This document shows positions 1 through 64,000 of a stretch of 64,000 nt of DNA, in pieces. The notes below the pieces were generated by a model. The model was not told the DNA's origin and did no database searches. It worked only from the letters and a program-made list of their open reading frames with translations. The first letter of the stretch is position 1. Every line of letters begins with the position of its first letter. The stretch covers positions 7,392 to 71,391 of the forward strand of contig JACPAL010000011.1 in assembly GCA_016180855.1 (NCBI GenBank), given 5' to 3'. Made by a program: the position numbers and the translations under genes. The DNA is from Deltaproteobacteria bacterium (lineage in GTDB: Bacteria > UBA10199 > JACPAL01).

Positions 1-425
1 TTGGGGAGTGACTTTTTTATGATCGGGAGGTATTTCCAACCTGTTTCCCTTTCCGTGCGTGGGGCAGCCGTGTGGACCTGATCCTTTACTGGAAAATCGA
101 ATTCACCAAGATTGAAGCAGATGTCGGTGCCAAGGAGTGGTATCACCTCTGCCTGCAACGCTTCACCAAGGGGGTTCTTCCGATCATAGTCAATAAGGAG
201 TTGCAACCGACCGGGACGGCTTAGGTTTCGGACCTCTTTTCCTCTTCTGCGGACAAACGAGGCAAAGTCATTCTCAAATCGGTGAGGACGAACTCGGGCA
301 AGGCGATCTTTCAGGGCTGATAGCCGGTCCTCAGTGATAACGGTCGGTCGAGCTTCTGCCGGATCGTCTTCATGGCGACCTCTGAAATGAAACCATGTCG
401 CCGCCAGACCGACGGTCACGGTCAA
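1..425 (-). CDS. hypothetical protein, 5' part only (gene runs off the left edge)
   Basis: My own minus-strand translation is open from ~425 to base 1 (..LLTVTVGLAATWFHFRGRHEDDPAEARPTVITEDRLSALKDRLARV..FDFPVKDQVHTAAPRTERETGWKYLPIIKK..). N-terminus is hydrophobic. Only TTG(425) or GTG(419) starts are available. No family recognised. Confidence 0.35.
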   Translation of the reverse strand, partial: MTVTVGLAATWFHFRGRHEDDPAEARPTVITEDRLSALKDRLARVRPHRFENDFASFVRRRGKEVRNLSRPGRLQLLIDYDRKNPLGEALQAEVIPLLGTDICFNLGEFDFPVKDQVHTAAPRTERETGWKYLPIIKKSLP

Positions 426-485
426 TAATGATAGGGGAGAGGTCAGGGATCTCACCCTGTTGGTATCGGTTAAAAATCAATAGAG

Positions 486-1211
486 TTGCTGGTTGCCCCA
501 AAGTTTCAGAAACATTTCAGGCCGTCTGCCGATAATGCCGGTAAGTATATGATTTCTGCACCTCAGTCACCTTTTAATGACCTCCTGGGCGTTGCTGACC
601 GGGTTCTGGACCTCTTTTCCTTTGCGAGTGATGATCGGACGGCCGTCAAAGTGAATGTTGTCCGTCTACTTCGATTAAGGGACGAATTTTATGTCGATCA
701 CTCTATTGAGGGGGCAACCGTCTCCACTCTTGGCGATGAACCACTTGGGAAGGTAGGAAAGAATCTCTTTCGGCTTGCTGAAGAGGAGGCGCTTCAGGAT
801 GATACCGTCTCTTTTCGACTCGGGGCACAAACCGATTGTAACTTAAGGGAGTTGGCCCATTATGGCCGTTCCTCTTTTCAATGTCGTAAATTATCTCTGA
901 AGCCTGATGGAACGGTTCAGGGGACCTTTGAAATATGGTCTCGTGGACAGATGCGGTATGCCAAAACCCATTTCACAGGGAGTCAGTTCTCTTTTCCGCG
1001 AACGGAGGAGGGGATTGAGGCGGTCAAAACATTTCAAAGAGACCTTTACGATGAAATCGCTGCAACTCGATCTGCCTGGTACCGTGCTCAGACATGGATG
1101 AGACTCAAGGTGGTGAGACATCCGATCGTCATGACGGGCAGTCTTGCCATTTTAGTGGTCCTTGTGGGGACCAAAACGCTTTTTCCTTCCGAAATTTCAG
1201 AAAACATTTGA
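486..1211 (+). CDS. hypothetical protein with C-terminal transmembrane anchor
   Basis: 241-codon ORF with TTG at 486 and first ATG at 549. C-terminal hydrophobic stretch IVMTGSLAILVVLVGTKTLF. No family recognised. Confidence 0.5.
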   Translation: MLVAPKFQKHFRPSADNAGKYMISAPQSPFNDLLGVADRVLDLFSFASDDRTAVKVNVVRLLRLRDEFYVDHSIEGATVSTLGDEPLGKVGKNLFRLAEEEALQDDTVSFRLGAQTDCNLRELAHYGRSSFQCRKLSLKPDGTVQGTFEIWSRGQMRYAKTHFTGSQFSFPRTEEGIEAVKTFQRDLYDEIAATRSAWYRAQTWMRLKVVRHPIVMTGSLAILVVLVGTKTLFPSEISENI

Positions 1212-1249
1212 CGAACGGTTCGAATCCTTTATAATTTTCAAAGTCCAAC

Positions 1250-3247
1250 ATGGTTCAGTCTAATGTGAAAGAACTTCCCGTACGGGTTGTACCGGAAATT
1301 GAGCCCCAAAAAATTCTCCCCAAGGAAAAAGAGTGGAAGGTGGAGGATTCCATCCAGCTTTACAACATCGAAAACTGGGGTTCCGGTTATTTTTCCGCCA
1401 ATGAAGCGGGGGAGGTTATCTGCCTCCCCTCGCCGCAGGAGCCGATCAAGTTTTCTGTCATGGAAGTTGTGAGGGAGGCGAAGAAGAGGGGACTGACCTT
1501 TCCGTTGCAGATCCGTTTTCAGGATCTATTGCGTCATCGCGTCAAGGCGATCAACCTCGCCTTTCGAAATGCGATTGAGGATCATCATTACCCCGGTGCT
1601 TACAAGGGTGTATTCCCGATCAAGGTGAACCAGTTACGAGAGGTTGTAGAGGAGATTCTCGATGCAGGGCGGGAATTTCACCACGGACTTGAGGTTGGCA
1701 GCAAACCAGAACTCGTTGCCGCATTGGCCATTAATGACAATCCCGAGAGTCTGATTGTTTGTAACGGTTATAAGGATAACCACTTTATCCGTCTGGCGCT
1801 GACCGGGATCAAGGTCGGTCGAAGAATCATTCTGGTTGTGGAAAAGGCAGACGAAATCGAAAGGATTGTCCAGGTTGCCAAAGAGCTCGAGGTTGATCCG
1901 GTGCTCGGTATCCGTCTGCGTCTTGCGACGAAGAGTTCCGGAAAATGGGCGACGTCGTCCGGTGAGAACGCCAAGTTCGGTCTGAGCGCCTCCGAGGCGC
2001 TCGAGATCTGGGAATATCTCCAGGAGAACAAGCTCGATCATTGTCTCAAGATGATCCATTTCCATATCGGCTCGCAGGTTCCCGACATCATGCATATCAA
2101 ACAGGCGGTTCGTGAGGCGGCTCGCTACCACGCGAAATTTGTCCAGTTGGGCGCCAAGCTTGAATATCTGGATGTCGGTGGGGGACTCGGCATCGATTAT
2201 GACGGGAGCGGAACCGCTTTTCACTCCTCCACCAATTATACGCTTGAGGAGTATGCCAGTACGATTGTCTACAACGTGAAAGATGTCTGCGATCAGGAGA
2301 AGGTTACTTGCCCGACAATCGTCTCCGAGAGCGGACGTGCAACGGTTGCCCATCACACCATTTTGGTTGTCGAGGCGTTTGCCAATGTCGAGAAGACCCA
2401 TCGCTCCAAACTGATCGATATTGTCGATCTGGAGAAGGAACATAAAATTATCCACGACATTCTCGCGTTGAAGAGAAAAATGCCCCACAAAAAGAAACTG
2501 ATGGAGGTCTATCATGCCCTCCAGCAGATTCGTGAGGAGGCGAACCGACTTTTTGATGTTGGACTCCTCGACCTCGTCACGAAGGCGAAGGCGGACTACC
2601 ACTACTGGCAGATCTCCCAGCAGATTGTGAACCGCTTTCTGCAAAACGGGCGGGTTCCGGAAGAGATCCAGGAGCTCTCCAAGACGCTCAATGACCAGTA
2701 TGTCTGCAATTTCTCTATCTTCCAGTCGCTCATGGACAACTGGGCGATCGACCAGCTGTTTCCGATTATCCCGTTGCATCGGCTTGATGAGGAACCGAAG
2801 AAGCGGGCAAAACTCGTCGACATTACCTGTGATTCCGAGGGACAGATCGACGCCTTCATTGATATCCAGGAGGAGGCTCAGGAGTATCTGCCGGTCCATC
2901 CGATCCGAAAAGGACCGTACTATCTTGGGATTTTTCTGATTGGGGCGTATCAGGATATTATGGGGGACCAGCATAACCTCTTTGGTCGAACGAACGAGGT
3001 GCATGTCTTTCATGACCCGGAGGAGCAGTCCGGCTTCTACCTGGAGGAGGTGATCCCCGGCTCCAGCGTAGAGCAGGTGCTCCATAACACCCAATATGAT
3101 TCCAATGAACTTATAAGGAACTTCAAGCGGCTGGTCGATGATGCAATCAAAGAAGACCGGATCAAGCCGTCGGTCGGGATGTCGTTCGTGGACGATTACC
3201 GCAAGGCACTTCTCGATTATACGTACCTCTCCGACGGGCAGTTCTAG
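1250..3247 (+). CDS. speA: biosynthetic arginine decarboxylase
   Basis: 665 aa. N-terminus WKVEDSIQLYNIENWGSGYFSANEAGEV is typical of SpeA. PLP-lysine context FPIKVNQ. Orn/DAP/Arg decarboxylase family-2 layout. The aguA/aguB neighbours fit. Confidence 0.93.
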   Translation: MVQSNVKELPVRVVPEIEPQKILPKEKEWKVEDSIQLYNIENWGSGYFSANEAGEVICLPSPQEPIKFSVMEVVREAKKRGLTFPLQIRFQDLLRHRVKAINLAFRNAIEDHHYPGAYKGVFPIKVNQLREVVEEILDAGREFHHGLEVGSKPELVAALAINDNPESLIVCNGYKDNHFIRLALTGIKVGRRIILVVEKADEIERIVQVAKELEVDPVLGIRLRLATKSSGKWATSSGENAKFGLSASEALEIWEYLQENKLDHCLKMIHFHIGSQVPDIMHIKQAVREAARYHAKFVQLGAKLEYLDVGGGLGIDYDGSGTAFHSSTNYTLEEYASTIVYNVKDVCDQEKVTCPTIVSESGRATVAHHTILVVEAFANVEKTHRSKLIDIVDLEKEHKIIHDILALKRKMPHKKKLMEVYHALQQIREEANRLFDVGLLDLVTKAKADYHYWQISQQIVNRFLQNGRVPEEIQELSKTLNDQYVCNFSIFQSLMDNWAIDQLFPIIPLHRLDEEPKKRAKLVDITCDSEGQIDAFIDIQEEAQEYLPVHPIRKGPYYLGIFLIGAYQDIMGDQHNLFGRTNEVHVFHDPEEQSGFYLEEVIPGSSVEQVLHNTQYDSNELIRNFKRLVDDAIKEDRIKPSVGMSFVDDYRKALLDYTYLSDGQF

Positions 3248-4296
3248 TTTTTTTTTGTGTTGTTTATCCGATCCTCGGCAATTTTCAGGGCAATACGGGG
3301 TGTAGAACGGTTCTCTCTACGTGATTCCTCGAAAATTTTGGTCAATGTCTCCGCAATCTTCGCCGTCTTTCTTCGAGCCTTCTCTTCCTGATAGCCATCC
3401 AGTTCGGCAAAGATGTTGATAATTCCACCGGCGTTGATCACATAATCAGGGGCATAGAGGATATTTTTATCGTGGAGCAGATCACCGTCCCGCATCTCAT
3501 CCAGGAGTTGATTGTTCGCACCGCCGGCGATGACCGGGGCTTTAAGTCTCTCGATCATTCCGGCATGAATGCCCCCTCCCAGGGCACAGGGGGAGAAGAC
3601 ATCCGCCTCGACGTCAAGAATCTTTTCCGGTGAGACGACAGTTGCCCCAAGCGTTGTTTCGGCCCTTTTGGCATTTTCGGGATGGATATCACAGACAACG
3701 AGTCCTGCCCCTTCCTGATGCAAATGTTTAGCCAGCCCGTAGCCAACATGACCCATTCCCTGGATCGCAAAGGTTAACCCCTTGAGGCTCTCCTTCTGCC
3801 ACTTGAAACGGACCGTTGCCTTGATCCCCTCGTAGATTCCATAGGCGGTCATGGGAGAGGGATCATCGCTCCCTCCCGAGGCATAGGAACGACCACCGAC
3901 AAATTTTGTCTCTTGTGCAATGATTTCAAGATCGTCCGTCGTTGTTCCGACATCCTTTGCGGTGATATAACGACCCTCGCGTGAGGCAACAAAACGACCG
4001 AACGCCTTCAACAGCCCAGGACTCTTTTCACTTCGAGGGTCACCGATAATCACCGCCTTGCCACCCCCGAGATCAAGTCCTGAGACAGACGCCTTGTAAG
4101 ACATAGCGCGAGAGAGCCTCAAGACATCCCGGAGTGCCTCCTCTTTTGAGGCATACGGCCACATCCGAACTCCGCCGAGGGCAGGTCCCAAAACGGTACT
4201 ATGAATCGCAATAATCGATTTCAACCCCGACGCTGGATCCTCTCCGTAAACAACCTCCTCATGGCCTGTCTCCGTCTCGATTTTTTGGATCATCAT
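3244..4296 (-). CDS. Leu/Val/Phe-type amino-acid dehydrogenase (leucine dehydrogenase-like)
   Basis: 350 aa. Motifs GGVRMWPY, GGGKAVIIGDP and Rossmann GMGHVGYGLAKHL. Strong SD AAGGAGAGGGG directly upstream of ATGATG. Confidence 0.85.
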   Translation of the reverse strand: MMIQKIETETGHEEVVYGEDPASGLKSIIAIHSTVLGPALGGVRMWPYASKEEALRDVLRLSRAMSYKASVSGLDLGGGKAVIIGDPRSEKSPGLLKAFGRFVASREGRYITAKDVGTTTDDLEIIAQETKFVGGRSYASGGSDDPSPMTAYGIYEGIKATVRFKWQKESLKGLTFAIQGMGHVGYGLAKHLHQEGAGLVVCDIHPENAKRAETTLGATVVSPEKILDVEADVFSPCALGGGIHAGMIERLKAPVIAGGANNQLLDEMRDGDLLHDKNILYAPDYVINAGGIINIFAELDGYQEEKARRKTAKIAETLTKIFEESRRENRSTPRIALKIAEDRINNTKKN

Positions 4297-4308
4297 CCCC
4301 TCTCCTTT

Positions 4309-5343
4309 TTAGGCGATCTGTTGCTGTGTGACACAATGCACCCCCCCAAAACCGCGGACGAGATCCTTCGAGGGGATCTTGGCGATCCTCCTCCCGGGAA
4401 AGAAATTTTTCAAGAGCCGAATTGCCTCATCATCCCTCGGGCTGTCGAAAGAGGGAAGAAGGACGACACCATTCCCAATATAGAAATTGGCGTAGGAGGC
4501 CGGCAGCAGACCGCTATCTGACTCAATAGGGGAGGGGGTTGGCAGGGGGATGACGGTCAGAGGACGCCCCTCTTCGCTCTTCATCTCTTGCAGGGTGGCA
4601 TAGTTCTCTCTGAGCAGCTCGTAGTTTGGGGCTTGCGGATCGTTTTCAAGCGGGGCGACGATCGTTGTTGGGTTCACGAATCGGACCAGGTTATCGATGT
4701 GGCCGTCCGTATCATCACCGGAAGGAGTCCCGGCAGGAAGCCAGAGGATGTTGTCGACTCCTAGAAAACTTTTAAGAATTTTTTCGATCTGCCCTTTTTT
4801 GAGATTCGGGTTTCTTTTGGGATGAAGCAGGCAGGATTCTGTTGTGATTAAGGTTCCGCACCCGTTGGTTTCGATCGATCCCCCCTCCAGAACGATGCCG
4901 GGCCGGAAAAAGGGAAGGGGGACCATTTTTTCGGCAATCCGCGAGGAGACGAGCGCATCCTCGTCCCAAGGGGGCCATTTTTCACCCCACGAATTGAAGA
5001 TCCAGCCAATAAGACCAACCTCGGAACCTTTTTTGATAAAAGTCGGTCCTGTATCCCGGAGCCAGCAATCGTTTGTCGGTATCTCATGGAGCCGGACTCT
5101 ACGAAAATTGATATCCGCCTTTTCCAACCTCTCCTGGACCTCCTTTTTCATGGAGGCGTCGTTAACGAGCAGCTGAACGGCCTCGTCGGTATGAAGTGCC
5201 TTGATCATCTGAATCCAGATTGAGGGGACGAACTTCTGGCGTCCCTGCCAGGTCTCGGCATTGTGCGGCCAAGCGAGCCAAGTGGCAGCGTGGGGTTCCC
5301 ATTCGGCAGGCATGTGAAAACATTGGTCTACGGTTGTTAGCAT
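4309..5343 (-). CDS. aguA: agmatine deiminase
   Basis: 344 aa. FHMPAEWEPHAATWLAWPH N-terminus and C-terminal catalytic-Cys context GGVHCVTQQQ, as in the agmatine deiminase / PAD_porph family. Confidence 0.9.
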   Translation of the reverse strand: MLTTVDQCFHMPAEWEPHAATWLAWPHNAETWQGRQKFVPSIWIQMIKALHTDEAVQLLVNDASMKKEVQERLEKADINFRRVRLHEIPTNDCWLRDTGPTFIKKGSEVGLIGWIFNSWGEKWPPWDEDALVSSRIAEKMVPLPFFRPGIVLEGGSIETNGCGTLITTESCLLHPKRNPNLKKGQIEKILKSFLGVDNILWLPAGTPSGDDTDGHIDNLVRFVNPTTIVAPLENDPQAPNYELLRENYATLQEMKSEEGRPLTVIPLPTPSPIESDSGLLPASYANFYIGNGVVLLPSFDSPRDDEAIRLLKNFFPGRRIAKIPSKDLVRGFGGVHCVTQQQIA

Positions 5344-5384
5344 CTCTTCCTCACATAACGCCCCCTTCCACTGTTTTCACGAGA

Positions 5385-5428
5385 CTCACTATCCCCCTCT
5401 TACATTAAGAGGGGGGGAGGGGGGTGAG
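5385..5428 (-). repeat. C-run/G-run palindromic element, short form, intergenic copy (A)
   Basis: Sequence is CTCACTAT-CCCCCTCT(5393-5400)-TACATTA-AGAGGGGG(5408-5415)-GGAGGGGGGTGAG. This gives an 8-bp stem with a 7-nt loop. The CTCACCCCCC box reads on the minus strand. Lies between the aguB stop and the aguA start. Confidence 0.7.
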
Positions 5429-5436
5429 TTATGCAT

Positions 5437-6315
5437 TTAACATTCCTTTAAGAAGGGCCAATCCTTGCGGACCTCGTTAATCCTTGAGAGGTCACATTCG
5501 GTAGTGACAACCTCTTCCTTCTCGGGGCTTCCCTTTACTAAAACCCTTCCCATGGGATCCACAACAAATGAACTCCCCCAGAATTCAATGTGGTCTTCCT
5601 TGCCAACCCGATTCGTTGCAGCGATAAAGACGCCATTGGCAATCGCATGACCCCTTTGGATCGTGATCCAGGCGTCCAATTCATCTTCCCCCTCACCCCC
5701 GACCCCCCTCCCGCGTGGTGGAGAGGGGAGGGAATAACCAATAGCTGTAGGATAAAAAATGATCTGTGCCCCTGCCTTGGCCAACGCCCGTGCCCCCTCA
5801 GGGAACCACTGATCGTAACAGACCTGGAGGCCGATTCGGCCATAAGGCGACTCAAAAACGGGGGTGCCGGTATCACCGGGTGAAAAATAGAACGATTCCC
5901 CATAGTAGTTTTTAAGATCATTCGGGATGTGGATCTTTCGGTACTTTCCGATAAATTGGCCGTCCGTATTAAACAAAACGGCGGTGTTGAAATACCCCTC
6001 TCCTGATTTCTCAAAGAGTGAACCAACTAGGACGATTTTATGGCGTTTTGCGAGGGAGGAGAGGGCCTCGGAGGTTGGCCCAGGGATCGCCTCCGCGAGC
6101 TTGAAATGGGCCCGGTTTTCCCTCTGGCAGAAATATTCGGTTCGAAACAGCTCCTGAAGAGAGACAATCTGGGCCCCTCTTTGGACCGCCTCCCCAATCC
6201 CCTGGGCCGCTTTTTTGAGGTTTTCCTCGGGGTAGGGGGAGCAGGGGTGTTGGACGAGGCCAACGATCACCCTTTGCCCGCCTGCCTCGTTGTTTTTGGA
6301 GGTCTTGTTTCTCAT
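5437..6315 (-). CDS. aguB: N-carbamoylputrescine amidase (nitrilase/CN-hydrolase superfamily)
   Basis: 292 aa. Catalytic Cys context GLQVCYDQWFPE and FYPTAIG. Adjacent to aguA and near speA. Confidence 0.88.
   Translation of the reverse strand: MRNKTSKNNEAGGQRVIVGLVQHPCSPYPEENLKKAAQGIGEAVQRGAQIVSLQELFRTEYFCQRENRAHFKLAEAIPGPTSEALSSLAKRHKIVLVGSLFEKSGEGYFNTAVLFNTDGQFIGKYRKIHIPNDLKNYYGESFYFSPGDTGTPVFESPYGRIGLQVCYDQWFPEGARALAKAGAQIIFYPTAIGYSLPSPPRGRGVGGEGEDELDAWITIQRGHAIANGVFIAATNRVGKEDHIEFWGSSFVVDPMGRVLVKGSPEKEEVVTTECDLSRINEVRKDWPFLKEC
5688..5732 (+). repeat. C-run/G-run element, degenerate copy (B) inside the aguB CDS
   Basis: CCCCCTCACCCCC-GA-CCCCCCTCCCGCGTGGTGGAGAGGGGAGGG. Only a 6-bp CCCTCC/GGAGGG stem pairs cleanly. 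Translated on the minus strand as PSPPRGRGVGGEGE. Confidence 0.55.
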
Positions 6316-6372
6316 TTGAGGTCAACAAAAATCACACAACCTCTTACCAATCAAGTCGATTCTTAAGACCAG

Positions 6373-6807
6373 ATGTCACCCTCAATAAAAACGGTCATTG
6401 CGACCCTCAGTAGTTTAACAGCGACCGGATGTGCCGCCATTTGGCAGGAGAGTCGCGGCAGCGATCAAGATCCAAAAATAACCATTCGAGACTACCTTCG
6501 CTCTGACGAGAGAGGTCGTGCGGTTCGTACGATCCGAGGGAGTCTCCTTTATCAATGGGCCGACTCGATTGAGGTTAACTTATCCAGATCCTATCTCCCT
6601 TTCTTAGGTTGTGACACCTTTATTCATGACTCTACTCACAGAGGTTTCTCCAATTGCGATAATGGCCCGATCGAAATCCAAGTCACGGCCACCAAGGATG
6701 GAAAAAGTTTTTACAAAGAAAGAATATTTTATACGAGTGTTTTTTTTGTTAAGGACTTGCAACAAGTGATAGGGGAACTTGAGGGGGAGGTTCTTCGCAA
6801 AAAATGA
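6373..6807 (+). CDS. small putative lipoprotein
   Basis: 144 aa. Signal-like N-terminus ending LTATGC. Shares a DPKIT motif and a C-terminal F-[VI]-KD-[LI] segment with the ORF at 7422. Confidence 0.5.
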   Translation: MSPSIKTVIATLSSLTATGCAAIWQESRGSDQDPKITIRDYLRSDERGRAVRTIRGSLLYQWADSIEVNLSRSYLPFLGCDTFIHDSTHRGFSNCDNGPIEIQVTATKDGKSFYKERIFYTSVFFVKDLQQVIGELEGEVLRKK

Positions 6808-7406
6808 ATCTTTCTCCAGCAGCCTCGAAGATCTTTCAAACAGTAACTCCCATAGCCTTGGGGATCGGTCTCGGGTTTACCGCGAATCATTTTCGGAAGA
6901 GACAGAAGGCAATCTCTTCTCAAGGAACGGTCGATAACGATCTGGATCACTTCAGAAAAGGAATGAGAAATTTCGCCATATTTGGCAGTGCGGGAGCCGC
7001 CTGCTCGGTCGCCTCCTTGGGCGTTTTCACGGTTGGTCATGGTCTCTTTCAATCGGCAAGACTCTTCAGGCGTATACCGCCCATCGATTTTGCCATTCTG
7101 ATGGGTCATACCCGTATCGTACAGCTTTTACCCCCACGAACGCTTCTTTTGCTCGGAGCTATCACAGGAAAAATCGGACTTCTTGCCTTCCTGCTAACGG
7201 AGGGAGAGATCTTTAACAAGATATCATTTTTTATCTTTGGGAGTGGTCTTGGCCTCTGTTTGGGCGGTCTCACAATTCATCCCGTTCTATTCCGATCCGC
7301 CCTGCCGTTGACCCTTGTTTTGAGTGGTACCTTGATAGGCACCTTTGGTTTATTTGGGTGGCTCGGTTCATCAGATGTTTTGTTAAGAGAACGTCATGGA
7401 AAATAA
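6804..7406 (+). CDS. hypothetical multi-pass membrane protein
   Basis: 200 aa with several Gly-rich hydrophobic segments. ATGA start-stop overlap with the upstream ORF. Confidence 0.55.
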   Translation: MNLSPAASKIFQTVTPIALGIGLGFTANHFRKRQKAISSQGTVDNDLDHFRKGMRNFAIFGSAGAACSVASLGVFTVGHGLFQSARLFRRIPPIDFAILMGHTRIVQLLPPRTLLLLGAITGKIGLLAFLLTEGEIFNKISFFIFGSGLGLCLGGLTIHPVLFRSALPLTLVLSGTLIGTFGLFGWLGSSDVLLRERHGK

Positions 7407-7421
7407 AAAAAGGAGAACAAT

Positions 7422-7883
7422 ATGAAAGGACTCATCTTGCCGCTCGGCGTCTTTGCAACAGGTATCCTTGCCAGTGCCTGTTGTGGTGAGCCAGAACCTC
7501 AGAAAAAGGAACCGCCGAGTAGCAACTGTAACAACGATCCGAAAATCACCATGGTCGGGTTTGATTGTCATCGCGATATGGATGGAGGCTCCGTGAGGCT
7601 ACTCTTGCAGAGAAGCCCTCTCTACTCCCGCGCCACTTCAATGAGGGTGAGTTTTGACGCTTATTCAGGGGAACGTTTTAGCAACGTAAGCCTTAGCAGG
7701 CTTGATATGGCCGTTGTTATCGACGGGATAAGCTATCACTGGGGGACAGGTTACTCGGACTCCACTTCGATTTTTAAAGATATTGCCGAGGGTCTTAAAA
7801 ATCTTGAGCAGCAGACCAACCCGAAGGCAGCCCCAAACTGTCCCGAGGACCGGTATATTGGTCCAGCCGAGGGCAGTCATTAA
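7422..7883 (+). CDS. small putative lipoprotein (paralogue of 6373..6807)
   Basis: 153 aa. AAGGAG SD. Signal peptide ending ILASAC. DPKIT motif shared with 6373..6807. Confidence 0.55.
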   Translation: MKGLILPLGVFATGILASACCGEPEPQKKEPPSSNCNNDPKITMVGFDCHRDMDGGSVRLLLQRSPLYSRATSMRVSFDAYSGERFSNVSLSRLDMAVVIDGISYHWGTGYSDSTSIFKDIAEGLKNLEQQTNPKAAPNCPEDRYIGPAEGSH

Positions 7884-7946
7884 CAGTCTGCTGACAAAGC
7901 GGTTTGAGAGGTCAAGGGGTCAAGTCTTGAGATAGTTCATCCGACC

Positions 7947-7970
7947 GGTCTCTTCAGAGACCACTTTTTT
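7947..7970 (+). terminator. rho-independent terminator candidate
   Basis: GGTCTC-TTCA-GAGACC followed by AC-TTTTTT, about 60 nt after the stop of 7422..7883. Confidence 0.6.
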
Positions 7971-8054
7971 GCGTTTTCTCACCGATATTCACAACAAATA
8001 AGATCCGTCTCTCGAAAACTCAAATAAGAACGGAAAAAATATAGGGAGGTTGAG

Positions 8055-8483
8055 ATGGATTGCAAACCAATCGGTCGTATAGGTCCCGACAACGTGATGA
8101 ATTTTGTCTCGGGACTCGGTTTTTCATTGGTGGGGGTTGGGGCCCTTAATCAATTTCGGGCGGAGAGGATAGTTACAAAGGCGGTTCTCATCCCAGTCGT
8201 TGCTGCCGCTATCTTGGATATCTTTCAAGTAGGACTTTCCCGGTGGCGCAGCGAGGCCCATTATTGTGAACCTCATCCGGATCAGTTAAGGGATCTGAAT
8301 CTCTATTCGAATCTGGCCGGATTAGCTCTTGGGGGCTTATTTTCAAGCAAGAGATCACCTACATTAACGCCCCAGGCGTTTTGGTCGTTGTTGGGGATAG
8401 GTTTCCTCATAGGCGGCATTGGTCTTAGTTACCACGTGTTAATGGGGTACATAGCTGAAGGGAGGATTCATAATGGGAGCTAG
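8055..8483 (+). CDS. hypothetical membrane protein
   Basis: 142 aa. AGGGAGG SD 6 nt upstream. Hydrophobic segments. FVSGLGFSLVGVGAL motif shared with the next ORF. Confidence 0.55.
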   Translation: MDCKPIGRIGPDNVMNFVSGLGFSLVGVGALNQFRAERIVTKAVLIPVVAAAILDIFQVGLSRWRSEAHYCEPHPDQLRDLNLYSNLAGLALGGLFSSKRSPTLTPQAFWSLLGIGFLIGGIGLSYHVLMGYIAEGRIHNGS

Positions 8484-8937
8484 CACATCATCATCAGCAA
8501 TCGGTCATGCCACGGCGGAGGGGAGAACAACATTATTGGTTCCTGAGTTACCAGCCGAAAGAGAGTTGAGAATAACAAATCCAATAGTAATGGGGAACTC
8601 AGCCGCTTTTGTTGCCGGTCTTGGCCTCAGTTTTTTGGCACTCGGGGCCCTCCGAAAGTCTATGCCACCGAGATTATTGCCATGGGGAGGAATTGCTCTC
8701 TTAGGTATTACGAGTCTCCTGTCAGACCAAAGTCTTACTCGGCCCAACGGTGGTCTCAGTTTTTTGGCCGGTATCGGTACCGGAATGGCTATGGTCGGCT
8801 CGGCCAAGATGTACTTCTCCCATGGTCGTTACTGGTTGATTAGCCTTGGGGAAATAGTCACTTCTGTGGGGCTCTTGATGCTGTATTTCGCAAAGTTTTT
8901 AGATGCCTATTATAAAGATAGCCCAACCAAGAGTTAG
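8473..8937 (+). CDS. hypothetical membrane protein (tandem paralogue of 8055..8483)
   Basis: 154 aa. GGGAGGA SD. FVAGLGLSFLALGAL motif. 11-nt overlap with the upstream ORF. Confidence 0.55.
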   Translation: MGASTSSSAIGHATAEGRTTLLVPELPAERELRITNPIVMGNSAAFVAGLGLSFLALGALRKSMPPRLLPWGGIALLGITSLLSDQSLTRPNGGLSFLAGIGTGMAMVGSAKMYFSHGRYWLISLGEIVTSVGLLMLYFAKFLDAYYKDSPTKS

Positions 8938-8987
8938 TCGCATAAGATATATTATGTCAAATTATGCTAACCAAAAAGGAGTCTGCT

Positions 8988-9530
8988 ATGTCAGAAGCAA
9001 CACGATTAGTACTGGGAGCCGGTCTGGGGGGTGCCGCTATCCGTCGAGATGTGGAAGACGGTGATTTTCAGTCGGCAGGCACCTTTGCCATAAGGATTGA
9101 TGAGGCACTGTTGATCGAGCTCGGCAGGAATGGTTCAGAACGGTACGGGTGTAAAGAAAATGTGAAGGCCTGTCGGGAGACCCACAACAACGCCTATTTT
9201 AGGTTAGAGGCCACAGAATCTTTTATGGTGGGTAGTAAAAATGAAGGCGAGGGAGAAAAGATTTCTGGCACAAGGATACTGACACAGGCGGGGGCCGGAT
9301 TTGAGATCCATCGAGTTTGGCCATCATACTTCCGAATTGTCTTTCAGACAACCGGTGGGGTTGCCCTTGCCCCTGTTGGTGAGTTTAATAATTCAAAATG
9401 GGGGGGCTATGCAAGCACCGCCTTCTACATGGGGGGCCCGTCGGTCCTGTTTGGACTAACGCTAACCCCCTACTTTTTCACCGATGAGGTTGATATCTCG
9501 GCGACTGTAGGACCTCGTATTGACTTTTAA
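8988..9530 (+). CDS. hypothetical beta-rich protein ending in Phe
   Basis: ORF opens at 8964, but AAAGGAG sits 5-6 nt before the ATG at 8988. C-terminus GPRIDF is outer-membrane-protein-like. No obvious signal peptide. Confidence 0.5.
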   Translation: MSEATRLVLGAGLGGAAIRRDVEDGDFQSAGTFAIRIDEALLIELGRNGSERYGCKENVKACRETHNNAYFRLEATESFMVGSKNEGEGEKISGTRILTQAGAGFEIHRVWPSYFRIVFQTTGGVALAPVGEFNNSKWGGYASTAFYMGGPSVLFGLTLTPYFFTDEVDISATVGPRIDF

Positions 9531-9586
9531 AATGAGGGAGTAGCTCAGTGCCGTTCGCGCAATCTTGTTTTTGAGACAGTAACGGC

Positions 9587-12500
9587 CTACCCGGTTGGTG
9601 AATCGGCTAATCGCGAAGAGTGCCAGGTTGAGGTAAATTGCCGATGGTATTCCTGAAGTGAACAGACCGTCATCCCCTCTCTTCGAAGCGATTCAATACC
9701 GTCGACTGCGGCACGGCCTGCGGCAACGGTCGTAAAATAAGGAATCCCCTTGATCAGCGCGGTCCGTCGGATTGAGAACGAGTCGAGCGTCGACTGTCGT
9801 CCCTGCACGGTGTTAATCACAAGCGCGATATGCCCTTTAGCCAGTTCATCAACGATGTGAGGCTCTCCTTCAATAACCTTGTTAATTTCCTGAACCTCAA
9901 TCCCCTCGCGCCTTAAATAAGCGGCGGTCCCTCGTGTTGCAACCAGTTGAAAGCCTAATCCCGAAAGCTTCTTGGCAGGTTCTATCAGTTGAGGCTTGTC
10001 TGAGTCCTTGATGCTGATAAAGACCTTGCCGATCATCGGGAGCTGATTGCCGGCCGCCATCTGTGATTTGGCAAAGGCGGTGCCAAAATCCTTTCCGATC
10101 CCCATCACCTCCCCCGTCGATTTCATTTCGGGGCCAAGCAAGGTATCGACCCCGGGAAATTTTGTGAACGGGAAGACCGATTCCTTGACCGAACGATAGG
10201 GGAGCTCCTTCAGGTCGGAAAGGTGGAAATCCTTCAGCTTTCGGCCCGTCATGATCTTCGCGGCAAGCTTCGCGATCGGAATACCGGTCGCCTTGGAAAC
10301 AAATGGCACCGTTCGCGAGGCGCGCGGATTGACTTCAAGAAGATAAAGGATCTCATTTTGAACGGCGTACTGAATATTCATGAGACCGATGACTTTCAAC
10401 TCCCGGGCCAACGCAACCGTCCACTGTTGAATCTCATTCAATATTTTTCTGCTCAAGGAATGCGGTGGCAGACACATGGCACTGTCTCCGGAGTGCACGC
10501 CGGCCTCCTCAATATGTTCCATGATTCCGACAAGTACGACATCCTTTCCGTCACTCAACGCATCGACATCGACTTCCAGTGCCGTATCCAAAAAGCGGTC
10601 GATCAGGATCGGGTGATCCGGCGAAATAGCAGCCGCCTTCTTGGCGAATCGTTCCAACCTCTCTTCATCATGAACAATCTCCATGCCGCGCCCCCCCAAG
10701 ACATAGGAAGGACGGACAAGAACCGGGAAACCGATCTTTCTTGCAACTTGAACCGCTTCTTCGACCGTACGAGCCGTTCCATTCTCCGGTTGACGAAGTT
10801 TGAGTTTATTCACGACGGCGGCAAACAGCTTGCGGTCTTCCGCAAGATCAATCGATTCGGGAGAAGTTCCGAGGATCGGCACCCCTTCCCTCTTCAGAGG
10901 CACTGCCAACTTGAGAGGGGTCTGTCCGCCAAACTGGACAATAACCCCTGTCGGCTTTTCCCGATCGACAATATGAAGGAGATCTTCGAGCGTCAGCGGC
11001 TCAAAGTAGAGTCGGTCCGACGTGTCGTAGTCGGTTGAGACGGTTTCGGGGTTGCAATTGACCATGATCGTCTCAAATCCGTCCTCCTGGAGTGCGAGGC
11101 TCGCGTGGACACAGCAGTAATCGAATTCAATCCCCTGCCCTATCCGGTTAGGTCCCCCTCCAAGAATTATCACCTTTTTTTTCTTGGTTGGTTCAGCCTC
11201 TGTCTCCTCTTCGTAGGTGGAGTAGAGATAAGGGGTTTTTGCAACGAATTCGGCACCACAGGTATCGACCATTTTGTAAACCGGCTGTATCTTCTTGCGG
11301 TGGCGTTGTTTTCGAACCTTTGCTTCGGTTGTATTCCAGAGAGCGGCAAGTCGGCGATCTGAGAAACCGGCCCGCTTGGCGTCGCGCAGAAGATCGGTAT
11401 TTGTCAGGTCTGCCCTGCGAATCCTCTCCTCTTGTTGAATAATCTGCCCGACGTGGTAAAGAAACCAGGGATCGATTGAAGTAAGCCTGTGAATTTCTTT
11501 TAAAGAAATTTTTTGGCGGAATGCCTCTGCGAGTAACCAGAGGCGATCAGGCGTAGGAAGCCGCAGTTGTTTCCGCAACTCTTTGACAGGAAGCCCCTGC
11601 CTCGGTTCCAATCCGTAGCTTCCAATCTCCAGCGAGCGGATCGCCTTTTGTAATGACTCCTGAAAGGTTCGTCCGATCGCCATCACCTCTCCGACGGATT
11701 TCATCTGGGTTGTCAGAATAGCAGCCGTCTCAGGAAATTTTTCGAATGTAAAACGTGGAATTTTAGTGACAACATAATCAATGGTCGGTTCAAAACAGGC
11801 CGGGGTTGATCGTGTGATGTCGTTTAATATTTCGTCGAGCGTATAACCAATCGCCAATTTAGTTGCAATTTTAGCGATTGGAAACCCTGTTGCCTTTGAG
11901 GCGAGTGCCGAGCTTCGGGAAACTCGTGGATTCATCTCAATGACGATCAGTCGACCGGTCTTCGGATGGACAGCAAACTGGATATTGGATCCACCCGTAT
12001 CAACGCCGATCTCGCGTATAATCCGAATCGCCGCATCCCGCATACTCTGATACTCTTTGTCCGTGAGCGTCTGGGCCGGTGCGACGGTGATCGAATCGCC
12101 GGTATGGATTCCCATCGGATCAAAATTTTCTATGGAGCAGATGACTACAACGTTATCTTTTGTGTCTCGCATCACTTCGAGCTCAAACTCTTTCCAGCCG
12201 AGCGCCGATTCCTCGATGAGGATTTGCCTGACAGGACTTGAATCGAGCCCCCACGCGGCAAATTCGGCGAACTCTTTTTCGCTTCTCGCAATATTTCCCC
12301 CACTACCTCCCAGAGTGAATGCGGGTCGAATAATCGCCGGATAGCCGGTCTCTTGGACAACCGCGGAGGCCTCTTGCATTGAATGGGCGAGTCCACTCCG
12401 AGGGACCTCAAGGCCGATTTTCTCCATCGCCTCTTTAAAAAGCCGCCTGTCCTCCGCCTTTTTAATGGCAGGGAGTTTGGCACCGATCAGCTCAACACCC

Positions 12501-12832
12501 TCCTTTTCGAGGATCCCCGCTTCCGCAAGGGCGACCGCCGTGTTGAGCGCAGTCTGTCCTCCGAGTGTTGGCAGGAGGGCATCGGGTTTTTCCCTTCGAA
12601 TGATCGTAGCGACGATCTCCGGCGTGATCGGTTCGATATAGGTCTGATCGGCAAATTCCGGATCGGTCATGATCGTTGCCGGATTGGAGTTGATCAAGAC
12701 GACTTCCAGCCCTTCCGCCTTGAGTGTCTTGCAGGCCTGTGTTCCCGAGTAATCAAACTCGCAGGCCTGACCAATGACGATCGGTCCGGAGCCGATCAGC
12801 ATGACTTTCTTCAAATCGGTACGTTTGGGCAT
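9587..12832 (-). CDS. carB: carbamoyl-phosphate synthase large subunit
   Basis: 1081 aa. Duplicated ATP-grasp halves: [23 protein letters not shown] and [26 protein letters not shown]-like C-terminal domain. Confidence 0.97.
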
Positions 12833-14034
12833 TACATCGCCTCCGGTTTGTACCCGGCTCCTTCTATTCTTGCGAGAATCGACCCGATATGCCTCTTCCC
12901 CTTTGTCTCCAGTGTAACCTTGACCTGCGTGCAGTTGATCGGGCCGGAGTAGAAGGCGCGGTCATGCTCAACTTCAAGGACATTCGCCCCCTCTTCCTTG
13001 ATAATATTCAGAAGGGCCGCCAACTGTCCCGGTACATCGGGGATAAGAACGACAATACGTGCGATCCTTCCTGTTTGAGCCAGTCCGCGATTTAAAATCC
13101 GAGCTATCTGGGTAAAATCGATGTTGCCGCCGCTTAAAAGCAGGACCGTATTCTTTCCCTTCTCCCCCGCCACCCCTTTCTGAACGGCAGCCAGCGTAGT
13201 TGCCGCAGCCCCCTCCACAACCGCCTTGGAACGATCCATGAGGGAAAGCACGGCTTGGGCGATTTCATCGTCATCGACTTGAACCATCCGGTCGACATAT
13301 TTTTGGATGTATTCCAGGCAGAGTTTCCCCGGCTGATTCACCCGTATCCCGTCCGCAAAAGTGGTTGAGTGGTCAAGATGAACCAGACTTTTTTTCTGAA
13401 ACGACAAAACGGCCGCATTCGCTCCGCTCGCCTGAACACCGGTAATTTTTATCTTCGGATTCGATTCCTTGAGTACCATTGAAACACCCGAGATGAGCCC
13501 TCCGCCACCCACCGGGACAACTACTTCGTCGACGGAAGGGAGCTGTCTTAAGATCTCCAGGCCGACAACGCCCTGGCCCGCAATGATCGTCTCGTCATCA
13601 AAGGCCGGGATGAAGGTAAGCCCACGTTCCTTCGAGAGGGAGAGTGCGCAGTCAAGACTCTCTTCGAAAGACTCTCCCCTCTCAAGCACCTCGGCTCCAT
13701 AAGAACGGGTGTTTTCGAGCTTAACGAGGGGGGCTCCATTCGGCATGACAATCAGTGCCGGAATTCCAACCAACTTGGCTGCCAAGGCAACTCCTTGAGC
13801 ATGGTTTCCCATCGAGGCGGCAACGACCCCCCTTTTTCTCTCCTCTCCGGAGAGTGATAGAATTTTGTTCAGGGCTCCCCTGATTTTGAAGGATCCGGTC
13901 CTCTGCAGGGTCTCCAGTTTTGAATAAAGGACGACCCCGCGACAGTCGAGTTCTGACGATCGTTCGAGCGGCGTGACAAAGTGGTAATCCTTAAGTCTCT
14001 CCTCCACCGCCTGAATCTCTTTTCGTTGCAACAT
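12832..14034 (-). CDS. ilvA: threonine ammonia-lyase (threonine dehydratase)-like PLP enzyme with C-terminal ACT-like domain
   Basis: 400 aa. PLP-Lys context GSFKIRGA, plus GNHAQG and GGGGLISG. 1-nt TGATG/TAATG coupling to carA and carB on either side. Confidence 0.8.
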
Positions 14035-15167
14035 CAGATTCGATTCTCCTTCATGAGGTTGATAAATCTTTCAAAGAGATAATGGGCATCATGCGGCCCC
14101 GGTGACGCCTCAGGATGGTATTGGACGGAAAAAACCGGCAGGTCGGTCAGTCGCATCCCTTCCACTGTCTTGTCGTTTAAATTGATATGGGTCAGTTCGG
14201 CCTTACCCTTCAGTGAATCGGTGTCGACTGCAAAACCGTGGTTTTGTGCGGTAATCTCCACCTTTCTTGTCGTGAGGTCCATAACAGGCTGATTCCCACC
14301 GTGATGACCGAACTTGAGCTTGTAGGTCTTCCCCCCAAGGGCGAGTCCCAATAGCTGGTGCCCCAGGCAGATTCCAAAGAGGGGAACTTTCCCCAGGAGT
14401 GATCGGATTGTTTTAACGGCGTAGGTGACCGGCTCCGGATCGCCCGGTCCGTTGGAGAGAAAGACCCCGTCCGGTCTCTTTTTGAGGACCTCTTCTGCTG
14501 GCGTGGAGGCAGGGACAACGGTGACATGGCATCCGGCATCAACGAGATTTCTGAGGATGTTCTGCTTGATGCCGAAGTCGTAGGCGATGACATGTATCCC
14601 CCCCTCACCCCCCCTTAAACGGGGGGAGAGACTCCACACCCCCTTTGTCCACCGATACGGCCTCTTACAGGTCACCTCTTTCACGAGGTCCCGACCAACC
14701 ATTTTGGGAGCCAACCGGACCTCTCTCAAAAGTTTTTTTGTATTGAGTTCTTTTGTGGAAATAATCCCCATTTTGGAACCGTAGTCCCGCAGATGTCTCG
14801 TCAGTTTTCTCGTATCGATCCCTTCAATCGCAAGAATCTTATTCTTCTTGAGATAAGATCCCAACTCCTCTCTTGCCCGGAAGTTTGACGGGACCGGGTT
14901 ATAGTGCCGAACGACAAACCCTTCAACAAAGGGATGTGAGGACTCGACATCCTCCGTATTGACCCCGTAATTACCGATCTCCGGATAGGTCATGACGACG
15001 ATCTGGCCCTTATAGGATGGGTCCGTCAGAATCTCCTGGTAGCCGGTCATGCTCGTGTTGAAAACGATCTCGCCAATCGCCTCACCTGCATGACCGAAGG
15101 AACGTCCCTCAAAAACGAGACCATCTTCCAATACAAGCAGGCTCCTAAACTTTCCCATTTGAGGCAT
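14034..15167 (-). CDS. carA: carbamoyl-phosphate synthase small (glutaminase) subunit
   Basis: GATase catalytic GICLGHQLL and [12 protein letters not shown]. The ORF opens at TTG 15188, but GGGAGGAGAGG precedes the ATG at 15167 ([16 protein letters not shown]). Confidence 0.95.
14598..14630 (+). repeat. C-run/G-run element, short form (C) inside the carA CDS
   Basis: CCCCCCCTCACCCCCCC-TTAAAC-GGGGGGAGAG, a 6-bp G:C stem with a 6-nt loop. Translated on the minus strand as [10 protein letters not shown] in the inter-domain linker just before HVIAYDFG. Confidence 0.6.
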
Positions 15168-16443
15168 AAACGACCTCTCCTCCCACAATCGTATATCTCA
15201 CCTTTCCCTTTAGCTTCCAGCCGTTAAAGGGACAGTTTCTTGCCTTTGACTTAAATCTGGAACTATCAATAACAACATCCACCTCCGGGTCAAAAAGCGT
15301 GATATCCGCATCTGCGGAGCCGGGGGTGAGATTCCCCTTGTTCTTCTCCTGCAGGATTCGGGCTGGTCCACGACTCAACTTCTCAAGCAAGAGGGGAAGT
15401 GCCTTCTTCTTCCCCATCTCTTTTAGAAGGAGGGAGAGACAGACCGGCAGGCAGGTTTCAAGACCGACGATTCCATTCGCTGCCCTGACAAACTCAACCT
15501 CCTTCTCGAAAGGGGCGTGGGGGGCATGATCTGTGGCAATCGCATCGATTGTGCCGTTCAGTAATCCCCTGACAAGCGCCTTTTGATCTGCTTCAGAGCG
15601 GAGTGGCGGGCGGACCTTCATAAAGCGATGATAATCCCTGACAGACTCATCGGTCAGGGTGAGATGATGGGGCGTTACCTCGCAGGTCACACGAACACCG
15701 CGCTTTTTGGCGGCCGTAACGAGTTCCAGACCGACAGCCGTTGTCAGATGAGCAATATGAAGTTTGGCCCCCGTGAGTTCTGCGAGCGCAATATCTCGGG
15801 CTACCATTAATTCTTCAGCGGCATTGGGTGAACCCGGGAGCCCCAACTCCGTTGCGACAACCCCTTCATTAATGGAGGCCTCTCCCGAAAGCGACTCATC
15901 TTCACAGTGGGTAACGACCAGCAGGTTAAATCCAGCGGCGTATTGCAGCGCCTTCCTCATCAGGGCACTGTTCATCACTGTCTTTCCATCATCTGAAATT
16001 CCGACAATACCGGCCTCCGCCATCTGACCGATTTCAGAGAGCACCTTCCCTTCGAGCCCTTTCGAAATTGCCCCAAGCGGAAAGAGATTCACCCTTCCCT
16101 CTTCGCGTGCCTTGTTACGAATATACTCCGTGATAACCGCATTATCATTGACTGGCTGTGTATTGGCCATGCAGACGACGGAACTGAACCCTCCGGCGGC
16201 GGCCGCTTCGGTCCCGGTTCGGATCGTCTCCTTATATTCATAGCCTGGTTCCCGAAGATGGGTGTGAAGATCAATAAATCCGGGTGATACAATCAAACCA
16301 CTTGCATCAATCGTTCGGTCAGCCTTCGTTTTAATGTTTTGGCTTATCGTCTTGACCTTGCCGTCCCGGATCAGAAGGTCAAAACGTCCCTCTCTCTTAT
16401 TGGCAGGATCTATTAAATAACCATTTTTAATGAGGAGATTCAT
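15145..16443 (-). CDS. pyrC: dihydroorotase
   Basis: [10 protein letters not shown] and DHAPH metal-binding motifs. The ATG at 16443 forms an ATGA overlap with the pyrB stop ([13 protein letters not shown]). The ORF track extends to 16464. Confidence 0.92.
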
Positions 16444-17474
16444 AGGCGACTTTTTCCTCCCCACAGGGAGAGGACAGCCATCCGCACGGCGGTGGCATTT
16501 TCGACCTGTTTCAGAATGATTGTCTGCGGCCCTTGTTTGTCACGATTGTCGGCAATCTCCGGATCAATCTCAATCCCGCGATTGATAGGACCTGGGTGCA
16601 TGATCAACGCCTCCCTCTTGAGAAGGGGGAGACGATCGGAGGTGAGCCCATAAAAACGGCTGTATTCGGCAAGGCTTGGAAAGTTTAACGATTCCTGTCT
16701 CTCCTTCTGGATTCGGAGCAGCATAATAACATCGGCTTCTCTGAGATGTTTGTTCAGATCAGTAGAGACATGAGAGGCCCCGAGCTTTTCAAGACCGGGA
16801 GGCAGAAGGGTTGCCGGTCCAACCGCGGTTACCTTGGCCCCCAATTTTGAGAACCCATAGATATTGGAGCGTGCAACGCGGCTGTAGGCGATATCCCCCA
16901 CAATCAAGAGTCGAATCCCAGAAATCTTGCCAAGGATCTCCCGAACGGTAAACAGATCCACAAGGGCTTGTGTCGGATGTTCATGCGAGCCGTCTCCCGC
17001 ATTAACGACTCCTGCCGTTGTGTAATGGGCGATCAAACCGGGGACACCGCTTGCCGCGTGTCTGACAACAAGAAGATCCGGCCTCATCGCCTCGAGATTC
17101 TCCACCATATCCTTGAGGCTCTCCCCCTTGCTTAAGCTGGAGGTCTGGGGGGACATATTCAAAACCTGGGCCGACAGTTTTCTAGCCGCCAACTCGAAGG
17201 AGGTTCGTGTGCGGGTTGACGGTTCAAAGAAGAGATTCATGACTGTCTTGCCGGCGAGGTCCGTCGCCTTAAAATTTTCATTATGAAGTCTTCTCTTATA
17301 ATCGACGGCCTGATCGAGAATGGACGTGATCTGGGGCGCCTTAAGATCCCTTAAACCAAGCAAATCCTTAGGCCTGTTCGCTGAGGCCCTCTGGGCAGAG
17401 GAGGTTAAAAAAAAACCCTCTGCCTTGTTAGGCGGAGGGCTCTTAACCAATCGAACCACTGGTCTCTGCTTCAT
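16440..17474 (-). CDS. pyrB: aspartate carbamoyltransferase catalytic chain (5' end uncertain)
   Basis: FFEPSTRTR, HPTQ and HPGP motifs. The first ~37 codons from the ATG at 17474 contain a terminator-like hairpin plus T9. By length comparison with typical PyrB, the conserved protein begins near TTG 17363 (LLGLRDL..). Confidence 0.88.
   Translation of the reverse strand: MKQRPVVRLVKSPPPNKAEGFFLTSSAQRASANRPKDLLGLRDLKAPQITSILDQAVDYKRRLHNENFKATDLAGKTVMNLFFEPSTRTRTSFELAARKLSAQVLNMSPQTSSLSKGESLKDMVENLEAMRPDLLVVRHAASGVPGLIAHYTTAGVVNAGDGSHEHPTQALVDLFTVREILGKISGIRLLIVGDIAYSRVARSNIYGFSKLGAKVTAVGPATLLPPGLEKLGASHVSTDLNKHLREADVIMLLRIQKERQESLNFPSLAEYSRFYGLTSDRLPLLKREALIMHPGPINRGIEIDPEIADNRDKQGPQTIILKQVENATAVRMAVLSLWGGKSRL
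17407..17439 (-). terminator. intrinsic terminator / attenuator candidate upstream of (or within the annotated 5' end of) pyrB
   Basis: Minus strand reads CCCTCCGCC-TAACAA-GGCAGAGGG, 8 of 9 pairs, immediately followed by T9. It lies ~65 nt after the stop of 17510..17905. Confidence 0.6.
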
Positions 17475-17509
17475 TAAAGGCGGGTGTGTAATCTAATGAC
17501 AGACCTCTG

Positions 17510-17905
17510 TCAAGACCGCTCCATCCCAGAAGAGAAAGAGAAACGTGGAAATGGGCCAAACAAAAAACTCGTCGGAAAGTGGCAATGGTTCTCCGAGAGT
17601 GACATCCCGTAACTTTCAAGCAAATCCCTGTAAATTCTGTCTAGATTTTGATCTTTCTCGCTTAATGGCTCACCTTTGTCGAGTAGAAAGTTGGCATAAT
17701 CGGTCCTCGTCTCTTCATATCCGTCGATAAGCCTCTGACAAGTCTCTCTATTGCTCTCCTCTTCCCTTTCCTCTTCCCTTTTGGCCGGTATCTCACTGAC
17801 TTCAGCGACTCCTAGACCAGCACCTATGGCGGGTATGATACAACCAGTCGCAAGAAGCGGGAGACTCTTCAATGCATATCTGCCAAGGGCTCCAAGAGGA
17901 CTCAT
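17510..17905 (-). CDS. hypothetical small protein, possible lipoprotein
   Basis: ORF opens at TTG 17986. The ATG at 17905 gives MSPLGALGRYALKSLPLLATGC, a signal with an ATGC box like the one at 6373. Acidic EEREEE stretch. No family recognised. Confidence 0.45.
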   Translation of the reverse strand: MSPLGALGRYALKSLPLLATGCIIPAIGAGLGVAEVSEIPAKREEEREEESNRETCQRLIDGYEETRTDYANFLLDKGEPLSEKDQNLDRIYRDLLESYGMSLSENHCHFPTSFLFGPFPRFSFSSGMERS

Positions 17906-18074
17906 GGGAAGGCTTATGCCCTCTATTCGTTTTAAAAGTCCAGTGAATTTATTCGGTGGAGAAGAAGTTGAGTGGAGCTTACCCAAAATTTCCGACTGAT
18001 TTGATCTAAGCTTTTGATTTTCCGATTCGGTCTTGGCCCCTTGACTGGAGCGATTAAAACTTCAGTTAGTTGTT

Positions 18075-18110
18075 ATCAATGGTGCTATCAATGGTGCCAG
18101 GCACGTCTGG
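18075..18110. repeat. left inverted repeat of the RayT unit
   Basis: ATCAATGGTGCTATCAATGGTGCCAGGCACGTCTGG. Its reverse complement, CCAGACGTGCCTGGCACCATTGAT..GCACCATTGAT, matches the right repeat. Confidence 0.65.
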
Positions 18111-18136
18111 AACCTATTGAAAAATAATGAAAGCCA

Positions 18137-18781
18137 TTAAAAATCTCCTGTAGATAACCCCAAGTTTTTTCCGAACCTTTCGCTCCCAATAAATCTCGCG
18201 TCACTGAACTCAGATTTCCTATAAGAATCAGCAGGTAAGGTCGTATTCACGTAATCCCTATAGGCCTTTCTGCGAAATTCCGGGTTGGAACTCAAACCAA
18301 GATAAGTGGGATGAACCTCCAGTAAGTCATTCGGTTCGCCAAGGGCATAGAATTGATAACCGCTCCATTTCCAATCCCCCGGTTTTTCAACAATCCCAGC
18401 GCGGACGGGATTTCGATTCATATATCGCATCAGATCCAAGGCGTAATCATCCGATTCTATGGGGATGCTTTTATAACGATCCAACCAAAAGTGCCCCTTT
18501 CTCTTTTTCCGTCTATTATAATCCCGAGCGTAGGCCCAGTTGATCAATAGCATCGTTTTTTGAAGTGGCACCACTTCAGATGGTTGCAAGAGCAGATGGA
18601 CATGGGAGTTCATCAGCTCATAATTGAACAGCCGAAACCGATGTTTCTTTTTGAAAAAGCGAAGAACGGATAAATAGTGAGAAAAATCTTCATCGGATTC
18701 GAAATAAAACTCCCGATTATTGCAGCGAACAATGACATGATAATGAAGCTCACTGGATTGAACTCGAGGAGATCGTCCCAT
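18137..18781 (-). CDS. REP-associated tyrosine transposase (RayT) / IS200-like Y1 transposase
   Basis: HYHVIVRCNNREF, HUH motif NSHVHLLLQP and catalytic-Tyr context LMRYMNRNPV. The ORF opens at 18874. The ATG at 18781 (MGRSPRV..) fits the family length. Confidence 0.8.
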   Translation of the reverse strand: MGRSPRVQSSELHYHVIVRCNNREFYFESDEDFSHYLSVLRFFKKKHRFRLFNYELMNSHVHLLLQPSEVVPLQKTMLLINWAYARDYNRRKKRKGHFWLDRYKSIPIESDDYALDLMRYMNRNPVRAGIVEKPGDWKWSGYQFYALGEPNDLLEVHPTYLGLSSNPEFRRKAYRDYVNTTLPADSYRKSEFSDARFIGSERFGKNLGLSTGDF

Positions 18782-18913
18782 ACCGGGGGAGGGAAAAGCA
18801 AACGCCGTGCCAAGGCTTATCGCAGAAATAATCCGTTTTCCGTGGATAATAGTTCGATTTTCAGATGGTACCAACCGATTTTCGAACTCTAATCATTTTA
18901 ATTTCAAGGGGTT

Positions 18914-18955
18914 CCATGCGTGCCTGGCACCATCGTTTTCGTGTGGCACCATTGC
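18914..18955. repeat. right inverted repeat of the RayT unit
   Basis: CCATGCGTGCCTGGCACCATCGTTTTCGTGTGGCACCATTGC. Ends 3 nt before the hemH stop codon. Confidence 0.65.
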
Positions 18956-18958
18956 TTT

Positions 18959-19897
18959 CTAGACATAGGCTCGATGGAACATCTCACAAATCGCAGTAAT
19001 CCAGCGGGGGTGGTTGTTCAGAGAGGGAACCAGTTCAAACGATTCCGCTCCGTGAGCTAACGCTAATTTGCGATACCGAATTCCGATCTCTTCTAATGTT
19101 TCGAGACAATCGGTCACAAAAGAAGGCGCAAAAATGACAAGGCGCTTCTTACCACTATCAAGGAGTCTCACAACCTCTTGATCGGTGTAGGGCTGAATCC
19201 AGCGACCCGCCCCCATCCTTGATTGAAAGCAGATCGTATAATCTTTCTCCTCAAGACCTAATTGAAGGGCGAGTCCCGTTGCCGTCTTTAAACATTGATC
19301 CCGGTAAGGATCCCCCTTCTGGATCTGTTTTTCAGGCAGCCCATGAAAGCTGAAGAGGATATGATCAGGATGATTTTTTTCAATCACGGGCCGACCAACC
19401 TCTGCAAAGCTTTGTAGAAAGCCGTCGTCTTGAAAAAAAGGAGGGGCCATTTTGAATGAATCCCGCCATCCCTCTTTAATCCTCTTCTCGATTGAGCCCG
19501 TCGTCGCATTTGAATACTGTGGAAAAAGCGGGAAGAAGAGGATCTCACGCACCCCCCTTTTTAAAACCTCCTCGATCGCCGTTGCAATCGACGGGTTACC
19601 GTATCGCATCCCGACCGCGACACAAATATTCGAGCCTAACTGTTTTTGGACGGCCTCAGCGAGTGCATTCGTGTGACAGAGGAGTGGAGAACCGTTTTTG
19701 GTCCAGATCTGTTGATACTGGTGGGCGGATCGCCTTGGCCGAAACGGAAGGATGATCGCATGAAGGAGCAACCACCGTACAATGGCGGGGGCATCAATCA
19801 CATCAGGGTCCGATAGAAATTCGTTCAAATAGCAGCGAACCGCCGATATTGTGGGGCTCTCCGGCGTGCCAAGATTGACAAGAATGAGCCCCTTCAT
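18959..19897 (-). CDS. hemH: ferrochelatase
   Basis: LVNLGTPESP and FSFHGLPE motifs. The ATG at 19897 overlaps the hemJ TGA by 1 nt. The ORF track starts at GTG 19906. Confidence 0.92.
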   Translation of the reverse strand: MKGLILVNLGTPESPTISAVRCYLNEFLSDPDVIDAPAIVRWLLLHAIILPFRPRRSAHQYQQIWTKNGSPLLCHTNALAEAVQKQLGSNICVAVGMRYGNPSIATAIEEVLKRGVREILFFPLFPQYSNATTGSIEKRIKEGWRDSFKMAPPFFQDDGFLQSFAEVGRPVIEKNHPDHILFSFHGLPEKQIQKGDPYRDQCLKTATGLALQLGLEEKDYTICFQSRMGAGRWIQPYTDQEVVRLLDSGKKRLVIFAPSFVTDCLETLEEIGIRYRKLALAHGAESFELVPSLNNHPRWITAICEMFHRAYV

Positions 19898-20334
19898 CAG
19901 AGCCACGGTTTGAGAACCACCAGGATCACAATCAATATAAGAAGAACCGTTGGAATTTCATTAATAAGACGACAGGCGTTCTCCGAAAACCGGTATTCCC
20001 CGCGTGACATCCACCGGTGAACCTTCATCGCCAGGTGATGATAGCAGAGAAGCCCAAAAACACCGGCCAGCTTCACGTAAAACCACCCTTCTCGAAAGAC
20101 CTCCTGGTTTAAGCCGGCCAATCCAAAACCGGTGACGAGCGTCAGGAGCATTGCTGGAAGCATAATGATGTAGAGGAGTTTCTTCTCCATAATCTTGAGG
20201 GTTCGCGTCATCGGTTCTTCGTGACGATGTTTGACATGATAGACAAAGATCCTAAAAATATAGAACAACCCTGCAAACCAGGCGGTCATAAAGATGATGT
20301 GAAGGCTCTTGAGCCAAAGATAGGAGATGCCCAT
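19897..20334 (-). CDS. hemJ: protoporphyrinogen IX oxidase, HemJ type
   Basis: 145 aa with four hydrophobic helices. N-terminus LKSLHIIFMTAWFAGLFYIFRIFVYH is typical of the HemJ/UPF0093 family. Sits between hemN and hemH. Confidence 0.8.
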   Translation of the reverse strand: MGISYLWLKSLHIIFMTAWFAGLFYIFRIFVYHVKHRHEEPMTRTLKIMEKKLLYIIMLPAMLLTLVTGFGLAGLNQEVFREGWFYVKLAGVFGLLCYHHLAMKVHRWMSRGEYRFSENACRLINEIPTVLLILIVILVVLKPWL

Positions 20335-21735
20335 CTAAACGGTCCTCGAAAAAACGGGGTTCTTGGCTGTTTCGCGAATCTGTTTTAAATAACGGTCAAA
20401 GACCATCGCAATATTTCGGAGGAATAGGAGCCCCTCTCCTGTGATCTGAAGCTGATCCGCCGTGATTGTGAGAAGCCGATCTTCGATGAACGGTTCAAGC
20501 CTGCCCCGCTCCTGCCTGAAATAGTCCCAGAACTGGACAGACCATTCTGTTTCAAAATCAGAGAGTTTGACACGTGCCTGGCACATGATCCTCTGGATCA
20601 GGTCCCGCCGTATCCGGTCATCTTCCGAGAGAAGGTAACCCCGAAAGGTGGCCAAATCACCCCTCGTAACCCTTCCCTCGTACTCCTTCAATTCCTTGCT
20701 GTTTTGAAAGTATTGGCCTCCCACATAGGAGATGGAGCTAATACCAAGACCGATCTGATGATCATCCTTGCGCGTTGAATAGCCCATGAAGTTCCGGTGA
20801 ATCGTCCCCTCGTGCGCCGCCTGCGAAAGCTCATCATCCTGTAGGGCGAAATGATCCATTCCGATCAATCGGTATCCGTTTTTTTGAAAATGACGGAGTG
20901 CCATTTCAAAAAATCTTATTTTCATCTCGGGTGAAGGAAGATCGCTCTCCTTGAAAGACCTCTGGGCCGGCTTCTCCCAGGGAACATGCGCATAACTGTA
21001 GACGGCGAGACGTCCCGGTCTCAAACGAACGACCTCCTCCAGCGTCCTCTTCCAGCCCTGCTCACTCTGTCCCGGGAGACCGTAGACCAAATCAAAATTG
21101 AACGACGTAAAGCCTAACTGACGAAGATAATCGACCATAGCGTCCGTTTGCTCGAGCGTCTGAAACCGGTTGATCATCTTCTGGACCTTGGAATCAAAAT
21201 CCTGCACCCCCAGTGAGATTCGGTTGAAATGCAACTCCTTTAACTTATCGCAAAATTCCTTTGTGCTGGTCCGTGGATGCATTTCAATGGCGATTTCAGC
21301 CTCCGGAAGCAGCTCAAAATTCTTCCGGACAGCGAGCATGAGATCCGCCAACTCCTCCGGTTGCAGAAAGTTGGGTGTCCCACCTCCAAAATGGACCTGG
21401 TTCACCTGGTTTTTTTTGCCACGCCCTTTCAGGATCTGCATGACCTGCTCAAATTCTTTCAACAAGGTGTCGACATATTCCCTGGAGCGTTGATGATCCT
21501 GCGTGATTACCTTCATGCATCCGCAGAAGTGGCAAAGGGTCTCACAAAATGGGAGATGAAAATAAAGAGAAAGCTTGTCCTGAACCGGAATCTTCTTGAG
21601 TGCCTTCTTGTATTCTTCTCGTCCTGCATTCTCACCCCAGGCTGGTACCGTGGGGTAGCTGGTATAGCGCGGCCCTGGAACATCGTATTTGGCGAGGAGA
21701 TTCCGGAGGTGGTCGTCGATCGGGTGATCATTCAT
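20335..21735 (-). CDS. hemN: oxygen-independent coproporphyrinogen III oxidase (radical SAM)
   Basis: GPRYTSYPT and CETLCHFCGC (CxxxCxxC). Start is uncertain: ATG at 21735, 21753 or 21792. 21735 gives an 8-nt overlap with the hemE stop. Confidence 0.92.
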   Translation of the reverse strand: MNDHPIDDHLRNLLAKYDVPGPRYTSYPTVPAWGENAGREEYKKALKKIPVQDKLSLYFHLPFCETLCHFCGCMKVITQDHQRSREYVDTLLKEFEQVMQILKGRGKKNQVNQVHFGGGTPNFLQPEELADLMLAVRKNFELLPEAEIAIEMHPRTSTKEFCDKLKELHFNRISLGVQDFDSKVQKMINRFQTLEQTDAMVDYLRQLGFTSFNFDLVYGLPGQSEQGWKRTLEEVVRLRPGRLAVYSYAHVPWEKPAQRSFKESDLPSPEMKIRFFEMALRHFQKNGYRLIGMDHFALQDDELSQAAHEGTIHRNFMGYSTRKDDHQIGLGISSISYVGGQYFQNSKELKEYEGRVTRGDLATFRGYLLSEDDRIRRDLIQRIMCQARVKLSDFETEWSVQFWDYFRQERGRLEPFIEDRLLTITADQLQITGEGLLFLRNIAMVFDRYLKQIRETAKNPVFSRTV

Positions 21736-22756
21736 GACAAGTTCTCGATCCATATTTTTTTGCAAAATCAATAAATGCCTTTGCGTGCGCAACCGGAACC
21801 TCTTTGGAGATACCGTGCCCCAAATTCATAATATAACCAGGGCCGTTCCCCCAGTCATTGACCATCGCCAGAACCGCCTTCTCAATCTGCGAAACAGCCT
21901 GACAGAGAATAGCAGGATCAAGATTTCCCTGGAGTGCCACGCGATCCCCTCCCTTGCTACGATAAGAAGAAAGGGTTTCTTTCCAGTCAACACTGATCAC
22001 ATCAACGCCCGTGTCAATTAAGTTCGTAAACAGATGGGAGGCCTCCTTCATATAGATAATTGTTGGCACCCCCATTTTTTTTAAGGCGGTGATAATCTCC
22101 TGTTGAGAGGGGAAAACGTTCTTCTGATATTCCTCGAGAGAAAGGGAACCCGCCCAGGTATCGAAGAGCTGGATGCAATCGACACCGGCCTCGACTTGTT
22201 TTTTGAGATATTGGATCGTTGCCGTCGTGAGTTTTTTCACAAGGGGATTAAAAAAAGCCCGATGATGCACCGCTTGACGAGAGGTGGCCTCCCCTTCCCT
22301 CGTCATATAGTAAGCAACCGTGTAAGGTCCTCCCGCAAAACCGATCAGAGGGAAATCAGGTCCGATCTTCTTGCGAATCTTTTCTATCGTTTGATAGACA
22401 AAACCACACCGGTCGGCCGCCGTCTCTCCGAGTTTTTCAACGTCTCTCGCCTCCCTGACAGGATTGGCAAAGGAAGGCCCCTCTCCTTCAATAAATTGAA
22501 GTGAGATCCCCATCGCCTCAGGAAGTATGAGGATGTCACTGTAAAGGATTGCGGCATCGACGGAGAGAATCCGAACCGGTTGGAGGGTAATTTCACAAGC
22601 GGTTTCGGGATCCTTCATCATCTGAAGGGTTGGCATCCTCTCCCGGATAAGCCGATATTCTGGAAGGTAGCGACCGGCCTGCCGCATCATCCAGGCTGGT
22701 GGACGATCAACCGGTTTGCGCTGGCAGGCGCTCAAAAAACGTTCCTTGGGAGTCAT
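21728..22756 (-). CDS. hemE: uroporphyrinogen decarboxylase
   Basis: MTPKERFLSACQRKPVDRPPAWMMRQAGRYLPEY matches the canonical HemE N-terminus. The ORF track extends to 22813. Confidence 0.93.
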   Translation of the reverse strand: MTPKERFLSACQRKPVDRPPAWMMRQAGRYLPEYRLIRERMPTLQMMKDPETACEITLQPVRILSVDAAILYSDILILPEAMGISLQFIEGEGPSFANPVREARDVEKLGETAADRCGFVYQTIEKIRKKIGPDFPLIGFAGGPYTVAYYMTREGEATSRQAVHHRAFFNPLVKKLTTATIQYLKKQVEAGVDCIQLFDTWAGSLSLEEYQKNVFPSQQEIITALKKMGVPTIIYMKEASHLFTNLIDTGVDVISVDWKETLSSYRSKGGDRVALQGNLDPAILCQAVSQIEKAVLAMVNDWGNGPGYIMNLGHGISKEVPVAHAKAFIDFAKKYGSRTCHE

Positions 22757-22802
22757 GAGGAATCTCATTAACCTTGATTTTATTTGGATTTCAAGAAGAT
22801 CA

Positions 22803-22854
22803 TTGACAATCAACCCTTTGTGCTTAGTTTAATGTTAGTCAAACCAACAAGGAG
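22803..22854 (+). promoter_or_regulatory. candidate sigma70-type promoter and SD of dnaK
   Basis: TTGACA at 22803-22808. AT-rich TAGTTTAAT lies 16-19 nt downstream and is only a weak -10. AAGGAG at 22849-22854 is 5 nt before the ATG. Confidence 0.25.
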
Positions 22855-22859
22855 CTTTT

Positions 22860-24785
22860 ATGTCTAGAAAAACAAGTAAAGTCATAGGGATAGATCTTGG
22901 GACAACGAACTCGGTTGTTGCCGTTATGGAGGGGTCTGAGCCAAAGGTGATCGTGAACGAAGAGGGCTCACGGTTGACTCCCTCCGTTGTTGCCTTTACA
23001 AAGGATGGCGAGGTGCTCGTCGGCCAGATTGCGAAGAGGCAATCGGTAACAAACCCTGAAAACACCGTTTATTCTATCAAGAGATTTATGGGACGTAAGC
23101 TCGGTGAGGTCTCCGAGGAGCAGAAGATGGTCCCTTATACGGTGGTTAAGGCAGATAACGGTGACTCCCATGTTAAAATTCCAAACACCGGCAAGACCTA
23201 CTCCCCACCGGAGATCTCAGCTAAAATTCTTGCCAAATTAAAGGCGGCTGCCGAGGCGTATCTCGGCGAGAAAGTAACCGAAGCAGTTATTACAGTCCCG
23301 GCCTATTTTAACGATAGCCAACGTCAGGCGACAAAAGATGCCGGAAAGATCGCCGGGCTCGATGTGAAGAGGATTGTCAATGAGCCAACCGCCTCGGCAC
23401 TTGCGTACGGGCTCGACAAGAAAAAGGATGAGACGATTGCGGTCTACGATTTCGGAGGTGGCACATTTGATATTTCCATTCTGGAGGTTGGTGAGAATGT
23501 TGTGGAGGTCGTTTCCACCAACGGAGACACGCATTTGGGCGGTGATAATGTTGATCAGAAAATCATTGAATACCTTATTGCCGAATTTAAAAAAGATCAG
23601 GGGATTGATCTCTCAAAAGACAAGATGGTGCTGCAACGCCTGAAGGAAGCGGGGGAGAAGGCAAAGATTGAACTCTCAAGTCTCCTTGAGACCGAGATCA
23701 ACCTCCCGTTCCTGACGGCCGATGCCTCCGGACCGAAGCATATGAATATCAAACTGACCCGGGCGAAGCTCGAGTCACTTTGTGAGGATCTGATCCTGCG
23801 CTCGTTCGAGCCGGTGAAAAAGGCGTTGGCCGATGCGAAGATGAAACCGTCCGACATTGATGAAGTCGTCCTTGTGGGAGGATCGACCCGTATCCCGCGG
23901 GTTCAGGAAGAGGTAAAGAAATACTTCGGCCGTGAACCACATAAGGGGGTCAATCCGGACGAAGTGGTCGCCCTGGGTGCCGCAGTCCAGGCCGGCGTCC
24001 TGTCCGGAGAGGTACGAGATGTACTGCTTCTTGATGTCACACCACTTACCTTGGGGATTGAGACGCTGGGTGGCGTGATGACCAAACTGATTGAGAGAAA
24101 TACAACAATCCCGACAAAAAAGGCGCAGGTTTTTTCAACGGCAGCCGACAGCCAGACCTCTGTTGAAATCCATATCTTGCAGGGGGAGCGAGAGATGGCG
24201 AAGGACAATAAAACACTCGGACGATTTATCCTCGATGGAATTCCGTCGGCACCGCGTGGCATCCCCCAGATTGAGGTCACCTTTGACATCGATGCCAATG
24301 GCATCCTCAATGTTGCGGCGACCGATAAGGCAACGGACAAAAAACAACATATTACAATCACCGCCTCCAGCGGACTCTCGAAAGAGGAGGTCAATAATTT
24401 GGTGAAGGATGGCCAGTCTCATGAGGCGGAGGATAAGAAGCGGCGTGAAGAGATTGAAACAAAAAATAGCGCCGAATCCCTTGTCTATGTCACCGAAAAG
24501 ACCCTTAAGGAAAACCGCGAAAAGATCCCGGTTAAGATTGTCAATGCTATCGAAAAAGGTGTTGAGGAGCTCAAGGAGGCGCTCAAGAAAGATGACAGCA
24601 GCGCCATTCAGAAGGCGATGGAAAGTCTGACACAGGAATCACATAAGATGGCTGAAGAGATGTATAAGGCTCAAGCGGAAAAGGAGAAGAAACCGCCCGA
24701 AGGAGGCGGAGGCGAAGGAAAGGAATCAAAGGGGAAAAAAGAGGAAGATGTCGTTGACGCCGAGTACACGGATGCAAACGAATAA
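22860..24785 (+). CDS. dnaK: molecular chaperone DnaK (Hsp70)
   Basis: 641 aa. [32 protein letters not shown], and an acidic C-terminal tail. Confidence 0.98.
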
Positions 24786-24818
24786 ACGCTTGCGAAGCCG
24801 CTCGTGACGTAGCATGTT

Positions 24819-25592
24819 ATGCGGCACCGTATGAAGCTCGGTGCCGTCAGCTACCTCAATGCACTTCCGCTTGTTCATTATCTCGCAGAGAGACCGCGTC
24901 TGGCCCCTCCTGCCGCCCTCGACAGGTTACTCCGAATCGGTGAAGTTGAGCTTGCCACGGCGCCCGTTGTAACACTTTGCGAAAATCCTTCCTGGAAGGT
25001 TGTTCCGGGGATCGCAATCGCGACCCGGTCAACGGCCAAGAGTGTCCGGCTGATTTTCAAAAAACAGGGAATAACTCTCGGAGATCTTCGCTCTATTTCC
25101 CTCGATCTGGAATCAAAAACCTCCAATCTCCTCCTCAAGGTTCTCCTGCATTACAAGTACAGACGAAGGCTTGAGGATATTCACTTTTATTATCCCCTTC
25201 CCTCTTCCGATGCCGACGCTGCCCTGTTCATTGGTGATAAGGCACTTAAGGAGGAATATCGCTCACTGGAAGGGCTTGATCTGGGTGGAGAATGGACCTC
25301 CTGGACAGGACTCCCGTTTGTCTTTGCCGCCTGGATCGGATCTGCTCCGGAGATTTCGGAAAAACAGGTCCAAATCTTGAGAGAGGCACGTGATCGGGCC
25401 CTCACAAATCTTGGGGAACTTGCCAAACAACAGTCCGTTCTCCCGGAGCTGGAGGCAAAACGATACCTTTCCGAAAATATTTCCTATGAATTTGAAGGGG
25501 CTGAGATTGAGGGGCTTCAGCGGTTTTGTGCCTATGCCCACGAATTGGGCTTAATCCAGAATGACTTTCAACTCTCTTTTTACCTTAAGTGA
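24819..25592 (+). CDS. mqnA: chorismate dehydratase MqnA (futalosine pathway)
   Basis: KLGAVSYLNALPLVHYL N-terminus and ~250-aa length, as in the MqnA/MqnD (VitK2_biosynth) family. The alternative ATG at 24831 lies in a hairpin loop. Confidence 0.8.
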   Translation: MRHRMKLGAVSYLNALPLVHYLAERPRLAPPAALDRLLRIGEVELATAPVVTLCENPSWKVVPGIAIATRSTAKSVRLIFKKQGITLGDLRSISLDLESKTSNLLLKVLLHYKYRRRLEDIHFYYPLPSSDADAALFIGDKALKEEYRSLEGLDLGGEWTSWTGLPFVFAAWIGSAPEISEKQVQILREARDRALTNLGELAKQQSVLPELEAKRYLSENISYEFEGAEIEGLQRFCAYAHELGLIQNDFQLSFYLK

Positions 25593-26859
25593 AAAACAGC
25601 AGATCCCTCTCGAGGCGGTTCTCAAGTCGGACCTGCTGAGACTTGGGGTCTCATTTTCCCGAGAGGCCCTTAAAACATCCCAGGATCAAAAACCGAAATC
25701 GTATTTTATCTTTTCCTTTGATCGAGTTTCTCAAAAAGAGCTTTCTGAGATGGAAAAAAGGGGGGCCCCGGAAGAGATCGCCTTGGTTGGAGGGCCGTAT
25801 AATTTGAAGAGAACGATTGTTTCTGTCAGGCTAAATCCAAACTCGCCATATCGAATTGAGGCCTCACCCCCTCCACTCCCCCTCTCCTTAGTAAGGAGAG
25901 GGGGACAGGGGGAGAGATATGAGAAAATCTCTGATATCATTCTCCCAACATCTCCCTCCTACTACAAAACCGCTCTTCAATCGGGCAAACCGGTGGCCGA
26001 CATTGCCCCGACGATTGAATGGGGGTATCTGATCTATCTGACCACCTTTCGTCTCTGCCAATACTGGGGCGAAAAGGAGGAGTGCCAGTTTTGCGACATC
26101 AACAACAATTACCGTCAGCAAAAAGGGGAGCGCTCCTACACCTCGATCAAGGAGCCTGATGAGGTTGTTGAGGCGCTGGCTATTATACAAAAAATGGATA
26201 CAGACGGAATCAGTCAGGCCTACACCGTTTCCGGAGGCGCTATTACCAAAGATCTGTACGGTCTTCGCGAGGCGGAATTTTATGCCCGGTATGCCCAGGT
26301 AATCGAAAAAAATTTTCCGGGACGCTGGATCGGTAAGGCGAATGTCCAGGCATTGCCGGAGGAAGAGGTAAAGATCCTAAAAAAAGCGGGCTACCAAATT
26401 TATCACCCAAACTACGAGGTATGGGATAAAGAGCTTTTCAAAAGACTCTGCCCGGGCAAGGAAAAACTCATTGGGCAGGAGGAATGGATTCATCGCATTC
26501 TGTCAGCGGCCGAGATTTTTGGGGCCCCCCATGTGATCCCTAATTTTGTGGCAGGGATCGAGATGTCGAAACCGTACGGCTTTCAAACGGTCGATGAGGC
26601 GGTTGATTCAACGGCTGAAGGGCTCGATTTTTTCATGTCCAAAGGGATTTTACCGCGATTTACCGTTTGGTGCGTCGAACCAAATACAATCCTCTCACAA
26701 ACCAACAACGAACCCCCTCCCCTTGAATATTTCGTGAAACTGCTTCGGGTTTATCGTGAGACCTTCAAACGGTACAGACTCCCCCCCCCTCGTGGCTACG
26801 GTGAACCGGGTCTTGGAAAGGCCGTTTTTTCCGTCAGTCCGTTTATGGATGTGATTTAA
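25561..26859 (+). CDS. radical-SAM-like protein with non-canonical Cys spacing (function unknown)
   Basis: 432 aa. Cys cluster is C-QYWGEKEE-C-QF-C (Cx8Cx2C), followed by a TVSGG motif and TIM-barrel-like alternation. Overlaps the mqnA 3' end by 32 nt. Confidence 0.5.
   Translation: MTFNSLFTLSEKQQIPLEAVLKSDLLRLGVSFSREALKTSQDQKPKSYFIFSFDRVSQKELSEMEKRGAPEEIALVGGPYNLKRTIVSVRLNPNSPYRIEASPPPLPLSLVRRGGQGERYEKISDIILPTSPSYYKTALQSGKPVADIAPTIEWGYLIYLTTFRLCQYWGEKEECQFCDINNNYRQQKGERSYTSIKEPDEVVEALAIIQKMDTDGISQAYTVSGGAITKDLYGLREAEFYARYAQVIEKNFPGRWIGKANVQALPEEEVKILKKAGYQIYHPNYEVWDKELFKRLCPGKEKLIGQEEWIHRILSAAEIFGAPHVIPNFVAGIEMSKPYGFQTVDEAVDSTAEGLDFFMSKGILPRFTVWCVEPNTILSQTNNEPPPLEYFVKLLRVYRETFKRYRLPPPRGYGEPGLGKAVFSVSPFMDVI
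25862..25916 (+). repeat. C-run/G-run element, short form (D), perfect palindrome inside a CDS
   Basis: CCTCACCCCC-TCCACT-CCCCCTCTCCTTA(25878-25890)-G-TAAGGAGAGGGGG(25892-25904)-ACAGGGGGAGAG. The stem is a perfect 13 bp. Translated as SPPPLPLSLVRRGGQGER. Confidence 0.75.
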
Positions 26860-26884
26860 GAAATATTTCTTCCTGAAAATTATT

Positions 26885-27904
26885 TCATTTGATGGGTAAG
26901 GAAGCACGCTTTACCGGCTGAATTCCGACCTTTCTCACCCAATTCAATACCTTTTCGACATTCTGTTCAATCCTGGCACCGGCGAGCTGGGTCACCTGAT
27001 CCTCGAGCGGGATGTCAAAGTCATGGGCCCCTGAAAGGAGTGCCTCGGGTCCCTTGTCATATTGGGTCAAAAAAGAGGCCCGGATAACCGGGATGTTATC
27101 GAGGTAGAGACGGCTGATCGCGAGCGTCCGGAGATAATCATCATTCCCTGTGACACGTCCCCCAAGCGCTGTGTTGTCGGGCTGATAGGTCCATAAAAGA
27201 AAGCTGGAAAATCCACCCGTCCTCTCTTGAAGAGTACGAATCTTTCTCAAATGTTCCACCCGATCCCTTGGTGTTTCGCCAAATCCGATCACCATTGTCG
27301 CTGTCGTCCCAAACCCAAGACGCTGGGCCAGCTCCATTCCATCGAGATATTCCTTCACGGTATATTTTTTGGGTGAAAGTTTTTTGCGCCATTCGTCCGT
27401 GAGAATCTCGGCCCCACCTCCGGGGATCCAACGAAGTCCTGATCCCTTGAGACGTACCAATGTCTCTTCCAAAGAGATCCGGGAGGCACGAGCGATAAAA
27501 ATCACCTCAACAATCGTCGGACCGTAGATTTCAATTGTCTCCCCATATTTTTGCCGAACAGAGTAAAACAGGTCCTCATAGTGATCAACCTTGAGTTTTG
27601 GATTAAATCCCCCTTCCATCGCTACGAGACCGCCACCAACCGATTTTAACTCGTCGATCTTGGAAAAGATCTGCTCTTTTGAGAGGACGTATCCTTCCGG
27701 GTGATTGGGGCGGCGGTAAAAGGCACAGTAACTGCAGTCAGCGACACAAACATTCGTGTAACTGATAATCCGCATGATGATGTAGCTCGCCTGACTGCCC
27801 GGATAATAAAGAGACCGTCTCTTATGGGCCTCGGCCCTTAAGTCCCCCAGATTCTCCTTCCAGAGATCAAGCGCCTCTGCCTCGGTGAGACGTTGTTTTG
27901 TCAT
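26885..27904 (-). CDS. MqnC/MqnE-family radical SAM enzyme (cyclic dehypoxanthinyl futalosine synthase or aminofutalosine synthase)
   Basis: 339 aa. TNVCVADCSYCAFYRR (CxxxCxxC followed by AF) as in the CofH/MqnC/MqnE family. I cannot separate C from E by eye. Confidence 0.8.
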   Translation of the reverse strand: MTKQRLTEAEALDLWKENLGDLRAEAHKRRSLYYPGSQASYIIMRIISYTNVCVADCSYCAFYRRPNHPEGYVLSKEQIFSKIDELKSVGGGLVAMEGGFNPKLKVDHYEDLFYSVRQKYGETIEIYGPTIVEVIFIARASRISLEETLVRLKGSGLRWIPGGGAEILTDEWRKKLSPKKYTVKEYLDGMELAQRLGFGTTATMVIGFGETPRDRVEHLRKIRTLQERTGGFSSFLLWTYQPDNTALGGRVTGNDDYLRTLAISRLYLDNIPVIRASFLTQYDKGPEALLSGAHDFDIPLEDQVTQLAGARIEQNVEKVLNWVRKVGIQPVKRASLPIK

Positions 27905-27942
27905 CGCAACCTTTCTGAAATAGGGCCGAGAATCACGGTGTT

Positions 27943-29481
27943 ATGAGTCGTGATCTATCCTTAAAAGAGACCGAGAATCAAGCCGCCCATCGCTTTTATT
28001 TTGATCTGGCCTCTACAGCCGGCAGCTTTCTCCTGCCCGGTCTCTTACCTCTCTACACGCTGGCCGACTCCAGCTTTCGGGTCGCCTCGGAGGGATCAAC
28101 CTTCTCCGAAGAGTCTCCACGACTCACCTTTGGGCTCTTAACCACCCTCCCCTCCTATGCCTCCGGCACTTTTTTATCGGCACTTTACAGCAAAAGAATT
28201 TTTAACGGGTTAAAACGACTGATCGGCACACAAGGTTTTCAAACCCTCTATCGCTTATCGACTCATCAGTGGTTCAGCAGGACCCTCCTGCTTTGCTCAT
28301 TTTTAGGCTCGGCCCTCCATTTTCGGGAGAACCTTGAGGTATATGAAAATGGAGAGATCGACGGAGCGACCGTTGCCTACCGTACCGCTAGCAGTCTGTT
28401 GATGTTAGGAGGCGGCTTTCTCTTTTCTTGTCATCGTCCGAATCCCTCCGACCATCGTACGGTCCATCCGAAAAGAGACGAGATTACGATTGATCTCGCA
28501 AATCCCCGAAAAACAACTTACCGGGGAGGTATTGGGTCAAAGTTAAAAGGCCTCCGGCGGCTTCTTTTTTACAGCGCACCACGCACCCTTGCTGGCTATC
28601 ATATAAAAACGGGGGATTTTCAGCGCGCCTCAACGGAACAGTTGGGTCTTGATAGCTGGATCCTCCGCCAAACCGGTGTCCATAGGGTCGTGATTCGAGG
28701 AGGTAAACATCTTAAGGGGGCAACGGCTGCAGGAGCCCCCGCAATGACCCTCCAACTGACCCATTATGATCTGCGAGACTGGGCCCTGACCGATTTTACC
28801 TCACGCCATTTGGGAAGAGATCAGGGACAATTTATGAGGGCGAGTCTTGGAAAATTGGGCCCGCTCAGTATGCTGACTTCCGCCGAGATGGGGAGCCACC
28901 TTGTTCTTATCGATCGACACAATATCTCAATGGGGGTCTTTCAGATGCAAAGGGGATTCAGGCCGTCCTATCCCGCTCGGAACGGAAATATTCATTATGT
29001 CATCTATGGGCCACAGACGAGGACGACAGGAAAAAATTATATGAAAGAAAGAGGTGGTTTACTGGTTCAACGGAATGAAGCGGGTGAACTGGAGCCAATA
29101 GTTGTCAGCTCATTTGGAGAGGATGATTTTAAACGTCTCTGGAGGCCTCATACGACTCCGTTTGAATTTGCACTTACCCATGAAAGGGCTTTTGGGGATA
29201 ACCTGCATATCATCCCTTCCGTTATCATCCCCAGTGATTTTCAGAACGGGGCCTATCGGACATTGACCGTCGAATATTTTGAGCCGATCCCGGTCAAACG
29301 TTATCTTGAAATGATGAGAGACAAGACTCATCGCCTGTCCCTCAAGGAGGAAGCCGAATTGATGAGAAACGAGATGGTTGACTGGATGATCAAAAATCTC
29401 GTGAGGGACGGTTATTTCTCGAGCTACGCGCATGCCTACTATCCGATTCAGCAATCGGGTGTCCTAAGGAGCCACGCCTGA
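27943..29481 (+). CDS. hypothetical protein (orphan inside the menaquinone cluster)
   Basis: 512-aa ORF. Hydrophobic segments in the first ~170 aa. No motif recognised. Only 38 nt separate it from the divergent radical SAM gene. Confidence 0.55.
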   Translation: MSRDLSLKETENQAAHRFYFDLASTAGSFLLPGLLPLYTLADSSFRVASEGSTFSEESPRLTFGLLTTLPSYASGTFLSALYSKRIFNGLKRLIGTQGFQTLYRLSTHQWFSRTLLLCSFLGSALHFRENLEVYENGEIDGATVAYRTASSLLMLGGGFLFSCHRPNPSDHRTVHPKRDEITIDLANPRKTTYRGGIGSKLKGLRRLLFYSAPRTLAGYHIKTGDFQRASTEQLGLDSWILRQTGVHRVVIRGGKHLKGATAAGAPAMTLQLTHYDLRDWALTDFTSRHLGRDQGQFMRASLGKLGPLSMLTSAEMGSHLVLIDRHNISMGVFQMQRGFRPSYPARNGNIHYVIYGPQTRTTGKNYMKERGGLLVQRNEAGELEPIVVSSFGEDDFKRLWRPHTTPFEFALTHERAFGDNLHIIPSVIIPSDFQNGAYRTLTVEYFEPIPVKRYLEMMRDKTHRLSLKEEAELMRNEMVDWMIKNLVRDGYFSSYAHAYYPIQQSGVLRSHA

Positions 29482-29528
29482 CAATCTCTCCTGTTGCGAT
29501 TCTTTTCTGACTTTCTTATCCTCCCGAC

Positions 29529-30728
29529 ATGCTTCTTGCTGCCCGTTGGCTTTTGACCGGGGTGACGCCCCCCATCGAACAGGGTGCCATCCTCATAGAA
29601 GACGGTATCATTCGGGATATCGGCACCCGCCAGTGGTTTGCCAAAAAGGACATCTCGGAGGTTATCGATCTGGGAGAAACGATCCTCGTTCCAGGCCTTG
29701 TGAATGCCCATGCCCATCTGGAACATTCGGCACTAAAATCCCCCCAACCCCCCGGGGGGCAAAGGGGGATTTCTTTTACGGCTTGGGTCCGTACCCTCCA
29801 GGAAAAATCATCTCAAATCTCTCCATCAGAGAATGAGAAGGCAATTAAATATGCGATTGATGAACTAATTCGTGGAGGAACAACAACTCTTGTTGATCAT
29901 CGATCCCCGGACTGCCCCCCCATAGAAACGCCGTTTCGTGAGATGCTCTTTTTGGAACTGATTGGACCGTCCAAGTCAAAGGCCGAGGAATCGCGTCGAA
30001 ACGGCCTAAAATGGCTGGAAGAGAATGATGACCCGGAGCGCCCCTGCCACCTGACACCCCACTCGCTCTATTCCGTCCATCCGGATATTCTACAAGAGGC
30101 ATTCTCAGCGGGGACGACTCTCTCGTTGCATTTACTAGAGTCCGATGAGGAGGAGCAGTTTTTTCGTTCTCGCCAGGGCCCCCTCTTTGAGCTAGTTCGG
30201 AGTCGAGGGGGATCGCCACTTCGGGCCGAATCACCTGTTGCCTGGATCGAAGAACACCGCTCCAATGACACAAACATCCTCCTTATTCATGGAAATTATT
30301 TAAAGGAGGATGAAATTCGCCGGTTGAAGGGGCAAAATGCCTTTGTTATACACTGCCCCGGAAGTCACCGGTTTTTTGGGCCGAGAGCGTTTCCCTACGA
30401 GTCCTACATAAGGTGCGGGATTCGAATTGGACTTGGGACGGATAGTCTTGCCTCCAACGAATCGTTAAACATGCTCCGGCAGATGAAGCTCATGAAAGAG
30501 ACGACCCATCTGGGTGAAGAGGATATCTTGAGAATGGCAACCTTGAATGGAGCAATGGCAATTGGGGTGGAAAATGAGATCGGCACGCTCGAGGTTGGCA
30601 AGAAGGCGGATATTGTAGGCGTCCCACTCTTGAATCAGAAGGTTGATCCCTATGAAGCACTCCTCCTGCCCGATCAAGTCAGTTTTTCTATGGTGAGAGG
30701 GAGGGTTATTTTTTGTACCCATCCTTAA
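29529..30728 (+). CDS. amidohydrolase-superfamily deaminase (candidate aminodeoxyfutalosine deaminase)
   Basis: 399 aa. VNAHAHLEHS (HxH), HCPGSH, GTDSLASN. The cluster context suggests the futalosine-branch deaminase. Confidence 0.7.
   Translation: MLLAARWLLTGVTPPIEQGAILIEDGIIRDIGTRQWFAKKDISEVIDLGETILVPGLVNAHAHLEHSALKSPQPPGGQRGISFTAWVRTLQEKSSQISPSENEKAIKYAIDELIRGGTTTLVDHRSPDCPPIETPFREMLFLELIGPSKSKAEESRRNGLKWLEENDDPERPCHLTPHSLYSVHPDILQEAFSAGTTLSLHLLESDEEEQFFRSRQGPLFELVRSRGGSPLRAESPVAWIEEHRSNDTNILLIHGNYLKEDEIRRLKGQNAFVIHCPGSHRFFGPRAFPYESYIRCGIRIGLGTDSLASNESLNMLRQMKLMKETTHLGEEDILRMATLNGAMAIGVENEIGTLEVGKKADIVGVPLLNQKVDPYEALLLPDQVSFSMVRGRVIFCTHP
29736..29772. repeat. C-run/G-run near-palindrome (E) inside the amidohydrolase CDS
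   Basis: AAATCCCCC-CAA-CCCCCCGGGGGG-CAA-AGGGGGATTT: two stems, 9 bp and 6 bp, with an internal loop. Translated as KSPQPPGGQRGI just after the HxH motif. Lacks the CTCACCCC box. Confidence 0.55.
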
Positions 30729-32182
30729 CGCATTTTGTCCAATTTCTTGAGGAACGCGGCGAACTCTGCCGGCTCAGAGAACCGGTACGGGCCGAATTGG
30801 AAATTACGGAAATTACGGATCGCACCACCAAGGCCGGTGGCCCTGCCCTTCTGTTTGAGAATGTTATCAAGACGAATGGGGAAAGATCCAAATTTCCACT
30901 CCTGATTAATACCTATGGGACCTGGAAGCGAATGGCCTGGGCCTTAGGGGTTGAAGAGATCGAGGAGATTGCTCGAGAGATCGAGGAGATTCTGAAGAGC
31001 CAACCCCCTTCCGGTCTCTGGGACAAGCTCAAGATGCTCCCGAAGTTGGCCAAATTTGGCAGTTTTCTTCCGAAGGGAGTCTCTCAGGGGGTCTGTCAAG
31101 AGGTCGTCCTTTCCGGGCCGGATCTATCAATCCTTCCCTACCTCAAATGTTGGCCCGGTGATGGGGGACCGTATATCACCTTTCCCCTTGTGATCACCAA
31201 AGATCCTGACACGGGCATCCGTAACGTTGGCACCTATCGGATGCAGGTCTTTGACAAAAAAACAACCGGCATGCATTGGCAGGTCCACAAAACGGGTGCC
31301 AGGCACGCGCAGAGATATTGGGAATTAAAGAAGAAAATTCCTGTTGCGGTCTGTCTGGGGGGAGATCCGGCGTATGGCTATTCCGCAACAGCGCCCCTAC
31401 CGGACGGTGTCGATGAACTGATCTTGGCCGGCTTCATACGGAAAAAAGGGGTAGAGCTTGTCCGCTGTAAAACAATCGATATGGAGGTACCCGCCGACTG
31501 CGATTTTGTCATTGAGGGATACGTCGATCCGATGGAACCATTGGTTAAAGAGGGCCCATTTGGCGACCATACCGGCTACTACTCGCTCGCTGACAACTAT
31601 CCGCTCTTTCATGTCACGGCGATCACCCACCGCAAGGAGCCCATTTACTCCACGACCATCGTCGGTCCACCGATTCAGGAGGACGGTTTTCTTGGAAAGG
31701 CAAGTGAGAGAATCTTCATGCCCTTAATCCGGATGAATTTTCCGGAGATCCGCGATCTTTGTGTCCCGATCGAGACCTGCTTTCACAATCTCGCCATTGT
31801 TTCGATCAAAAAACAATACCCGGGTCATGCCAAGAAGATCATGCACTCGATCTGGGGAACGGGTCAGATGATGTTTTCAAAATGTATCATTGTTGTTGAT
31901 GAGGATGTGAATGTCCAAAATCTCACAGAGGTGGCCTGGCGTGTTTCCAATAACATCGATGCCAAACGCGATATCCTGTTTGCTGAGGGGCCGGTCGACG
32001 CCTTGGACCATGCCGCTCCCCAGTTTGCCTATGGATCAAAAATGGGGATCGACGCGACCCGAAAGTGGAGGGAAGAGGGATTTGAACGGGACTGGCCCGA
32101 GGTGCTTAAGATGAGGGAGGATGTAAAAAAACGAGTCAATGAGATATGGGAGAACTTAGAGATTATAAAGAGGGGGAAGTGA
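30713..32182 (+). CDS. UbiD-family decarboxylase (menaquinone-type, SCO4490-like)
   Basis: 489 aa. N-terminus FVQFLEERGELCRLREPV and GPFGDHTGYYS motif. TTG start. Followed by ubiE/ubiX/ubiA homologues. Confidence 0.9.
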   Translation: MYPSLTHFVQFLEERGELCRLREPVRAELEITEITDRTTKAGGPALLFENVIKTNGERSKFPLLINTYGTWKRMAWALGVEEIEEIAREIEEILKSQPPSGLWDKLKMLPKLAKFGSFLPKGVSQGVCQEVVLSGPDLSILPYLKCWPGDGGPYITFPLVITKDPDTGIRNVGTYRMQVFDKKTTGMHWQVHKTGARHAQRYWELKKKIPVAVCLGGDPAYGYSATAPLPDGVDELILAGFIRKKGVELVRCKTIDMEVPADCDFVIEGYVDPMEPLVKEGPFGDHTGYYSLADNYPLFHVTAITHRKEPIYSTTIVGPPIQEDGFLGKASERIFMPLIRMNFPEIRDLCVPIETCFHNLAIVSIKKQYPGHAKKIMHSIWGTGQMMFSKCIIVVDEDVNVQNLTEVAWRVSNNIDAKRDILFAEGPVDALDHAAPQFAYGSKMGIDATRKWREEGFERDWPEVLKMREDVKKRVNEIWENLEIIKRGK

Positions 32183-32880
32183 TTTCCGTGAAGATCGATA
32201 AGGGGGAGATACAGGGCCTCTTTTCCTCCATTGCCCCTCAATATGACCTCCTCAACACTGTCTTAAGTTTCGGCACTGACCGTCTTTGGCGTAAATGTGG
32301 GGTCTCCTTTCTAAAAGAGAGCCATCAGGTTCTTGATCTTTGCGCCGGCACATTGGCTCTCACGAGGGAACTCTTAAAGATCAATCCTTCTGTCTCCATC
32401 ACAGCGACTGATTTTTCTGAACCGATGCTTCGGGAGGGACAGAAAAAATTACAACGGGATGAACACCAAAGAGTCTCTCTCGAATGCTCTGATTTTTTTA
32501 AATTTGTTCGACCCCCTGCTACCTTTGATGCGGCGATGTGTGCCTATGGGTTCAGAAATTTAGAGGATAATACCAAGGCCCTCAAAAGGATCCATCACCT
32601 TTTAAAACCAGGAGGTCGTCTCTTGATTCTCGAATTCTTTCGGCCTGACAGATGGTATACCTGGATCTTTCATTATACCTATGCGCAGTTCCTTATTCCC
32701 CTGATCGGTTGGCTTGTCTCCCGGCATCAAGGGGCCTACAAGCACCTTCGAGACTCGGTCAGGGGCTTTTACACCCTTGACCAATATATCCAGTTGTTGA
32801 GAAAAACAGGCTTTGAAATAAAGAAGGCAAAGAGGCTGACGGGAGGGATCTCAGGATTGATTGTTGGGGAGAAAATATGA
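32179..32880 (+). CDS. menG: demethylmenaquinone / ubiquinone C-methyltransferase (UbiE/MenG family)
   Basis: FSSIAPQYDLLNTVLSFGTDRLWRK, VLDLCAGT, LKPGGRLLILEF. GTG 32179 overlaps the UbiD-like TGA (GTGA) and follows GAGGGGG. The ORF track opens at 32146. Confidence 0.88.
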   Translation: MISVKIDKGEIQGLFSSIAPQYDLLNTVLSFGTDRLWRKCGVSFLKESHQVLDLCAGTLALTRELLKINPSVSITATDFSEPMLREGQKKLQRDEHQRVSLECSDFFKFVRPPATFDAAMCAYGFRNLEDNTKALKRIHHLLKPGGRLLILEFFRPDRWYTWIFHYTYAQFLIPLIGWLVSRHQGAYKHLRDSVRGFYTLDQYIQLLRKTGFEIKKAKRLTGGISGLIVGEKI

Positions 32881-33440
32881 AAATCGTTATCGGAATCAGC
32901 GGTGCGAGCGGCGCCATTTACGCAAAGAGTCTGCTCGATTTTCTAAAAGGAACTCCTCATGAGGTTTATGTGACCGCCTCGGAGAATGCCATCGAGATAG
33001 GGCGTGAGGAGTGCGGTGTTGATTATCGTGAGTATGATTTTCGCTACTATGGCTACCGCGATTTCTCGGCCCCTTTTGCGAGTGGCTCTGCGAAGTTTGA
33101 TCAACTGGTCGTGATTCCATGCAGCATGGGAATCCTGGGGAGGATTGCCCATGGCTATTCGGACGATCTTCTCTCACGAACAGCCGATGTCTTCTTTAAG
33201 GAAAGAAAAAAGGTGATCCTTGTACCGAGGGAGACCCCTTTGAGTCTTATCCATATTGAGAACATGAAACTCGTGACACTCTCGGGGGCCGTTGTTCTCC
33301 CGGCTATTCCCTCCTTCTACAGCAAGCCTCAAACGATCCAGCAGGCGGTTGATACGGTCATCGCACGGGTACTCGACCATATGGGGATCGAAAATGATTT
33401 GAGGAAGAGATGGGGATCACCCCCTCACCCACAAAGATGA
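32877..33440 (+). CDS. ubiX: flavin prenyltransferase UbiX
   Basis: MKIVIGISGASGAIYA and PCSMGILGRIAHG. ATGA overlap with menG. The last ~7 codons and the stop are encoded by repeat copy G. Confidence 0.92.
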   Translation: MKIVIGISGASGAIYAKSLLDFLKGTPHEVYVTASENAIEIGREECGVDYREYDFRYYGYRDFSAPFASGSAKFDQLVVIPCSMGILGRIAHGYSDDLLSRTADVFFKERKKVILVPRETPLSLIHIENMKLVTLSGAVVLPAIPSFYSKPQTIQQAVDTVIARVLDHMGIENDLRKRWGSPPHPQR

Positions 33441-33478
33441 CAACCATAACAAATCCCCTCTCCCACGGGTGGAGAGGG
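33421..33478 (+). repeat. C-run/G-run element, long form (G)
   Basis: CCCCTCACCC(33421-30)-24 nt-CCCCTCTCCC(33455-64)-ACGGGT-GGAGAGGG(33471-78). The spacer carries AAGATGA, which supplies the ubiX stop and the ubiA-like start. Confidence 0.75.
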
Positions 33479-34321
33479 CTAATTAACATATTTTCATTGA
33501 TCAAATTCTCCCACACAATTTTTGCCCTCCCGTTTGCCTTATCCTCGATGCTTGTCGCAGCAAGCGGTATTCCGCCCCTTCGAACCATTCTTTTCATCAT
33601 AATTGGTATGGTCGCCGGACGGACGGCCGGAATCGCCTTTAATCGCTATCTGGACGCCGAAATCGATGCTAAAAATCCCCGCACGGCCCTGCGCGAGATC
33701 CCGCGCGGGGTCATTTCAAAAAGATTTGCCTTAATCCTTTCTTTCACCTCTTCAGCAATGCTTCTCCTGGTCGCCTTTCAACTGAACTCTCTCTGTTTTT
33801 ATCTTTCGCCACTCGCCCTTTTTCTCCTCTACTTCTATTCCTTCACCAAGCGATTGACAGACTGGTCCCACCTTTTCGTCGGTCTTGTTCTTGGTATCAC
33901 CCCGATCGCCTCCTGGATTGCCGTTACAGGCTCATGGAGCTGGATTCCTTTTATTTTGGGCCTTGGGGTGACGTTCTGGGTCGCTGGATTTGATATTATT
34001 TATGCAACCCAGGATGAGGAGTTTGATCGAAGGGAGGGACTGCACTCACTCGTTGTTCGGTTGGGGCTCCCCAAGGCGCTTTGGATCGCCCGTCTCTTTC
34101 ACGGATTGACCCTTCTCTCTTTCATCGCTTTTGGTTATCTCGTACTTGATACGACCGCTCTCCCCTATTGGTTAGCCCTCTCCCTCTGTGGATTTTTGCT
34201 CTTCTATGAGCACCGTCTCGTCAAACCGACGGATCTTTCCCATGTCAACGCCGCCTTTTTCAACATGAATGGCACTATCGCAATTATTTTTTTTGCAGGG
34301 GTTGCGGTGTCGATATTGTAG
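33437..34321 (+). CDS. UbiA-family aromatic prenyltransferase (menaquinone-type, SCO4491-like)
   Basis: NRYLDAEIDAKNPRT and DIIYATQDEEFD Asp-rich motifs, with ~8 TM helices. The ORF opens at 33410. The ATG at 33437 overlaps the ubiX TGA. Confidence 0.85.
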   Translation: MTTITNPLSHGWRGLINIFSLIKFSHTIFALPFALSSMLVAASGIPPLRTILFIIIGMVAGRTAGIAFNRYLDAEIDAKNPRTALREIPRGVISKRFALILSFTSSAMLLLVAFQLNSLCFYLSPLALFLLYFYSFTKRLTDWSHLFVGLVLGITPIASWIAVTGSWSWIPFILGLGVTFWVAGFDIIYATQDEEFDRREGLHSLVVRLGLPKALWIARLFHGLTLLSFIAFGYLVLDTTALPYWLALSLCGFLLFYEHRLVKPTDLSHVNAAFFNMNGTIAIIFFAGVAVSIL

Positions 34322-34323
34322 CT

Positions 34324-34380
34324 CCCCTCACCCTTAAAGGTGATAACAGGCACATATCCCCTCTCCCCTGCGGGAGAGGG
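34324..34380 (+). repeat. C-run/G-run element, long form (F)
   Basis: CCCCTCACCC(34324-33)-24 nt-CCCCTCTCCC, with a perfect 9-bp stem CCCTCTCCC(34359-67)/GGGAGAGGG(34372-80) and loop CTGC. Starts 3 nt after the ubiA-like stop. Confidence 0.75.
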
Positions 34381-34381
34381 C

Positions 34382-34412
34382 AAAAAAAGAGGCAGGACTA
34401 CTGTCCTGCCTC
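34382..34412 (-). terminator. rho-independent terminator of the minus-strand envelope operon
   Basis: 10-bp stem GAGGCAGGAC(34389-98)/GTCCTGCCTC(34403-12) with loop TACT. On the minus strand it is followed by T7 (A7 at 34382-88). Confidence 0.75.
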
Positions 34413-34439
34413 CAAAATTCCTTTCCAGGAATTTGTTAT

Positions 34440-37400
34440 TTACCTGATTAAGGAACAGCCGCTGATGCCGAGCCTTCTTTCAAGCCGTGACATATCCGGT
34501 TCACCGAAGGTATGCGGTGAGAGCGGACTCGTCTCACCCTCTTTAGGCTCAAAGGCGCCGTTCTTGTTCTTGTCTTCCTGGCCATCGTGGAGACCGTCGT
34601 TGTCGGTGTCTTCATCACAAGGATGCGTCTCACCAAACTCTTTCACACCGATCCCCTGAGTGATCTCATTGATCGCCTCTTCAATACCCTCCGCATACTT
34701 TTTACCGATGTCCGTAAATTGGCCGTTGCCGTTCAGATCCTCAAGGTTATCCGAAATCCCATCGAGATCGGAATCGGCAAGATATCCGGAGGTCTCCGGG
34801 TTTCCACCATTCCCATCGGCACGGCAGGGACCTGTTAAAGGAACCGACTGGCCGTTGACAGAGGCATCCCAGAGGCCGTCATGATCTCTATCCTCGATAT
34901 TATCAGGGATTGTATCACCGTCGGAATCCGCCTTCTTTGGATCAAGCTCGCCCAAATCAACCCGACCGTTCTGATTGTAATCCTCAACACCATCCGAAAT
35001 ACCATCACCATCGGTATCGGTATAACGCGGATCAGTCTCGTTCGTATCCTTCACGCCATTGCGGTTGATATCTTCGATACCGTCAAGGATTCCGTCATCA
35101 TCCGTATCTGAATCGAATCGGTCCGTCTCACCACTGGCGGATGTCCTCAGGCAGTCATTATCGAGGTCCTCTTTCACGTCCGGGATAAAATCACCGTCTG
35201 AGTCCTTGAGGGCCCCTGGATCCCGCCCATTTCCTTCAATGCACTGACTTCTGGCGCACTCCAGTTCTTCATTAGAGGCATCCGGTCGCCCATCCGCGTT
35301 TCGCGAAAAGAGGAGGCCCGGATCAGTTGCCTGACAACCATCGACCTTATCATTGATCCCGTCACCGTCCGAATCACGGAGGAACGGATTTGTATCCCAA
35401 GGCTCCGTTTCACCTGTTACATTCTCACTTTCACCGAAATAGTGACAGTTCTGGTTCCGGTCTTCTTCAACGTCCTTCAGACCGTCACCATCGGAGTCTT
35501 TGCCGTCCACATATTGATTTGCGATACAACGTCGGACGCAATAAATATCCGAACTCCACGGGCAGGCATCCTCGTCATCCCGCATCCCGTCCCCATCCGT
35601 GTCGCGGAGGAACGGATTCGACTCAAATTCATCGAGCGAACAGTTGCCGTTGGAGTCTTCTTGAACATTCGGAATCCCGTCCCGATCAGAGTCTTCCTTG
35701 CCATCAGCACCCGCCCAGATCGGATGGGCACTGTCTGGCACGCAGTGATTGAAGGGACCTGCATTGCCACCAATGTTGTCGTAACCGCAGAAGGTGATGT
35801 CCTCCATATCCTGTGTTGCATTGGGGACGCCGGGACACTGATCTTCCCCATCACTAAATCCGTCACCATCAGTATCCGGGTCAAACGGATCGAGATGCAG
35901 GATGTTCAGGTCCGCATTGTCCGGGTTCGCCTGACAATCCTGATCCGGATCCTCATGAATGTCGGTAATCCCATCGTCATCGGTATCAACACCGGCCGTA
36001 TGTTTAAACCGGATCCGATCGGGGAACGACCGGTCACAGTAAAAGCGCCGGCAGTCGGGATAACCAACCTCTGAGGGCGCAAAGTGGGGGCACTCATCAA
36101 TCGAATCAATACCGGTGGAAGGTCCACCCCCTTCATAACGAAGTGCGGCATCACCATCGGTATCACTATTCCTCCAGTCCGTTTCACGACTCGCCTCACC
36201 CTCCTCCGGACGATTATACAGGCAGTTGTCATCGAGATCCTCTTCGCCGTCACAAAGATTATCATCGTCATAATCGGCGCACTGCTCGTTCACATTCGCT
36301 CGACGTCTTGCCACCTGGGTTGCGGGGTTTGTCTCTGCACTGAGGACCGTTGGGGCACCTGGAACGCAGACACCATCACACGTGGCCGTTGCATCAAGGG
36401 GGCAGGCATCGTGCCCATCCGCCTTACCATCTCCATTGCCCGTTGCGGCGTACTGAACGACAACATAGCTGTAGTTTTGTCCTGCCGCGTTTTGGACACG
36501 AACACGCGCCATACCACTCCCAAGATTCTCAATAACCTCTCCTTCCAGGGCCGGAGCTGTCTTTGGTTTTAGCTTGGTGGAGCCAGAACCGCCTCCAATA
36601 GCTACACGCGCTGTATCTGAATGATCAAAATACGGGTCAGATTCCAAGAGATTTGGCGCCTCCGCCTCGCCCTGGATTCTGCAATCCTTGCTCGCGTCTT
36701 CCACAAGGTCAGGACGCCCGTCGTTATCGGTGTCGGTACTCGCCGCGAGTTTATTCATCACCTCGGGGCGGCAGAGCTTTCTCACACAACGGACATCTCC
36801 ATTGGGATCACCGATCGGATTTCCAGGACTTCCCTCATAAGGACAGATATCTTGTGCCGGATCGTCTGGGAGGCCGTCATCGTCAGAGTCCGGATCATAA
36901 GGATCGGTCTCTTGCCAGGCGTAGGGATTGTCATCCTTTAAACAACGGGAGTCCCAAACGAGTTTGCCATTCACGTCCCCATTCACCTCTCCGTCACAAT
37001 TTTCCCTTGAATCGTTGACACCATCATTGTCGGCGTCGAGATCATTGCCGTTATTGAGTTCATCCCCATCGCAGTTAAAGGGATCGGCCGCTGTGGGACA
37101 GCGGAAACCGTTCCTCACATCCTGGGACAACCCGGCAATCGTATCGGGTCCATCCTCCGCACCGATTTCAATGACATAGGCATTATGGGCTGCATCCGAT
37201 TTGAAAATTTCATACAAGTCTCCGATCCCATCACCGTCGGTATCTTTAGGGTCCGGATGACTAGACTCCTCACGAACGCCCGAAGAGGTTTCAAACGCAT
37301 CGGTCACGCAGTTGACGTTGACATCCTCTTCCCAGTTATACAGTTTATCCCCGTCACAGTCATGCTGGGTATGGTAACTGAAGCCACCGGGGCCATCGTC

Positions 37401-37535
37401 ATGACAAAAACACTCATCACTCTCAGGCCAGACGGCTTCGACATCGGCCCCGACCGGGTTATTCCGTCCTAAAAACAGAAGAGAAAAAACTGCCAGGCCG
37501 ATGAGACAGGATTTTATTTTAAGAAGACTTTTCAT
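34440..37535 (-). CDS. large secreted calcium-binding protein with ~18-20 thrombospondin type-3-like repeats
   Basis: 1031 aa. Signal peptide MKSLLKIKSCLIGLAVFSLLFLG. Many DxDxDGxxDxxED units, e.g. DTDGDGFSDGEDQCP, DTDGDGMRDDEDACP, DSDTDDDGILDGIED. AAGAGGTGA SD. Confidence 0.8.
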   Translation of the reverse strand: MKSLLKIKSCLIGLAVFSLLFLGRNNPVGADVEAVWPESDECFCHDDGPGGFSYHTQHDCDGDKLYNWEEDVNVNCVTDAFETSSGVREESSHPDPKDTDGDGIGDLYEIFKSDAAHNAYVIEIGAEDGPDTIAGLSQDVRNGFRCPTAADPFNCDGDELNNGNDLDADNDGVNDSRENCDGEVNGDVNGKLVWDSRCLKDDNPYAWQETDPYDPDSDDDGLPDDPAQDICPYEGSPGNPIGDPNGDVRCVRKLCRPEVMNKLAASTDTDNDGRPDLVEDASKDCRIQGEAEAPNLLESDPYFDHSDTARVAIGGGSGSTKLKPKTAPALEGEVIENLGSGMARVRVQNAAGQNYSYVVVQYAATGNGDGKADGHDACPLDATATCDGVCVPGAPTVLSAETNPATQVARRRANVNEQCADYDDDNLCDGEEDLDDNCLYNRPEEGEASRETDWRNSDTDGDAALRYEGGGPSTGIDSIDECPHFAPSEVGYPDCRRFYCDRSFPDRIRFKHTAGVDTDDDGITDIHEDPDQDCQANPDNADLNILHLDPFDPDTDGDGFSDGEDQCPGVPNATQDMEDITFCGYDNIGGNAGPFNHCVPDSAHPIWAGADGKEDSDRDGIPNVQEDSNGNCSLDEFESNPFLRDTDGDGMRDDEDACPWSSDIYCVRRCIANQYVDGKDSDGDGLKDVEEDRNQNCHYFGESENVTGETEPWDTNPFLRDSDGDGINDKVDGCQATDPGLLFSRNADGRPDASNEELECARSQCIEGNGRDPGALKDSDGDFIPDVKEDLDNDCLRTSASGETDRFDSDTDDDGILDGIEDINRNGVKDTNETDPRYTDTDGDGISDGVEDYNQNGRVDLGELDPKKADSDGDTIPDNIEDRDHDGLWDASVNGQSVPLTGPCRADGNGGNPETSGYLADSDLDGISDNLEDLNGNGQFTDIGKKYAEGIEEAINEITQGIGVKEFGETHPCDEDTDNDGLHDGQEDKNKNGAFEPKEGETSPLSPHTFGEPDMSRLERRLGISGCSLIR

Positions 37536-37545
37536 AGTTCACCTC

Positions 37546-38382
37546 TTACTTGGACTTCGCGTTAGGGTTCTTGCTTCCGATGAGATAACCAACTCCGAGC
37601 ATGAACCGCGTTGTAACGGGCCATCCCATGCTCAAACCGGACGCCTCGGGGCAGTCAGACTGACCTCTCATGGTACAATAGTTCGAAACTGCATTGTCGA
37701 CGCGGTCCTCGCCAACAAATGTTCCTTCAATCGATGCGGTCCACAACGCATCGAATCCGAGGAACCAATAGACATTTGTTTTTTTATGAAAATAACTGCC
37801 AACCGTAATATCTCCTCCTGCTGCGAAGGCTAAATCATTATTGGCGGCAACCACAACGGGGACACCGTTTTGAAAACGCGGGAGATCGCCCGTTAACAAG
37901 GCGCCGCTCTTCTGGTCCTCACTCGCATCGAAGCGGAGGAGATTAACTCCGACACCGCCCCTCAGACGATAGAAGAAACCGGCCGATCCAATCTCTTGTT
38001 GCCAATAAGGCTGGAGGAGAAATGCGGTCTCATCACCTGTAGAGCCGTTATGATCAGGGGCATTGGTAGGGGCAATCGTCTGGCGTCTTACGGTGAGATC
38101 GAGGCCAAATACCTTAACGGATGCTTTAGGGTCGGAACGAAAACGGAGCATCGGGCCTGCCGACAATTTGAAGCTGTTGAACAAATTTTGGGGACGATAC
38201 GGGCGACTTGTTGAACTGACACCGCTCCCCTGATCTCCATCTACATTCCCTGAGATAACCGAGCTTGTGGGAGAGAAGAGACTAAGATCCCCCTCCACAT
38301 GGCCGCCGATTTTTAGCTCAAAACAACCAAAGCGATCGCCCGGTTGTCTCTGCTTTTCATAGTCAAATCCATGCTGGTCCAT
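37546..38382 (-). CDS. hypothetical beta-rich protein without signal peptide
   Basis: 278 aa. GGGAGAAGGG SD. Alternating hydrophobic/polar pattern. No N-terminal hydrophobic segment. No family recognised. Confidence 0.55.
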   Translation of the reverse strand: MDQHGFDYEKQRQPGDRFGCFELKIGGHVEGDLSLFSPTSSVISGNVDGDQGSGVSSTSRPYRPQNLFNSFKLSAGPMLRFRSDPKASVKVFGLDLTVRRQTIAPTNAPDHNGSTGDETAFLLQPYWQQEIGSAGFFYRLRGGVGVNLLRFDASEDQKSGALLTGDLPRFQNGVPVVVAANNDLAFAAGGDITVGSYFHKKTNVYWFLGFDALWTASIEGTFVGEDRVDNAVSNYCTMRGQSDCPEASGLSMGWPVTTRFMLGVGYLIGSKNPNAKSK

Positions 38383-38489
38383 ACCCTTCTCCCTTTTCTA
38401 CCCCCAAACATCCGTCATTAAATTTTTCGGTCACTTTACAGAACTGTTGCTAGGTTTCCGTTATTTACCTCTTATTTTTTCGGCCTCAC

Positions 38490-40199
38490 TTAAGGGGCCT
38501 CTTCCCAAACCTCCCATCGATAGACCTTGGAGGAGTCCCATACAAAACTGACCCCACCGATGACTTGAGACCCCTTGATCTGTGGAATACTGGCGGAGTC
38601 AGTCACCAGCGTTGCAGCGATCCAATCATCCCCTTGAGACGCCTGAACGAGAGTCGATTCACCCGCAACCGCCTGACGATGAATTCCTTCAGCCTGGCCA
38701 ATCACTTTGACCGGTCCACCGGCATTCACAATTTGGTACGGATACCAGGAGTTACCACTCAGATAATAGGCACCTGCCGAGGTGATGAGATAGGTCTGGC
38801 TCCCCGCCTCTTCTATAAATTGGGCTGTTCCCGAGGGGCGATTCGTTGCCCTCCAGGAACTGCCGGACGTGCTCTTGTAAATGCGTCCCTGATCTGAAAG
38901 TGCAAAGAACGAACTCGAAGTAGCAAAAGTTTGTAGGTCCTCCCAGGCGCCGGTAAGACCGACCAACTGGGCCGCCGTTGCTGAGCTCGTGGCACCACGG
39001 TAAATCCCATGGTTCGATCCGATGATGTAGTTGGAGCCGCGGCTTGCAACAGAGTAAGTCGTTTCGGGTGTTGCCGTTCCACCCGGCTGGAAAATGAGCG
39101 AGCGCGACCAGCTGTTTCCGCCATTATCGGACTCAAAGAGTTCCCCGGCCGCCGAGACCGCCAGGACAACAGAGCCGTTGGTAGCGACGGACTTGATCTC
39201 CTCTCCCTCACCAATACCGGTCAGACGATCATTGAGATTTTCGAGCGAGCCACCGGAAATATTCTGGCGATAGAGCCCATGGTCCGTCGCTGTAAAAATG
39301 ACATTCTCGCGGATCGCTACATTATTGATCGTCGTTCCGTCCGGCAATGAGACAAGCGGTGAGAACCGAACACTGTAATTCTCATTGCTGATGACGATCG
39401 TAACGCTGGCGGTCTGAACGGTTCCTTGGGTACCGATCGCATTGAGCGAATAGGTATAGGTCCCCAATGTGGTGATTTCAAACTCACGCGTCCCATAACA
39501 TCGAAGGTAGGGGCAGGTTGAACCAACAAGACCAGCCGGCAGTGAGATCCCGGTCGATCCAAATGCGATTCTTTGTGCACCACGAACATCCCAGGATAAC
39601 GGGATGATCTGGCCCGGAGCAGCACTCGCCGGCGCGGTAAAGCTGATCTGGATCTCCCCCTCCTCTACCTCCACCTGACATCCGTCATCACCGGCATCAA
39701 CATAACCATCGAGGTCGTTATCGATCGCATCGGCACAGGTTGCCTCATCATAGGCCAGATTTTCGGGGAGGCTCCACGAATCGAGCGGAAGAGATCCATG
39801 AGTCACCTCCTCCTCGTCATTCACACCATCGGCATCATCGTCGAGGTCACAGGCATTTCCCTCACGATCACGATTGGTATCCTGTTGACTCGCATTGGCG
39901 ACCTCGGGGCAATTGTCACTTTCATCCAGAATCCCATCCCCATCCTGGTCATCAACAGGGCCCTCTTCTGCTGACCCCTCAGTCTCATCCTCGCTCTCTT
40001 CCCCTTCATCGGCCTCTTCCGTCGTCTCTCCGTCCCCTTCCTCCTCCGATTCGGAAGGCGTCGCCGTGACTGAGGCTTGTGTTCTCCGAACCCCACTCGG
40101 GGCCTGAAGCAGTTCATCGGGAGGGCCGTCGTTCAGATAACAACCGGTGAGCACCACCAAAAAAATAATGAGCAAAAACTGTGAGATCCTCTTTACCAT
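38490..40199 (-). CDS. lipoprotein with acidic linker, thrombospondin type-3 repeats and BNR/beta-propeller-like C-terminal region
   Basis: 569 aa. Lipobox VVLTGC. E/D-rich tract. DQDGDGILDESDNCP and DLDDDADGVNDEEE. BNR-like SDNGGNSWS. Confidence 0.7.
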   Translation of the reverse strand: MVKRISQFLLIIFLVVLTGCYLNDGPPDELLQAPSGVRRTQASVTATPSESEEEGDGETTEEADEGEESEDETEGSAEEGPVDDQDGDGILDESDNCPEVANASQQDTNRDREGNACDLDDDADGVNDEEEVTHGSLPLDSWSLPENLAYDEATCADAIDNDLDGYVDAGDDGCQVEVEEGEIQISFTAPASAAPGQIIPLSWDVRGAQRIAFGSTGISLPAGLVGSTCPYLRCYGTREFEITTLGTYTYSLNAIGTQGTVQTASVTIVISNENYSVRFSPLVSLPDGTTINNVAIRENVIFTATDHGLYRQNISGGSLENLNDRLTGIGEGEEIKSVATNGSVVLAVSAAGELFESDNGGNSWSRSLIFQPGGTATPETTYSVASRGSNYIIGSNHGIYRGATSSATAAQLVGLTGAWEDLQTFATSSSFFALSDQGRIYKSTSGSSWRATNRPSGTAQFIEEAGSQTYLITSAGAYYLSGNSWYPYQIVNAGGPVKVIGQAEGIHRQAVAGESTLVQASQGDDWIAATLVTDSASIPQIKGSQVIGGVSFVWDSSKVYRWEVWEEAP

Positions 40200-41527
40200 G
40201 GGACCTCCAGAATTCCGCCCTCTCCTAAATTAGCTGCCAGGGCAACAAAGAAGAAGTAATCTTCGACGGGAAACTGAGGCACCATGGTATCCATCTGACC
40301 TGCCTCACTGGGATCGATATTTTCATAGCCGCTTGCACTCGACCAGCTCTTGGAGAGGAGGACCTTTAAGGTAAGTCCCTTGGCATAGTTCTTCTTTCCA
40401 TCTTCAAGCACATAGAGATGGTCTTTTAGTCCATGGGGCAATTTTGTATCGAACACCTTCTCGATTCCGGCAACGAGAGGAAAACTGAGCTGTAACGTGG
40501 CAAGACGGCTCTCGGCCCACGGTTCGGTTGCGACAACATCCTCAACACGGATATTCTGATGACGGGTGGCATAGACAAAACCGAGCGTCACCCCCTCATA
40601 AAGGAGCTTGTCGAGATTTAATGTCGCCCCGTAGTAAGAAATCGTTCTGTTCTGAATGATTGTCTCGCCGGCATCGGTCTTATATTCTGTGCGTAATGGA
40701 TCGTTCCCATAATGAAGGGCCAGATTCCACAAGACCGGGAATTCCGCCCTGGTGCGAATCGTTGGATAATTTTCAGAAGTGCCTGCTCCGTAATATTCAT
40801 TAACAGAGGGATCGGCCGCCGCCTCTGCACGCATCATCTCACCTTCGACCGCAACCTTTGTCCATATCCATTTGGTGAGGTCAGCACCGAGCGTCGCCCG
40901 TGCATACCAGGCCTTCGCACCCGTCACCGATCCGTTCTCATCCTGATCGGTCCCAAACGCGCCATCGAGGCTGAGCGAAAGGTGCTTTAAAGGTTCCCAC
41001 AGCTTCCAGAGGGGGGCGTTTCTAAATGTGCCACCGACGACAAAACCGGCATTTGGCTCAAAACCACCCGATGAGGCGATCGCGAGCGGGTTGGCGGAAC
41101 CGGGGACACCCACGGTGCTTTCGAGGCGAAGCGTCCCATGTCCCAAACGGGCTGAAAAATCGCTCCCCTCATGTTCATAACCATAGGTGGGAGATCCGCC
41201 CGGTTCATGCTCACCCTTGAATCCGCCCTTTTCGATGCTGAAACTTAAACCGATCCCGCCACTCGGGATAACCTTATCACCGTCCGGGTTCGGAACGACG
41301 TGATAGAGGGGAAGACCATTCGGGTCTTTTGCGACCTTGCTGGAACCCGGAAAGACAAGTTCAAATTTGGGGGTAATCGTTGTTGTAACCCCACCGATAG
41401 AGAGATCCGTTGACGCCTGGCCCCCCACTTTTCCATTAACGATGGTACAGTCTTTCCCGCAACCGGTACCACTCTGGCCGGTTGTTACATTGAGGCCTGT
41501 CAATCCGTTGAGAGAGATCTCTCCCAT
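40193..41527 (-). CDS. hypothetical beta-rich protein without signal peptide, aromatic C-terminus
   Basis: 444 aa. The ATG follows the porin TAA by 9 nt, with GGGAG between them, so no upstream extension is possible. Ends ..GILEVPW. No family recognised. Confidence 0.55.
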   Translation of the reverse strand: MGEISLNGLTGLNVTTGQSGTGCGKDCTIVNGKVGGQASTDLSIGGVTTTITPKFELVFPGSSKVAKDPNGLPLYHVVPNPDGDKVIPSGGIGLSFSIEKGGFKGEHEPGGSPTYGYEHEGSDFSARLGHGTLRLESTVGVPGSANPLAIASSGGFEPNAGFVVGGTFRNAPLWKLWEPLKHLSLSLDGAFGTDQDENGSVTGAKAWYARATLGADLTKWIWTKVAVEGEMMRAEAAADPSVNEYYGAGTSENYPTIRTRAEFPVLWNLALHYGNDPLRTEYKTDAGETIIQNRTISYYGATLNLDKLLYEGVTLGFVYATRHQNIRVEDVVATEPWAESRLATLQLSFPLVAGIEKVFDTKLPHGLKDHLYVLEDGKKNYAKGLTLKVLLSKSWSSASGYENIDPSEAGQMDTMVPQFPVEDYFFFVALAANLGEGGILEVPW

Positions 41528-41536
41528 CTTGCTCCC

Positions 41537-42733
41537 TTAAAATTGAAGAAAGAGTTGTGCGCGAACGACCTGGTCGTTGAGGTTGCGGATTCCGTTCACG
41601 TTCAGGATCTGTTTGTACTCCCCCTGAAGTTTCAGCTTGTCTCCTTTGAAGTAGTAATTGAGACCCCCTGCTAACTCATGAATCGGATTGGGACTCCCTT
41701 CGTTATCTTTCGTAAGACCGGTCAAGGCAAGCGCCGGGGTGGGAAAATCCGGAATCACAACGGCATAACGTCCTGCCGCCTCGAACTTGTGAGGAACGAT
41801 GAAGAACCCTGCCTGTGTGAGGTACCCGTGGTCAAATGACCGGAAACGGGTGTTGTAGACAAATTGCCACTGGCCAAGCAGATTGAATCCCATCCAGGTA
41901 AAGGCACCATCAAGATCACCACGCACCAACCGGTTCTCATGTGGTTTGATGCCTAAATCGACATCTTCCTGAAAGCCCGCCGTCTCCTTTGCACTACCAA
42001 AATCATAGAGGGCCGTTGCGCCAAAACCCAAATTTGGACTGTCGGAATAATCCGGGTCCCCCTGGTAACCGGTCAGCCTCCCCATGGCGATGTACTCAAG
42101 CCGTGTTCCTGTCATGATCTCTTTGTTTTTGTTTGCTGCGTTTGCCCCATCACCATTCGTAAAGAAAAAATAGTAGTTGAGCGGAAGCGGACCGACACCG
42201 CCACTCAGCATGAGGCCACGATCACGGCCAATTCCGAAATGTCCAGAGACAATCGATCCGGTCACCATCTGAGAACCAAAGGAGGAGTAGAAGTCTTCCC
42301 GGTTGATCGGGAGGTAAAACTGCCCTGTCCGGATATTGAAATAATTAACGATATTGAGATCGACATAGGCATCTTTCAGAGAGGCACCGCCGTCAGCATA
42401 GTCAACGGCAATCATGTAGAGGACCTTGGAAGAGAAACTGTGTCCCTTGAAGAAGGTCCTCACACTCTCAAACTGGAAGGTGCTTGTATCGAGTCGCGTC
42501 TCCTTGTACTCGTACTGATACTGGGGAATGACCCGCAGATTGACCTGAAACTTGAATTTTTCGTCCTCCGAAAGGAGATAAAAACCGCCGTCGTAGCCCC
42601 CTTTGACGGCAAACGCTTTTCCAGGGAGAAACTGCAGAGAGAGGACGACCAACCCCATAAACAGAATCCACGGTGATTTGAGGATTTTAGGAGAGTGATA
42701 CGTCACAAAATCATTATCGAACTTAAGGGCCAA
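41537..42733 (-). CDS. outer-membrane porin, phosphate-selective porin O/P-like
   Basis: 398 aa. Signal-like WILFMGLVVLSLQFLPGKAFA. GGFYLLSEDEKFKFQVNLRVIPQYQY resembles the Porin_O_P N-terminal strand pattern. C-terminal ..AQLFLQF. TTG start at 42733, or GTG at 42706. Confidence 0.55.
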   Translation of the reverse strand: MALKFDNDFVTYHSPKILKSPWILFMGLVVLSLQFLPGKAFAVKGGYDGGFYLLSEDEKFKFQVNLRVIPQYQYEYKETRLDTSTFQFESVRTFFKGHSFSSKVLYMIAVDYADGGASLKDAYVDLNIVNYFNIRTGQFYLPINREDFYSSFGSQMVTGSIVSGHFGIGRDRGLMLSGGVGPLPLNYYFFFTNGDGANAANKNKEIMTGTRLEYIAMGRLTGYQGDPDYSDSPNLGFGATALYDFGSAKETAGFQEDVDLGIKPHENRLVRGDLDGAFTWMGFNLLGQWQFVYNTRFRSFDHGYLTQAGFFIVPHKFEAAGRYAVVIPDFPTPALALTGLTKDNEGSPNPIHELAGGLNYYFKGDKLKLQGEYKQILNVNGIRNLNDQVVRAQLFLQF

Positions 42734-42829
42734 AGGTTGCTTTTGATTTTTTTAGTCCCGCCCCACTTTTTACAAAACTCTTTTTGAGATAAACCGAGAA
42801 TGAAAAGGAGGGGTTAGGGGAAGCCTCCG

Positions 42830-43198
42830 ATGGAGGAGACTATTCGGGCATCCGGCTCTGAAAACCTGTTTTCCACTTCCTGGGAGTCGCTACCCCCGGA
42901 AGAGGCTCTTGGTGCGAGTTTTCTCCCCTCACTCTCTCCGGAGATCAAGTCAATTTTTTACAAGGCAGGGGCAGCACCGGGATGGGCCGCACTCGGAGGG
43001 GCCGTCACCCTCCCCTATCTCCTGACCCTCCCTGCCTTCGGTTCAACTCCTCGCAGCATCGGCTCGAAGATACTCTCTTCACGTCCAGCAGCCGTTGCCA
43101 CCGCGCTCATGGGGGCCCTCCTTTTTTCTACTGCGAACCCGGCCGTCGGACTATCTTCACTTCATTACAAAGTCATCGTGGGAGACGTTCAAGAATGA
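42830..43198 (+). CDS. hypothetical ORF, possibly the frameshifted 5' part of the next gene
   Basis: 122-codon ATG ORF with hydrophobic segments. Overlaps the next long ORF by ~100 nt in a region where all three forward frames are open. The nearest SD-like GGAGGGG is ~18 nt upstream, which is too far. Confidence 0.3.
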   Translation: MEETIRASGSENLFSTSWESLPPEEALGASFLPSLSPEIKSIFYKAGAAPGWAALGGAVTLPYLLTLPAFGSTPRSIGSKILSSRPAAVATALMGALLFSTANPAVGLSSLHYKVIVGDVQE

Positions 43199-43286
43199 CC
43201 GAACCGCCCTCTTGGGAAAGGCGGGCGTCATTTTTAATCCGCAGTGGTATATCCATCCGTTCACGAGTGGTCCGAATCCGGTTGCG

Positions 43287-45032
43287 ATGACAGGTCTTCG
43301 TCGTGTTGCCTATTCTACGATACGCACGGGAGGGGTCGTTGGTCTTGGAATCAATCTTTATCACGATCATCTCGCCGAAACAACACTCAAGGAAAATGTC
43401 GCCTGGCAACGGACACGCATGATCTTCGGACTCCTCATGGTGGGAGGAATCGTTGAATACACGGTCTCCACAATGGCGCTGCTCCGTTTGGGAGCCTATA
43501 TCAATGCCGGCACGGAGGTGATTGTCGAATTGGCGAATCAGAGAAAGACGACGGCGGTCGCCGATCTCAATTATTTTCGATTTTCACTCGGCGTCTTGAG
43601 GACCGGTTTCTTCTCCATGGCACTCGATCGCGGCATCTACTTCACACGTCTCCGACGACTGAGTACCCTTAATGAGAGACAGTTTTTAGCGCGCTACCCC
43701 GCAGAGACCGTTGCAGGGAAGGGTGAAAAACTGCGGTTGGCCTATGACCGGATGAAGGAGGTTTATGCGACCGACCTCTCTTGGGAACAGAGGTTTGAGA
43801 GACTCAACACAGCCTTGGGGAATGGCCTTCGAGAGAGAATTTTGACGCTTCGTGAGTTGGCGAGCCTTGAAACACGCGGTCAGCGAATTTCAATCGCGCT
43901 CGAGGCGGTCCTCTTCACGAGCCTTCTCATGGCGCCGGTCTACACCGCCGAGGGGATCCTGCAGGGGGTCAACCCGGGCAACTATTTAACGGCAAGGTTT
44001 CATCAGGTGATTTCTCCATCCCCCATAATGCAGATTACGGCGGAATATTTCGGGGATTATACAAAGGTGAAGTCGATCATCATCAACAAGTTCCTCCTCT
44101 TCTGGATCTTTGGAAACGGAACTTATGTTACGGATCCCAAATACGCCGGGGAGGACAATGCGATCCGGACACTCATCAAGACACGGAAGGAGGCCGATCG
44201 CATCGATGCCCTGCAGGGAGAGGAATGGAGAGAGATGATCTCCTTCTACCTCCGTAAAAAACTGGGGCATGTCGAAGGGGACCTCACAAGCTTTACGGGA
44301 TGGCTTGGTTACCTCCGGGCCTGTAAATACTCCCTTTCAAACGACGCCCAGTCGTTTGGTGTCTTCTTTGGGTCAATCCTGGAAAAGTCGGAAATGATCC
44401 TGGCCGGTGGCCTCCGACTTCTTGACAAAGGTTTTGATGCTATCGCCCAGTCGATCCACCAATTGACTGACAGACTGACAAGCGACGCTCAGCCCTACAG
44501 TGGCTCACTATGGTTACCCTTGAATCGATTTGCCTCGTGGCTCGAGGGCTGCCTTGATGATCCCGAGAAAATGATACCGTTCTCCGAAATGGCCCACGCT
44601 ATGTACCGCTTTGCCGACACCCTTTTCACGCCTGATCATGACGTCTTTTACACACTTTTCGACACGCTCCGGTCGCCTGATGAGCACGGTCTCAGTATCG
44701 AGGAACGTGACGGCCTCGTCGAGCTTTTGGCCAGCTACGCGAGCAAGAGCCCGTTGCATGACAAAAAGGCGGCTGATTGGTTGCGGAAAACCGACCCAAA
44801 TCGCTACTGGGAGGAATGGGCCCTGCTCCGAACACTTGCCCTATTCCCCTTGATTTCGAAGGAATATCCTGTTTTCAGACCGTTGCGTGAGAATGAAAAA
44901 TTGGGGAGTTTGGAACAGGAGGTCCGCGAACACTACCTTATTGGAATAAACGACCTCCCTCCCAATCGTCGGCTCGAAGAGGCTATTCGAAGAATCACCA
45001 ATGAGGCAATTCACAGAAGGTATGGGGGATAG
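43287..45032 (+). CDS. hypothetical protein
   Basis: The frame is open from 43095, where the only start is TTG. The first ATG is at 43287. ~580-645 aa. Hydrophobic segments near the N-terminus. No family recognised. Confidence 0.55.
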   Translation: MTGLRRVAYSTIRTGGVVGLGINLYHDHLAETTLKENVAWQRTRMIFGLLMVGGIVEYTVSTMALLRLGAYINAGTEVIVELANQRKTTAVADLNYFRFSLGVLRTGFFSMALDRGIYFTRLRRLSTLNERQFLARYPAETVAGKGEKLRLAYDRMKEVYATDLSWEQRFERLNTALGNGLRERILTLRELASLETRGQRISIALEAVLFTSLLMAPVYTAEGILQGVNPGNYLTARFHQVISPSPIMQITAEYFGDYTKVKSIIINKFLLFWIFGNGTYVTDPKYAGEDNAIRTLIKTRKEADRIDALQGEEWREMISFYLRKKLGHVEGDLTSFTGWLGYLRACKYSLSNDAQSFGVFFGSILEKSEMILAGGLRLLDKGFDAIAQSIHQLTDRLTSDAQPYSGSLWLPLNRFASWLEGCLDDPEKMIPFSEMAHAMYRFADTLFTPDHDVFYTLFDTLRSPDEHGLSIEERDGLVELLASYASKSPLHDKKAADWLRKTDPNRYWEEWALLRTLALFPLISKEYPVFRPLRENEKLGSLEQEVREHYLIGINDLPPNRRLEEAIRRITNEAIHRRYGG

Positions 45033-45047
45033 ATTAAAGGAGTCTCT

Positions 45048-45332
45048 ATGACACCAACAACGGTACTCAAACTCTTAAGTGGTAGCGCCACCCTCCTCTT
45101 GCCAGCAATCGTAAATGACCTTATCCCACGCAAAACAACCACCCAAGAAGCCGACGACGAAGCTTGCGCCGCACTCACTGATGGTGGGCACTGCCTTATC
45201 ACAGAGAAGCCACGTTCAGAGGACTGCAGTTTTTATTCGGATGGCGGTCATTGTCTTATTCCCGGCCAATCATGGCGGTCGTCGTTTGATTGTTACCGGT
45301 CTGGGACTTGCCCTCTGCAAACAGGTGATTGA
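45048..45332 (+). CDS. small Cys/His-rich protein with two DGGHCLI repeats
   Basis: 94 aa. AAAGGAG sits 5 nt before the ATG. Hydrophobic N-terminus. The two 7-codon repeats at 45180-45200 and 45240-45260 differ at 5 third-codon positions, all synonymous. Confidence 0.5.
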   Translation: MTPTTVLKLLSGSATLLLPAIVNDLIPRKTTTQEADDEACAALTDGGHCLITEKPRSEDCSFYSDGGHCLIPGQSWRSSFDCYRSGTCPLQTGD

Positions 45333-45357
45333 TCTCCATCCGGGACGAAACGGTTGA
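45271..45357 (+). pseudogene. possible remnant of a histidine-kinase ATPase domain (G2 box), truncated
   Basis: An alternative frame reads HGGRRLIVTGLGLALCKQVIDLHPGRNG-stop. TGLGLALCKQVIDLH(P)G closely resembles the HATPase_c G2 box GxGLGLaivkxivexHgG. The frame ends 3 codons later, and no upstream kinase domains are present. Confidence 0.3.
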
Positions 45358-45393
45358 CACCTTCGCTGCAAATCCCTAAATAGGCTCCACTCA

Positions 45394-46191
45394 ATGAGCT
45401 GGGGCCTAAAAAACAGATTAAGTCGGATTCTCAAGCCGGCAACCGGCAAGACGGTGATGCTCGCGGTTGACCATGGTTACTTCCTGGGACCGACGAGCGG
45501 TCTGGAAGACCCAAAAAAGACGATTACCCCTCTTCTGCCGTATGCCGACAGTCTCATGCTGACTCGGGGAGTCCTCAGAACCTCCGTTGATCCATCAAGC
45601 AATGTCCCGATTGTCCTTCGGGTCTCCGGCGGAACAAGCATCCTGAAAGAGCTCTCGAATGAGGTGATCACCACCACGATTGAAGAGGCGGTTCGACTCA
45701 ATGCCTCGGCCGTCACCTGTTCGATCTTCGTCGGGGGCGAGTATGAGAAGCAGAGCCTTTCCAATTTGGCCCACCTGGTGAATGAGGCGGAGCCGTACGG
45801 TATACCGGTCCTCGCCGTAACGGCTGTCGGAAAGGAGATGGTGCGGGATGCCCGTTACCTCTCCCTCGCCTGCCGCATTGCCGCAGAACTGGGATCGCAC
45901 TTCGTCAAGACCTACTTCTGTGATGATTTTGAGAGCATCGTCGGGAGCTGTCCTGTCCCTGTCGTGATTGCCGGCGGGAAAAAGACCCCCGAGCGGGAGG
46001 CCCTCCAACTCTCTTATAATGCAATCCGGGGAGGGGCCGTCGGGGTTGATATGGGGCGCAACATCTTTCAATCCGATTCCCCCGTCGGAATGATCCAGGC
46101 GGTTCGTACCATTGTTCATGAGAAGGCAACCGTTGATCAGGCGTTTGATATCTACCAAACTGTAAAAAGCCAATCCCAACCAGGCCACTGA
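45394..46191 (+). CDS. class I aldolase of the DhnA/LsrF/ADH-synthase family
   Basis: 265 aa. MLAVDHGYFLGP and Schiff-base Lys context HFVKTYF. Exact substrate not assignable by eye. Confidence 0.75.
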   Translation: MSWGLKNRLSRILKPATGKTVMLAVDHGYFLGPTSGLEDPKKTITPLLPYADSLMLTRGVLRTSVDPSSNVPIVLRVSGGTSILKELSNEVITTTIEEAVRLNASAVTCSIFVGGEYEKQSLSNLAHLVNEAEPYGIPVLAVTAVGKEMVRDARYLSLACRIAAELGSHFVKTYFCDDFESIVGSCPVPVVIAGGKKTPEREALQLSYNAIRGGAVGVDMGRNIFQSDSPVGMIQAVRTIVHEKATVDQAFDIYQTVKSQSQPGH

Positions 46192-46201
46192 CTCTTCCCT
46201 C

Positions 46202-47230
46202 ATGCGGGTCATCACTTACTACAACAACAAGGATGTCCGTCTCGAAGAGAGGCCCCGACCTAAGATCGGCAAGGGTGAGCTCCTTGTCAAAGTTGAGGCC
46301 GCGGGGATCTGCGGAAGTGATGTGATGGAATGGTATCGTGTTTCCAAATCACCGAGAATTCTAGGACACGAGATTGCGGGAGAGATCGTGGAGGTTGGGG
46401 CCGGTATTGAAAAATATAAAAAGGGGGATCGGATTGCCGCCTCCCACCATGTCCCCTGCTATGAGTGTCATTATTGCCGCCTGGGTCATCATACCCTCTG
46501 CGATCTTATTCATCAGACCAATTTTGATCCAGGTGGTTTTGCAGAACTGATCCGGATTCCTGCGATTAATGTCCGTCACGGTATCTACCCTCTTCCTGAC
46601 CATGTCTCTTCTGAAGAGGCAACACTCATTGAACCTCTTGCCTGTACCGTCAGGGCCCAGCAAAGGGCAGCGATCAGAAAGGAACAGACCGTCATGGTAG
46701 TCGGCAGCGGACTGGCGGGGCTTCTCCACATTATTCTGGCGAAGATTAACGGGGCCACACGGGTATTCACTTCGGATCTCAATCCGTACCGGCTCGAGGC
46801 AGCGCGACGGTTTGGGGCCGACGAGGTGTTTCATGCCGATCACAATCTTGGGCACCAGCTGAAGAGGGCCAATGAAAACCGGCTCGCGGATGTTGTTATT
46901 ATTTGTGTGGGGGCCGAGGCGGCGACACTCCAGTCCTTTGACCTTGTCGATCGGGGAGGGACCATTCTCTACTATGCGCCGGTGAGTCCCGCCCAGATTG
47001 TTCCGCTTCGGATGAATCCGGTCTTCTGGCAACAGGGGGCTACGCTCCTGAGTTCCTATGCCGCCAGTCCGGAAGACCATCACGAGGCGCTTCGACTCAT
47101 CGCCGAGGGGAGAGTTCCCGTAAAAGATCTGATCACACATCGTCTCGGTTTTTCCGAGGCGTCCCATGCCTTCTCACTGGTTTCACAAGCGAATGATTCT
47201 CTTAAAGTGATTCTTGACCCCAGTCGTTAA
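46202..47230 (+). CDS. zinc-dependent medium-chain alcohol/threonine-type dehydrogenase
   Basis: GICGSD, GHEIAGEIVEVG, structural-Zn Cys cluster CYECHYCRLG, Rossmann VVGSGLAGL. Confidence 0.85.
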   Translation: MRVITYYNNKDVRLEERPRPKIGKGELLVKVEAAGICGSDVMEWYRVSKSPRILGHEIAGEIVEVGAGIEKYKKGDRIAASHHVPCYECHYCRLGHHTLCDLIHQTNFDPGGFAELIRIPAINVRHGIYPLPDHVSSEEATLIEPLACTVRAQQRAAIRKEQTVMVVGSGLAGLLHIILAKINGATRVFTSDLNPYRLEAARRFGADEVFHADHNLGHQLKRANENRLADVVIICVGAEAATLQSFDLVDRGGTILYYAPVSPAQIVPLRMNPVFWQQGATLLSSYAASPEDHHEALRLIAEGRVPVKDLITHRLGFSEASHAFSLVSQANDSLKVILDPSR

Positions 47231-49019
47231 CAACACAATTCGCAACATTGCGATCATCGCGCATGTCGATCATGGCAAGACGACGCTCGTTGACTTCATG
47301 CTCCGCCAAAGCGGCACCTTTCGTGCCAATCAGGCGGTTGATGAACGAGTGATGGACAGCATGGATCTGGAGCGTGAACGGGGGATCACGATCGCCTCAA
47401 AAAACTGTTCGATCCACTGGAAAGGGGTCAAGATCAACATCATTGATACCCCGGGCCACTCCGATTTTGGAGGAGAGGTGGAACGGGGACTCAAGATGGT
47501 GGATGGCGCGATCCTCCTCGTCGATGCCTCGGAGGGACCGCTTCCCCAGACCCGGTTTGTGCTGAAGAAGGCACTCGAGGCACGGCTCAAGATCATCGTT
47601 GTCATTAACAAGATTGACCGTAAGGATGCCCGTCCCCGCGAGGTCCTGGATGAGATTTACAGCCTTTTTATCGACCTGGATGCCGATGAATCACAGATTG
47701 AATTTCCGGTGCTCTACGCGATCGGCCGCGACGGTATCTCCCAGAAAACCCTGGAAGAGAAAGGGAGCGATCTTTCTCCCCTCTTCGATTCGATTCTGAG
47801 TGAGATACCGCCTCCCCTCTATCATCTCGAAGAGCCGTTTCAGATGCTCGTGACGAATCTCTCCTACTCCGATTACGTCGGGCGGCTTGCCATTGGCCGG
47901 GTTTTTAATGGCGGAACGAAAAAGAATGAGAGCCTAGTCTGCCTCCCGAAAGAAGGCGCCCCAAGACCGCTCAGGATCTCAAGCCTGCAGGTCTATGACG
48001 GCATCCGCCTTAAGGAGGTTGAAGAGGTTTTTCCAGGCGAGATCATTCTGCTCTCCGGTATTGAGGAGGTTGAGATTGGCGACACAATCGGCTCGGCCAA
48101 CTCCCCCAAACCACTGAAGAGAATCACGGTTGATGAACCGACGGTCTCGATGCAATTTATGATCAACACCTCCCCCTTTGCCGGCCGGGAGGGTAAAATC
48201 GTCCAGTCCCGAAAAATCCTCGAACGCTTGCGAAAGGAGACACTCCACAACGTGGCGCTACATGTTGAGACGGGAGAGGGGGCTGAGAGTTTTACGGTCA
48301 AGGGGCGGGGAGAATTTCAGATGGCGATCCTGATTGAAACGATGCGCCGGGAGGGGTTTGAAATTTCGGTCGGACGTCCCCAGGTTATTTTTAAGGAAAA
48401 GAACGGCGCCAAACTGGAGCCGATCGAACATCTCTTCATTGATTGTCCCGAGGAGTTTATGGGGATCCTCACGGAGAGTATCTCGCTACGTCTTGGGCGC
48501 ATGATCAATCTGGTCAATCACGGTTCCGGGAGGATCCGGATTGAATTCTCAATCCCAAGCCGCGGGCTGATCGGTTATCGGACCCAGTTTTTGACCGATA
48601 CAAAAGGGATGGGGATCATGAATTCCTACCTTATGGGGTACGAGCCGTATCGTGGTGATATGAAGGGACGCACCTGCGGGGTTCTCGTGTCGGATCGTCA
48701 GGGAATGTCAGTCGCCTATGCCCTCTTTCACCTTGAGCCGCGTGGCATTCTCTTCATTGAGCCCGGCGTCCCGGTCTATGAGGGGATGATCGTTGGCGAA
48801 CACAACCGGGAACAGGACTTGAATGTCAATCCAGCTAAAGAAAAGAAGCTGACGAATATTCGTGCTGCCGGCCGTGATGAAAACGTGATCTTGAGCCCCA
48901 TACTCCCGATGACCCTCGAGCGGGCGATTGAGTTCATCCGGGACGATGAACAGATTGAAGTGACGCCGAAAAGTATCCGGCTTCGAAAAAATATCTTACC
49001 TCAAAATATGCGCAAGTGA
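47214..49019 (+). CDS. typA: translational GTPase TypA/BipA
   Basis: [38 protein letters not shown]. 601 aa. TTG start overlapping the dehydrogenase stop. Confidence 0.95.
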
Positions 49020-50630
49020 GGCGACAGAAATCGCCTCCTCATACCCCGCATCGGCATGACGAAGGACTCCCATCGCAGGGTCGGATGTTAAAACACGCCG
49101 AAGACGCCCTTCGGCCTCTTTCGTTCCATCCGCAACAATGACCATTCCGGAATGAAGGGAATTGCCAATCCCGACCCCTCCCCCATCATGAACTGAAATC
49201 CAGGAGGCCCCATTGACCGCGTTGATCAAGGCATTGAGGATCGGCCAGTCGGCGATCGCATCACTCCCGTCCTTCATCCCCTCGGTCTCCCGGTAAGGGG
49301 AAGCGACCGAGCCGCAATCAAGGTGATCCCTTCCGATGACGATCGGGGCCTTTACCTCTCCACGACGAACAAGGTCATTAAAAAGCACTCCCGCCTTCTC
49401 CCTCTCGCCATAGCCAAGCCAGCAGATCCTTGCGGGGAGGCCTTGAAAGGTGATTCTCTCGCGCGCCATTCGGAGCCATCGCTTGAGCGGGTCGTTATTT
49501 GGAAAAAGTTCGATCAGTTTCCGATCGGTTGTGTAGATATCCTCCGGATCGCCGGAGAGGGCAACCCAGCGAAACGGCCCCTTCCCTTCACAGAAGAGCG
49601 GACGAATAAATTCGACGACAAATCCTGGAAATGCAAACGCCTCTTGAGCGCCAGCCTTCTCCGCCTGTCTTCGGATGTTATTGCCATAATCAAAGACGAT
49701 GGCCCCTCTTTTTTTGAATCCAACCATCGCCTCGACATGAACCGCGATCGACTCATACGCCCTTCTCATATAATCTTCTGGATTCGACTTGCGAAGAGAG
49801 AGTGCCTTCTCAAGGGGAAGATCTTTTGGAACGTAGCCATTCAATTCATCATGGGCCGATGTCTGGTCGGTCACAATATCCGGGATACTCTTTCGTCGCA
49901 AAAGCTCCGGATAAATGGTGGCGGCGTTTCCCAGAAGGCCGATGCTTCGCGGTTGTCTCTTTTTGCGGTATTCTGAAATCCTCTCGAGGGCCCGGTCAAG
50001 ATCATCCGTCGTCTCATCGAGATATCTTGTCTTGAGACGGCGTTCGATTCGTTTCGGATCGATTTCAACACCAAGGAAAACGGCTCCATTCATCGTTGCA
50101 GCGAGTGGCTGCGCCCCACCCATGCCACCAAGCCCGGCGGAGAGGATCCAGCGGCCGGAGAGATCCCCCTTGAAATATTTGCGGCCCGCCTCGGCAAACG
50201 TTTCGTAGGTCCCCTGAAGAATTCCCTGCGTGCCGATGTAGATCCAGGAGCCAGCCGTCATCTGACCGTACATGATCAATCCTTTTTTCTCCAGTTCACG
50301 AAAGACCTCCCAGTTGTCCCAGTGGCCGACAAGATTGGAATTCGCCAACAGAACGCGAGGGGCCTCGGGACGTGATTTCAGGACCCCAACCGGTTTGCCG
50401 GACTGGATCAGAAGCGTCTCGTCATTCTCGAGGTTTTTGAGACAGTGAACGATCTTTTCATAACATTCCCAGTTTCGGGCCGCCTTGCCTGATCCACCAT
50501 AGACAATAAGTTGCTCCGGATCCTCCGCAACATCAGGAGAAAGATTGTTCATGAGCATCCGGAGGGCCGCCTCCTGAATCCAGCCTTTACAGGTGAGTTG
50601 GGTGCCTGTTGGTGCATTAATTGGACTCAT
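48996..50630 (-). CDS. hutU: urocanate hydratase
   Basis: 544 aa. N-terminus [25 protein letters not shown] and overall length typical of HutU. Neighbouring hutG/hutI/hutH. Confidence 0.95.
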
Positions 50631-50729
50631 CGATACCTCCCTCTAAGCACTTCGACTCGTAATTACCATGACGTATCTGAAAAGCCAAAAAATTAGTGAA
50701 ATTACTCGCTCAGCACTAGTCCTGAGTGA

Positions 50730-50766
50730 ATGAAGCTCCCCGCGGTCTTGCCGCGGGGAGCTTCAT
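50730..50766. repeat. perfect 16-bp inverted repeat (hairpin) between hutG and hutU
   Basis: ATGAAGCTCCCCGCGG(50730-45)-TCTTG-CCGCGGGGAGCTTCAT(50751-66). No adjacent T-run on either strand. Confidence 0.7.
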
Positions 50767-50777
50767 GAATCGAAGGA

Positions 50778-51785
50778 CTAAGTTTTGGGCAGGAGTTTAA
50801 GTCGGTGAACAAGAAACCGGTAGAGAAGCTGTGCCACAATCTTGGCGCATCCCCCATGAAAGTCATAAGGGGGTGAATATTCCACAAGATCAAGGCTCAT
50901 AAGCGCGGAATGGCTGGCAATAACCTCAAGTAACCCGAGCATCTCACGAACCTTGAAGCCGGAGGTCGGAGCGGCACTCGTCGCCGGAAATTCCGCCCCG
51001 CGCATCGAGTCGAGACAGATCGTTGTATAAAAAGGTCTTCGTTTCTCTGCGAGGAGCTGTTTCAAATCCTGAAGCATCTCACCCTTTTTCAGATCCTCAA
51101 GCCAGTGGATCTGTACCCCTTTCCCTCGAGCGTATTTCAGATCATTTTCGGCATTGCAGGAACCCTGAAGACCGAAAACGGTCAAATGTTCGCCCTTCAA
51201 CGGATAATCGATCTGCTCCATCATCTGCCTGAACGGCGAGCCGCTATGCCCCTCTCCTTTTTCCAGCGGACGAACATCCAGATGGGCATCAATATTTAAA
51301 ACGTGCAGTGAAAGGACCGCCTGTTTCTCCCTCTCCATGAAACCTTTGTAACCGAGGAAATGTCCATACGCCGTCTCGTGCCCTCCCCCCAGAACAATTG
51401 GAAAAAGATTGGCGAAAAGACAGGCCTGCACCACCTCTCCCAATGCCTGCTGGCCTTCCTCAACGGTTGCCATTTTCTTGATGTTTCCAAGATCGATGAG
51501 GCGGGCCTCACGAAGATCAATCGCATGATAGAGATCTTTGGCCGTCAGGCGATAAAAGGCACGCCGGATTTCGTTCGGACCCAGCGAGGCCCCTGGATGA
51601 CCGTGATTCTTCTTGATACCGCGGTCTTCCGGAAATCCGATCAGGGCATACCTGAAATCCTTGAGCTGATGTACGGCCGGATCAAACGGAAGGACAATGT
51701 CTCCCAAGCGGGGATCACTCTCCGGATTTCTCGAGTAGAATAGATCAGCGGAGGCCGGCTGGATTTTCGAAGACCAGTTTTCCAT
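50778..51785 (-). CDS. hutG: formimidoylglutamase (arginase-fold)
   Basis: LNIDAHLDVR, TICLDSMRG and SLDLVEYSP metal-ligand motifs. The ORF opens at 51950, but GGAGGG sits 9 nt before the ATG at 51785 (MENWSSK..). Confidence 0.8.
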   Translation of the reverse strand: MENWSSKIQPASADLFYSRNPESDPRLGDIVLPFDPAVHQLKDFRYALIGFPEDRGIKKNHGHPGASLGPNEIRRAFYRLTAKDLYHAIDLREARLIDLGNIKKMATVEEGQQALGEVVQACLFANLFPIVLGGGHETAYGHFLGYKGFMEREKQAVLSLHVLNIDAHLDVRPLEKGEGHSGSPFRQMMEQIDYPLKGEHLTVFGLQGSCNAENDLKYARGKGVQIHWLEDLKKGEMLQDLKQLLAEKRRPFYTTICLDSMRGAEFPATSAAPTSGFKVREMLGLLEVIASHSALMSLDLVEYSPPYDFHGGCAKIVAQLLYRFLVHRLKLLPKT

Positions 51786-53013
51786 GTTTATAAACCCTCC
51801 AACAGGGATTTTGTCCCAGACGATAGGCGATCTCTCTATACTCCTGCATCGGAACGGTGACAACGAGATCCGCATCTTTCCCCACGGTGATCGATCCGAC
51901 CCGATCCTCGATTCCAAGGGCCGCCGCCCCATGAAGGGTCGACGCCACAAGCGACTCCGAGGGGTGCATCCCCATCTGGGTTATTGCGATATTCTGGATC
52001 AGCGGCATTGACGTTGCCGTACACGAACCGGGATTGGAATCGGTTGCCAAGGCAACGGTTATTCCCTCATCGATCAAACGCCTCACTGAGGCATAAGGCA
52101 TCCTCAGAAAAAAGGAGGTGCCGGGAAGCAGGGTGCAGACAACCTGACTTCTTTTCAGGGCATCCATTTGGGGATTCTCCAGAAACAGGAGATGATCGGC
52201 CGAGACCGCCCCGACCTCACAGGCAATCTCCGCACCACCGGTATTCCCCAATTCATTCGCATGAATCTTGATTGTAAGCCCCTTCTCCCTTGCAGCAAGC
52301 GCGATCGTCCGTGTCTCTTCCGGAGAGAAGTAGCCACGGTCACAAAAAATATCACAAAATTCAGCAAGCCGTTCCTTGGCAACCTGGGGGATCATCTTTT
52401 GAGTCACCTCATCAATATAGGCCTTACGCGAAATTCCTCTGGGGATATCGTGGGCGCCTAGAAATGTCGCATGGATCTCCAAGGGGCTCCTCTCCTTCAG
52501 CCTTCGAATCGCCCGGAGCATCTTCAATTCGGAATCCAGAGAGAGACCATACCCACTCTTGATCTCAACGGTTGTCGTCCCGTGAGAAAGCATCTCTTGA
52601 AGTCTTGGAAATGTTTCCCAAACTAACTGATCTTCCGAACAGTTTTTAGTTTGCCCTACACTCTTCTTGATTCCCCCACCCGCCTGGGCAATCTCCTCGT
52701 AGCTCTTGCCCTGACTCCTCATCTCAAACTCATCAGCACGATTTCCGACGTAGAGGAGATGGGTATGACTATCCACAAAACCAGGGAGAACGAGGCGATC
52801 CTTACAATTAACAGATTCTGGAAACTGGCTTAAGCGCGGTGCCTGACTCATCATACCCAAGGCAGCAATCCTCCCCTCCTTGACAACAAGGTAGGCATTT
52901 TGAATCTCTTCCAAATCCTTCATCTCATCTTTTAACTTTCGGGTTTTAGAAGAGGCGATCCGCAACAGAGAGGTAATATTATAAAAGAGAATCTCTTTAC
53001 CCTCTGATGTCAT
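51745..53013 (-). CDS. hutI: imidazolonepropionase
   Basis: PGFVDSHTHL, KIHANELG, SADHL, ATDSNPGS. The ATG at 53013 avoids overlapping the divergent hutH. The ORF track extends to 53106. Confidence 0.9.
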   Translation of the reverse strand: MTSEGKEILFYNITSLLRIASSKTRKLKDEMKDLEEIQNAYLVVKEGRIAALGMMSQAPRLSQFPESVNCKDRLVLPGFVDSHTHLLYVGNRADEFEMRSQGKSYEEIAQAGGGIKKSVGQTKNCSEDQLVWETFPRLQEMLSHGTTTVEIKSGYGLSLDSELKMLRAIRRLKERSPLEIHATFLGAHDIPRGISRKAYIDEVTQKMIPQVAKERLAEFCDIFCDRGYFSPEETRTIALAAREKGLTIKIHANELGNTGGAEIACEVGAVSADHLLFLENPQMDALKRSQVVCTLLPGTSFFLRMPYASVRRLIDEGITVALATDSNPGSCTATSMPLIQNIAITQMGMHPSESLVASTLHGAAALGIEDRVGSITVGKDADLVVTVPMQEYREIAYRLGQNPCWRVYKHGKLVFENPAGLR

Positions 53014-53081
53014 AGAGGCCTGTGATCCTAACCAAATCAATAAACATTGTCTATTTTCTTCCCTTATTTTAGTAGAGGCCG

Positions 53082-54581
53082 ATGCCGCTTCTGGAGCTTG
53101 GTTCATTGAATCTGGGTCTTCTTGAACTGCTTGAGGGACACCACAACCGTTATCCCCTTTCTATTGAGCCGGAGGCCAAAAAGCGGGTCCTGAAATCCCG
53201 TGAGATTGTCGAACAAATTGCCAAACCGACCTATGGAATCAACACGGGGTTAGGATCACTTAAGGACCGTACGATCCCATCCGATCAGCTCACAGAGCTT
53301 TCACACAACACCCTCAGGAGTCATGCCTGCGGATTTGGAAAACCGCTTGCCGAAGAAATTTCAAGGTGGATGCTCCTTCTTCGGATCCATACACTCGCAC
53401 TCGGTTACTCCGGCGTGAGACTTGCCCTGATCGAAAAACTGATCGAACTCTATGAGAAAAATATCTTTGGGGTTGTTTATGAGCATGGCTCGGTTGGATC
53501 CAGCGGTGATCTGGTCCCTCTTGCGCACATTGCCCTCCCCCTTCTTGGTGAAGGGGAGGTTTGGAATGACGGGTCGATCCGCCCTGCGGCGGGGGTGCTT
53601 CAAGAGAAACAAGTTCGCCGATTCGAACTGAAGGCCAAAGAGGGTTTGAGCCTCATCAATGGAACCCAGATGATGCTCGCCCATGGCCTCCTGCTCTGGG
53701 AGAGAGGCGAAAAACTCTGGAGATCAGCCAACACGATTGCCGCCCTTTCTCTCGAGGCGCTCCGAGGTTCCCAAAAGGCGTTTCATCCTTTTCTCCATGA
53801 ACGACGTCCCATCCCGGAGCTCCAGGAGACGGCACGCTTTCTCTGGAATCTTCTCGAAGGGAGTGAAATTCTCAAGAGCCATGAAAATTGTGAAAGGGTG
53901 CAGGATGCCTACTCGCTCCGCTGCATTCCACAGGTGCATGGAACCTATTTAATGGCCCTTAACAATTTAAAAAGAGTGCTTGAGTGCGAAATCCGCTCTT
54001 CAACAGACAATCCGCTTGTCTCCGTTGATTCCGGTGAAATCTTGAGTGGTGGAAATTTTCATGGGGAACCGATCGGTTGGGCAATTGATTCCTTCTCAAT
54101 CACCATGACAAAACTCTCTTCCATTTCTGAAAGACGAATCAACCGAATGGTTGACCCTACCCTCTCCGGTCTTTCTCCATTTCTCATTGAAAAAAGCGGT
54201 CTCCAAAGCGGGATGATGATTTCTCAATATACCGCGGCCAGTATCGTTTCGGAAAACAAGGTTTTGGCCCATCCAGCTACCGCTGATTCAATTCCAACCG
54301 CCGCAGGGCAGGAGGATATCAATTCGATGGGGTCGATCGCCGCAAAAAAGGGGATGAGGATTCTTGAAAATACCGAACAGGTTTTAGCGATTGAACTGGT
54401 TGTAGCGCTTCAAGCACTCGACCTTTCCTTGAAGGATCAACAAAGCCTGAAGAGTTCTCCCCCTCTTTCACGGATTAGAAAGATTTGTCGAAAAGAGATC
54501 CCGGTCCTTTCAGAAGACCGCTACCTTCGCCCCGATCTGGAGAGAGCCCTTACCCTGCTCCGCAGTGGAAAAATAGCCTAA
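53082..54581 (+). CDS. hutH: histidine ammonia-lyase
   Basis: 499 aa. The MIO-region motif GSVGSSGDLVPLAH has Ser-Ser-Gly where Ala-Ser-Gly is usual. Confidence 0.93.
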   Translation: MPLLELGSLNLGLLELLEGHHNRYPLSIEPEAKKRVLKSREIVEQIAKPTYGINTGLGSLKDRTIPSDQLTELSHNTLRSHACGFGKPLAEEISRWMLLLRIHTLALGYSGVRLALIEKLIELYEKNIFGVVYEHGSVGSSGDLVPLAHIALPLLGEGEVWNDGSIRPAAGVLQEKQVRRFELKAKEGLSLINGTQMMLAHGLLLWERGEKLWRSANTIAALSLEALRGSQKAFHPFLHERRPIPELQETARFLWNLLEGSEILKSHENCERVQDAYSLRCIPQVHGTYLMALNNLKRVLECEIRSSTDNPLVSVDSGEILSGGNFHGEPIGWAIDSFSITMTKLSSISERRINRMVDPTLSGLSPFLIEKSGLQSGMMISQYTAASIVSENKVLAHPATADSIPTAAGQEDINSMGSIAAKKGMRILENTEQVLAIELVVALQALDLSLKDQQSLKSSPPLSRIRKICRKEIPVLSEDRYLRPDLERALTLLRSGKIA

Positions 54582-54643
54582 CAGACTGCCAAGCAACCTA
54601 ACTGTTTTTCTGTCGATAATCCCGTCAAAGGGAGTGAATTTTT

Positions 54644-54847
54644 ATGTACCCGATCATTCATCTTGGTCCGCTACCTTGGATAGCGCTCTTGTTGGATCCA
54701 ATGGCATTGAGGAGGGATGCGACAAGGGTCGTCTGCCGTGCTGCCTCTGAAACCGCTTCCAAAGTAGCTACGTTGCTTCATCAACCCAGATTGAGCGGGG
54801 GTCTCCATGATCGTTTTAAGGCGCTATTAAGAGGTCAGGGCGCTTGA
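54644..54847 (+). CDS. small hypothetical ORF (doubtful)
   Basis: 67 codons. AAGGGAG sits ~10 nt upstream. No recognisable features. Confidence 0.25.
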   Translation: MYPIIHLGPLPWIALLLDPMALRRDATRVVCRAASETASKVATLLHQPRLSGGLHDRFKALLRGQGA

Positions 54848-54910
54848 GGCGCTGGGACTCCAGTTCACATTTCGGAAATTGTTTTCTTATCTAAAGGGAG
54901 GCGGTCAAAG

Positions 54911-55576
54911 ATGCTATTTAAAAAAACAAATGATTTCAGGTTCTTGAAGTTTAGTCGCTTGGGCACCTCTATTGCAAGATATCTCTATATTATGAGGCTT
55001 ACCTCAAAACAGCTCTGTTTGGGGGCATTACTGGTCATTTTAATTACGGCTGGGTTGTACACAATAATACTTACAAAAGGTGGGGACCACTCCAAGATCC
55101 AGACTGCAGCGAAGGTTTATTCGATACTGGACAAGGAATGGAGAGAAGATAAGGCCCTATTGCCGGTCATTTCAGACGCCATTCTAAGACTATCGGATGA
55201 ACGAAATCTTGATCCCCTTCTTATCCTTGCAATCATTAAGGTTGAAAGCAGCTTTCGGACAGAAGTCCGTTCTCATCGAGGGGCCATCGGTTTAATGCAG
55301 GTGAAACCGATCGCATTGAAAGATCTGTTAAAGGACAAAGAGACACAAATTAAACTCTACGGTGAAGAGCTTCACGAGCCGATCCTGAATTTACAGGTGG
55401 GGATTGGCTATCTTTCCAAACTGCTTAAAAAATCCAACGGCGACCTCTGGAAGGCGTTGATGGCTTATAATATCGGTCCAACGGCCGTGAGCCGCCATTA
55501 TAAAAACAGGCCCGTACCGGCCAGCGGTTATCCCTGGAAGGTCATGAGGACCTACCACGGGTATTGCAACTTATAG
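54911..55576 (+). CDS. lytic transglycosylase (SLT domain) with N-terminal membrane anchor
   Basis: LILAIIKVESSFR (catalytic Glu), GLMQVKP, AYNIGP. AAGGGAGG SD 10 nt upstream. Confidence 0.8.
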   Translation: MLFKKTNDFRFLKFSRLGTSIARYLYIMRLTSKQLCLGALLVILITAGLYTIILTKGGDHSKIQTAAKVYSILDKEWREDKALLPVISDAILRLSDERNLDPLLILAIIKVESSFRTEVRSHRGAIGLMQVKPIALKDLLKDKETQIKLYGEELHEPILNLQVGIGYLSKLLKKSNGDLWKALMAYNIGPTAVSRHYKNRPVPASGYPWKVMRTYHGYCNL

Positions 55577-56248
55577 ATGCCCCTGCCCTTTTCTCAGTAC
55601 ATCGACCACACCCTGCTCAAGCCGGAAACAACGGGAGAGCAGATCCACCAACTTTGTGAGGAGGCGGTCACCTATCAGTTCTTTTCCGTCTGTGTGAACC
55701 CGTTCTGGGTCTCTCTATGCAAAAAACTTCTGGAGAAGAGTAGAGTTAAGGTCTGTACCGTTGCGGGATTTCCTCTGGGACTTGGTCAGCCCTCCGTCAA
55801 GGCGGAAGAGGCAAAACGTGCCCTGGATGACGGTGCTGCTGAGGTTGACATGGTGATGAATATCGGTGCCTTCAAATCAAGAGAGTTCACCATGGTACAA
55901 AAGGATATTGAGGCCGTTCGGAAGGCAATCCCGAATCTTCTTCTGAAGGTCATTCTGGAAACATGTCTTTTAAACCATGAAGAGAAGATGAAGGCCTGTC
56001 ATCTGGCCCAGGAGGGCGGCGCTGACTTTGTCAAGACATCAACCGGTTTTTCAACGGGTGGTGCGACGGTCGATGACATCAAACTTCTTCGTGAAACGGT
56101 CGGATCCAAAATGGGGGTCAAGGCCTCAGGGGGAATCAAGAATCTTAAGTCAGCACTCGACATGATCCAGGCTGGAGCAACCCGGATTGGTTCTTCCGCT
56201 GGCGTGTTGCTTGTGAGAGAGGCCGGCAACCGTGTTTTATCAGTTTGA
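55577..56248 (+). CDS. deoC: deoxyribose-phosphate aldolase
   Basis: [19 protein letters not shown], Schiff-base Lys in DFVKTSTGF. 223 aa. Confidence 0.92.
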
Positions 56249-56402
56249 TAACAGATTCTCATTTTGAGAGATAATTAAACACCTCTAATCAAAACGGGCT
56301 TATATTTAACTATCTGAAATTACTTGTAAGATTCCGCTCATTCGTTTTTGGGACGATGGCAATAAAATTGCAGTTCATTCTCTCCTGAAACCTGGAGGTC
56401 TT

Positions 56403-57941
56403 ATGATTCAACCCAGTCTCAAGAAGCTTTCTTTGGTGGTAACTCTGCTATTTTTTGCCGGCTGTTCCAAGACAGGGACAACAGTTGAAGAAGGTTCTAT
56501 AGAGACTGAACAATCTGCCGGAGAGACGGAACAGCAGAAAGAGGAGATGCGTGAAGAAGGACTGGCCAACAACGAGATTGAGATCCTACTTGAGGAGGAA
56601 CATTCTGTAACGATTACGCAGGAGGCGGTCCAGGCGCTTGCGAACTCGGCAAAGGAGCTGGAGTCTGGTACTGTTAACCCATCAGAATTGGAGGAGCCTG
56701 TTGCAGAACCGACGGAAGATGGCGAACCATCAGAATTCTCTGATGATCCCCTGATGACTGAGGAAGAACTCGTAGAGGGATCTCAAGGGACGGAGGATGA
56801 GGGTCTCGTTGAAATCGACCTCGGGATGCTCTCCATCCATTCCTCCACGGAAACAATTTTAGAGGAACTCCTCACCGGTCATAACCGCCCCAACCGATCC
56901 GGTCGTGAAAATATCATTTTTGTCGGCCACGGTTCCCGTTCCAAGTCCTACTTCATCTCTCAGTCCCTCAAGATCCTTGATCTCGAGGGAGAAGGACTCC
57001 CTACAACCGGGGGGCGCACGGCACATGGGCTGTTTGGCCAGGCGGTCTTTGACGGAAAGAGGGATAAATTTAATTTCTGGTATGTGGACCTCGCCTCTCA
57101 CTCAATCGACCGATCGAGGTCACTAAACAACTATTGTTCTCTCGAAAAAGATTTTGATGGAATCGAAGACGATATTCTCGAGCAGGTCTCGCTGCGGCAT
57201 AAGACCTTTATCCATATGCTCTCGAACACCAACTGTCGGTCACAGGCGAACTGGTTTCGAATCCGTCTCGATCAAAGACTGAATGATCTCCTGCGTGCTG
57301 CCTTTGACTGGGGACGGATTTCGGGGAACCTCCTTCGTGTCTTGAGTGGAAACATGACCTTCTACGAGACCCTCGTCGATGGGGTTAATTGGGAAAATCT
57401 CTTTTCGCGGGTTGTAGATCTAAACACGCACCCACGCATCTTCCTGAATCTCTATGACAAGAATCGGTCACAGCCGAGACCCCTCTTTATCGATGTTGCC
57501 GTTCATGAACTGGGACATGCGTTTGTCAAATTTATGGATGAATACGCCGAAAACACCGTTTCAGATATCCTTCACTTAGGGGCATTGAAGAGCTTTCTTG
57601 ATTTTAACATCAACCTGACCGGCTTTTTCCCAAGCTGGACACGGATGATTTATAATATCCCCTCCGTCACGATCAATCCGTTCCGGCAACTGCTCAATTG
57701 GAGCGGTCTCTTCGCCACGAATTGTGCCGCCACCTATTCTTCAGCCCAGTCGCGCTGGGGAGATCTGGCAGGTCAGGGGGTCGGCGATCTGAGGATTCAG
57801 ACCCAAGTCGGTTGTCTCTATTATGCCAACCACTTCTACAGGTCTTCCAAGGATTCAAAGATGAAAACGAGTACGAATCCGTTCAATCTCTTCCAAGAGC
57901 GTTATCTCAAGGCCCACTTTCTTGACCAGAGAAGCTCTTAA
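56403..57941 (+). CDS. lipoprotein zinc metallopeptidase, M64 (IgA-peptidase)-like
   Basis: Lipobox LLFFAGC, acidic linker, and HELGHAFVKFMDEY matching the M64 HExxHxxxxxxDEY signature. GGAGG SD. Confidence 0.65.
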   Translation: MIQPSLKKLSLVVTLLFFAGCSKTGTTVEEGSIETEQSAGETEQQKEEMREEGLANNEIEILLEEEHSVTITQEAVQALANSAKELESGTVNPSELEEPVAEPTEDGEPSEFSDDPLMTEEELVEGSQGTEDEGLVEIDLGMLSIHSSTETILEELLTGHNRPNRSGRENIIFVGHGSRSKSYFISQSLKILDLEGEGLPTTGGRTAHGLFGQAVFDGKRDKFNFWYVDLASHSIDRSRSLNNYCSLEKDFDGIEDDILEQVSLRHKTFIHMLSNTNCRSQANWFRIRLDQRLNDLLRAAFDWGRISGNLLRVLSGNMTFYETLVDGVNWENLFSRVVDLNTHPRIFLNLYDKNRSQPRPLFIDVAVHELGHAFVKFMDEYAENTVSDILHLGALKSFLDFNINLTGFFPSWTRMIYNIPSVTINPFRQLLNWSGLFATNCAATYSSAQSRWGDLAGQGVGDLRIQTQVGCLYYANHFYRSSKDSKMKTSTNPFNLFQERYLKAHFLDQRSS

Positions 57942-57996
57942 ATAAAGCTACTTTTTCGGTTGTTATTTCTCATACTTCCTATAGTCTGCCTCTTTC

Positions 57997-59592
57997 ATGA
58001 GCATTCGGGGATTCAAAAAAAGACTCAAGGTCGGAATCATTGACCTGATCGCTAAACAGCCGACAAAATCAATTTACGCCCGGATCGTCAATCCCAATTA
58101 CACCTCACTCATGCCGCAGGTCGTTGCAGTTTGGGCAGAGCAACTGGGACACGAGGTCCACTACCTCACATTTACCGGATTTGAGGATCTTCAGCATGAT
58201 GTCCCTCAGGAAGTGGACGTCCTTTTTATCAGCACTTTTACCCAGAATGCCCTGACCGCCTACAGTATTTCTGACATCTTCAGAAAACGGGGGATTGTAA
58301 CCGTTTTGGGAGGCCCCCATGCCCGTGCCTATGCGGAGGATGCTCTCTTTCATTTTGATTACGTTTTGGGACTAACCGATCGTGACCTGATCCAAAATCT
58401 TCTCGAGGATCCTGCACCACAAAAAGAGATTGGGGTCCATTTGAGTGCCCCGGGCCAGGTCAAGTCGGTACCCGGGATACGGGAACGCTGGAAGTTCCTA
58501 GAACAAAACTTGAAAAAGACGCGGATCGTGCACGTCGTGCCGATGATTGGGAGCTTGGGGTGTCCCTATACCTGCAGCTTCTGCATTGATTCCAAGATTG
58601 ATTATCTACCCCTCCCCTACGATCAAATCCGTGAAGACCTGGATTTCCTGCAAAAGATGCCGAAGCCGCCGACGGTCGCCTGGTACGATCCGAATTTCGG
58701 GGTCCGATTTGACGACTATCTCAATATCATCGAGTCAACGGTCCCACCCGGCCGGATGGCGTTTGGCGGGGAAAGCAGTCTCTCGCTCTTGAGTGAAGCA
58801 AACCTCAAGCGTCTTAAAAAGAATAATTTTATTGTGATGCTGCCCGGAATTGAGTCCTGGTTTGATTTTAATGGCAAATCAAAACAACAGAAGAATTTTG
58901 GTCTCGACAAGGTCAAACCGATCGCCGAGCATATTAATCTTGTCATGCAATACATCCCCTATGTGCAGACCAATTTTCTGTTTGGTCTCGACACGGATGA
59001 GGGTCCCGCCCCTTTTGAACTGACCAAGAAATTTGTCGATCTCTCTCCCGGAGTCTATCCGAATTTTGCAATGCTGACCTCTTTCGGCAATTCGGCCCCG
59101 TTAAACAAAAAATTTCAGGAGGAAGGGAGGATCATCGACATCCCGTTCCCGTTCCTTGACGGCAATGCCGGATTAAACGTTCGTCCGAAAAATTATGGCC
59201 TGGTTGAGTTTTACGACCACTATCTGGATCTGGTGAGGTATTCTTACTCCCCTGAAAAGATCTGGAAACGTTTCAAGGCAAACAAGCATCCGCTTCCTCG
59301 CTGGATGAACCTCTTGCGCGCCACATTTTCAGGTAAGGGAAACCGGGGCAACTATTTTCAGGTAAGGGAGCGACTCGCCAAGGAGCCTGAATTTCATGAT
59401 TTTTATGCCGGGGCCAGCATCAAGCCCCCGCCCTACTTTCGGGATCAAATCCGGAAAAATTTGGGCGTTTTTTACGATCACCTTCCGCAGAGGGTCGTCA
59501 ATTATCTCCATCACGGAGAGCCGGCTCCAAACCCCAGAATTTCGAACGCCCTGCCGACCATTTATCCGATGGAACAGGCAGCCGCTTCCTGA
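57997..59592 (+). CDS. B12-binding-domain radical SAM protein
   Basis: 531 aa. N-terminal Rossmann-like region (DVLFISTFTQNALTAYS..TVLGGPHA), then GCPYTCSFC (CxxxCxxC). Confidence 0.8.
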   Translation: MSIRGFKKRLKVGIIDLIAKQPTKSIYARIVNPNYTSLMPQVVAVWAEQLGHEVHYLTFTGFEDLQHDVPQEVDVLFISTFTQNALTAYSISDIFRKRGIVTVLGGPHARAYAEDALFHFDYVLGLTDRDLIQNLLEDPAPQKEIGVHLSAPGQVKSVPGIRERWKFLEQNLKKTRIVHVVPMIGSLGCPYTCSFCIDSKIDYLPLPYDQIREDLDFLQKMPKPPTVAWYDPNFGVRFDDYLNIIESTVPPGRMAFGGESSLSLLSEANLKRLKKNNFIVMLPGIESWFDFNGKSKQQKNFGLDKVKPIAEHINLVMQYIPYVQTNFLFGLDTDEGPAPFELTKKFVDLSPGVYPNFAMLTSFGNSAPLNKKFQEEGRIIDIPFPFLDGNAGLNVRPKNYGLVEFYDHYLDLVRYSYSPEKIWKRFKANKHPLPRWMNLLRATFSGKGNRGNYFQVRERLAKEPEFHDFYAGASIKPPPYFRDQIRKNLGVFYDHLPQRVVNYLHHGEPAPNPRISNALPTIYPMEQAAAS

Positions 59593-60765
59593 TTAAGAAT
59601 CAATCGTCTCACTCAACTGCTGCCAGGGAATGGCGGTAATTTCCTCCTCCAGCTTGACCGGTCGGGGGGTTCGGCAAACGACATAGCCCTTTTTTGCCTT
59701 TTTGTATTCCTTGAGAAAAACCTTCAGGTGACGAATGTCTTGACGACTCGGCCGATCATTCCATTTTACCTCGATCGGAATATATTCCCCTCCTCTCTCT
59801 ATCACCCAATCGACTTCAGGACCATCCGGATCTCGCCAAAAACGGATTTTGGTGGAAACTGTTTTCAGGCGGGCCAGACGAATCAATTCGAGGCCGACAT
59901 ATTGTTCAAACAGGTTTCCCAGCCGATCGCGTGAAAGGGATCGACCTTCTCCCGCACAGAGGCGACGCACACCGAGATCAAACATCAGATAACGGTTCGA
60001 TTTTGTCAGTTTTTTTCGGGTAAGACTTTGAGTAATCGGTTCGATCCGTTCCGCAATCAAACAATCATCGAGAATTTCAAAATAAGAGGCGATGGTGGTG
60101 TGGCTGACACCTATTTCTTGAGAGAGGCCGTGAAGATTGATAATGTTTCCCGACTCCAATCCCGCAAACTCCAGAAAGCGGGCAAAAGAGCCAATATTTC
60201 GAACGATCGCCTCAGCCCGAATCTCCTCTTCAAGATAGGTTTCAACATAAGACTTGAGATCCACTTCGCGGTCGGTTGCTTCTCGTTCCTGAACGATTCC
60301 GGGAAGCGTTCCGTCCGTGAGAATCATTTCGATCGGTTGGGCATATTCTTGATGAAGAAAAGGATCGAGCCGCATACTCACGACCCGTCCTGGGAGCAAA
60401 TTAACCCCCCTTCCCTTCCGTAATTTTCTGGCCGAGGAACCGGTCAGGATAAATTGTGCCACATGTCGATCGATAAGATCTTGCACCGCATCCATAATGG
60501 TCGGCACTTTTTGAACTTCATCAAGAAAGACGAGCGGCCGTTTGGTCTTTTTTGCCAACGCTTCGATTTCACCGATCAAAAGAGAGCTGTTTTTTTCATA
60601 ACGCTGCCGGGTGCCGGGAGAGGCGAGGGAAAGGGTCAGATCCGATGAAAGCCGGGCGAGGAGCGTCGATTTTCCGGTTTGACGAGGACCCAAGAGCAGG
60701 ATGCTTTTCCCTCGATCCAGATGGTGTTGAAGCCCTGATTCAAGCTGGCGCTGAATATATTGCAT
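59593..60765 (-). CDS. AAA+ ATPase with DUF4143-type C-terminal domain (COG1373-like)
   Basis: Walker A LLGPRQTGKSTL, Walker B LVFLDEVQ. 390 aa. Confidence 0.8.
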   Translation of the reverse strand: MQYIQRQLESGLQHHLDRGKSILLLGPRQTGKSTLLARLSSDLTLSLASPGTRQRYEKNSSLLIGEIEALAKKTKRPLVFLDEVQKVPTIMDAVQDLIDRHVAQFILTGSSARKLRKGRGVNLLPGRVVSMRLDPFLHQEYAQPIEMILTDGTLPGIVQEREATDREVDLKSYVETYLEEEIRAEAIVRNIGSFARFLEFAGLESGNIINLHGLSQEIGVSHTTIASYFEILDDCLIAERIEPITQSLTRKKLTKSNRYLMFDLGVRRLCAGEGRSLSRDRLGNLFEQYVGLELIRLARLKTVSTKIRFWRDPDGPEVDWVIERGGEYIPIEVKWNDRPSRQDIRHLKVFLKEYKKAKKGYVVCRTPRPVKLEEEITAIPWQQLSETIDS

Positions 60766-60889
60766 ATCGCACTCAATATTCGCCGAAAATTGAGTGTATT
60801 ACAACAATATTCTTTTACTGATCGAATATGCGGGCTCCCGATCGATCAAACCGCAGGCCGTTTGGAGGTCGTCTGGTTCCTCATAGGTT

Positions 60890-61630
60890 TTACGGTGGAT
60901 TCAAAGCCCTCTCAACAAACCGCCTGACCAATTGATTTGATTCAGGTGTCGGAACGGCCGACGATAAAACCTTGGCCAGCTGTTCGTCGTTCTCGGTGTA
61001 ATGTTGTTTATAAATCGTGAGTCGCCGGACGAGCGTCTCCCGATCGACCTCCGGATGAAACTGCATTGCCCAGAACGGCTTTCCGAAAACACGAAAGGCG
61101 TGAGGACAGGAGTCGGTCAAGGCCAATAACTCACACCCGTGAGGGAGCGAAAGAGCCCTCTCCCGATGCACAGAAACGGCAAGAAACGGATTCGGCATGT
61201 CACAAAACAATGGATCGTTTTTGGACTCAAGCGTGAGACGGATCGGAATCGTTCCAGTTTCGAAATCTTTCTTGTCCCGAACAATTCTTCCCCCCAGGGC
61301 GGTCACGGCGAGCTGGAAACCATAACAAGAGGCAAAGACAGGGATCTCTTTCTCAAGACAATGGAGAAGGAGCTTCTCGCTTTCAGGGACAAACGGATAT
61401 TTTTCTCTTTCCAGGACCGATGCCTCACTCGCCCCACCCACTAAAACGGCATCATAAGGATCAACAATCGTTGGATCGAACCGGGGTGTATCAAAGACAT
61501 TCAGAATCTCAATCTGTGATTTGGCCAAGCCACTGAACCGGGAAAAACTGTCGTGCTCTTCTTGTCGCACACGGGGATCATCACGAATTTGAAGCAGGAG
61601 AAGCTTTAAGGAGGCGTTATCTTTCTTCAT
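60890..61630 (-). CDS. class I glutamine amidotransferase-like protein
   Basis: Nucleophile elbow ASCYGFQL and MQFHPE His-Glu. The ATG at 61630 forms an ATGA overlap with the upstream ligase stop. The ORF track opens at GTG 61639. Confidence 0.8.
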   Translation of the reverse strand: MKKDNASLKLLLLQIRDDPRVRQEEHDSFSRFSGLAKSQIEILNVFDTPRFDPTIVDPYDAVLVGGASEASVLEREKYPFVPESEKLLLHCLEKEIPVFASCYGFQLAVTALGGRIVRDKKDFETGTIPIRLTLESKNDPLFCDMPNPFLAVSVHRERALSLPHGCELLALTDSCPHAFRVFGKPFWAMQFHPEVDRETLVRRLTIYKQHYTENDEQLAKVLSSAVPTPESNQLVRRFVERALNPP

Positions 61631-63063
61631 ACAGTCCACTCATTCACCGGTCTCCCTGATTCCTGCCTCTCAAAATAAGCGGCGGTCAGGGCCCTAAAGT
61701 CCCGACCATGTTTTTCCACAAACCGTCTTTGCCAACCTGCCCCCGTTTGTCCCGATCGCACCCTCTCCGCAAGGACCCCGTCCAGATAATAATTAACCGT
61801 GTCGGGGGGGAGTTGATAAAGGAGCAACCCTTTTTTTGCAAGCGGAAGGAGTTCCAAAACAAGATCTCTCACCGAAACAAATCGCTCCTTCCTCCATTCC
61901 AGTTCAGCCGCCAGTCCCAGCTCTGCCGCACGATAAAAATTGGCCCGTGCCTTCGAAAATGGAATCTCCCTCTCCCATGCAATCGCCTCCCACTTCATCC
62001 CTTTAAGAAGACCGATAAAAAAGAGACAGTTGGCCATCATGTCGACAACGGTCGGACCGGACGGCATCACACGATGTTCAAGGCGGAGTTTGATCTTTCC
62101 ATCCTTCATGATTCGGATTTGAGGTCGATTCCACCGCCAGATTGTTCCATTATGAAGAAGAAGATGCTTGAACGCCTCTTTCGGCTCTTTAAAGGAGACC
62201 GGAAGGATCGCTGGAAATCGCTCACAGTTTTCCTGAAAAAATTCCAGGAAGGAGTTTTGAAGATAGTCGGAACCAAAAGAAACACGCCCCACCCATTCGT
62301 TGTCCTGATTGGTAAAAAAGCCGGTCACGACCGCCTGTTCAAAAAGGGGGATCCGCGTCTCCTCCCACAAATCCTTTTCTAAAAAATAAGGGGAGTTCGC
62401 TGACAGAGCGACCATCGGTGCTGAAAGAATTTGAGCCAAATTGAAAGAGCGGACCGCCTCCTCCGGGTTCAGATCAAGATGCAGGTGGAGTGCCGAAGTG
62501 GCCGAAACAAACATGATATTCCGCTGCATTCGGGCCAACGATTCTTTCCCCTGGATATTAAGTGGCATTGGTTTCTTGGCGCGCAAATGCATCACCTGTT
62601 CCGCCAAGGCCCTGTAGCGGTGGGAGGAGGTCATTTGATCACTCGCAAGATCGTGATCCGTCAGTGTCGGAAGGATCCCGGTCATGAGAAAAAGGGAACC
62701 CACCTCACTGGCACGTTTGGAAAACATCTGCTTCATCCGATTCATTTCATTCTCTAACTCTTTTACAACTCCTTGGCCAAGGAGATGAGGCTGGCTTTGA
62801 AACTCCACATTATAACGACCCAATTCGGGGGAGGATTCCAGCGGGTCTAGAACCTTCAAAAACTCCTCATTATGGGGAGAGGGGGAAAAATCAGTCGGAT
62901 GACAAAGCCATCCCTCTATTTCAAAGGCGACCTGACGATCATCCGAAGAGACCTCACCCCGATGAACCTTTTCAATCAACAACTCCGTCTCTTCTTTTAA
63001 GTGTAATTGAAAGAGCTGAAAATCGGTCTCTGAAAAACGGCTTTTGCCAATTTCGATTCCCAA
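61627..63063 (-). CDS. GCS2-family carboxylate-amine ligase (glutamate-cysteine-ligase-like)
   Basis: 478 aa. ALHLHLD and LSANSPYFLEKDLWEETRIPLF, typical of the GCS2/YbdK family. TTG start preceded by GGGTGAGGGAG, which is supplied by repeat copy H. Confidence 0.75.
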   Translation of the reverse strand: MGIEIGKSRFSETDFQLFQLHLKEETELLIEKVHRGEVSSDDRQVAFEIEGWLCHPTDFSPSPHNEEFLKVLDPLESSPELGRYNVEFQSQPHLLGQGVVKELENEMNRMKQMFSKRASEVGSLFLMTGILPTLTDHDLASDQMTSSHRYRALAEQVMHLRAKKPMPLNIQGKESLARMQRNIMFVSATSALHLHLDLNPEEAVRSFNLAQILSAPMVALSANSPYFLEKDLWEETRIPLFEQAVVTGFFTNQDNEWVGRVSFGSDYLQNSFLEFFQENCERFPAILPVSFKEPKEAFKHLLLHNGTIWRWNRPQIRIMKDGKIKLRLEHRVMPSGPTVVDMMANCLFFIGLLKGMKWEAIAWEREIPFSKARANFYRAAELGLAAELEWRKERFVSVRDLVLELLPLAKKGLLLYQLPPDTVNYYLDGVLAERVRSGQTGAGWQRRFVEKHGRDFRALTAAYFERQESGRPVNEWTV

Positions 63064-63069
63064 GGTTCT

Positions 63070-63151
63070 CCCTCACCCACCACTGAAATTATTATAGCCG
63101 TTCCCCTCTCCCGCCCTTCAGCATGGCTCAGGGCAGGCCAAGGGGAGAGGG
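63070..63151 (+). repeat. C-run/G-run element, long form (H)
   Basis: CCCTCACCC(63070-78)-24 nt-CCCCTCTCCC(63103-12)-29-nt loop with inner GCCCT/AGGGC stem-GGGGAGAGGG(63142-51). Spans the ABC ATPase stop and the ligase SD. Confidence 0.7.
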
Positions 63152-63897
63152 CCTCTGTTATTTCCCATGAAGCTTTTTACAAACGGGCTAGCCGGTCTCC
63201 GGCAAATCTCTTCGGGAGTCCCAATTTGTACAACCCGCCCTTCATTCATCACGACCAACCGATCGGCCAGTGCGATCGCCTCCTCCTGATCGTGGGTGAC
63301 ATAAACGCAGGTGAGGCCGGTCGTCTGTTGGAGCTGTTTAATTTCTGCCCTCATCTGAATCCGGAGCTTTTCATCAAGGTTCGAAAGGGGTTCATCAAAA
63401 AGCAAAATTTTTGGTTCCAGAACAAGGGCCCGTCCCAAGGCAACCCGCTGCTGTTGTCCGCCCGATAACTGGTCCGGATAGCGGTGTCCCAAATCGATGA
63501 GTCCCATCTGACTCATCATTTGCTCCACACGTCTCCTGATCTCAACGGAAGGGACTTTTCTGACACGAAGACCGTAGGCCAGATTGTCGAAGAGGGTCAT
63601 GTGGGGGAAGAGGGCATAATTCTGGAACACCATGGGAATGCCGCGCTTGTGGGCAGGGACTCCAAGGATGTCATGTCCAAAGAGATGGATTTCCCCTTGG
63701 GTCGGGTGTTCAAAACCGGCGAGGCACCGCAGGAGCGTCGTCTTGCCGCAACCCGATGGGCCAAGAAGGCAGAGAAACTCCCCCCTGAATACCTCAAGAT
63801 TGAAATCCCGGATAGCAAAAGATTCCTTCTGTTTGCCACGAGTGGAAAAAATCTTCGACAGACCAATAAATTGGATCGCTCGTTGTTGACGGTTCAT
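63118..63897 (-). CDS. ABC transporter ATP-binding protein (PotA/CysA-like importer ATPase, short form)
   Basis: GPSGCGKTT, LSGGQQQRVALGRAL, LLFDEPLS. 259 aa. The C-terminal ~11 codons lie inside repeat copy H. Confidence 0.9.
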   Translation of the reverse strand: MNRQQRAIQFIGLSKIFSTRGKQKESFAIRDFNLEVFRGEFLCLLGPSGCGKTTLLRCLAGFEHPTQGEIHLFGHDILGVPAHKRGIPMVFQNYALFPHMTLFDNLAYGLRVRKVPSVEIRRRVEQMMSQMGLIDLGHRYPDQLSGGQQQRVALGRALVLEPKILLFDEPLSNLDEKLRIQMRAEIKQLQQTTGLTCVYVTHDQEEAIALADRLVVMNEGRVVQIGTPEEICRRPASPFVKSFMGNNRGPLPLACPEPC

Positions 63898-64000
63898 GAA
63901 CCCCTCACAAACTCCCTCTCTCGACCCCGAACGGCCAAACGTAACAGGCCCAACACAATCGCCACAACAATCATTAACATCACGGAAAGGGCCGCCGCCT
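63894..64000 (-). CDS. ABC transporter permease, 3' end only (gene runs off the right edge)
   Basis: Minus-strand frame reads ..AAALSVMLMIVVAIVLGLLRLAVRGRERE.. and ends in a TGA that overlaps the ATPase ATG (ATGA). Confidence 0.45.
   Translation of the reverse strand, partial: AAALSVMLMIVVAIVLGLLRLAVRGREREFVRGS

Follow-up and report, generated by a model that had tools for sequence, protein, structure and literature searches.

The BoxC/PIT/TM repeats came to notice about thirty years ago and, under the names BoxC, PIT and TMECO, are said to have been treated by Bachellier and, in 2000, by Hoyne and Maher; we know of no mobilising enzyme and no function for the family. Rickettsia palindromic elements (RPEs) were reportedly described by Ogata et al. 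in 2000. Polypurine-polypyrimidine mirror-repeat tracts (H-DNA) have a reported association with replication stalling and instability, and template switching is an established route to perfect inverted repeats. The BoxC/PIT/TM motif occurs in E. coli and in >260 other genomes, including those of cyanobacteria, and has been linked to local genomic instability (Holder et al., 2015; PMC4666352). Table 1 of that paper gives the E. coli motifs as CCCTCTCCC-tgt-GGGAGAGGG-CCG-GGGTGAGGG; in E. coli K-12 the motif was reported to be always intergenic, and triplex formation in vivo was not detected. The ITxF search for the motif defines stems of 6–15 nt with ≤1 mismatch and loops of 1–6 nt. RPEs measure ~105–146 bp (PMC3184786), and the GTAG/CGTC REPs are short G/C-rich stem-loops that can lie wholly inside ORFs of known proteins, where they span 10–30 residues (Di Nocera et al., 2013; PMC3733652).

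We analyzed a 64-kb stretch of bacterial DNA, hereafter the window, in which a conspicuous palindrome had been noted inside a radical-SAM-like gene (Table 1). The palindrome at 25878-25904, part of the letters quoted, correctly, at 25862-25916, is perfect, with 13-bp arms and a 1-nt loop as initially annotated, and we agree that it goes beyond any coding constraint: matches with ≤3 mismatches arose in 0 of 100 dinucleotide-preserving shuffles. An inverted-repeat search lengthened the arms to 21 nt at 86% complementarity (25870-25912). Folded as RNA, the surrounding 71-nt stretch gave one long hairpin of −40.2 kcal/mol (z = −4.0) and, as DNA, −20.9 kcal/mol (z = −4.3), and none of 200 shuffles folded equally well; ViennaRNA predicted the Watson-Crick hairpin alone. 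For practical purposes an assembly artefact can be dismissed: independent NCBI, JGI, ENA and Logan assemblies agree in having this palindrome at this codon position. We also rejected an intrinsic terminator or attenuator, since the hairpin is not followed by a T-run on either strand and a terminator scan was silent, and Rfam at gathering thresholds returned no family anywhere in the 64-kb window.

Table 1. Features of the host gene, the in-gene element and the further copies; positions are those of the window
Feature	Position	Strand	Remark
Host gene, 432-aa variant radical-SAM ORF (NCBIfam NF045502)	25561..26859	+	CX8CX2C cluster C166/C175/C178
Start of host gene overlapping the end of MqnA (ORF 24819-25592)	25561..25592	+	32 nt
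Block Y1 CCTCACCCCC	25862..25871	+	minus strand reads GGGGGTGAGG, canonical BoxC/TM third strand
Variable spacer TCCACT	25872..25877	+	putative triplex loop 2 of minus-strand motif
Left palindrome arm, block Y2 CCCCCTCTCCTTA	25878..25890	+	codes P-L-S-L
Loop nucleotide G	25891..25891	+	G/A/T among carriers, giving Val/Ile/Leu
Right palindrome arm, block R1, purine strand TAAGGAGAGGGGG	25892..25904	+	codes (V)-R-R-G
Variable spacer ACA	25905..25907	+	putative triplex loop 2 of plus-strand motif
Block R2 GGGGGAGAG(A)	25908..25917	+	mirror repeat of R1; putative purine-motif third strand, A.A-T triad
Intergenic copy CCCCCTCTTA-cat-TAAGAGGGGG-ga-GGGGGGTGAG	5392..5428	+	
In-frame copy (SLPSPPRGRGVGGEGE) in AguB-like carbon-nitrogen hydrolase ORF 5437-6315 (-)	5691..5728	-	
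In-frame copy in inter-domain linker of CarA, ORF 14034-15188 (-)	14596..14626	-	
Intergenic copy, 24-nt second loop	33422..33478	-	plus strand CCCTCACCC-N24-CCCCTCTCC-loop-GGAGAGGG
Intergenic copy, 24-nt-loop subfamily	34325..34382	-	3 nt past stop of ORF 33410-34321
Intergenic copy, 24-nt-loop subfamily	63070..63152	-	long hairpin loop
Further C-run/G-run hairpin	29735..29772		not among the triplex-motif copies

The palindrome proved to be only the core of a four-block element of ~56 nt (25862-25917), CCTCACCCCC / CCCCCTCTCC / GGAGAGGGGG / GGGGGAGAG. Because the conserved flanking blocks correspond to triplex third strands, the element is, as judged from its sequence, a BoxC/PIT/TM intrastrand-triplex repeat of which the core palindrome is the Watson-Crick hairpin, a family that the initial annotation had left unrecognised. 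The minus strand reads CCCCCTCTCC-ttactaa-GGAGAGGGGG-agtgga-GGGGGTGAGG in the window and CCCCTCTCC-ttattaa-GGAGAGGGG-aCCGa-GGGGTGAGG in other carriers of the element. Compared with Table 1 of Holder et al. (2015), the minus strand of the window and of the carriers thus has the family blocks in the family order (CCCTCTCC, loop, GGAGAGGG, short loop, GGGGTGAGG), and in four loci (L001, L003, L162 and L165) the second loop is CCG, as in E. coli TMECO type B. We also searched with a custom triplex finder for a pyrimidine block, its Watson-Crick complement as a purine block and a third block matching antiparallel via G.G, A.A or T.A triads, with ≤1 mismatched triad per block. The finder detected such triplets in every intact carrier and, within the window, on either strand of 25861-25919, as against none in 30 Markov shuffles of the window. 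In this search block Y1 pairs with R1 on the minus strand, and plus-strand GGGGGAGAG mirrors GGAGAGGGGG exactly, as the purine-motif rule requires. That rule explains the A:A 'mismatch' that all carriers keep in what would be an outer stem: a synonymous TCA>TCT change would restore Watson-Crick pairing there and is absent from all 8 carriers. The in-gene copy also agrees with the ITxF definition, with blocks of 9–13 nt, a first loop of 1–7 nt and a second loop of 3 nt (plus strand) or 6 nt (minus strand).

Further likenesses to BoxC/PIT/TM are the G/C-rich composition, conserved stems with variable loops, dispersed copies and locally variable DNA. The window copy differs in having a third-strand block on both sides, so that both strands are potential triplex formers, in a hairpin lengthened by TTA/TAA to the 13-bp perfect palindrome, and in being kept at one orthologous codon position across ~70% protein identity. 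Unlike the E. coli copies it is not intergenic, lying in-frame inside ORF 25561-26859; we regard intergenic location as a trait of the E. coli copies and not as part of the structural definition of the motif. The other known systems fit less well. GTAG/CGTC REPs are likewise intragenic stem-loops, and GTAG REPs occupy the very same loop of the host protein in two related loci, but the window element has a GTAG/CGTC tag at neither end of 25862-25917 and no known RAYT partner, and REPs lack third-strand blocks. As in H-DNA, a purine strand with a mirror repeat could form G.G-C, A.A-T and T.A-T triads; the fold proposed here would be an intrastrand double fold-back of single-stranded DNA, whereas classical H-DNA forms in supercoiled duplex.

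RPEs are palindromic repeats that lie in-frame in housekeeping genes, in tolerant parts of the proteins and in several genes per genome, and the window element too sits in-frame at a tolerant position of a functional gene. It appears to belong to another sequence family, in another taxon, is shorter (~56 nt), adds a net 6–7 residues only and has a triplex architecture that is no feature of RPEs. The comparison with RPEs made initially is therefore valid as an analogy, resting on a dispersed family, in-frame translation, a tolerant region and the lack of the element in most homologues, and does not extend to size or sequence. A literature search for in-frame BoxC or triplex motifs, which left the earliest BoxC papers aside, returned Holder et al. 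(2015) and, beyond that, nothing but general reviews of triplexes. What we describe is thus a known repeat family in an unusual place and not a new kind of element or system; the new part is the in-frame position and its conservation across orthologues.

The host gene lies between MqnA and an MqnC-like gene, that is, in a futalosine/menaquinone (mqn) cluster. Its ORF is intact and retains every family-invariant residue. As had been proposed, the element is translated in-frame within the 432-aa ORF, N-terminal to the Cys cluster: codon 101 starts at 25861, residues 102–119 read SPPPLPLSLVRRGGQGER, and one frame yields P-L-S-L-V-R-R-G-G-Q-G-E-R. Some of the codons used are rare, TTA accounting for 6% of the codons for Leu and GTA for 6% of those for Val, which speaks for a segment foreign to the gene. 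In the AF2 model of the protein (mean pLDDT 90.8), residues 108–112 and 121–127 form the two strands of a hairpin at pLDDT 72–78. Foldseek matched the core of the protein to HydE, BioB and LipA, with only the ~250 columns of the radical-SAM core alignable to these enzymes. The segment is therefore a lower-confidence beta-hairpin outside that core, in keeping with a structurally tolerant region. The expectation of a clean ~18-residue insertion did not survive: the element takes the position of the first strand and turn of the native beta-hairpin, and the net gain over the base state of the family is only 6–7 residues. A simple model of an insertion absent from homologues was accordingly rejected as too simple for a hypervariable loop in which native codons have been replaced.

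Seven other lineages, at ~70% protein identity, carry the element at the same codon position of the host gene and share the peptide form SPxxPLSL[VIL]RRGxGER. GCA_016202325.1, DASUFF01, CAZWYB01 and JBPOJN01 are among the carrier genomes. At ~150 homologous loci, in Streptomyces, Acidobacteriota and others, the site holds a stretch of 52–57 residues without such a hairpin. The expected absence of the element elsewhere therefore holds for most homologues and fails for these seven lineages, which share both peptide and palindrome, and a private or recent insertion can no longer be maintained. Homologues sharing the peptide had been expected to speak against an inserted element; seven lineages literally do share it, and the sharing at the DNA level, the identical codons and the patchy phylogeny point to a DNA element and not to a conserved protein motif. 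The core of Y1, its A included, is unvaried in 8 of 8 carriers, and the intact carriers have identical codons in the left arm (CCC CTC TCC TTA), the right arm (AGG AGA GGG) and R2 (GGG GAG). All four blocks are thus unvaried even at synonymous sites, whereas the spacers and the loop base vary: other lineages have CTCGGT, CCAGGC, CCCGGC or CTTTCT for TCCACT, and ACG, GAT, GATGAA, GCT or AGAGTTGAG for ACA. The closely related locus L161 is 92.7% identical to the window and differs at three positions of the element, one of them within the ACA spacer and none in the block cores. Two other loci are altered, L002 having an extra 24 nt at the hairpin apex and L003 a decaying copy of the element.

A conserved protein motif, with the palindrome a by-product of codon choice, would account for the recurrence of the peptide in seven other homologues. 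It would not account for the codons: for Leu, Ser and Arg all carriers use identical codons, rare ones included, although each of these residues has six to choose from. Among six lineages the same codon is used at 42 of 243 invariant degenerate amino-acid columns (17%), as against 11 of 11 codons within the four blocks. Relatives at 92–95% identity, moreover, do without the peptide altogether. The codon data effectively refute this explanation, which we consider hardly tenable.

The same invariance could be read as the mark of a selected cis-acting mRNA structure of the host gene, its likeness to the repeat being incidental; such a structure might act as a translational pause (for N-terminal folding or Fe-S loading), as a stabiliser or as a processing site. 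The RNA hairpin is indeed very stable, its stems are synonymously invariant across lineages with diverged flanks while loop and spacers vary, and strong hairpins occur at the same position in other lineages, as might be expected if any hairpin could be selected. However, no hairpin is present in the closest relatives of the carriers or at the ~150 more distant loci. The carrier alignment shows no covariation and no compensatory change in the stems, so it is the sequence that is conserved and not merely the pairing; stems that do not vary in sequence would also make RNA-structure statistics uninformative. The same sequence is found in intergenic DNA, both in the window and in a phage contig, and has no Rfam match. 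Finally, the outer blocks obey purine-motif triplex rules, with mirror symmetry and a retained A:A, and purine-motif triplexes do not form in RNA (Holder et al., 2015). On balance an mRNA function appears distinctly unlikely.

Descent of the carriers from a single gain was rejected, their monophyly failing in 100 of 100 bootstraps of distance (NJ) trees built on only ~400 columns. Carrier P0002 and P0034, which has a native-like loop, are sisters in 100% of bootstraps and 95% identical; carrier P0015 and P0046, which has a GTAG REP, are sisters in 100% of bootstraps and 92% identical; and P0048 is the sister of the degenerate carrier P0031. DNA alignments of close relatives show block replacement between flanks that are ~90% identical, the site being occupied by a native-like loop, a GTAG-type REP or a ~165-nt palindrome. 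The loci L169, in which mqn synteny is also kept, and L168 have GTAG REPs (GTAGGGGC...GCCCCTAC) at this site. In all, close relatives have palindromic repeats of four or more unrelated classes at this codon position, within the one beta-hairpin.

We give a probability of about 0.65 to the reading that the BoxC/TM repeat is a selfish or structural DNA element tolerated in a permissive beta-hairpin, which is now a hot spot of turnover. The window copy is a 'double' one: third-strand blocks flank it left and right, and each strand could therefore fold into a hairpin plus third strand. Where the native beta-hairpin has its first strand, the left arm supplies alternating Leu residues, and the right arm and third block supply an enlarged turn, leaving the enzyme intact. 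Tolerance is likely because the N-terminal hairpin lies outside the radical-SAM core and may accept almost any in-frame sequence. Once present, a strong hairpin or triplex former would make the site unstable, or attractive to other hairpin elements, which would explain why close relatives have a BoxC/TM repeat, a GTAG REP, a ~165-nt palindrome or a native-like loop. Hairpin or triplex formation in vivo may thus have driven the turnover through instability, whichever route may have brought the element here. We saw no evidence that the element does anything for the host gene.

A more active role for the site is also conceivable. Hairpin repeats (BoxC/TM, GTAG REPs and longer palindromes) might have been integrated and swapped here repeatedly by a mechanism that targets hairpins, such as a single-strand transposase or template switching at replication forks between dispersed copies; the identical blocks would then represent recent independent arrivals and not conservation. 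The polyphyly of the carriers, the fully supported pairs of carrier and non-carrier sisters, the variety of element classes at one codon position, the blocks identical to the family consensus in unrelated genomes and the nested 24-nt insertion in L002 are all consistent with such a landing pad. REPs are known as insertion targets for other elements, and the recB genes of two Xanthomonas species have different REPs at roughly the same position (Di Nocera et al., 2013). Against it, related carriers share both junctions and some of the spacer sequence (GAT, xCxGGy), which speaks for inheritance from a common ancestor in at least one subclade; BoxC/TM has no known transposase; and DNA alignments of the locus show no target-site duplication. 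We therefore regard repeated, targeted integration as doubtful.

The preferred reading, a tolerated repeat in a permissive loop, has difficulties of its own. Block invariance at synonymous sites amid synonymously saturated flanks exceeds what a neutral passenger would show; it calls for purifying selection acting on the DNA itself, for re-acquisition time and again or for homogenisation with other copies. Native codons have been replaced for a gain of 6–7 residues, so a simple model in which the element landed here is incomplete. Short of recombination, it is difficult to see how the native-like loop of P0034, which nests among carriers, came from an ancestor with the element. It is conceivable, if rather unlikely, that a BoxC-specific protein yet to be recognised re-installs or maintains the element here, for mobilisation or repair, through a sequence-specific action on hairpin or triplex DNA, and that the loop is a 'cassette site' in which families of palindromic repeats take each other's place; the invariance of the four blocks would then be the mark of recognition by that protein. 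If so, this gene family would be a tractable, phylogenetically replicated system for the spread of BoxC/TM, and could show why E. coli, uncultured groundwater bacteria and phages have one and the same BoxC/TM sequence. The locus in any case offers a replicated natural experiment on the arrival, persistence and replacement of hairpin and triplex repeats, with one BoxC/TM copy keeping invariant blocks at an orthologous codon while other synonymous sites are scrambled.

The element is one of several copies of its family in the window, which holds 7 triplex-motif loci in 64 kb, the in-gene copy and 6 more (Table 1). Membership of a dispersed C-run/G-run family is borne out by the intergenic copies, and the seven other sites counted initially correspond broadly to the 6 triplex-motif copies and one C-run/G-run hairpin. 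Three of the intergenic copies have a second loop of 24 nt, outside the published 1–6 nt. The segment containing the AguB-like copy is 6–9 residues longer than in the solved homologues 6mg6 and 5h8i, and the CarA copy falls on the variable linker when aligned with E. coli CarA, without net insertion. The BoxC/TM motif is hence translatable inside enzymes of essential type: a radical-SAM enzyme of the menaquinone cluster, CarA and an AguB-like hydrolase. This calls for caution in annotation and protein-family modelling, where SPxPLSLxRRGxGE and PSPxGRGxGGEG are repeat-derived peptides, not protein motifs. In ~80 kb of DNA flanking the other carriers (6–15 kb per genome) no further copies were found, so the family is not obviously abundant across all carrier genomes.

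Copies elsewhere also bear on whether the palindrome could have arisen in situ, by a template-switch mutation (quasi-palindrome correction) unrelated to other repeats. The net change in length is small, and the left arm lies where the native strand has xLxL, as such a mutation might produce. An unrelated phage contig, however, has the identical 25-nt palindrome followed by the third-strand block GGGGTGAGG at an intergenic spot, near-identical copies are present in the window, and the four-block architecture is that of the published family (Holder et al., 2015). These copies effectively refute an origin in situ, which is very improbable. The general motif pattern occurs in at least 120 viral stretches, 37 of 168 candidates in viral contigs being putative in-frame copies, and in-frame copies are also present in phage portal, TerL and Mu-F proteins.

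We consider it probable, at roughly 0.65, that the element, a four-block repeat at 25862-25917 of the window, is a BoxC/TM repeat tolerated in frame in a permissive hairpin of a variant radical-SAM protein, with no demonstrated role for the gene. The sequence quoted in the initial annotation for 25862-25916 is present in the window exactly there, and its centre is indeed a perfect palindrome within a longer, imperfect inverted repeat (see table). No match to the palindrome with up to three mismatches occurred in 100 dinucleotide-preserving shuffles, and the surrounding 71-nt stretch is predicted to fold into a single long hairpin, which none of 200 shuffles equalled. A rival reading of this fold is a selected mRNA hairpin in the radical-SAM gene; the prediction holds for RNA (-40.2 kcal/mol, z = -4.0) and for DNA (-20.9 kcal/mol, z = -4.3). 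As had been proposed, the element is translated, forming residues 102-119 (SPPPLPLSLVRRGGQGER) of the 432-aa host ORF, N-terminal to the Cys cluster C166/C175/C178. An assembly artefact can in practice be excluded, because the assemblies of carriers (homologues with the element in this loop) come from NCBI, JGI, ENA and Logan.

Conserved outer blocks flank the palindrome and, taken as an outer stem, leave one A:A mismatch. The minus strand of the complete element reads CCCCCTCTCC-ttactaa-GGAGAGGGGG-agtgga-GGGGGTGAGG, and a literature search with sequence strings led to its published counterpart, the 23 'TMECO' motifs of E. coli K-12, earlier named BoxC or PIT elements, with the sequence CCCTCTCCC-tgt-GGGAGAGGG-CCG/TTA-GGGTGAGGG (Holder et al. 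2015, PMC4666352). The TM family is defined by a pyrimidine block, a complementary purine block and, as its third part, a mirror-related purine block capable of binding via G.G-C, A.A-T or T.A-T triads (PMC4666352). A custom finder written for this triplex architecture (pyrimidine, purine and third block) detected a motif on both strands at 25861-25919 and at six more loci of the window; 30 Markov shuffles of the window yielded no motif. In-situ template switching is a rival explanation for the origin of the palindrome; the architecture detected by the finder takes in the outer blocks as well. The third block of the plus strand, GGGGGAGAG, mirrors GGAGAGGGGG exactly. The outer blocks would then be third strands, one for each DNA strand, and not each other's partners, which would explain the A:A 'mismatch'; the A of codon TCA in the left outer block, Y1, is kept in every carrier, though the synonymous TCT would restore pairing. 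Sequence and architecture place the element in the BoxC/PIT/TM family; it differs from E. coli BoxC/TM in being intragenic, double-sided, extended to a 13-bp perfect palindrome and conserved at an orthologous site.

Features of the window and of related loci
Sequence	Feature	Position (strand)	Context
Window	Family copy	5392-5428	Intergenic
Window	Family copy, in frame, SLPSPPRGRGVGGEGE	5691-5728	AguB-like carbon-nitrogen hydrolase, ORF 5437-6315 (-)
Window	BoxC/TM-like copy, in frame, 13 residues	14596-14626	Inter-domain linker of CarA, ORF 14034-15188 (-)
Window	MqnA gene	24819-25592	End overlapped by host radical-SAM ORF
Window	Host radical-SAM ORF	25561-26859 (+)	432 aa
Window	Outer block Y1, CCTCACCCCC	25862-25871	Left of palindrome, conserved
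Window	Imperfect inverted repeat	25870-25912	Extends palindrome
Window	Perfect palindrome, CCCCCTCTCCTTA-G-TAAGGAGAGGGGG	25878-25904	13-bp arms, 1-nt loop
Window	Outer block R2, GGGGGAGAG	25908-25916	Right of palindrome, conserved
Window	MqnC-like gene	26885-27904 (opposite to host ORF)	Next after host ORF
Window	C-run/G-run hairpin, AAATCCCCCCAACCCCCCGGGGGGCAAAGGGGGATTT	29735-29772	Translated as KSPQPPGGQRGI, ORF 29529-30728 (+)
Window	Family copy	33422-33478	Intergenic; second loop 24 nt
Window	Family copy	34325-34382	Intergenic; second loop 24 nt
Window	Perfect 16-bp inverted repeat, ATGAAGCTCCCCGCGG / CCGCGGGGAGCTTCAT	50730-50766	5-nt loop; between ORFs 48996-50630 (-) and 50778-51950 (-)
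Window	Family copy	63070-63152	Intergenic; second loop 24 nt
L165	RVT_1 gene	3228-4658	
L168	RVT_1 gene	980-2413	
L168	GTAG-type REP	~5316-5367	Loop
L169	GTAGGGG hairpins	469-496; 9215	
L169	GTAG REP, TGTAGGGGCAACCGGCCGGTCGCCCCTACA	10298-10330	Loop of P0005
L170	Palindrome of roughly 165 nt, in frame	2148-2480	Loop of P0019
L171	Palindrome variant, CCCCTCTCCTTAATAAGGAGAGGGG	3863-3910	Intergenic, putative phage contig

The host protein family is large (2840 matches at E <= 1e-5, with Streptomyces, Acidobacteriota and Gaiellales among them). In ~150 distant homologous loci, the stretch from IVSVR to PTIEWGY spans 52-57 residues with the pattern xLxLxxxGxxIAxVxLP and holds no notable hairpin; in the window protein it spans 64 residues. 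Absence of the segment elsewhere had been posed as a test: the distant homologues are shorter here, but seven lineages (~70% protein identity) share peptide and position (P0001/L161, P0002/L001, P0015/L165, P0013/L002, P0004/L162, P0003/L164 and, with a decayed copy, P0031/L003). An insertion of ~18 residues had been proposed; there is a net gain over the base state, but of 6-7 residues. The DNA of carriers reads ACC TCA CCC C-[5-9 nt]-CCC CTC TCC TTA-[G/A/T]-TA AGG AGA GGG G-[2-9 nt]-GGG GAG AGG. Across six lineages, codons within the four blocks are identical (11/11) and the spacers and loop base vary; the same codon is kept in 42 of 243 columns (17%) with an invariant degenerate amino acid. 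Block codons are mostly those of six-fold degenerate Leu, Ser and Arg, some of them rare in the window genome, and the naive chance of their identity, ~0.17^11, is only indicative, the lineages being non-independent. L161, the closest relative of the window (92.7% nucleotide identity), differs from it at three positions of the element, all outside the block cores. A protein motif conserved at the loop is a rival explanation for the shared peptide; the identity within the blocks extends to the codons.

With the loop masked, carriers were monophyletic in 0 of 100 NJ bootstraps, and two sister pairs with 100% support each join a carrier to a non-carrier: P0002 to P0034 (95% identity outside the loop; native-like loop IDGDLQLHADDLHLSDIQLP) and P0015 to P0046 (92%; GTAG-type REP, GTAGGGGCGCA...TGCGCCCCTAC). 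In pairwise DNA alignments of carriers and non-carriers, the flanks are ~90% identical, the block from ...YR(V/I) to ...(I/L)xLP is entirely dissimilar, and the flanks are somewhat more diverged in the 20-30 nt next to this block than farther out. Within the P0002/P0015/P0013 subclade, carriers have junctions and, in part, spacers in common, which favours inheritance of the element from a common ancestor there. It would then have been replaced later in P0034 and P0046; a native-like loop could most simply have returned by recombination with a divergent allele. The loop of P0005 (L169) holds a textbook GTAG REP, with more GTAGGGG hairpins elsewhere in that locus, and such REPs (GTAGGGGC...GCCCCTAC) at the loop of L169, L168, L083 and L084 are translated in frame as VGxxGxxPLQL. 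In P0019, a palindrome that is RPE-like or MITE-like in size adds ~55 residues (...FFSEPAVPSPQAPATSRLRSRP...GLRELPQK...) and lies in a 237-nt stretch with a predicted fold of -104 kcal/mol; judging from protein sequences, it is also at the loop of P0007, P0010 and P0014. At the loop of P0029 (L081) lies a related C-run/G-run hairpin. Different elements in different relatives therefore make at least four palindromic classes at one codon position. That the loop is an active landing pad is a rival explanation of this variety; the preferred reading is toleration in a permissive hairpin.

The host ORF has no Pfam match and belongs to NCBIfam NF045502 'variant_rSAM' (E = 2.9e-48), with the Cys motif CX8CX2C. 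Given the matching gene order in the relative L169 (DnaK-MqnA-rSAM-MqnC, then amidohydrolase, UbiD, UbiE, UbiX, UbiA), the host gene belongs to a futalosine/menaquinone cluster. The conserved cluster (window 24819-34321, L169 9241-18701) comprises MqnA, the variant radical-SAM gene, the MqnC-like gene on the opposite strand, an unannotated 512-530-aa protein without Pfam match and an amidohydrolase; the subsequent Ubi genes were seen in L169, and window ORFs were examined up to 30728. In L165 and L168, an RVT_1 reverse-transcriptase gene (~476 aa), possibly of a group II intron or retron, lies ~2.6 kb upstream of the radical-SAM gene.

An AlphaFold2 model of the host protein (39 sequences as input) had a mean pLDDT of 90.8; it can be superposed on HydE, BioB and LipA over ~250 columns, the radical-SAM barrel, and the first ~150 residues, element included, form an extra domain beyond the barrel. 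Residues 108-112 (LSLVR) and 121-127 (EKISDII) are modelled as two hairpin strands and 113-120 (RGGQGERY) as their turn (pLDDT of the hairpin region 72-78). In the frame used, the left palindrome arm supplies the xLxL of the native first strand, and the right arm and third block enlarge the turn; a stop codon interrupts one of the two alternative frames.

The turnover at the loop fits the published properties of TM motifs: the E. coli motif forms a stable triplex from a single strand in vitro, a triplex was not detected in vivo, neither promoter nor terminator activity was found, and local rearrangement between strains is elevated at the sites (PMC4666352). Structure formation at the loop, its part in the instability and the mode of arrival are what we infer. 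Only the invariance of the blocks is left unexplained if the element is a pure passenger. It could reflect selection on DNA structure, where four interdependent blocks plus the reading frame would leave almost no room for a compensated change, repeated new arrivals from a family that is itself strongly conserved, or gene conversion from other copies. The element behaves like an RPE, as the initial annotation had suggested, and works like intragenic REPs (Di Nocera et al. 2013, PMC3733652), yet it lies outside both families, since its size is wrong for an RPE and it lacks a GTAG or CGTC tag. In-frame palindromic repeats and the BoxC/PIT/TM family itself are already known; the novelty lies in a combination: conserved enzymes in which a triplex motif is translated, blocks that stay invariant between diverged orthologues, and a hot spot used by several element families. 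We found no description of this combination in the searchable literature.

Among the other copies in the window, the AguB-like repeat segment is 6-9 residues longer than in the solved homologues 6mg6 and 5h8i (PDB), and the CarA copy adds no net residues when compared with CarA of E. coli, so this repeat occupies an already existing variable linker. The three intergenic copies with a long second loop make up a subfamily in which CCCTCACCC is separated by a 24-nt spacer from a CCCCTCTCC hairpin; their 24-nt loops are partly conserved (two spacers ~60% identical) and, exceeding the published definition of 1-6 nt, may mark a distinct, longer element. The hairpin at 29735-29772, directly after the HxH motif of the mqn-cluster amidohydrolase, was not flagged by the triplex criteria. 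The repeat family has a strong orientation bias within the 64-kb window. CCTCACCC occurs eight times in it, each time on the plus strand, against 2.85 expected for the two strands together; most of the window has a slightly negative GC skew. The inverted repeat at 50730-50766 shows no sequence relationship to the BoxC family.

An identical 25-nt palindrome variant occurs on IMG/VR contig IMGVR_UViG_2886672058_000002 (L171), where a small GCCC/GGGC hairpin and GGGGTGAGG come after it; it adjoins a terminase small-subunit-like ORF. At least 120 viral stretches match the general element pattern, and 37 of the 168 motifs within those listed lie deep in long open frames, that is, at least 60 codons inside a stop-free frame of at least 250 codons. 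All five such frames tested encode real proteins: Mu-type portal proteins (L173, L179, L210), a large terminase (TerL) with an interrupted nuclease domain (L174) and a Mu F-like protein (L242). The window is therefore not alone in having the repeat translated in frame. In the three portal proteins the motif lies in the same C-terminal region, past the Portal_Mu domain, and this region may be a further hot spot.

Follow-up and report, generated by a model that had tools for sequence, protein, structure and literature searches.

What is a structured repeat doing at both edges of a single gene? Two palindromic elements of matching internal geometry adjoin the two ends of a UbiA-like (MqnP-type) prenyltransferase gene in the 64-kb stretch of DNA analysed here (the window), and a third lies some distance away. 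Such an arrangement could mark the ends of a mobile cassette, act on the transcript, serve a binding protein or simply reflect two insertions of a dispersed repeat. We have weighed these readings using the sequence of the window, sister strains, more distant relatives and the published record of similar motifs.

Three long-form copies with a shared architecture

Three copies of the element CCCTCACCC-N24-CCCCTCTCCC-loop-GGAGAGGG are present in the letters of the window exactly where the preliminary description had placed them (Table 1), the third with its variant box, TCCCTCACCC. In all three, CCCTCACCC and CCCCTCTCCC are separated by 24 nt, a spacing far from chance, with two matches to the exact N24 pattern in the window and none in 100 shuffles. 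Copies 1 and 2 are in direct orientation and 903 bp apart, as had been observed. The hairpin of copy 1 has a 6-nt loop and an 8-bp stem, and its triplex-capable G-rich strand is the minus strand. Folding of copy 2, which begins 3 nt after the TAG stop of the prenyltransferase gene, gives the perfect 9-bp stem previously noted, with a 4-nt CTGC loop (-27.3 kcal/mol, z = -3.65). Read on the minus strand, copy 3 forms the 3' end of an ABC ATPase gene (11 codons plus the stop), and it ends 7 nt before the TTG start of a GCS2-family ORF.

Table 1. Positions of the repeat copies, their parts and the adjoining genes in the window
Feature	Position	Strand	Remarks
Short-form copy	5689..5732	+	spacer 4-5 nt; inside CN_hydrolase gene 5437..6315(-)
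Short-form copy	25862..25912	+	spacer 8-10 nt; in frame in variant radical-SAM gene 25561..26859(+)
ubiX-family flavin prenyltransferase gene	32877..33440	+	TGA stop from copy 1
UbiA-like (MqnP-type) prenyltransferase gene	33410..34321	+	start ATG 33410, GAGGA before it
Copy 1, probable inserted segment	33419-33478		60 nt
Long-form copy 1	33421..33478	+	box 1 CCCTCACCC at 33422-33430
Copy 1 spacer	33431-33454		24 nt, AT-rich
Copy 1 box 2	33455-33464		CCCCTCTCCC
Copy 1 loop	33465-33470		
Copy 1 box 3	33471-33478		GGAGAGGG
Long-form copy 2	34324..34380	+	118-bp gap between convergent ubiA/mqnP gene and 1031-aa gene
Intrinsic terminator of 1031-aa gene	34388..34413	-	11-bp stem + T7; outside repeat; sole site flagged near copy 2
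Long-form copy 3	63070..63151	+	hairpin 2 loop 30 nt, structured

The boxes are invariant among the long forms and the spacers are 29-63% identical. When both strands were folded, hairpin 2 was the sole fold common to the three copies, and the spacers had no fold in common. The resemblance between spacers 1 and 2 that had been read from a hand alignment is real (P about 4e-4 by shuffling), at 15 rather than 14 of 24 positions; spacer 3 agrees with spacers 1 and 2 at 10/24 and 7/24 positions, which is not significant in the same analysis. Since spacers 1 and 2 are each other's closest relatives, one of these two copies may have been made locally from the other, and since all three long forms keep 24 nt though spacer 3 is not detectably homologous, their spacer length may be under constraint.

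The boxes are those of BoxC / PIT / TM_ECO

That the copies form a genuine structured repeat family was already evident from the preliminary description; its view that they belong to no described class has to be abandoned. In reverse complement the elements carry three blocks ordered as in the E. coli BoxC / PIT / TM_ECO repeat, and the same boxes are found in Table 1 and in the TM_ECO pattern of Holder et al. 2015 (PMC4666352). The E. coli copy between hrpB and mrcB, read directly, is CCCTCACCC-TAA-CCCTCTCCC-TCAA-GGGAGAGGG, and the minus strands of all three long forms read CCCTCTCC(C/A)...GGGAGAGGG...GGGTGAGGG. The blocks that define BoxC (CCCTCNCCC, GGGNGAGGG and GGGNGAGGG, ordered on one strand) are present in each long form, and the local elements, like BoxC, occur as several scattered copies in which the stems vary less than the loops. 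At the level of sequence the family identity of the boxes is established, and we are confident, short of certainty, that the three elements represent a local long-loop subfamily of this dispersed repeat.

It is in loop 2 that they depart from the type. This loop, which is 3 nt in BoxC and was allowed 1-6 nt in the ITxF searches and 0-10 nt by Hoyne et al. (PMC4666352), is 24 nt in all long forms. Loop 1, 3-6 nt in BoxC, is 4 nt in copy 2, 6 nt in copy 1 and 30 nt in copy 3. The strict published TM_ECO pattern matches no local copy in the window, not even when two substitutions are allowed. Published search definitions, with their ceiling of 6-10 nt on loop length, overlook long-loop forms, which are abundant in metagenomes. 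The BoxC / PIT motif reportedly goes back to Bergler 1992 and Hoyne & Maher 2000, 2002, and our literature search returned no work on the BoxC/triplex motif newer than 2015.

The G-rich strand presents three blocks of 9-10 nt in the order CCCTCTCCC, loop 1, GGGAGAGGG, loop 2, GGGTGAGGG, and as single-stranded DNA it is predicted to form a hairpin with a third strand, i.e. a purine-motif intrastrand triplex. Allowed purine-motif triads (G.G-C, A.A-T, T.A-T) occupy 9/9 positions in each of copies 1-3, so far as pairing rules go, and the strand may fold as triplex or hairpin in vivo. No triplex with a loop of 24 nt is known to us. For the E. coli motif, triplex formation was observed for single strands in vitro only, not in vivo (PMC4666352).

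Copy 1 within the ubiX/mqnP junction

The ubiX ORF ends at TGA 33438-40, which confirms that the spacer of copy 1 supplies its stop; copy 1 encodes this codon together with a C-terminal tail of ~6-7 residues (SPPHPQR), and in relatives UbiX ends in ...RWGS, ...RWGKK or ...RWG. Residues 4-23 of the UbiA-like protein are likewise encoded by copy 1, the hairpin being read in this frame as NPLSHGWRG, as had been reported. The further claim that the element supplies the ubiA start, with ATG 33437 as the first ATG of the frame, does not hold: the ORF starts at ATG 33410, which is conserved in relatives, is preceded by the Shine-Dalgarno-like GAGGA and is the start used in a near-identical strain, from which ATG 33437 is missing. 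No Shine-Dalgarno sequence precedes ATG 33437 in the letters of the window, and ATGGGG at the start is kept in the relatives L004 and L005 and in strain L249. Judged from these comparisons, ATG 33410 is the ancestral ubiA start and copy 1 lies downstream of it. ATG 33437, part of an ATGA motif, may serve as a secondary start.

UbiA homologues begin 8-13 residues before the SLIKFSH segment, the window protein 28 residues before it. Removal of 33419-33478 in silico leaves a ubiX ending in ...RWGS-TAA and a ubiA beginning MGILINIFSLIKFSH (MGILINIF...), both matching relatives, with lengths as in L005. Copy 1 probably entered as an in-frame insertion of ~60 nt after mqnP codon 3, where ubiX and mqnP overlap by a short stretch, as they typically do in relatives. 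MqnP would thereby have been lengthened by 20 residues at the N-terminus, before the first conserved helix, and, as a by-product, the insertion would have given UbiX its tail and, through the spacer, a new TGA; an ATGA in the spacer may also offer a re-initiation start. The same gene is 294 aa long at NCBI, 303 aa in another pipeline and 287 aa in a sister strain; BoxC-type motifs inside genes can shift start and stop calls in annotation.

This arrangement invites a reading at the RNA level, in which copy 1 would tune ubiX-mqnP coupling through termination at TGA 33438 and re-initiation at ATG 33437, and copy 2, in the manner known for REP hairpins, would either stabilise the operon transcript at its 3' end or mark where it is processed. 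The ATGA within spacer 1, the strength of hairpin 2 in copy 2 and the position of that copy just past the stop and ahead of the terminator of the convergent gene all suit it. We nevertheless think it quite unlikely, as copies occur in both orientations (copy 3 and the copy at 5689 are antisense to their genes), the Shine-Dalgarno sequence stands before ATG 33410 and not before ATG 33437, and a near-identical strain without most of copy 1 starts at the upstream ATG. Rfam gave no match over the whole window at gathering thresholds, and only a meaningless mir-320 match for 33350-34450 at E<=1. A tRNA/tmRNA scan was negative, and a scan for promoters and terminators gave no signal that could be assigned to the elements. 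Copy 2 was considered as an intrinsic terminator in its own right and rejected, since on the + strand it is followed by CAAAAAAA, with no U-tract. PIT elements are reported to have shown neither promoter nor terminator activity in E. coli (PMC4666352).

Strain polymorphism and element-free relatives

Copy 1 is polymorphic between strains. In one assembly, that of strain L249 (GCA_016187815.1; 99.5% identical), 48 nt of copy 1 are absent, by loss or gain; ATGGGGCTGAAGTTGAGAGGG stands in their place, the junction also shows several substitutions, and the protein begins MGLKLRG from the ancestral ATG. Strain L250 keeps the full copy 1. Both sister strains have copy 2 at 100% identity, and the relatives L002, L004 and L005 lack it. 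A deletion of about 150 bp in GCA_016187815.1 ends inside box 1 of copy 3, so that deletions coincide with two of the three long-form copies in this one assembly. The same assembly has further odd deletions, of 42 nt inside ubiX and of 100 nt at 59019-59118, and some of its deletions could be assembly artefacts. With the absence of 48 nt, as loss or gain, in one 99.5%-identical strain assembly, we tentatively regard copy 1 as dispensable and unstable. The changes at copies 1 and 3 would fit the published link of these triplex motifs to local deletions, and tentatively support, as independent evidence, the motifs as hotspots of local instability.

The relatives also bear on whether the two direct copies are attC-like or MITE-like boundaries that mobilise the prenyltransferase gene, one of the options raised in the preliminary description. 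Their direct orientation, their position against both gene ends 903 bp apart and their related spacers (15/24) would suggest as much. Comparison of the ubiX-ubiA junction with that of relatives, which the same description had proposed, revealed that the junction sequence is not shared and that the elements are absent: genomes at 63-67% UbiA identity have no element on either side of ubiA and yet retain the order amidohydrolase-ubiD-ubiE-ubiX-ubiA with the convergent large gene. Because synteny is conserved without the elements, we reject the cassette reading, to which we assign a barely perceptible probability. A Pfam scan of 53 ORFs turned up no integrase, copy 1 has neither a target-site duplication nor terminal inverted repeats, and by our own estimate a neighbouring pair would arise by chance about 1 time in 3 (5 copies, about 54 gene junctions). 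A MITE was likewise rejected, the flanks of copy 1 showing no target-site duplication against the L249 allele and relatives and the inverted repeat being internal, not terminal. The only transposase-like gene in the window is a RAYT-like ORF at 18137-18874 (Pfam Y1_Tnp, 1.6e-16; 72.7 bits against NCBIfam RayT, cut-off 80); as a mobiliser it was rejected because it is flanked by inverted GGTGCCAGGCACG, a repeat different from the three-box elements. Copies 1 and 2 are separate repeat copies, not cassette ends.

Additional copies and family-wide distribution

The search for local copies covered the window and about 6 kb of sister-strain sequence. The window has 5 three-box copies, against 2 matches in 30 Markov controls (about 0.07 per control), and 3 of the 5 overlap coding sequence, in genes backed by Pfam hits or by alignment with homologues. 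The copy at 5689..5732 is translated as SLPSPPRGRGVGGEG in a CN_hydrolase loop that is 6-9 residues shorter in the PDB homologues 6mg6 and 5h8i. After the copy at 25862..25912 comes a fourth box, GGGGGAGAG, and in the radical-SAM orthologues L372 and L373 these boxes recur at an identical codon position. Orientation relative to transcription is mixed. A site in carA (14601-14630) was considered as a sixth copy and left uncounted, because it is not a three-box match and the CarA linker is no longer than that of E. coli.

Among the matches listed, the three-box pattern occurs in many phyla in the genome contig collection and also in metagenomes and IMG/VR viral contigs. Of the 147 genome matches listed, 95 have a 4-nt spacer and none has one of 24 nt, so the invariance that had been claimed for the 24-nt spacer is true of the three local copies and not of the family; among the metagenome matches listed, every length from 20 to 28 nt is populated, and some long-loop forms have a covarying hairpin in loop 2. 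This variability speaks against the idea that a DNA- or RNA-binding protein recognises the boxes and fixes the 24-nt spacing by its geometry. Such a protein would account for boxes perfectly conserved, even across phyla, between diverged spacers, and for the 24 nt of copy 3 with its unrelated spacer sequence. Yet some copies are embedded in coding loops, their orientation varies, we know of no candidate protein, and published work on genes next to the motif in E. coli revealed no functional association (PMC4666352); we hold this idea to be very unlikely.

As dispersed BoxC-type repeats, the elements are probably non-coding, non-autonomous insertions, selfish or neutral, that would persist where harm is small, in gene junctions and tolerant protein loops; both the mode of spread and the neutrality are inferred. 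We know of no transposase for BoxC-type motifs. A more speculative proposal, to which we give a low though appreciable probability, is that the form with a 24-nt loop propagates on its own as a coding-tolerant BoxC/triplex subfamily, prefers stop/start junctions and protein loops, remodels gene termini (a new stop, a new in-frame N-terminal peptide, a potential ATGA re-initiation site) and is lost again by in-frame deletion. If this were true, identical boxes across phyla and on many IMG/VR contigs would point to horizontal spread, perhaps by phages, and not to independent origin.

Comparison with known repeat systems

Integron attC sites are also imperfect palindromes, and they too can flank one gene as direct copies; the present locus differs in having no integrase and no R/L core sites, and its gene belongs to an operon conserved without the repeats. 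REP/BIME/REPIN sequences resemble our elements in being short palindromes, rich in GC, that are dispersed as repeats at the ends of genes, and the window does hold a RAYT-like Y1 transposase gene, but the three-box element lacks a GTAG-type head. The Rickettsia palindromic elements (RPEs), reportedly described by Ogata et al. in 2000, are about 100-150 bp long and restricted to Rickettsia. They resemble the local copies as short palindromic repeats lying in frame in protein-coding genes and tolerated as extra peptide in permissive regions; there is no sequence relationship, the local unit is 40-80 bp and its boxes are cross-phylum. Were the speculative proposal above correct, the 24-nt-loop form would be a cross-phylum analogue of the RPEs.

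The closest system remains E. coli BoxC/PIT/TM_ECO, with the blocks CCCTCACCC, CCCTCTCCC and GGGAGAGGG in the same order, a hairpin and third-strand geometry composed only of allowed purine-motif triads, multiple dispersed copies whose loops vary more than their stems, and small deletions in near-identical strains at or beside two of the three long forms. The local elements differ in an AT-rich, unstructured loop 2 of 24 nt as against the usual 3-4 nt, in the 30-nt loop 1 of copy 3, in the coding overlap of 3 of 5 copies where those of E. coli are all intergenic, and in their host, an uncultured lineage labelled 'Deltaproteobacteria bacterium' at NCBI and not an enterobacterium.

RESULTS

Reading the window sequence directly, we found all three copies of the claimed architecture at the coordinates proposed for them (see the table), and the repeat structure is real. 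The exact pattern with a 24-nt spacer gave two matches in the window and none in 100 shuffles, and a relaxed three-box scan with one mismatch allowed per box gave five copies versus two matches in total in 30 Markov controls. The C-rich strand is the + strand in all five. Throughout the window the + strand has negative GC skew; were skew to reflect the direction of replication, the lagging-strand template would be the G-rich strand, the one able to form a triplex (n = 5 copies).

Coordinates and anatomy of the features discussed
Feature	Position	Strand	Details
Short-form copy	5689-5732		inside CN_hydrolase gene (Pfam 2.7e-61); loop 6-9 residues shorter in PDB homologues
RAYT-like IS200-like Y1 transposase gene	18137-18874	-	245 aa; HuH and NPVRAG motifs
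Short-form copy	25862-25912		in frame within variant radical-SAM gene
Long-form copy 1	33421-33478		CCCCTCACCC (33421-30), 24 nt, CCCCTCTCCC (33455-64), loop ACGGGT, GGAGAGGG ending 33478
Long-form copy 2	34324-34380		loop CTGC, perfect 9-bp stem
Intrinsic terminator of 1031-aa gene	34388-34413		predicted by terminator scan
Long-form copy 3	63070-63151		begins TCCCTCACCC; 30-nt loop, partly self-paired

The spacers of the long forms are unstructured (29-33% GC), and the similarity proposed for spacers 1 and 2 holds, with 15 of 24 bases identical (P ~4e-4); spacer 3 has no significant similarity to either. The preliminary description took the 24-nt length to be invariant. Of the 147 genome matches listed, 95 have a 4-nt spacer and 34 one of 5-8 nt; longer lengths are scattered among others, with none of 24 nt. 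In metagenomes, where the scan was limited to spacers of 20-28 nt, the matches listed number 14, 23, 10, 18, 23, 13, 8, 10 and 3 at the successive lengths, and these long spacers average 71% GC and for the most part form hairpins. Because spacer lengths vary in this way, a 24-nt length does not characterise the family; the local length in copies 1 and 2 is most simply explained by descent, an account that does not extend to copy 3. One metagenome subfamily (L127-L246) has a spacer of mostly 23-24 nt (range 23-26) built as a GC-rich hairpin, A-CCGGCCGC-NNNN-GCGGCCGG-TCC, and a conserved loop 1, GCRRTGCG. Its 9-bp spacer helix carries compensatory changes at four of nine pairs, with a covariation score reached by none of 500 shuffles. 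This two-hairpin version of the motif would escape published searches with loops of <=6 nt.

Copy 1 had been proposed to supply both the ubiX stop and the ubiA start. The stop does lie in the element, as a TGA. The start is probably the conserved ATG at 33410, where the ORF actually begins, ahead of the ATG at 33437 that had been taken as the first of the frame. The 33410 start reads ATGGGG, with GAGGA upstream, the same ATGGGG that in two relatives (L004 and L005) starts ubiA and overlaps the end of ubiX by 13-16 nt (ubiX ...RWGS* and ...RWGKK*). Ahead of the conserved SLIKFSH, the window UbiA has 28 residues versus 8-13 in homologues. In silico removal of exactly 33419-33478 (60 nt) leaves ubiX ending ...RKRWGS-TAA and ubiA reading MGILINIFSLIKFSH, both of the lengths found in L005. 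Since removal restores the junction, the best reading of copy 1 is that it inserted in frame behind codon 3 of ubiA and gave UbiX its SPPHPQR tail and new TGA.

Two sister MAGs were compared, GCA_016202325.1 (L248, L250; 97.6-99.4% identity to the window) and GCA_016187815.1 (L247, L249; 99.2-99.7%). The former has copies 1 and 2 identical to the window (L250). In the latter (L249) copy 2 is intact and ATGGGGCTGAAGTTGAGAGGGCTAATGAAC stands at the place of copy 1, 48 nt shorter, in frame and with a few substitutions nearby; ubiX ends ...RWG*, and UbiA begins MGLKLRGLMNIF... and must use the conserved ATG, as ATG 33437 is missing. Loss of copy 1 is the simpler direction, though not proven, because GCA_016202325.1, more distant at the other locus, still has the element. 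One end of a further deletion in GCA_016187815.1, of ~150 bp (62920-63068), lies at a TCCCTC microhomology in box 1 of copy 3; the deletion takes away the 5' end of a GCS2-family ORF. Other deletions in this 99.5%-identical assembly are of 42 nt inside ubiX (window 33072-33113), with loss of the conserved PFASGSAKFDQLVV segment, and of 100 nt in a B12-binding-domain gene (59019-59118). These three deletions could be genuine differences between strains or artefacts of assembly. Separately, GCA_016202325.1 (L248 7403-8032) has ~630 bp, including a called 157-aa minus-strand gene, versus 40 bp in the window (26860-26899).

Copy 3 also resides in coding sequence: the C-terminal 11 codons of an ABC ATPase gene, with the stop, lie within it. 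On inspection, five of the six reading frames of the box sequences are free of stop codons, which partly accounts for the tolerance of in-frame copies. The radical-SAM copy occupies the same codon in ~70%-identity orthologues from other MAGs (L372 ~2560-2640; L373 ~900-1010). The boxes there are identical, the hairpin loop differs in length (6 versus 30 nt) while staying in frame, and a further GGGGAGAGG box follows downstream; other orthologues lack ~8-9 codons at this position. Either an old copy has been maintained in frame at the DNA level, or insertion has recurred at this one site.

The genes around copies 1 and 2 are late futalosine-pathway menaquinone genes, in the order aminofutalosine-deaminase-like amidohydrolase, UbiD-type menaquinone decarboxylase (TIGR03701, 635 bits), UbiE-type methyltransferase, UbiX and UbiA-like/MqnP-type prenyltransferase, faced by a convergent minus-strand gene of 1031 aa. 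Outside the species, the closest UbiA homologues share 63-67% identity, and their contigs keep the gene order and the convergent large gene, with no three-box element found at either side of ubiA. This conserved synteny, together with the lack of an integrase among the ORFs scanned in the window, contradicts the suggested cassette boundary. The best-supported reading is that the copies flanking mqnP are separate repeat copies; with five copies over ~54 junctions, we calculate a chance of ~1/3 that two fall on neighbouring junctions. In a relative with 67% UbiA identity (L002, and the same in L003), a different nested palindrome, TGTAGGGGCGACC...GGGCAGGC...GCCCCTACA, lies in the ubiX-ubiA gap (5925-5995) and, between ubiE and ubiX, there is a three-box copy of the short form (5334-5369). 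Small palindromic repeats have invaded the menaquinone operon repeatedly.

DISCUSSION

The elements are best supported as selfish or neutral BoxC-class repeats, which would build up where genes meet and in coding loops that tolerate them. An RNA-level role of the hairpins, in coupling through ATGA or as a 3' stabiliser, is conceivable, though unsupported: the copies differ in their orientation relative to transcription, Rfam gave no match, and one sister-strain assembly lacks most of copy 1. The boxes may also be a putative protein-binding site. The RAYT-like gene was rejected as a partner of the element, as its flanking repeat differs. Its product matches Pfam Y1_Tnp (1.6e-16) and the NCBIfam 'REP-associated tyrosine transposase' (72.7 bits, below the cut-off of 80), and the gene is flanked by inverted copies of GGTGCCAGGCACG (18093-18105, 18919-18931), with more at 31295 and 20573; these make up a second family of REP-like repeats, which has no relation to the three-box element.

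The element had been thought undescribed. A full-text literature search showed that its reverse complement is the pattern which Holder et al. 2015 (PMC4666352) call TM_ECO, CCCTCNCCC-N3-6-GGGNGAGGG-N3-GGGNGAGGG; the motif was first called BoxC, and Hoyne and Maher later named it PIT. Holder et al. report 3610 copies across 262 proteobacterial genomes and 23 in E. coli MG1655, all intergenic; raised local variability near the motif, chiefly small deletions; a stable triplex of the isolated G-rich strand in vitro, with no evidence for it in vivo; neither promoter nor terminator activity; and neither a link to known mobile elements nor an association with plasmids or phages. Read directly, the spacer between hrpB and mrcB in E. 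coli contains CCCTCACCC-TAA-CCCTCTCCC-TCAA-GGGAGAGGG. Third-strand triads are allowed at nine of nine positions in the window's copies. None of the local copies fits the strict pattern as published, and the window elements are therefore termed a long-loop variant of BoxC/TM_ECO, not a plain member.

Genome matches listed span Chloroflexota, Proteobacteria, Acidobacteriota, Planctomycetota, Cyanobacteria, Nitrospirae, candidate phyla and others, and the matches listed also include metagenome and IMG/VR viral contigs. The pattern is common among the predicted viral contigs listed (L251-L330), two of which hold at least seven copies each (UViG_3300042525_000913: L292, L274, L287; UViG_3300044730_001458: L279, L330). 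Set beside the published family, the novelty is modest. It lies in the long-loop form of an already known repeat, in copies that sit in frame within coding sequence, one of which reshapes the ends of two overlapping genes at once, and in strain-level indels at two of three long-form copies, from a single assembly.
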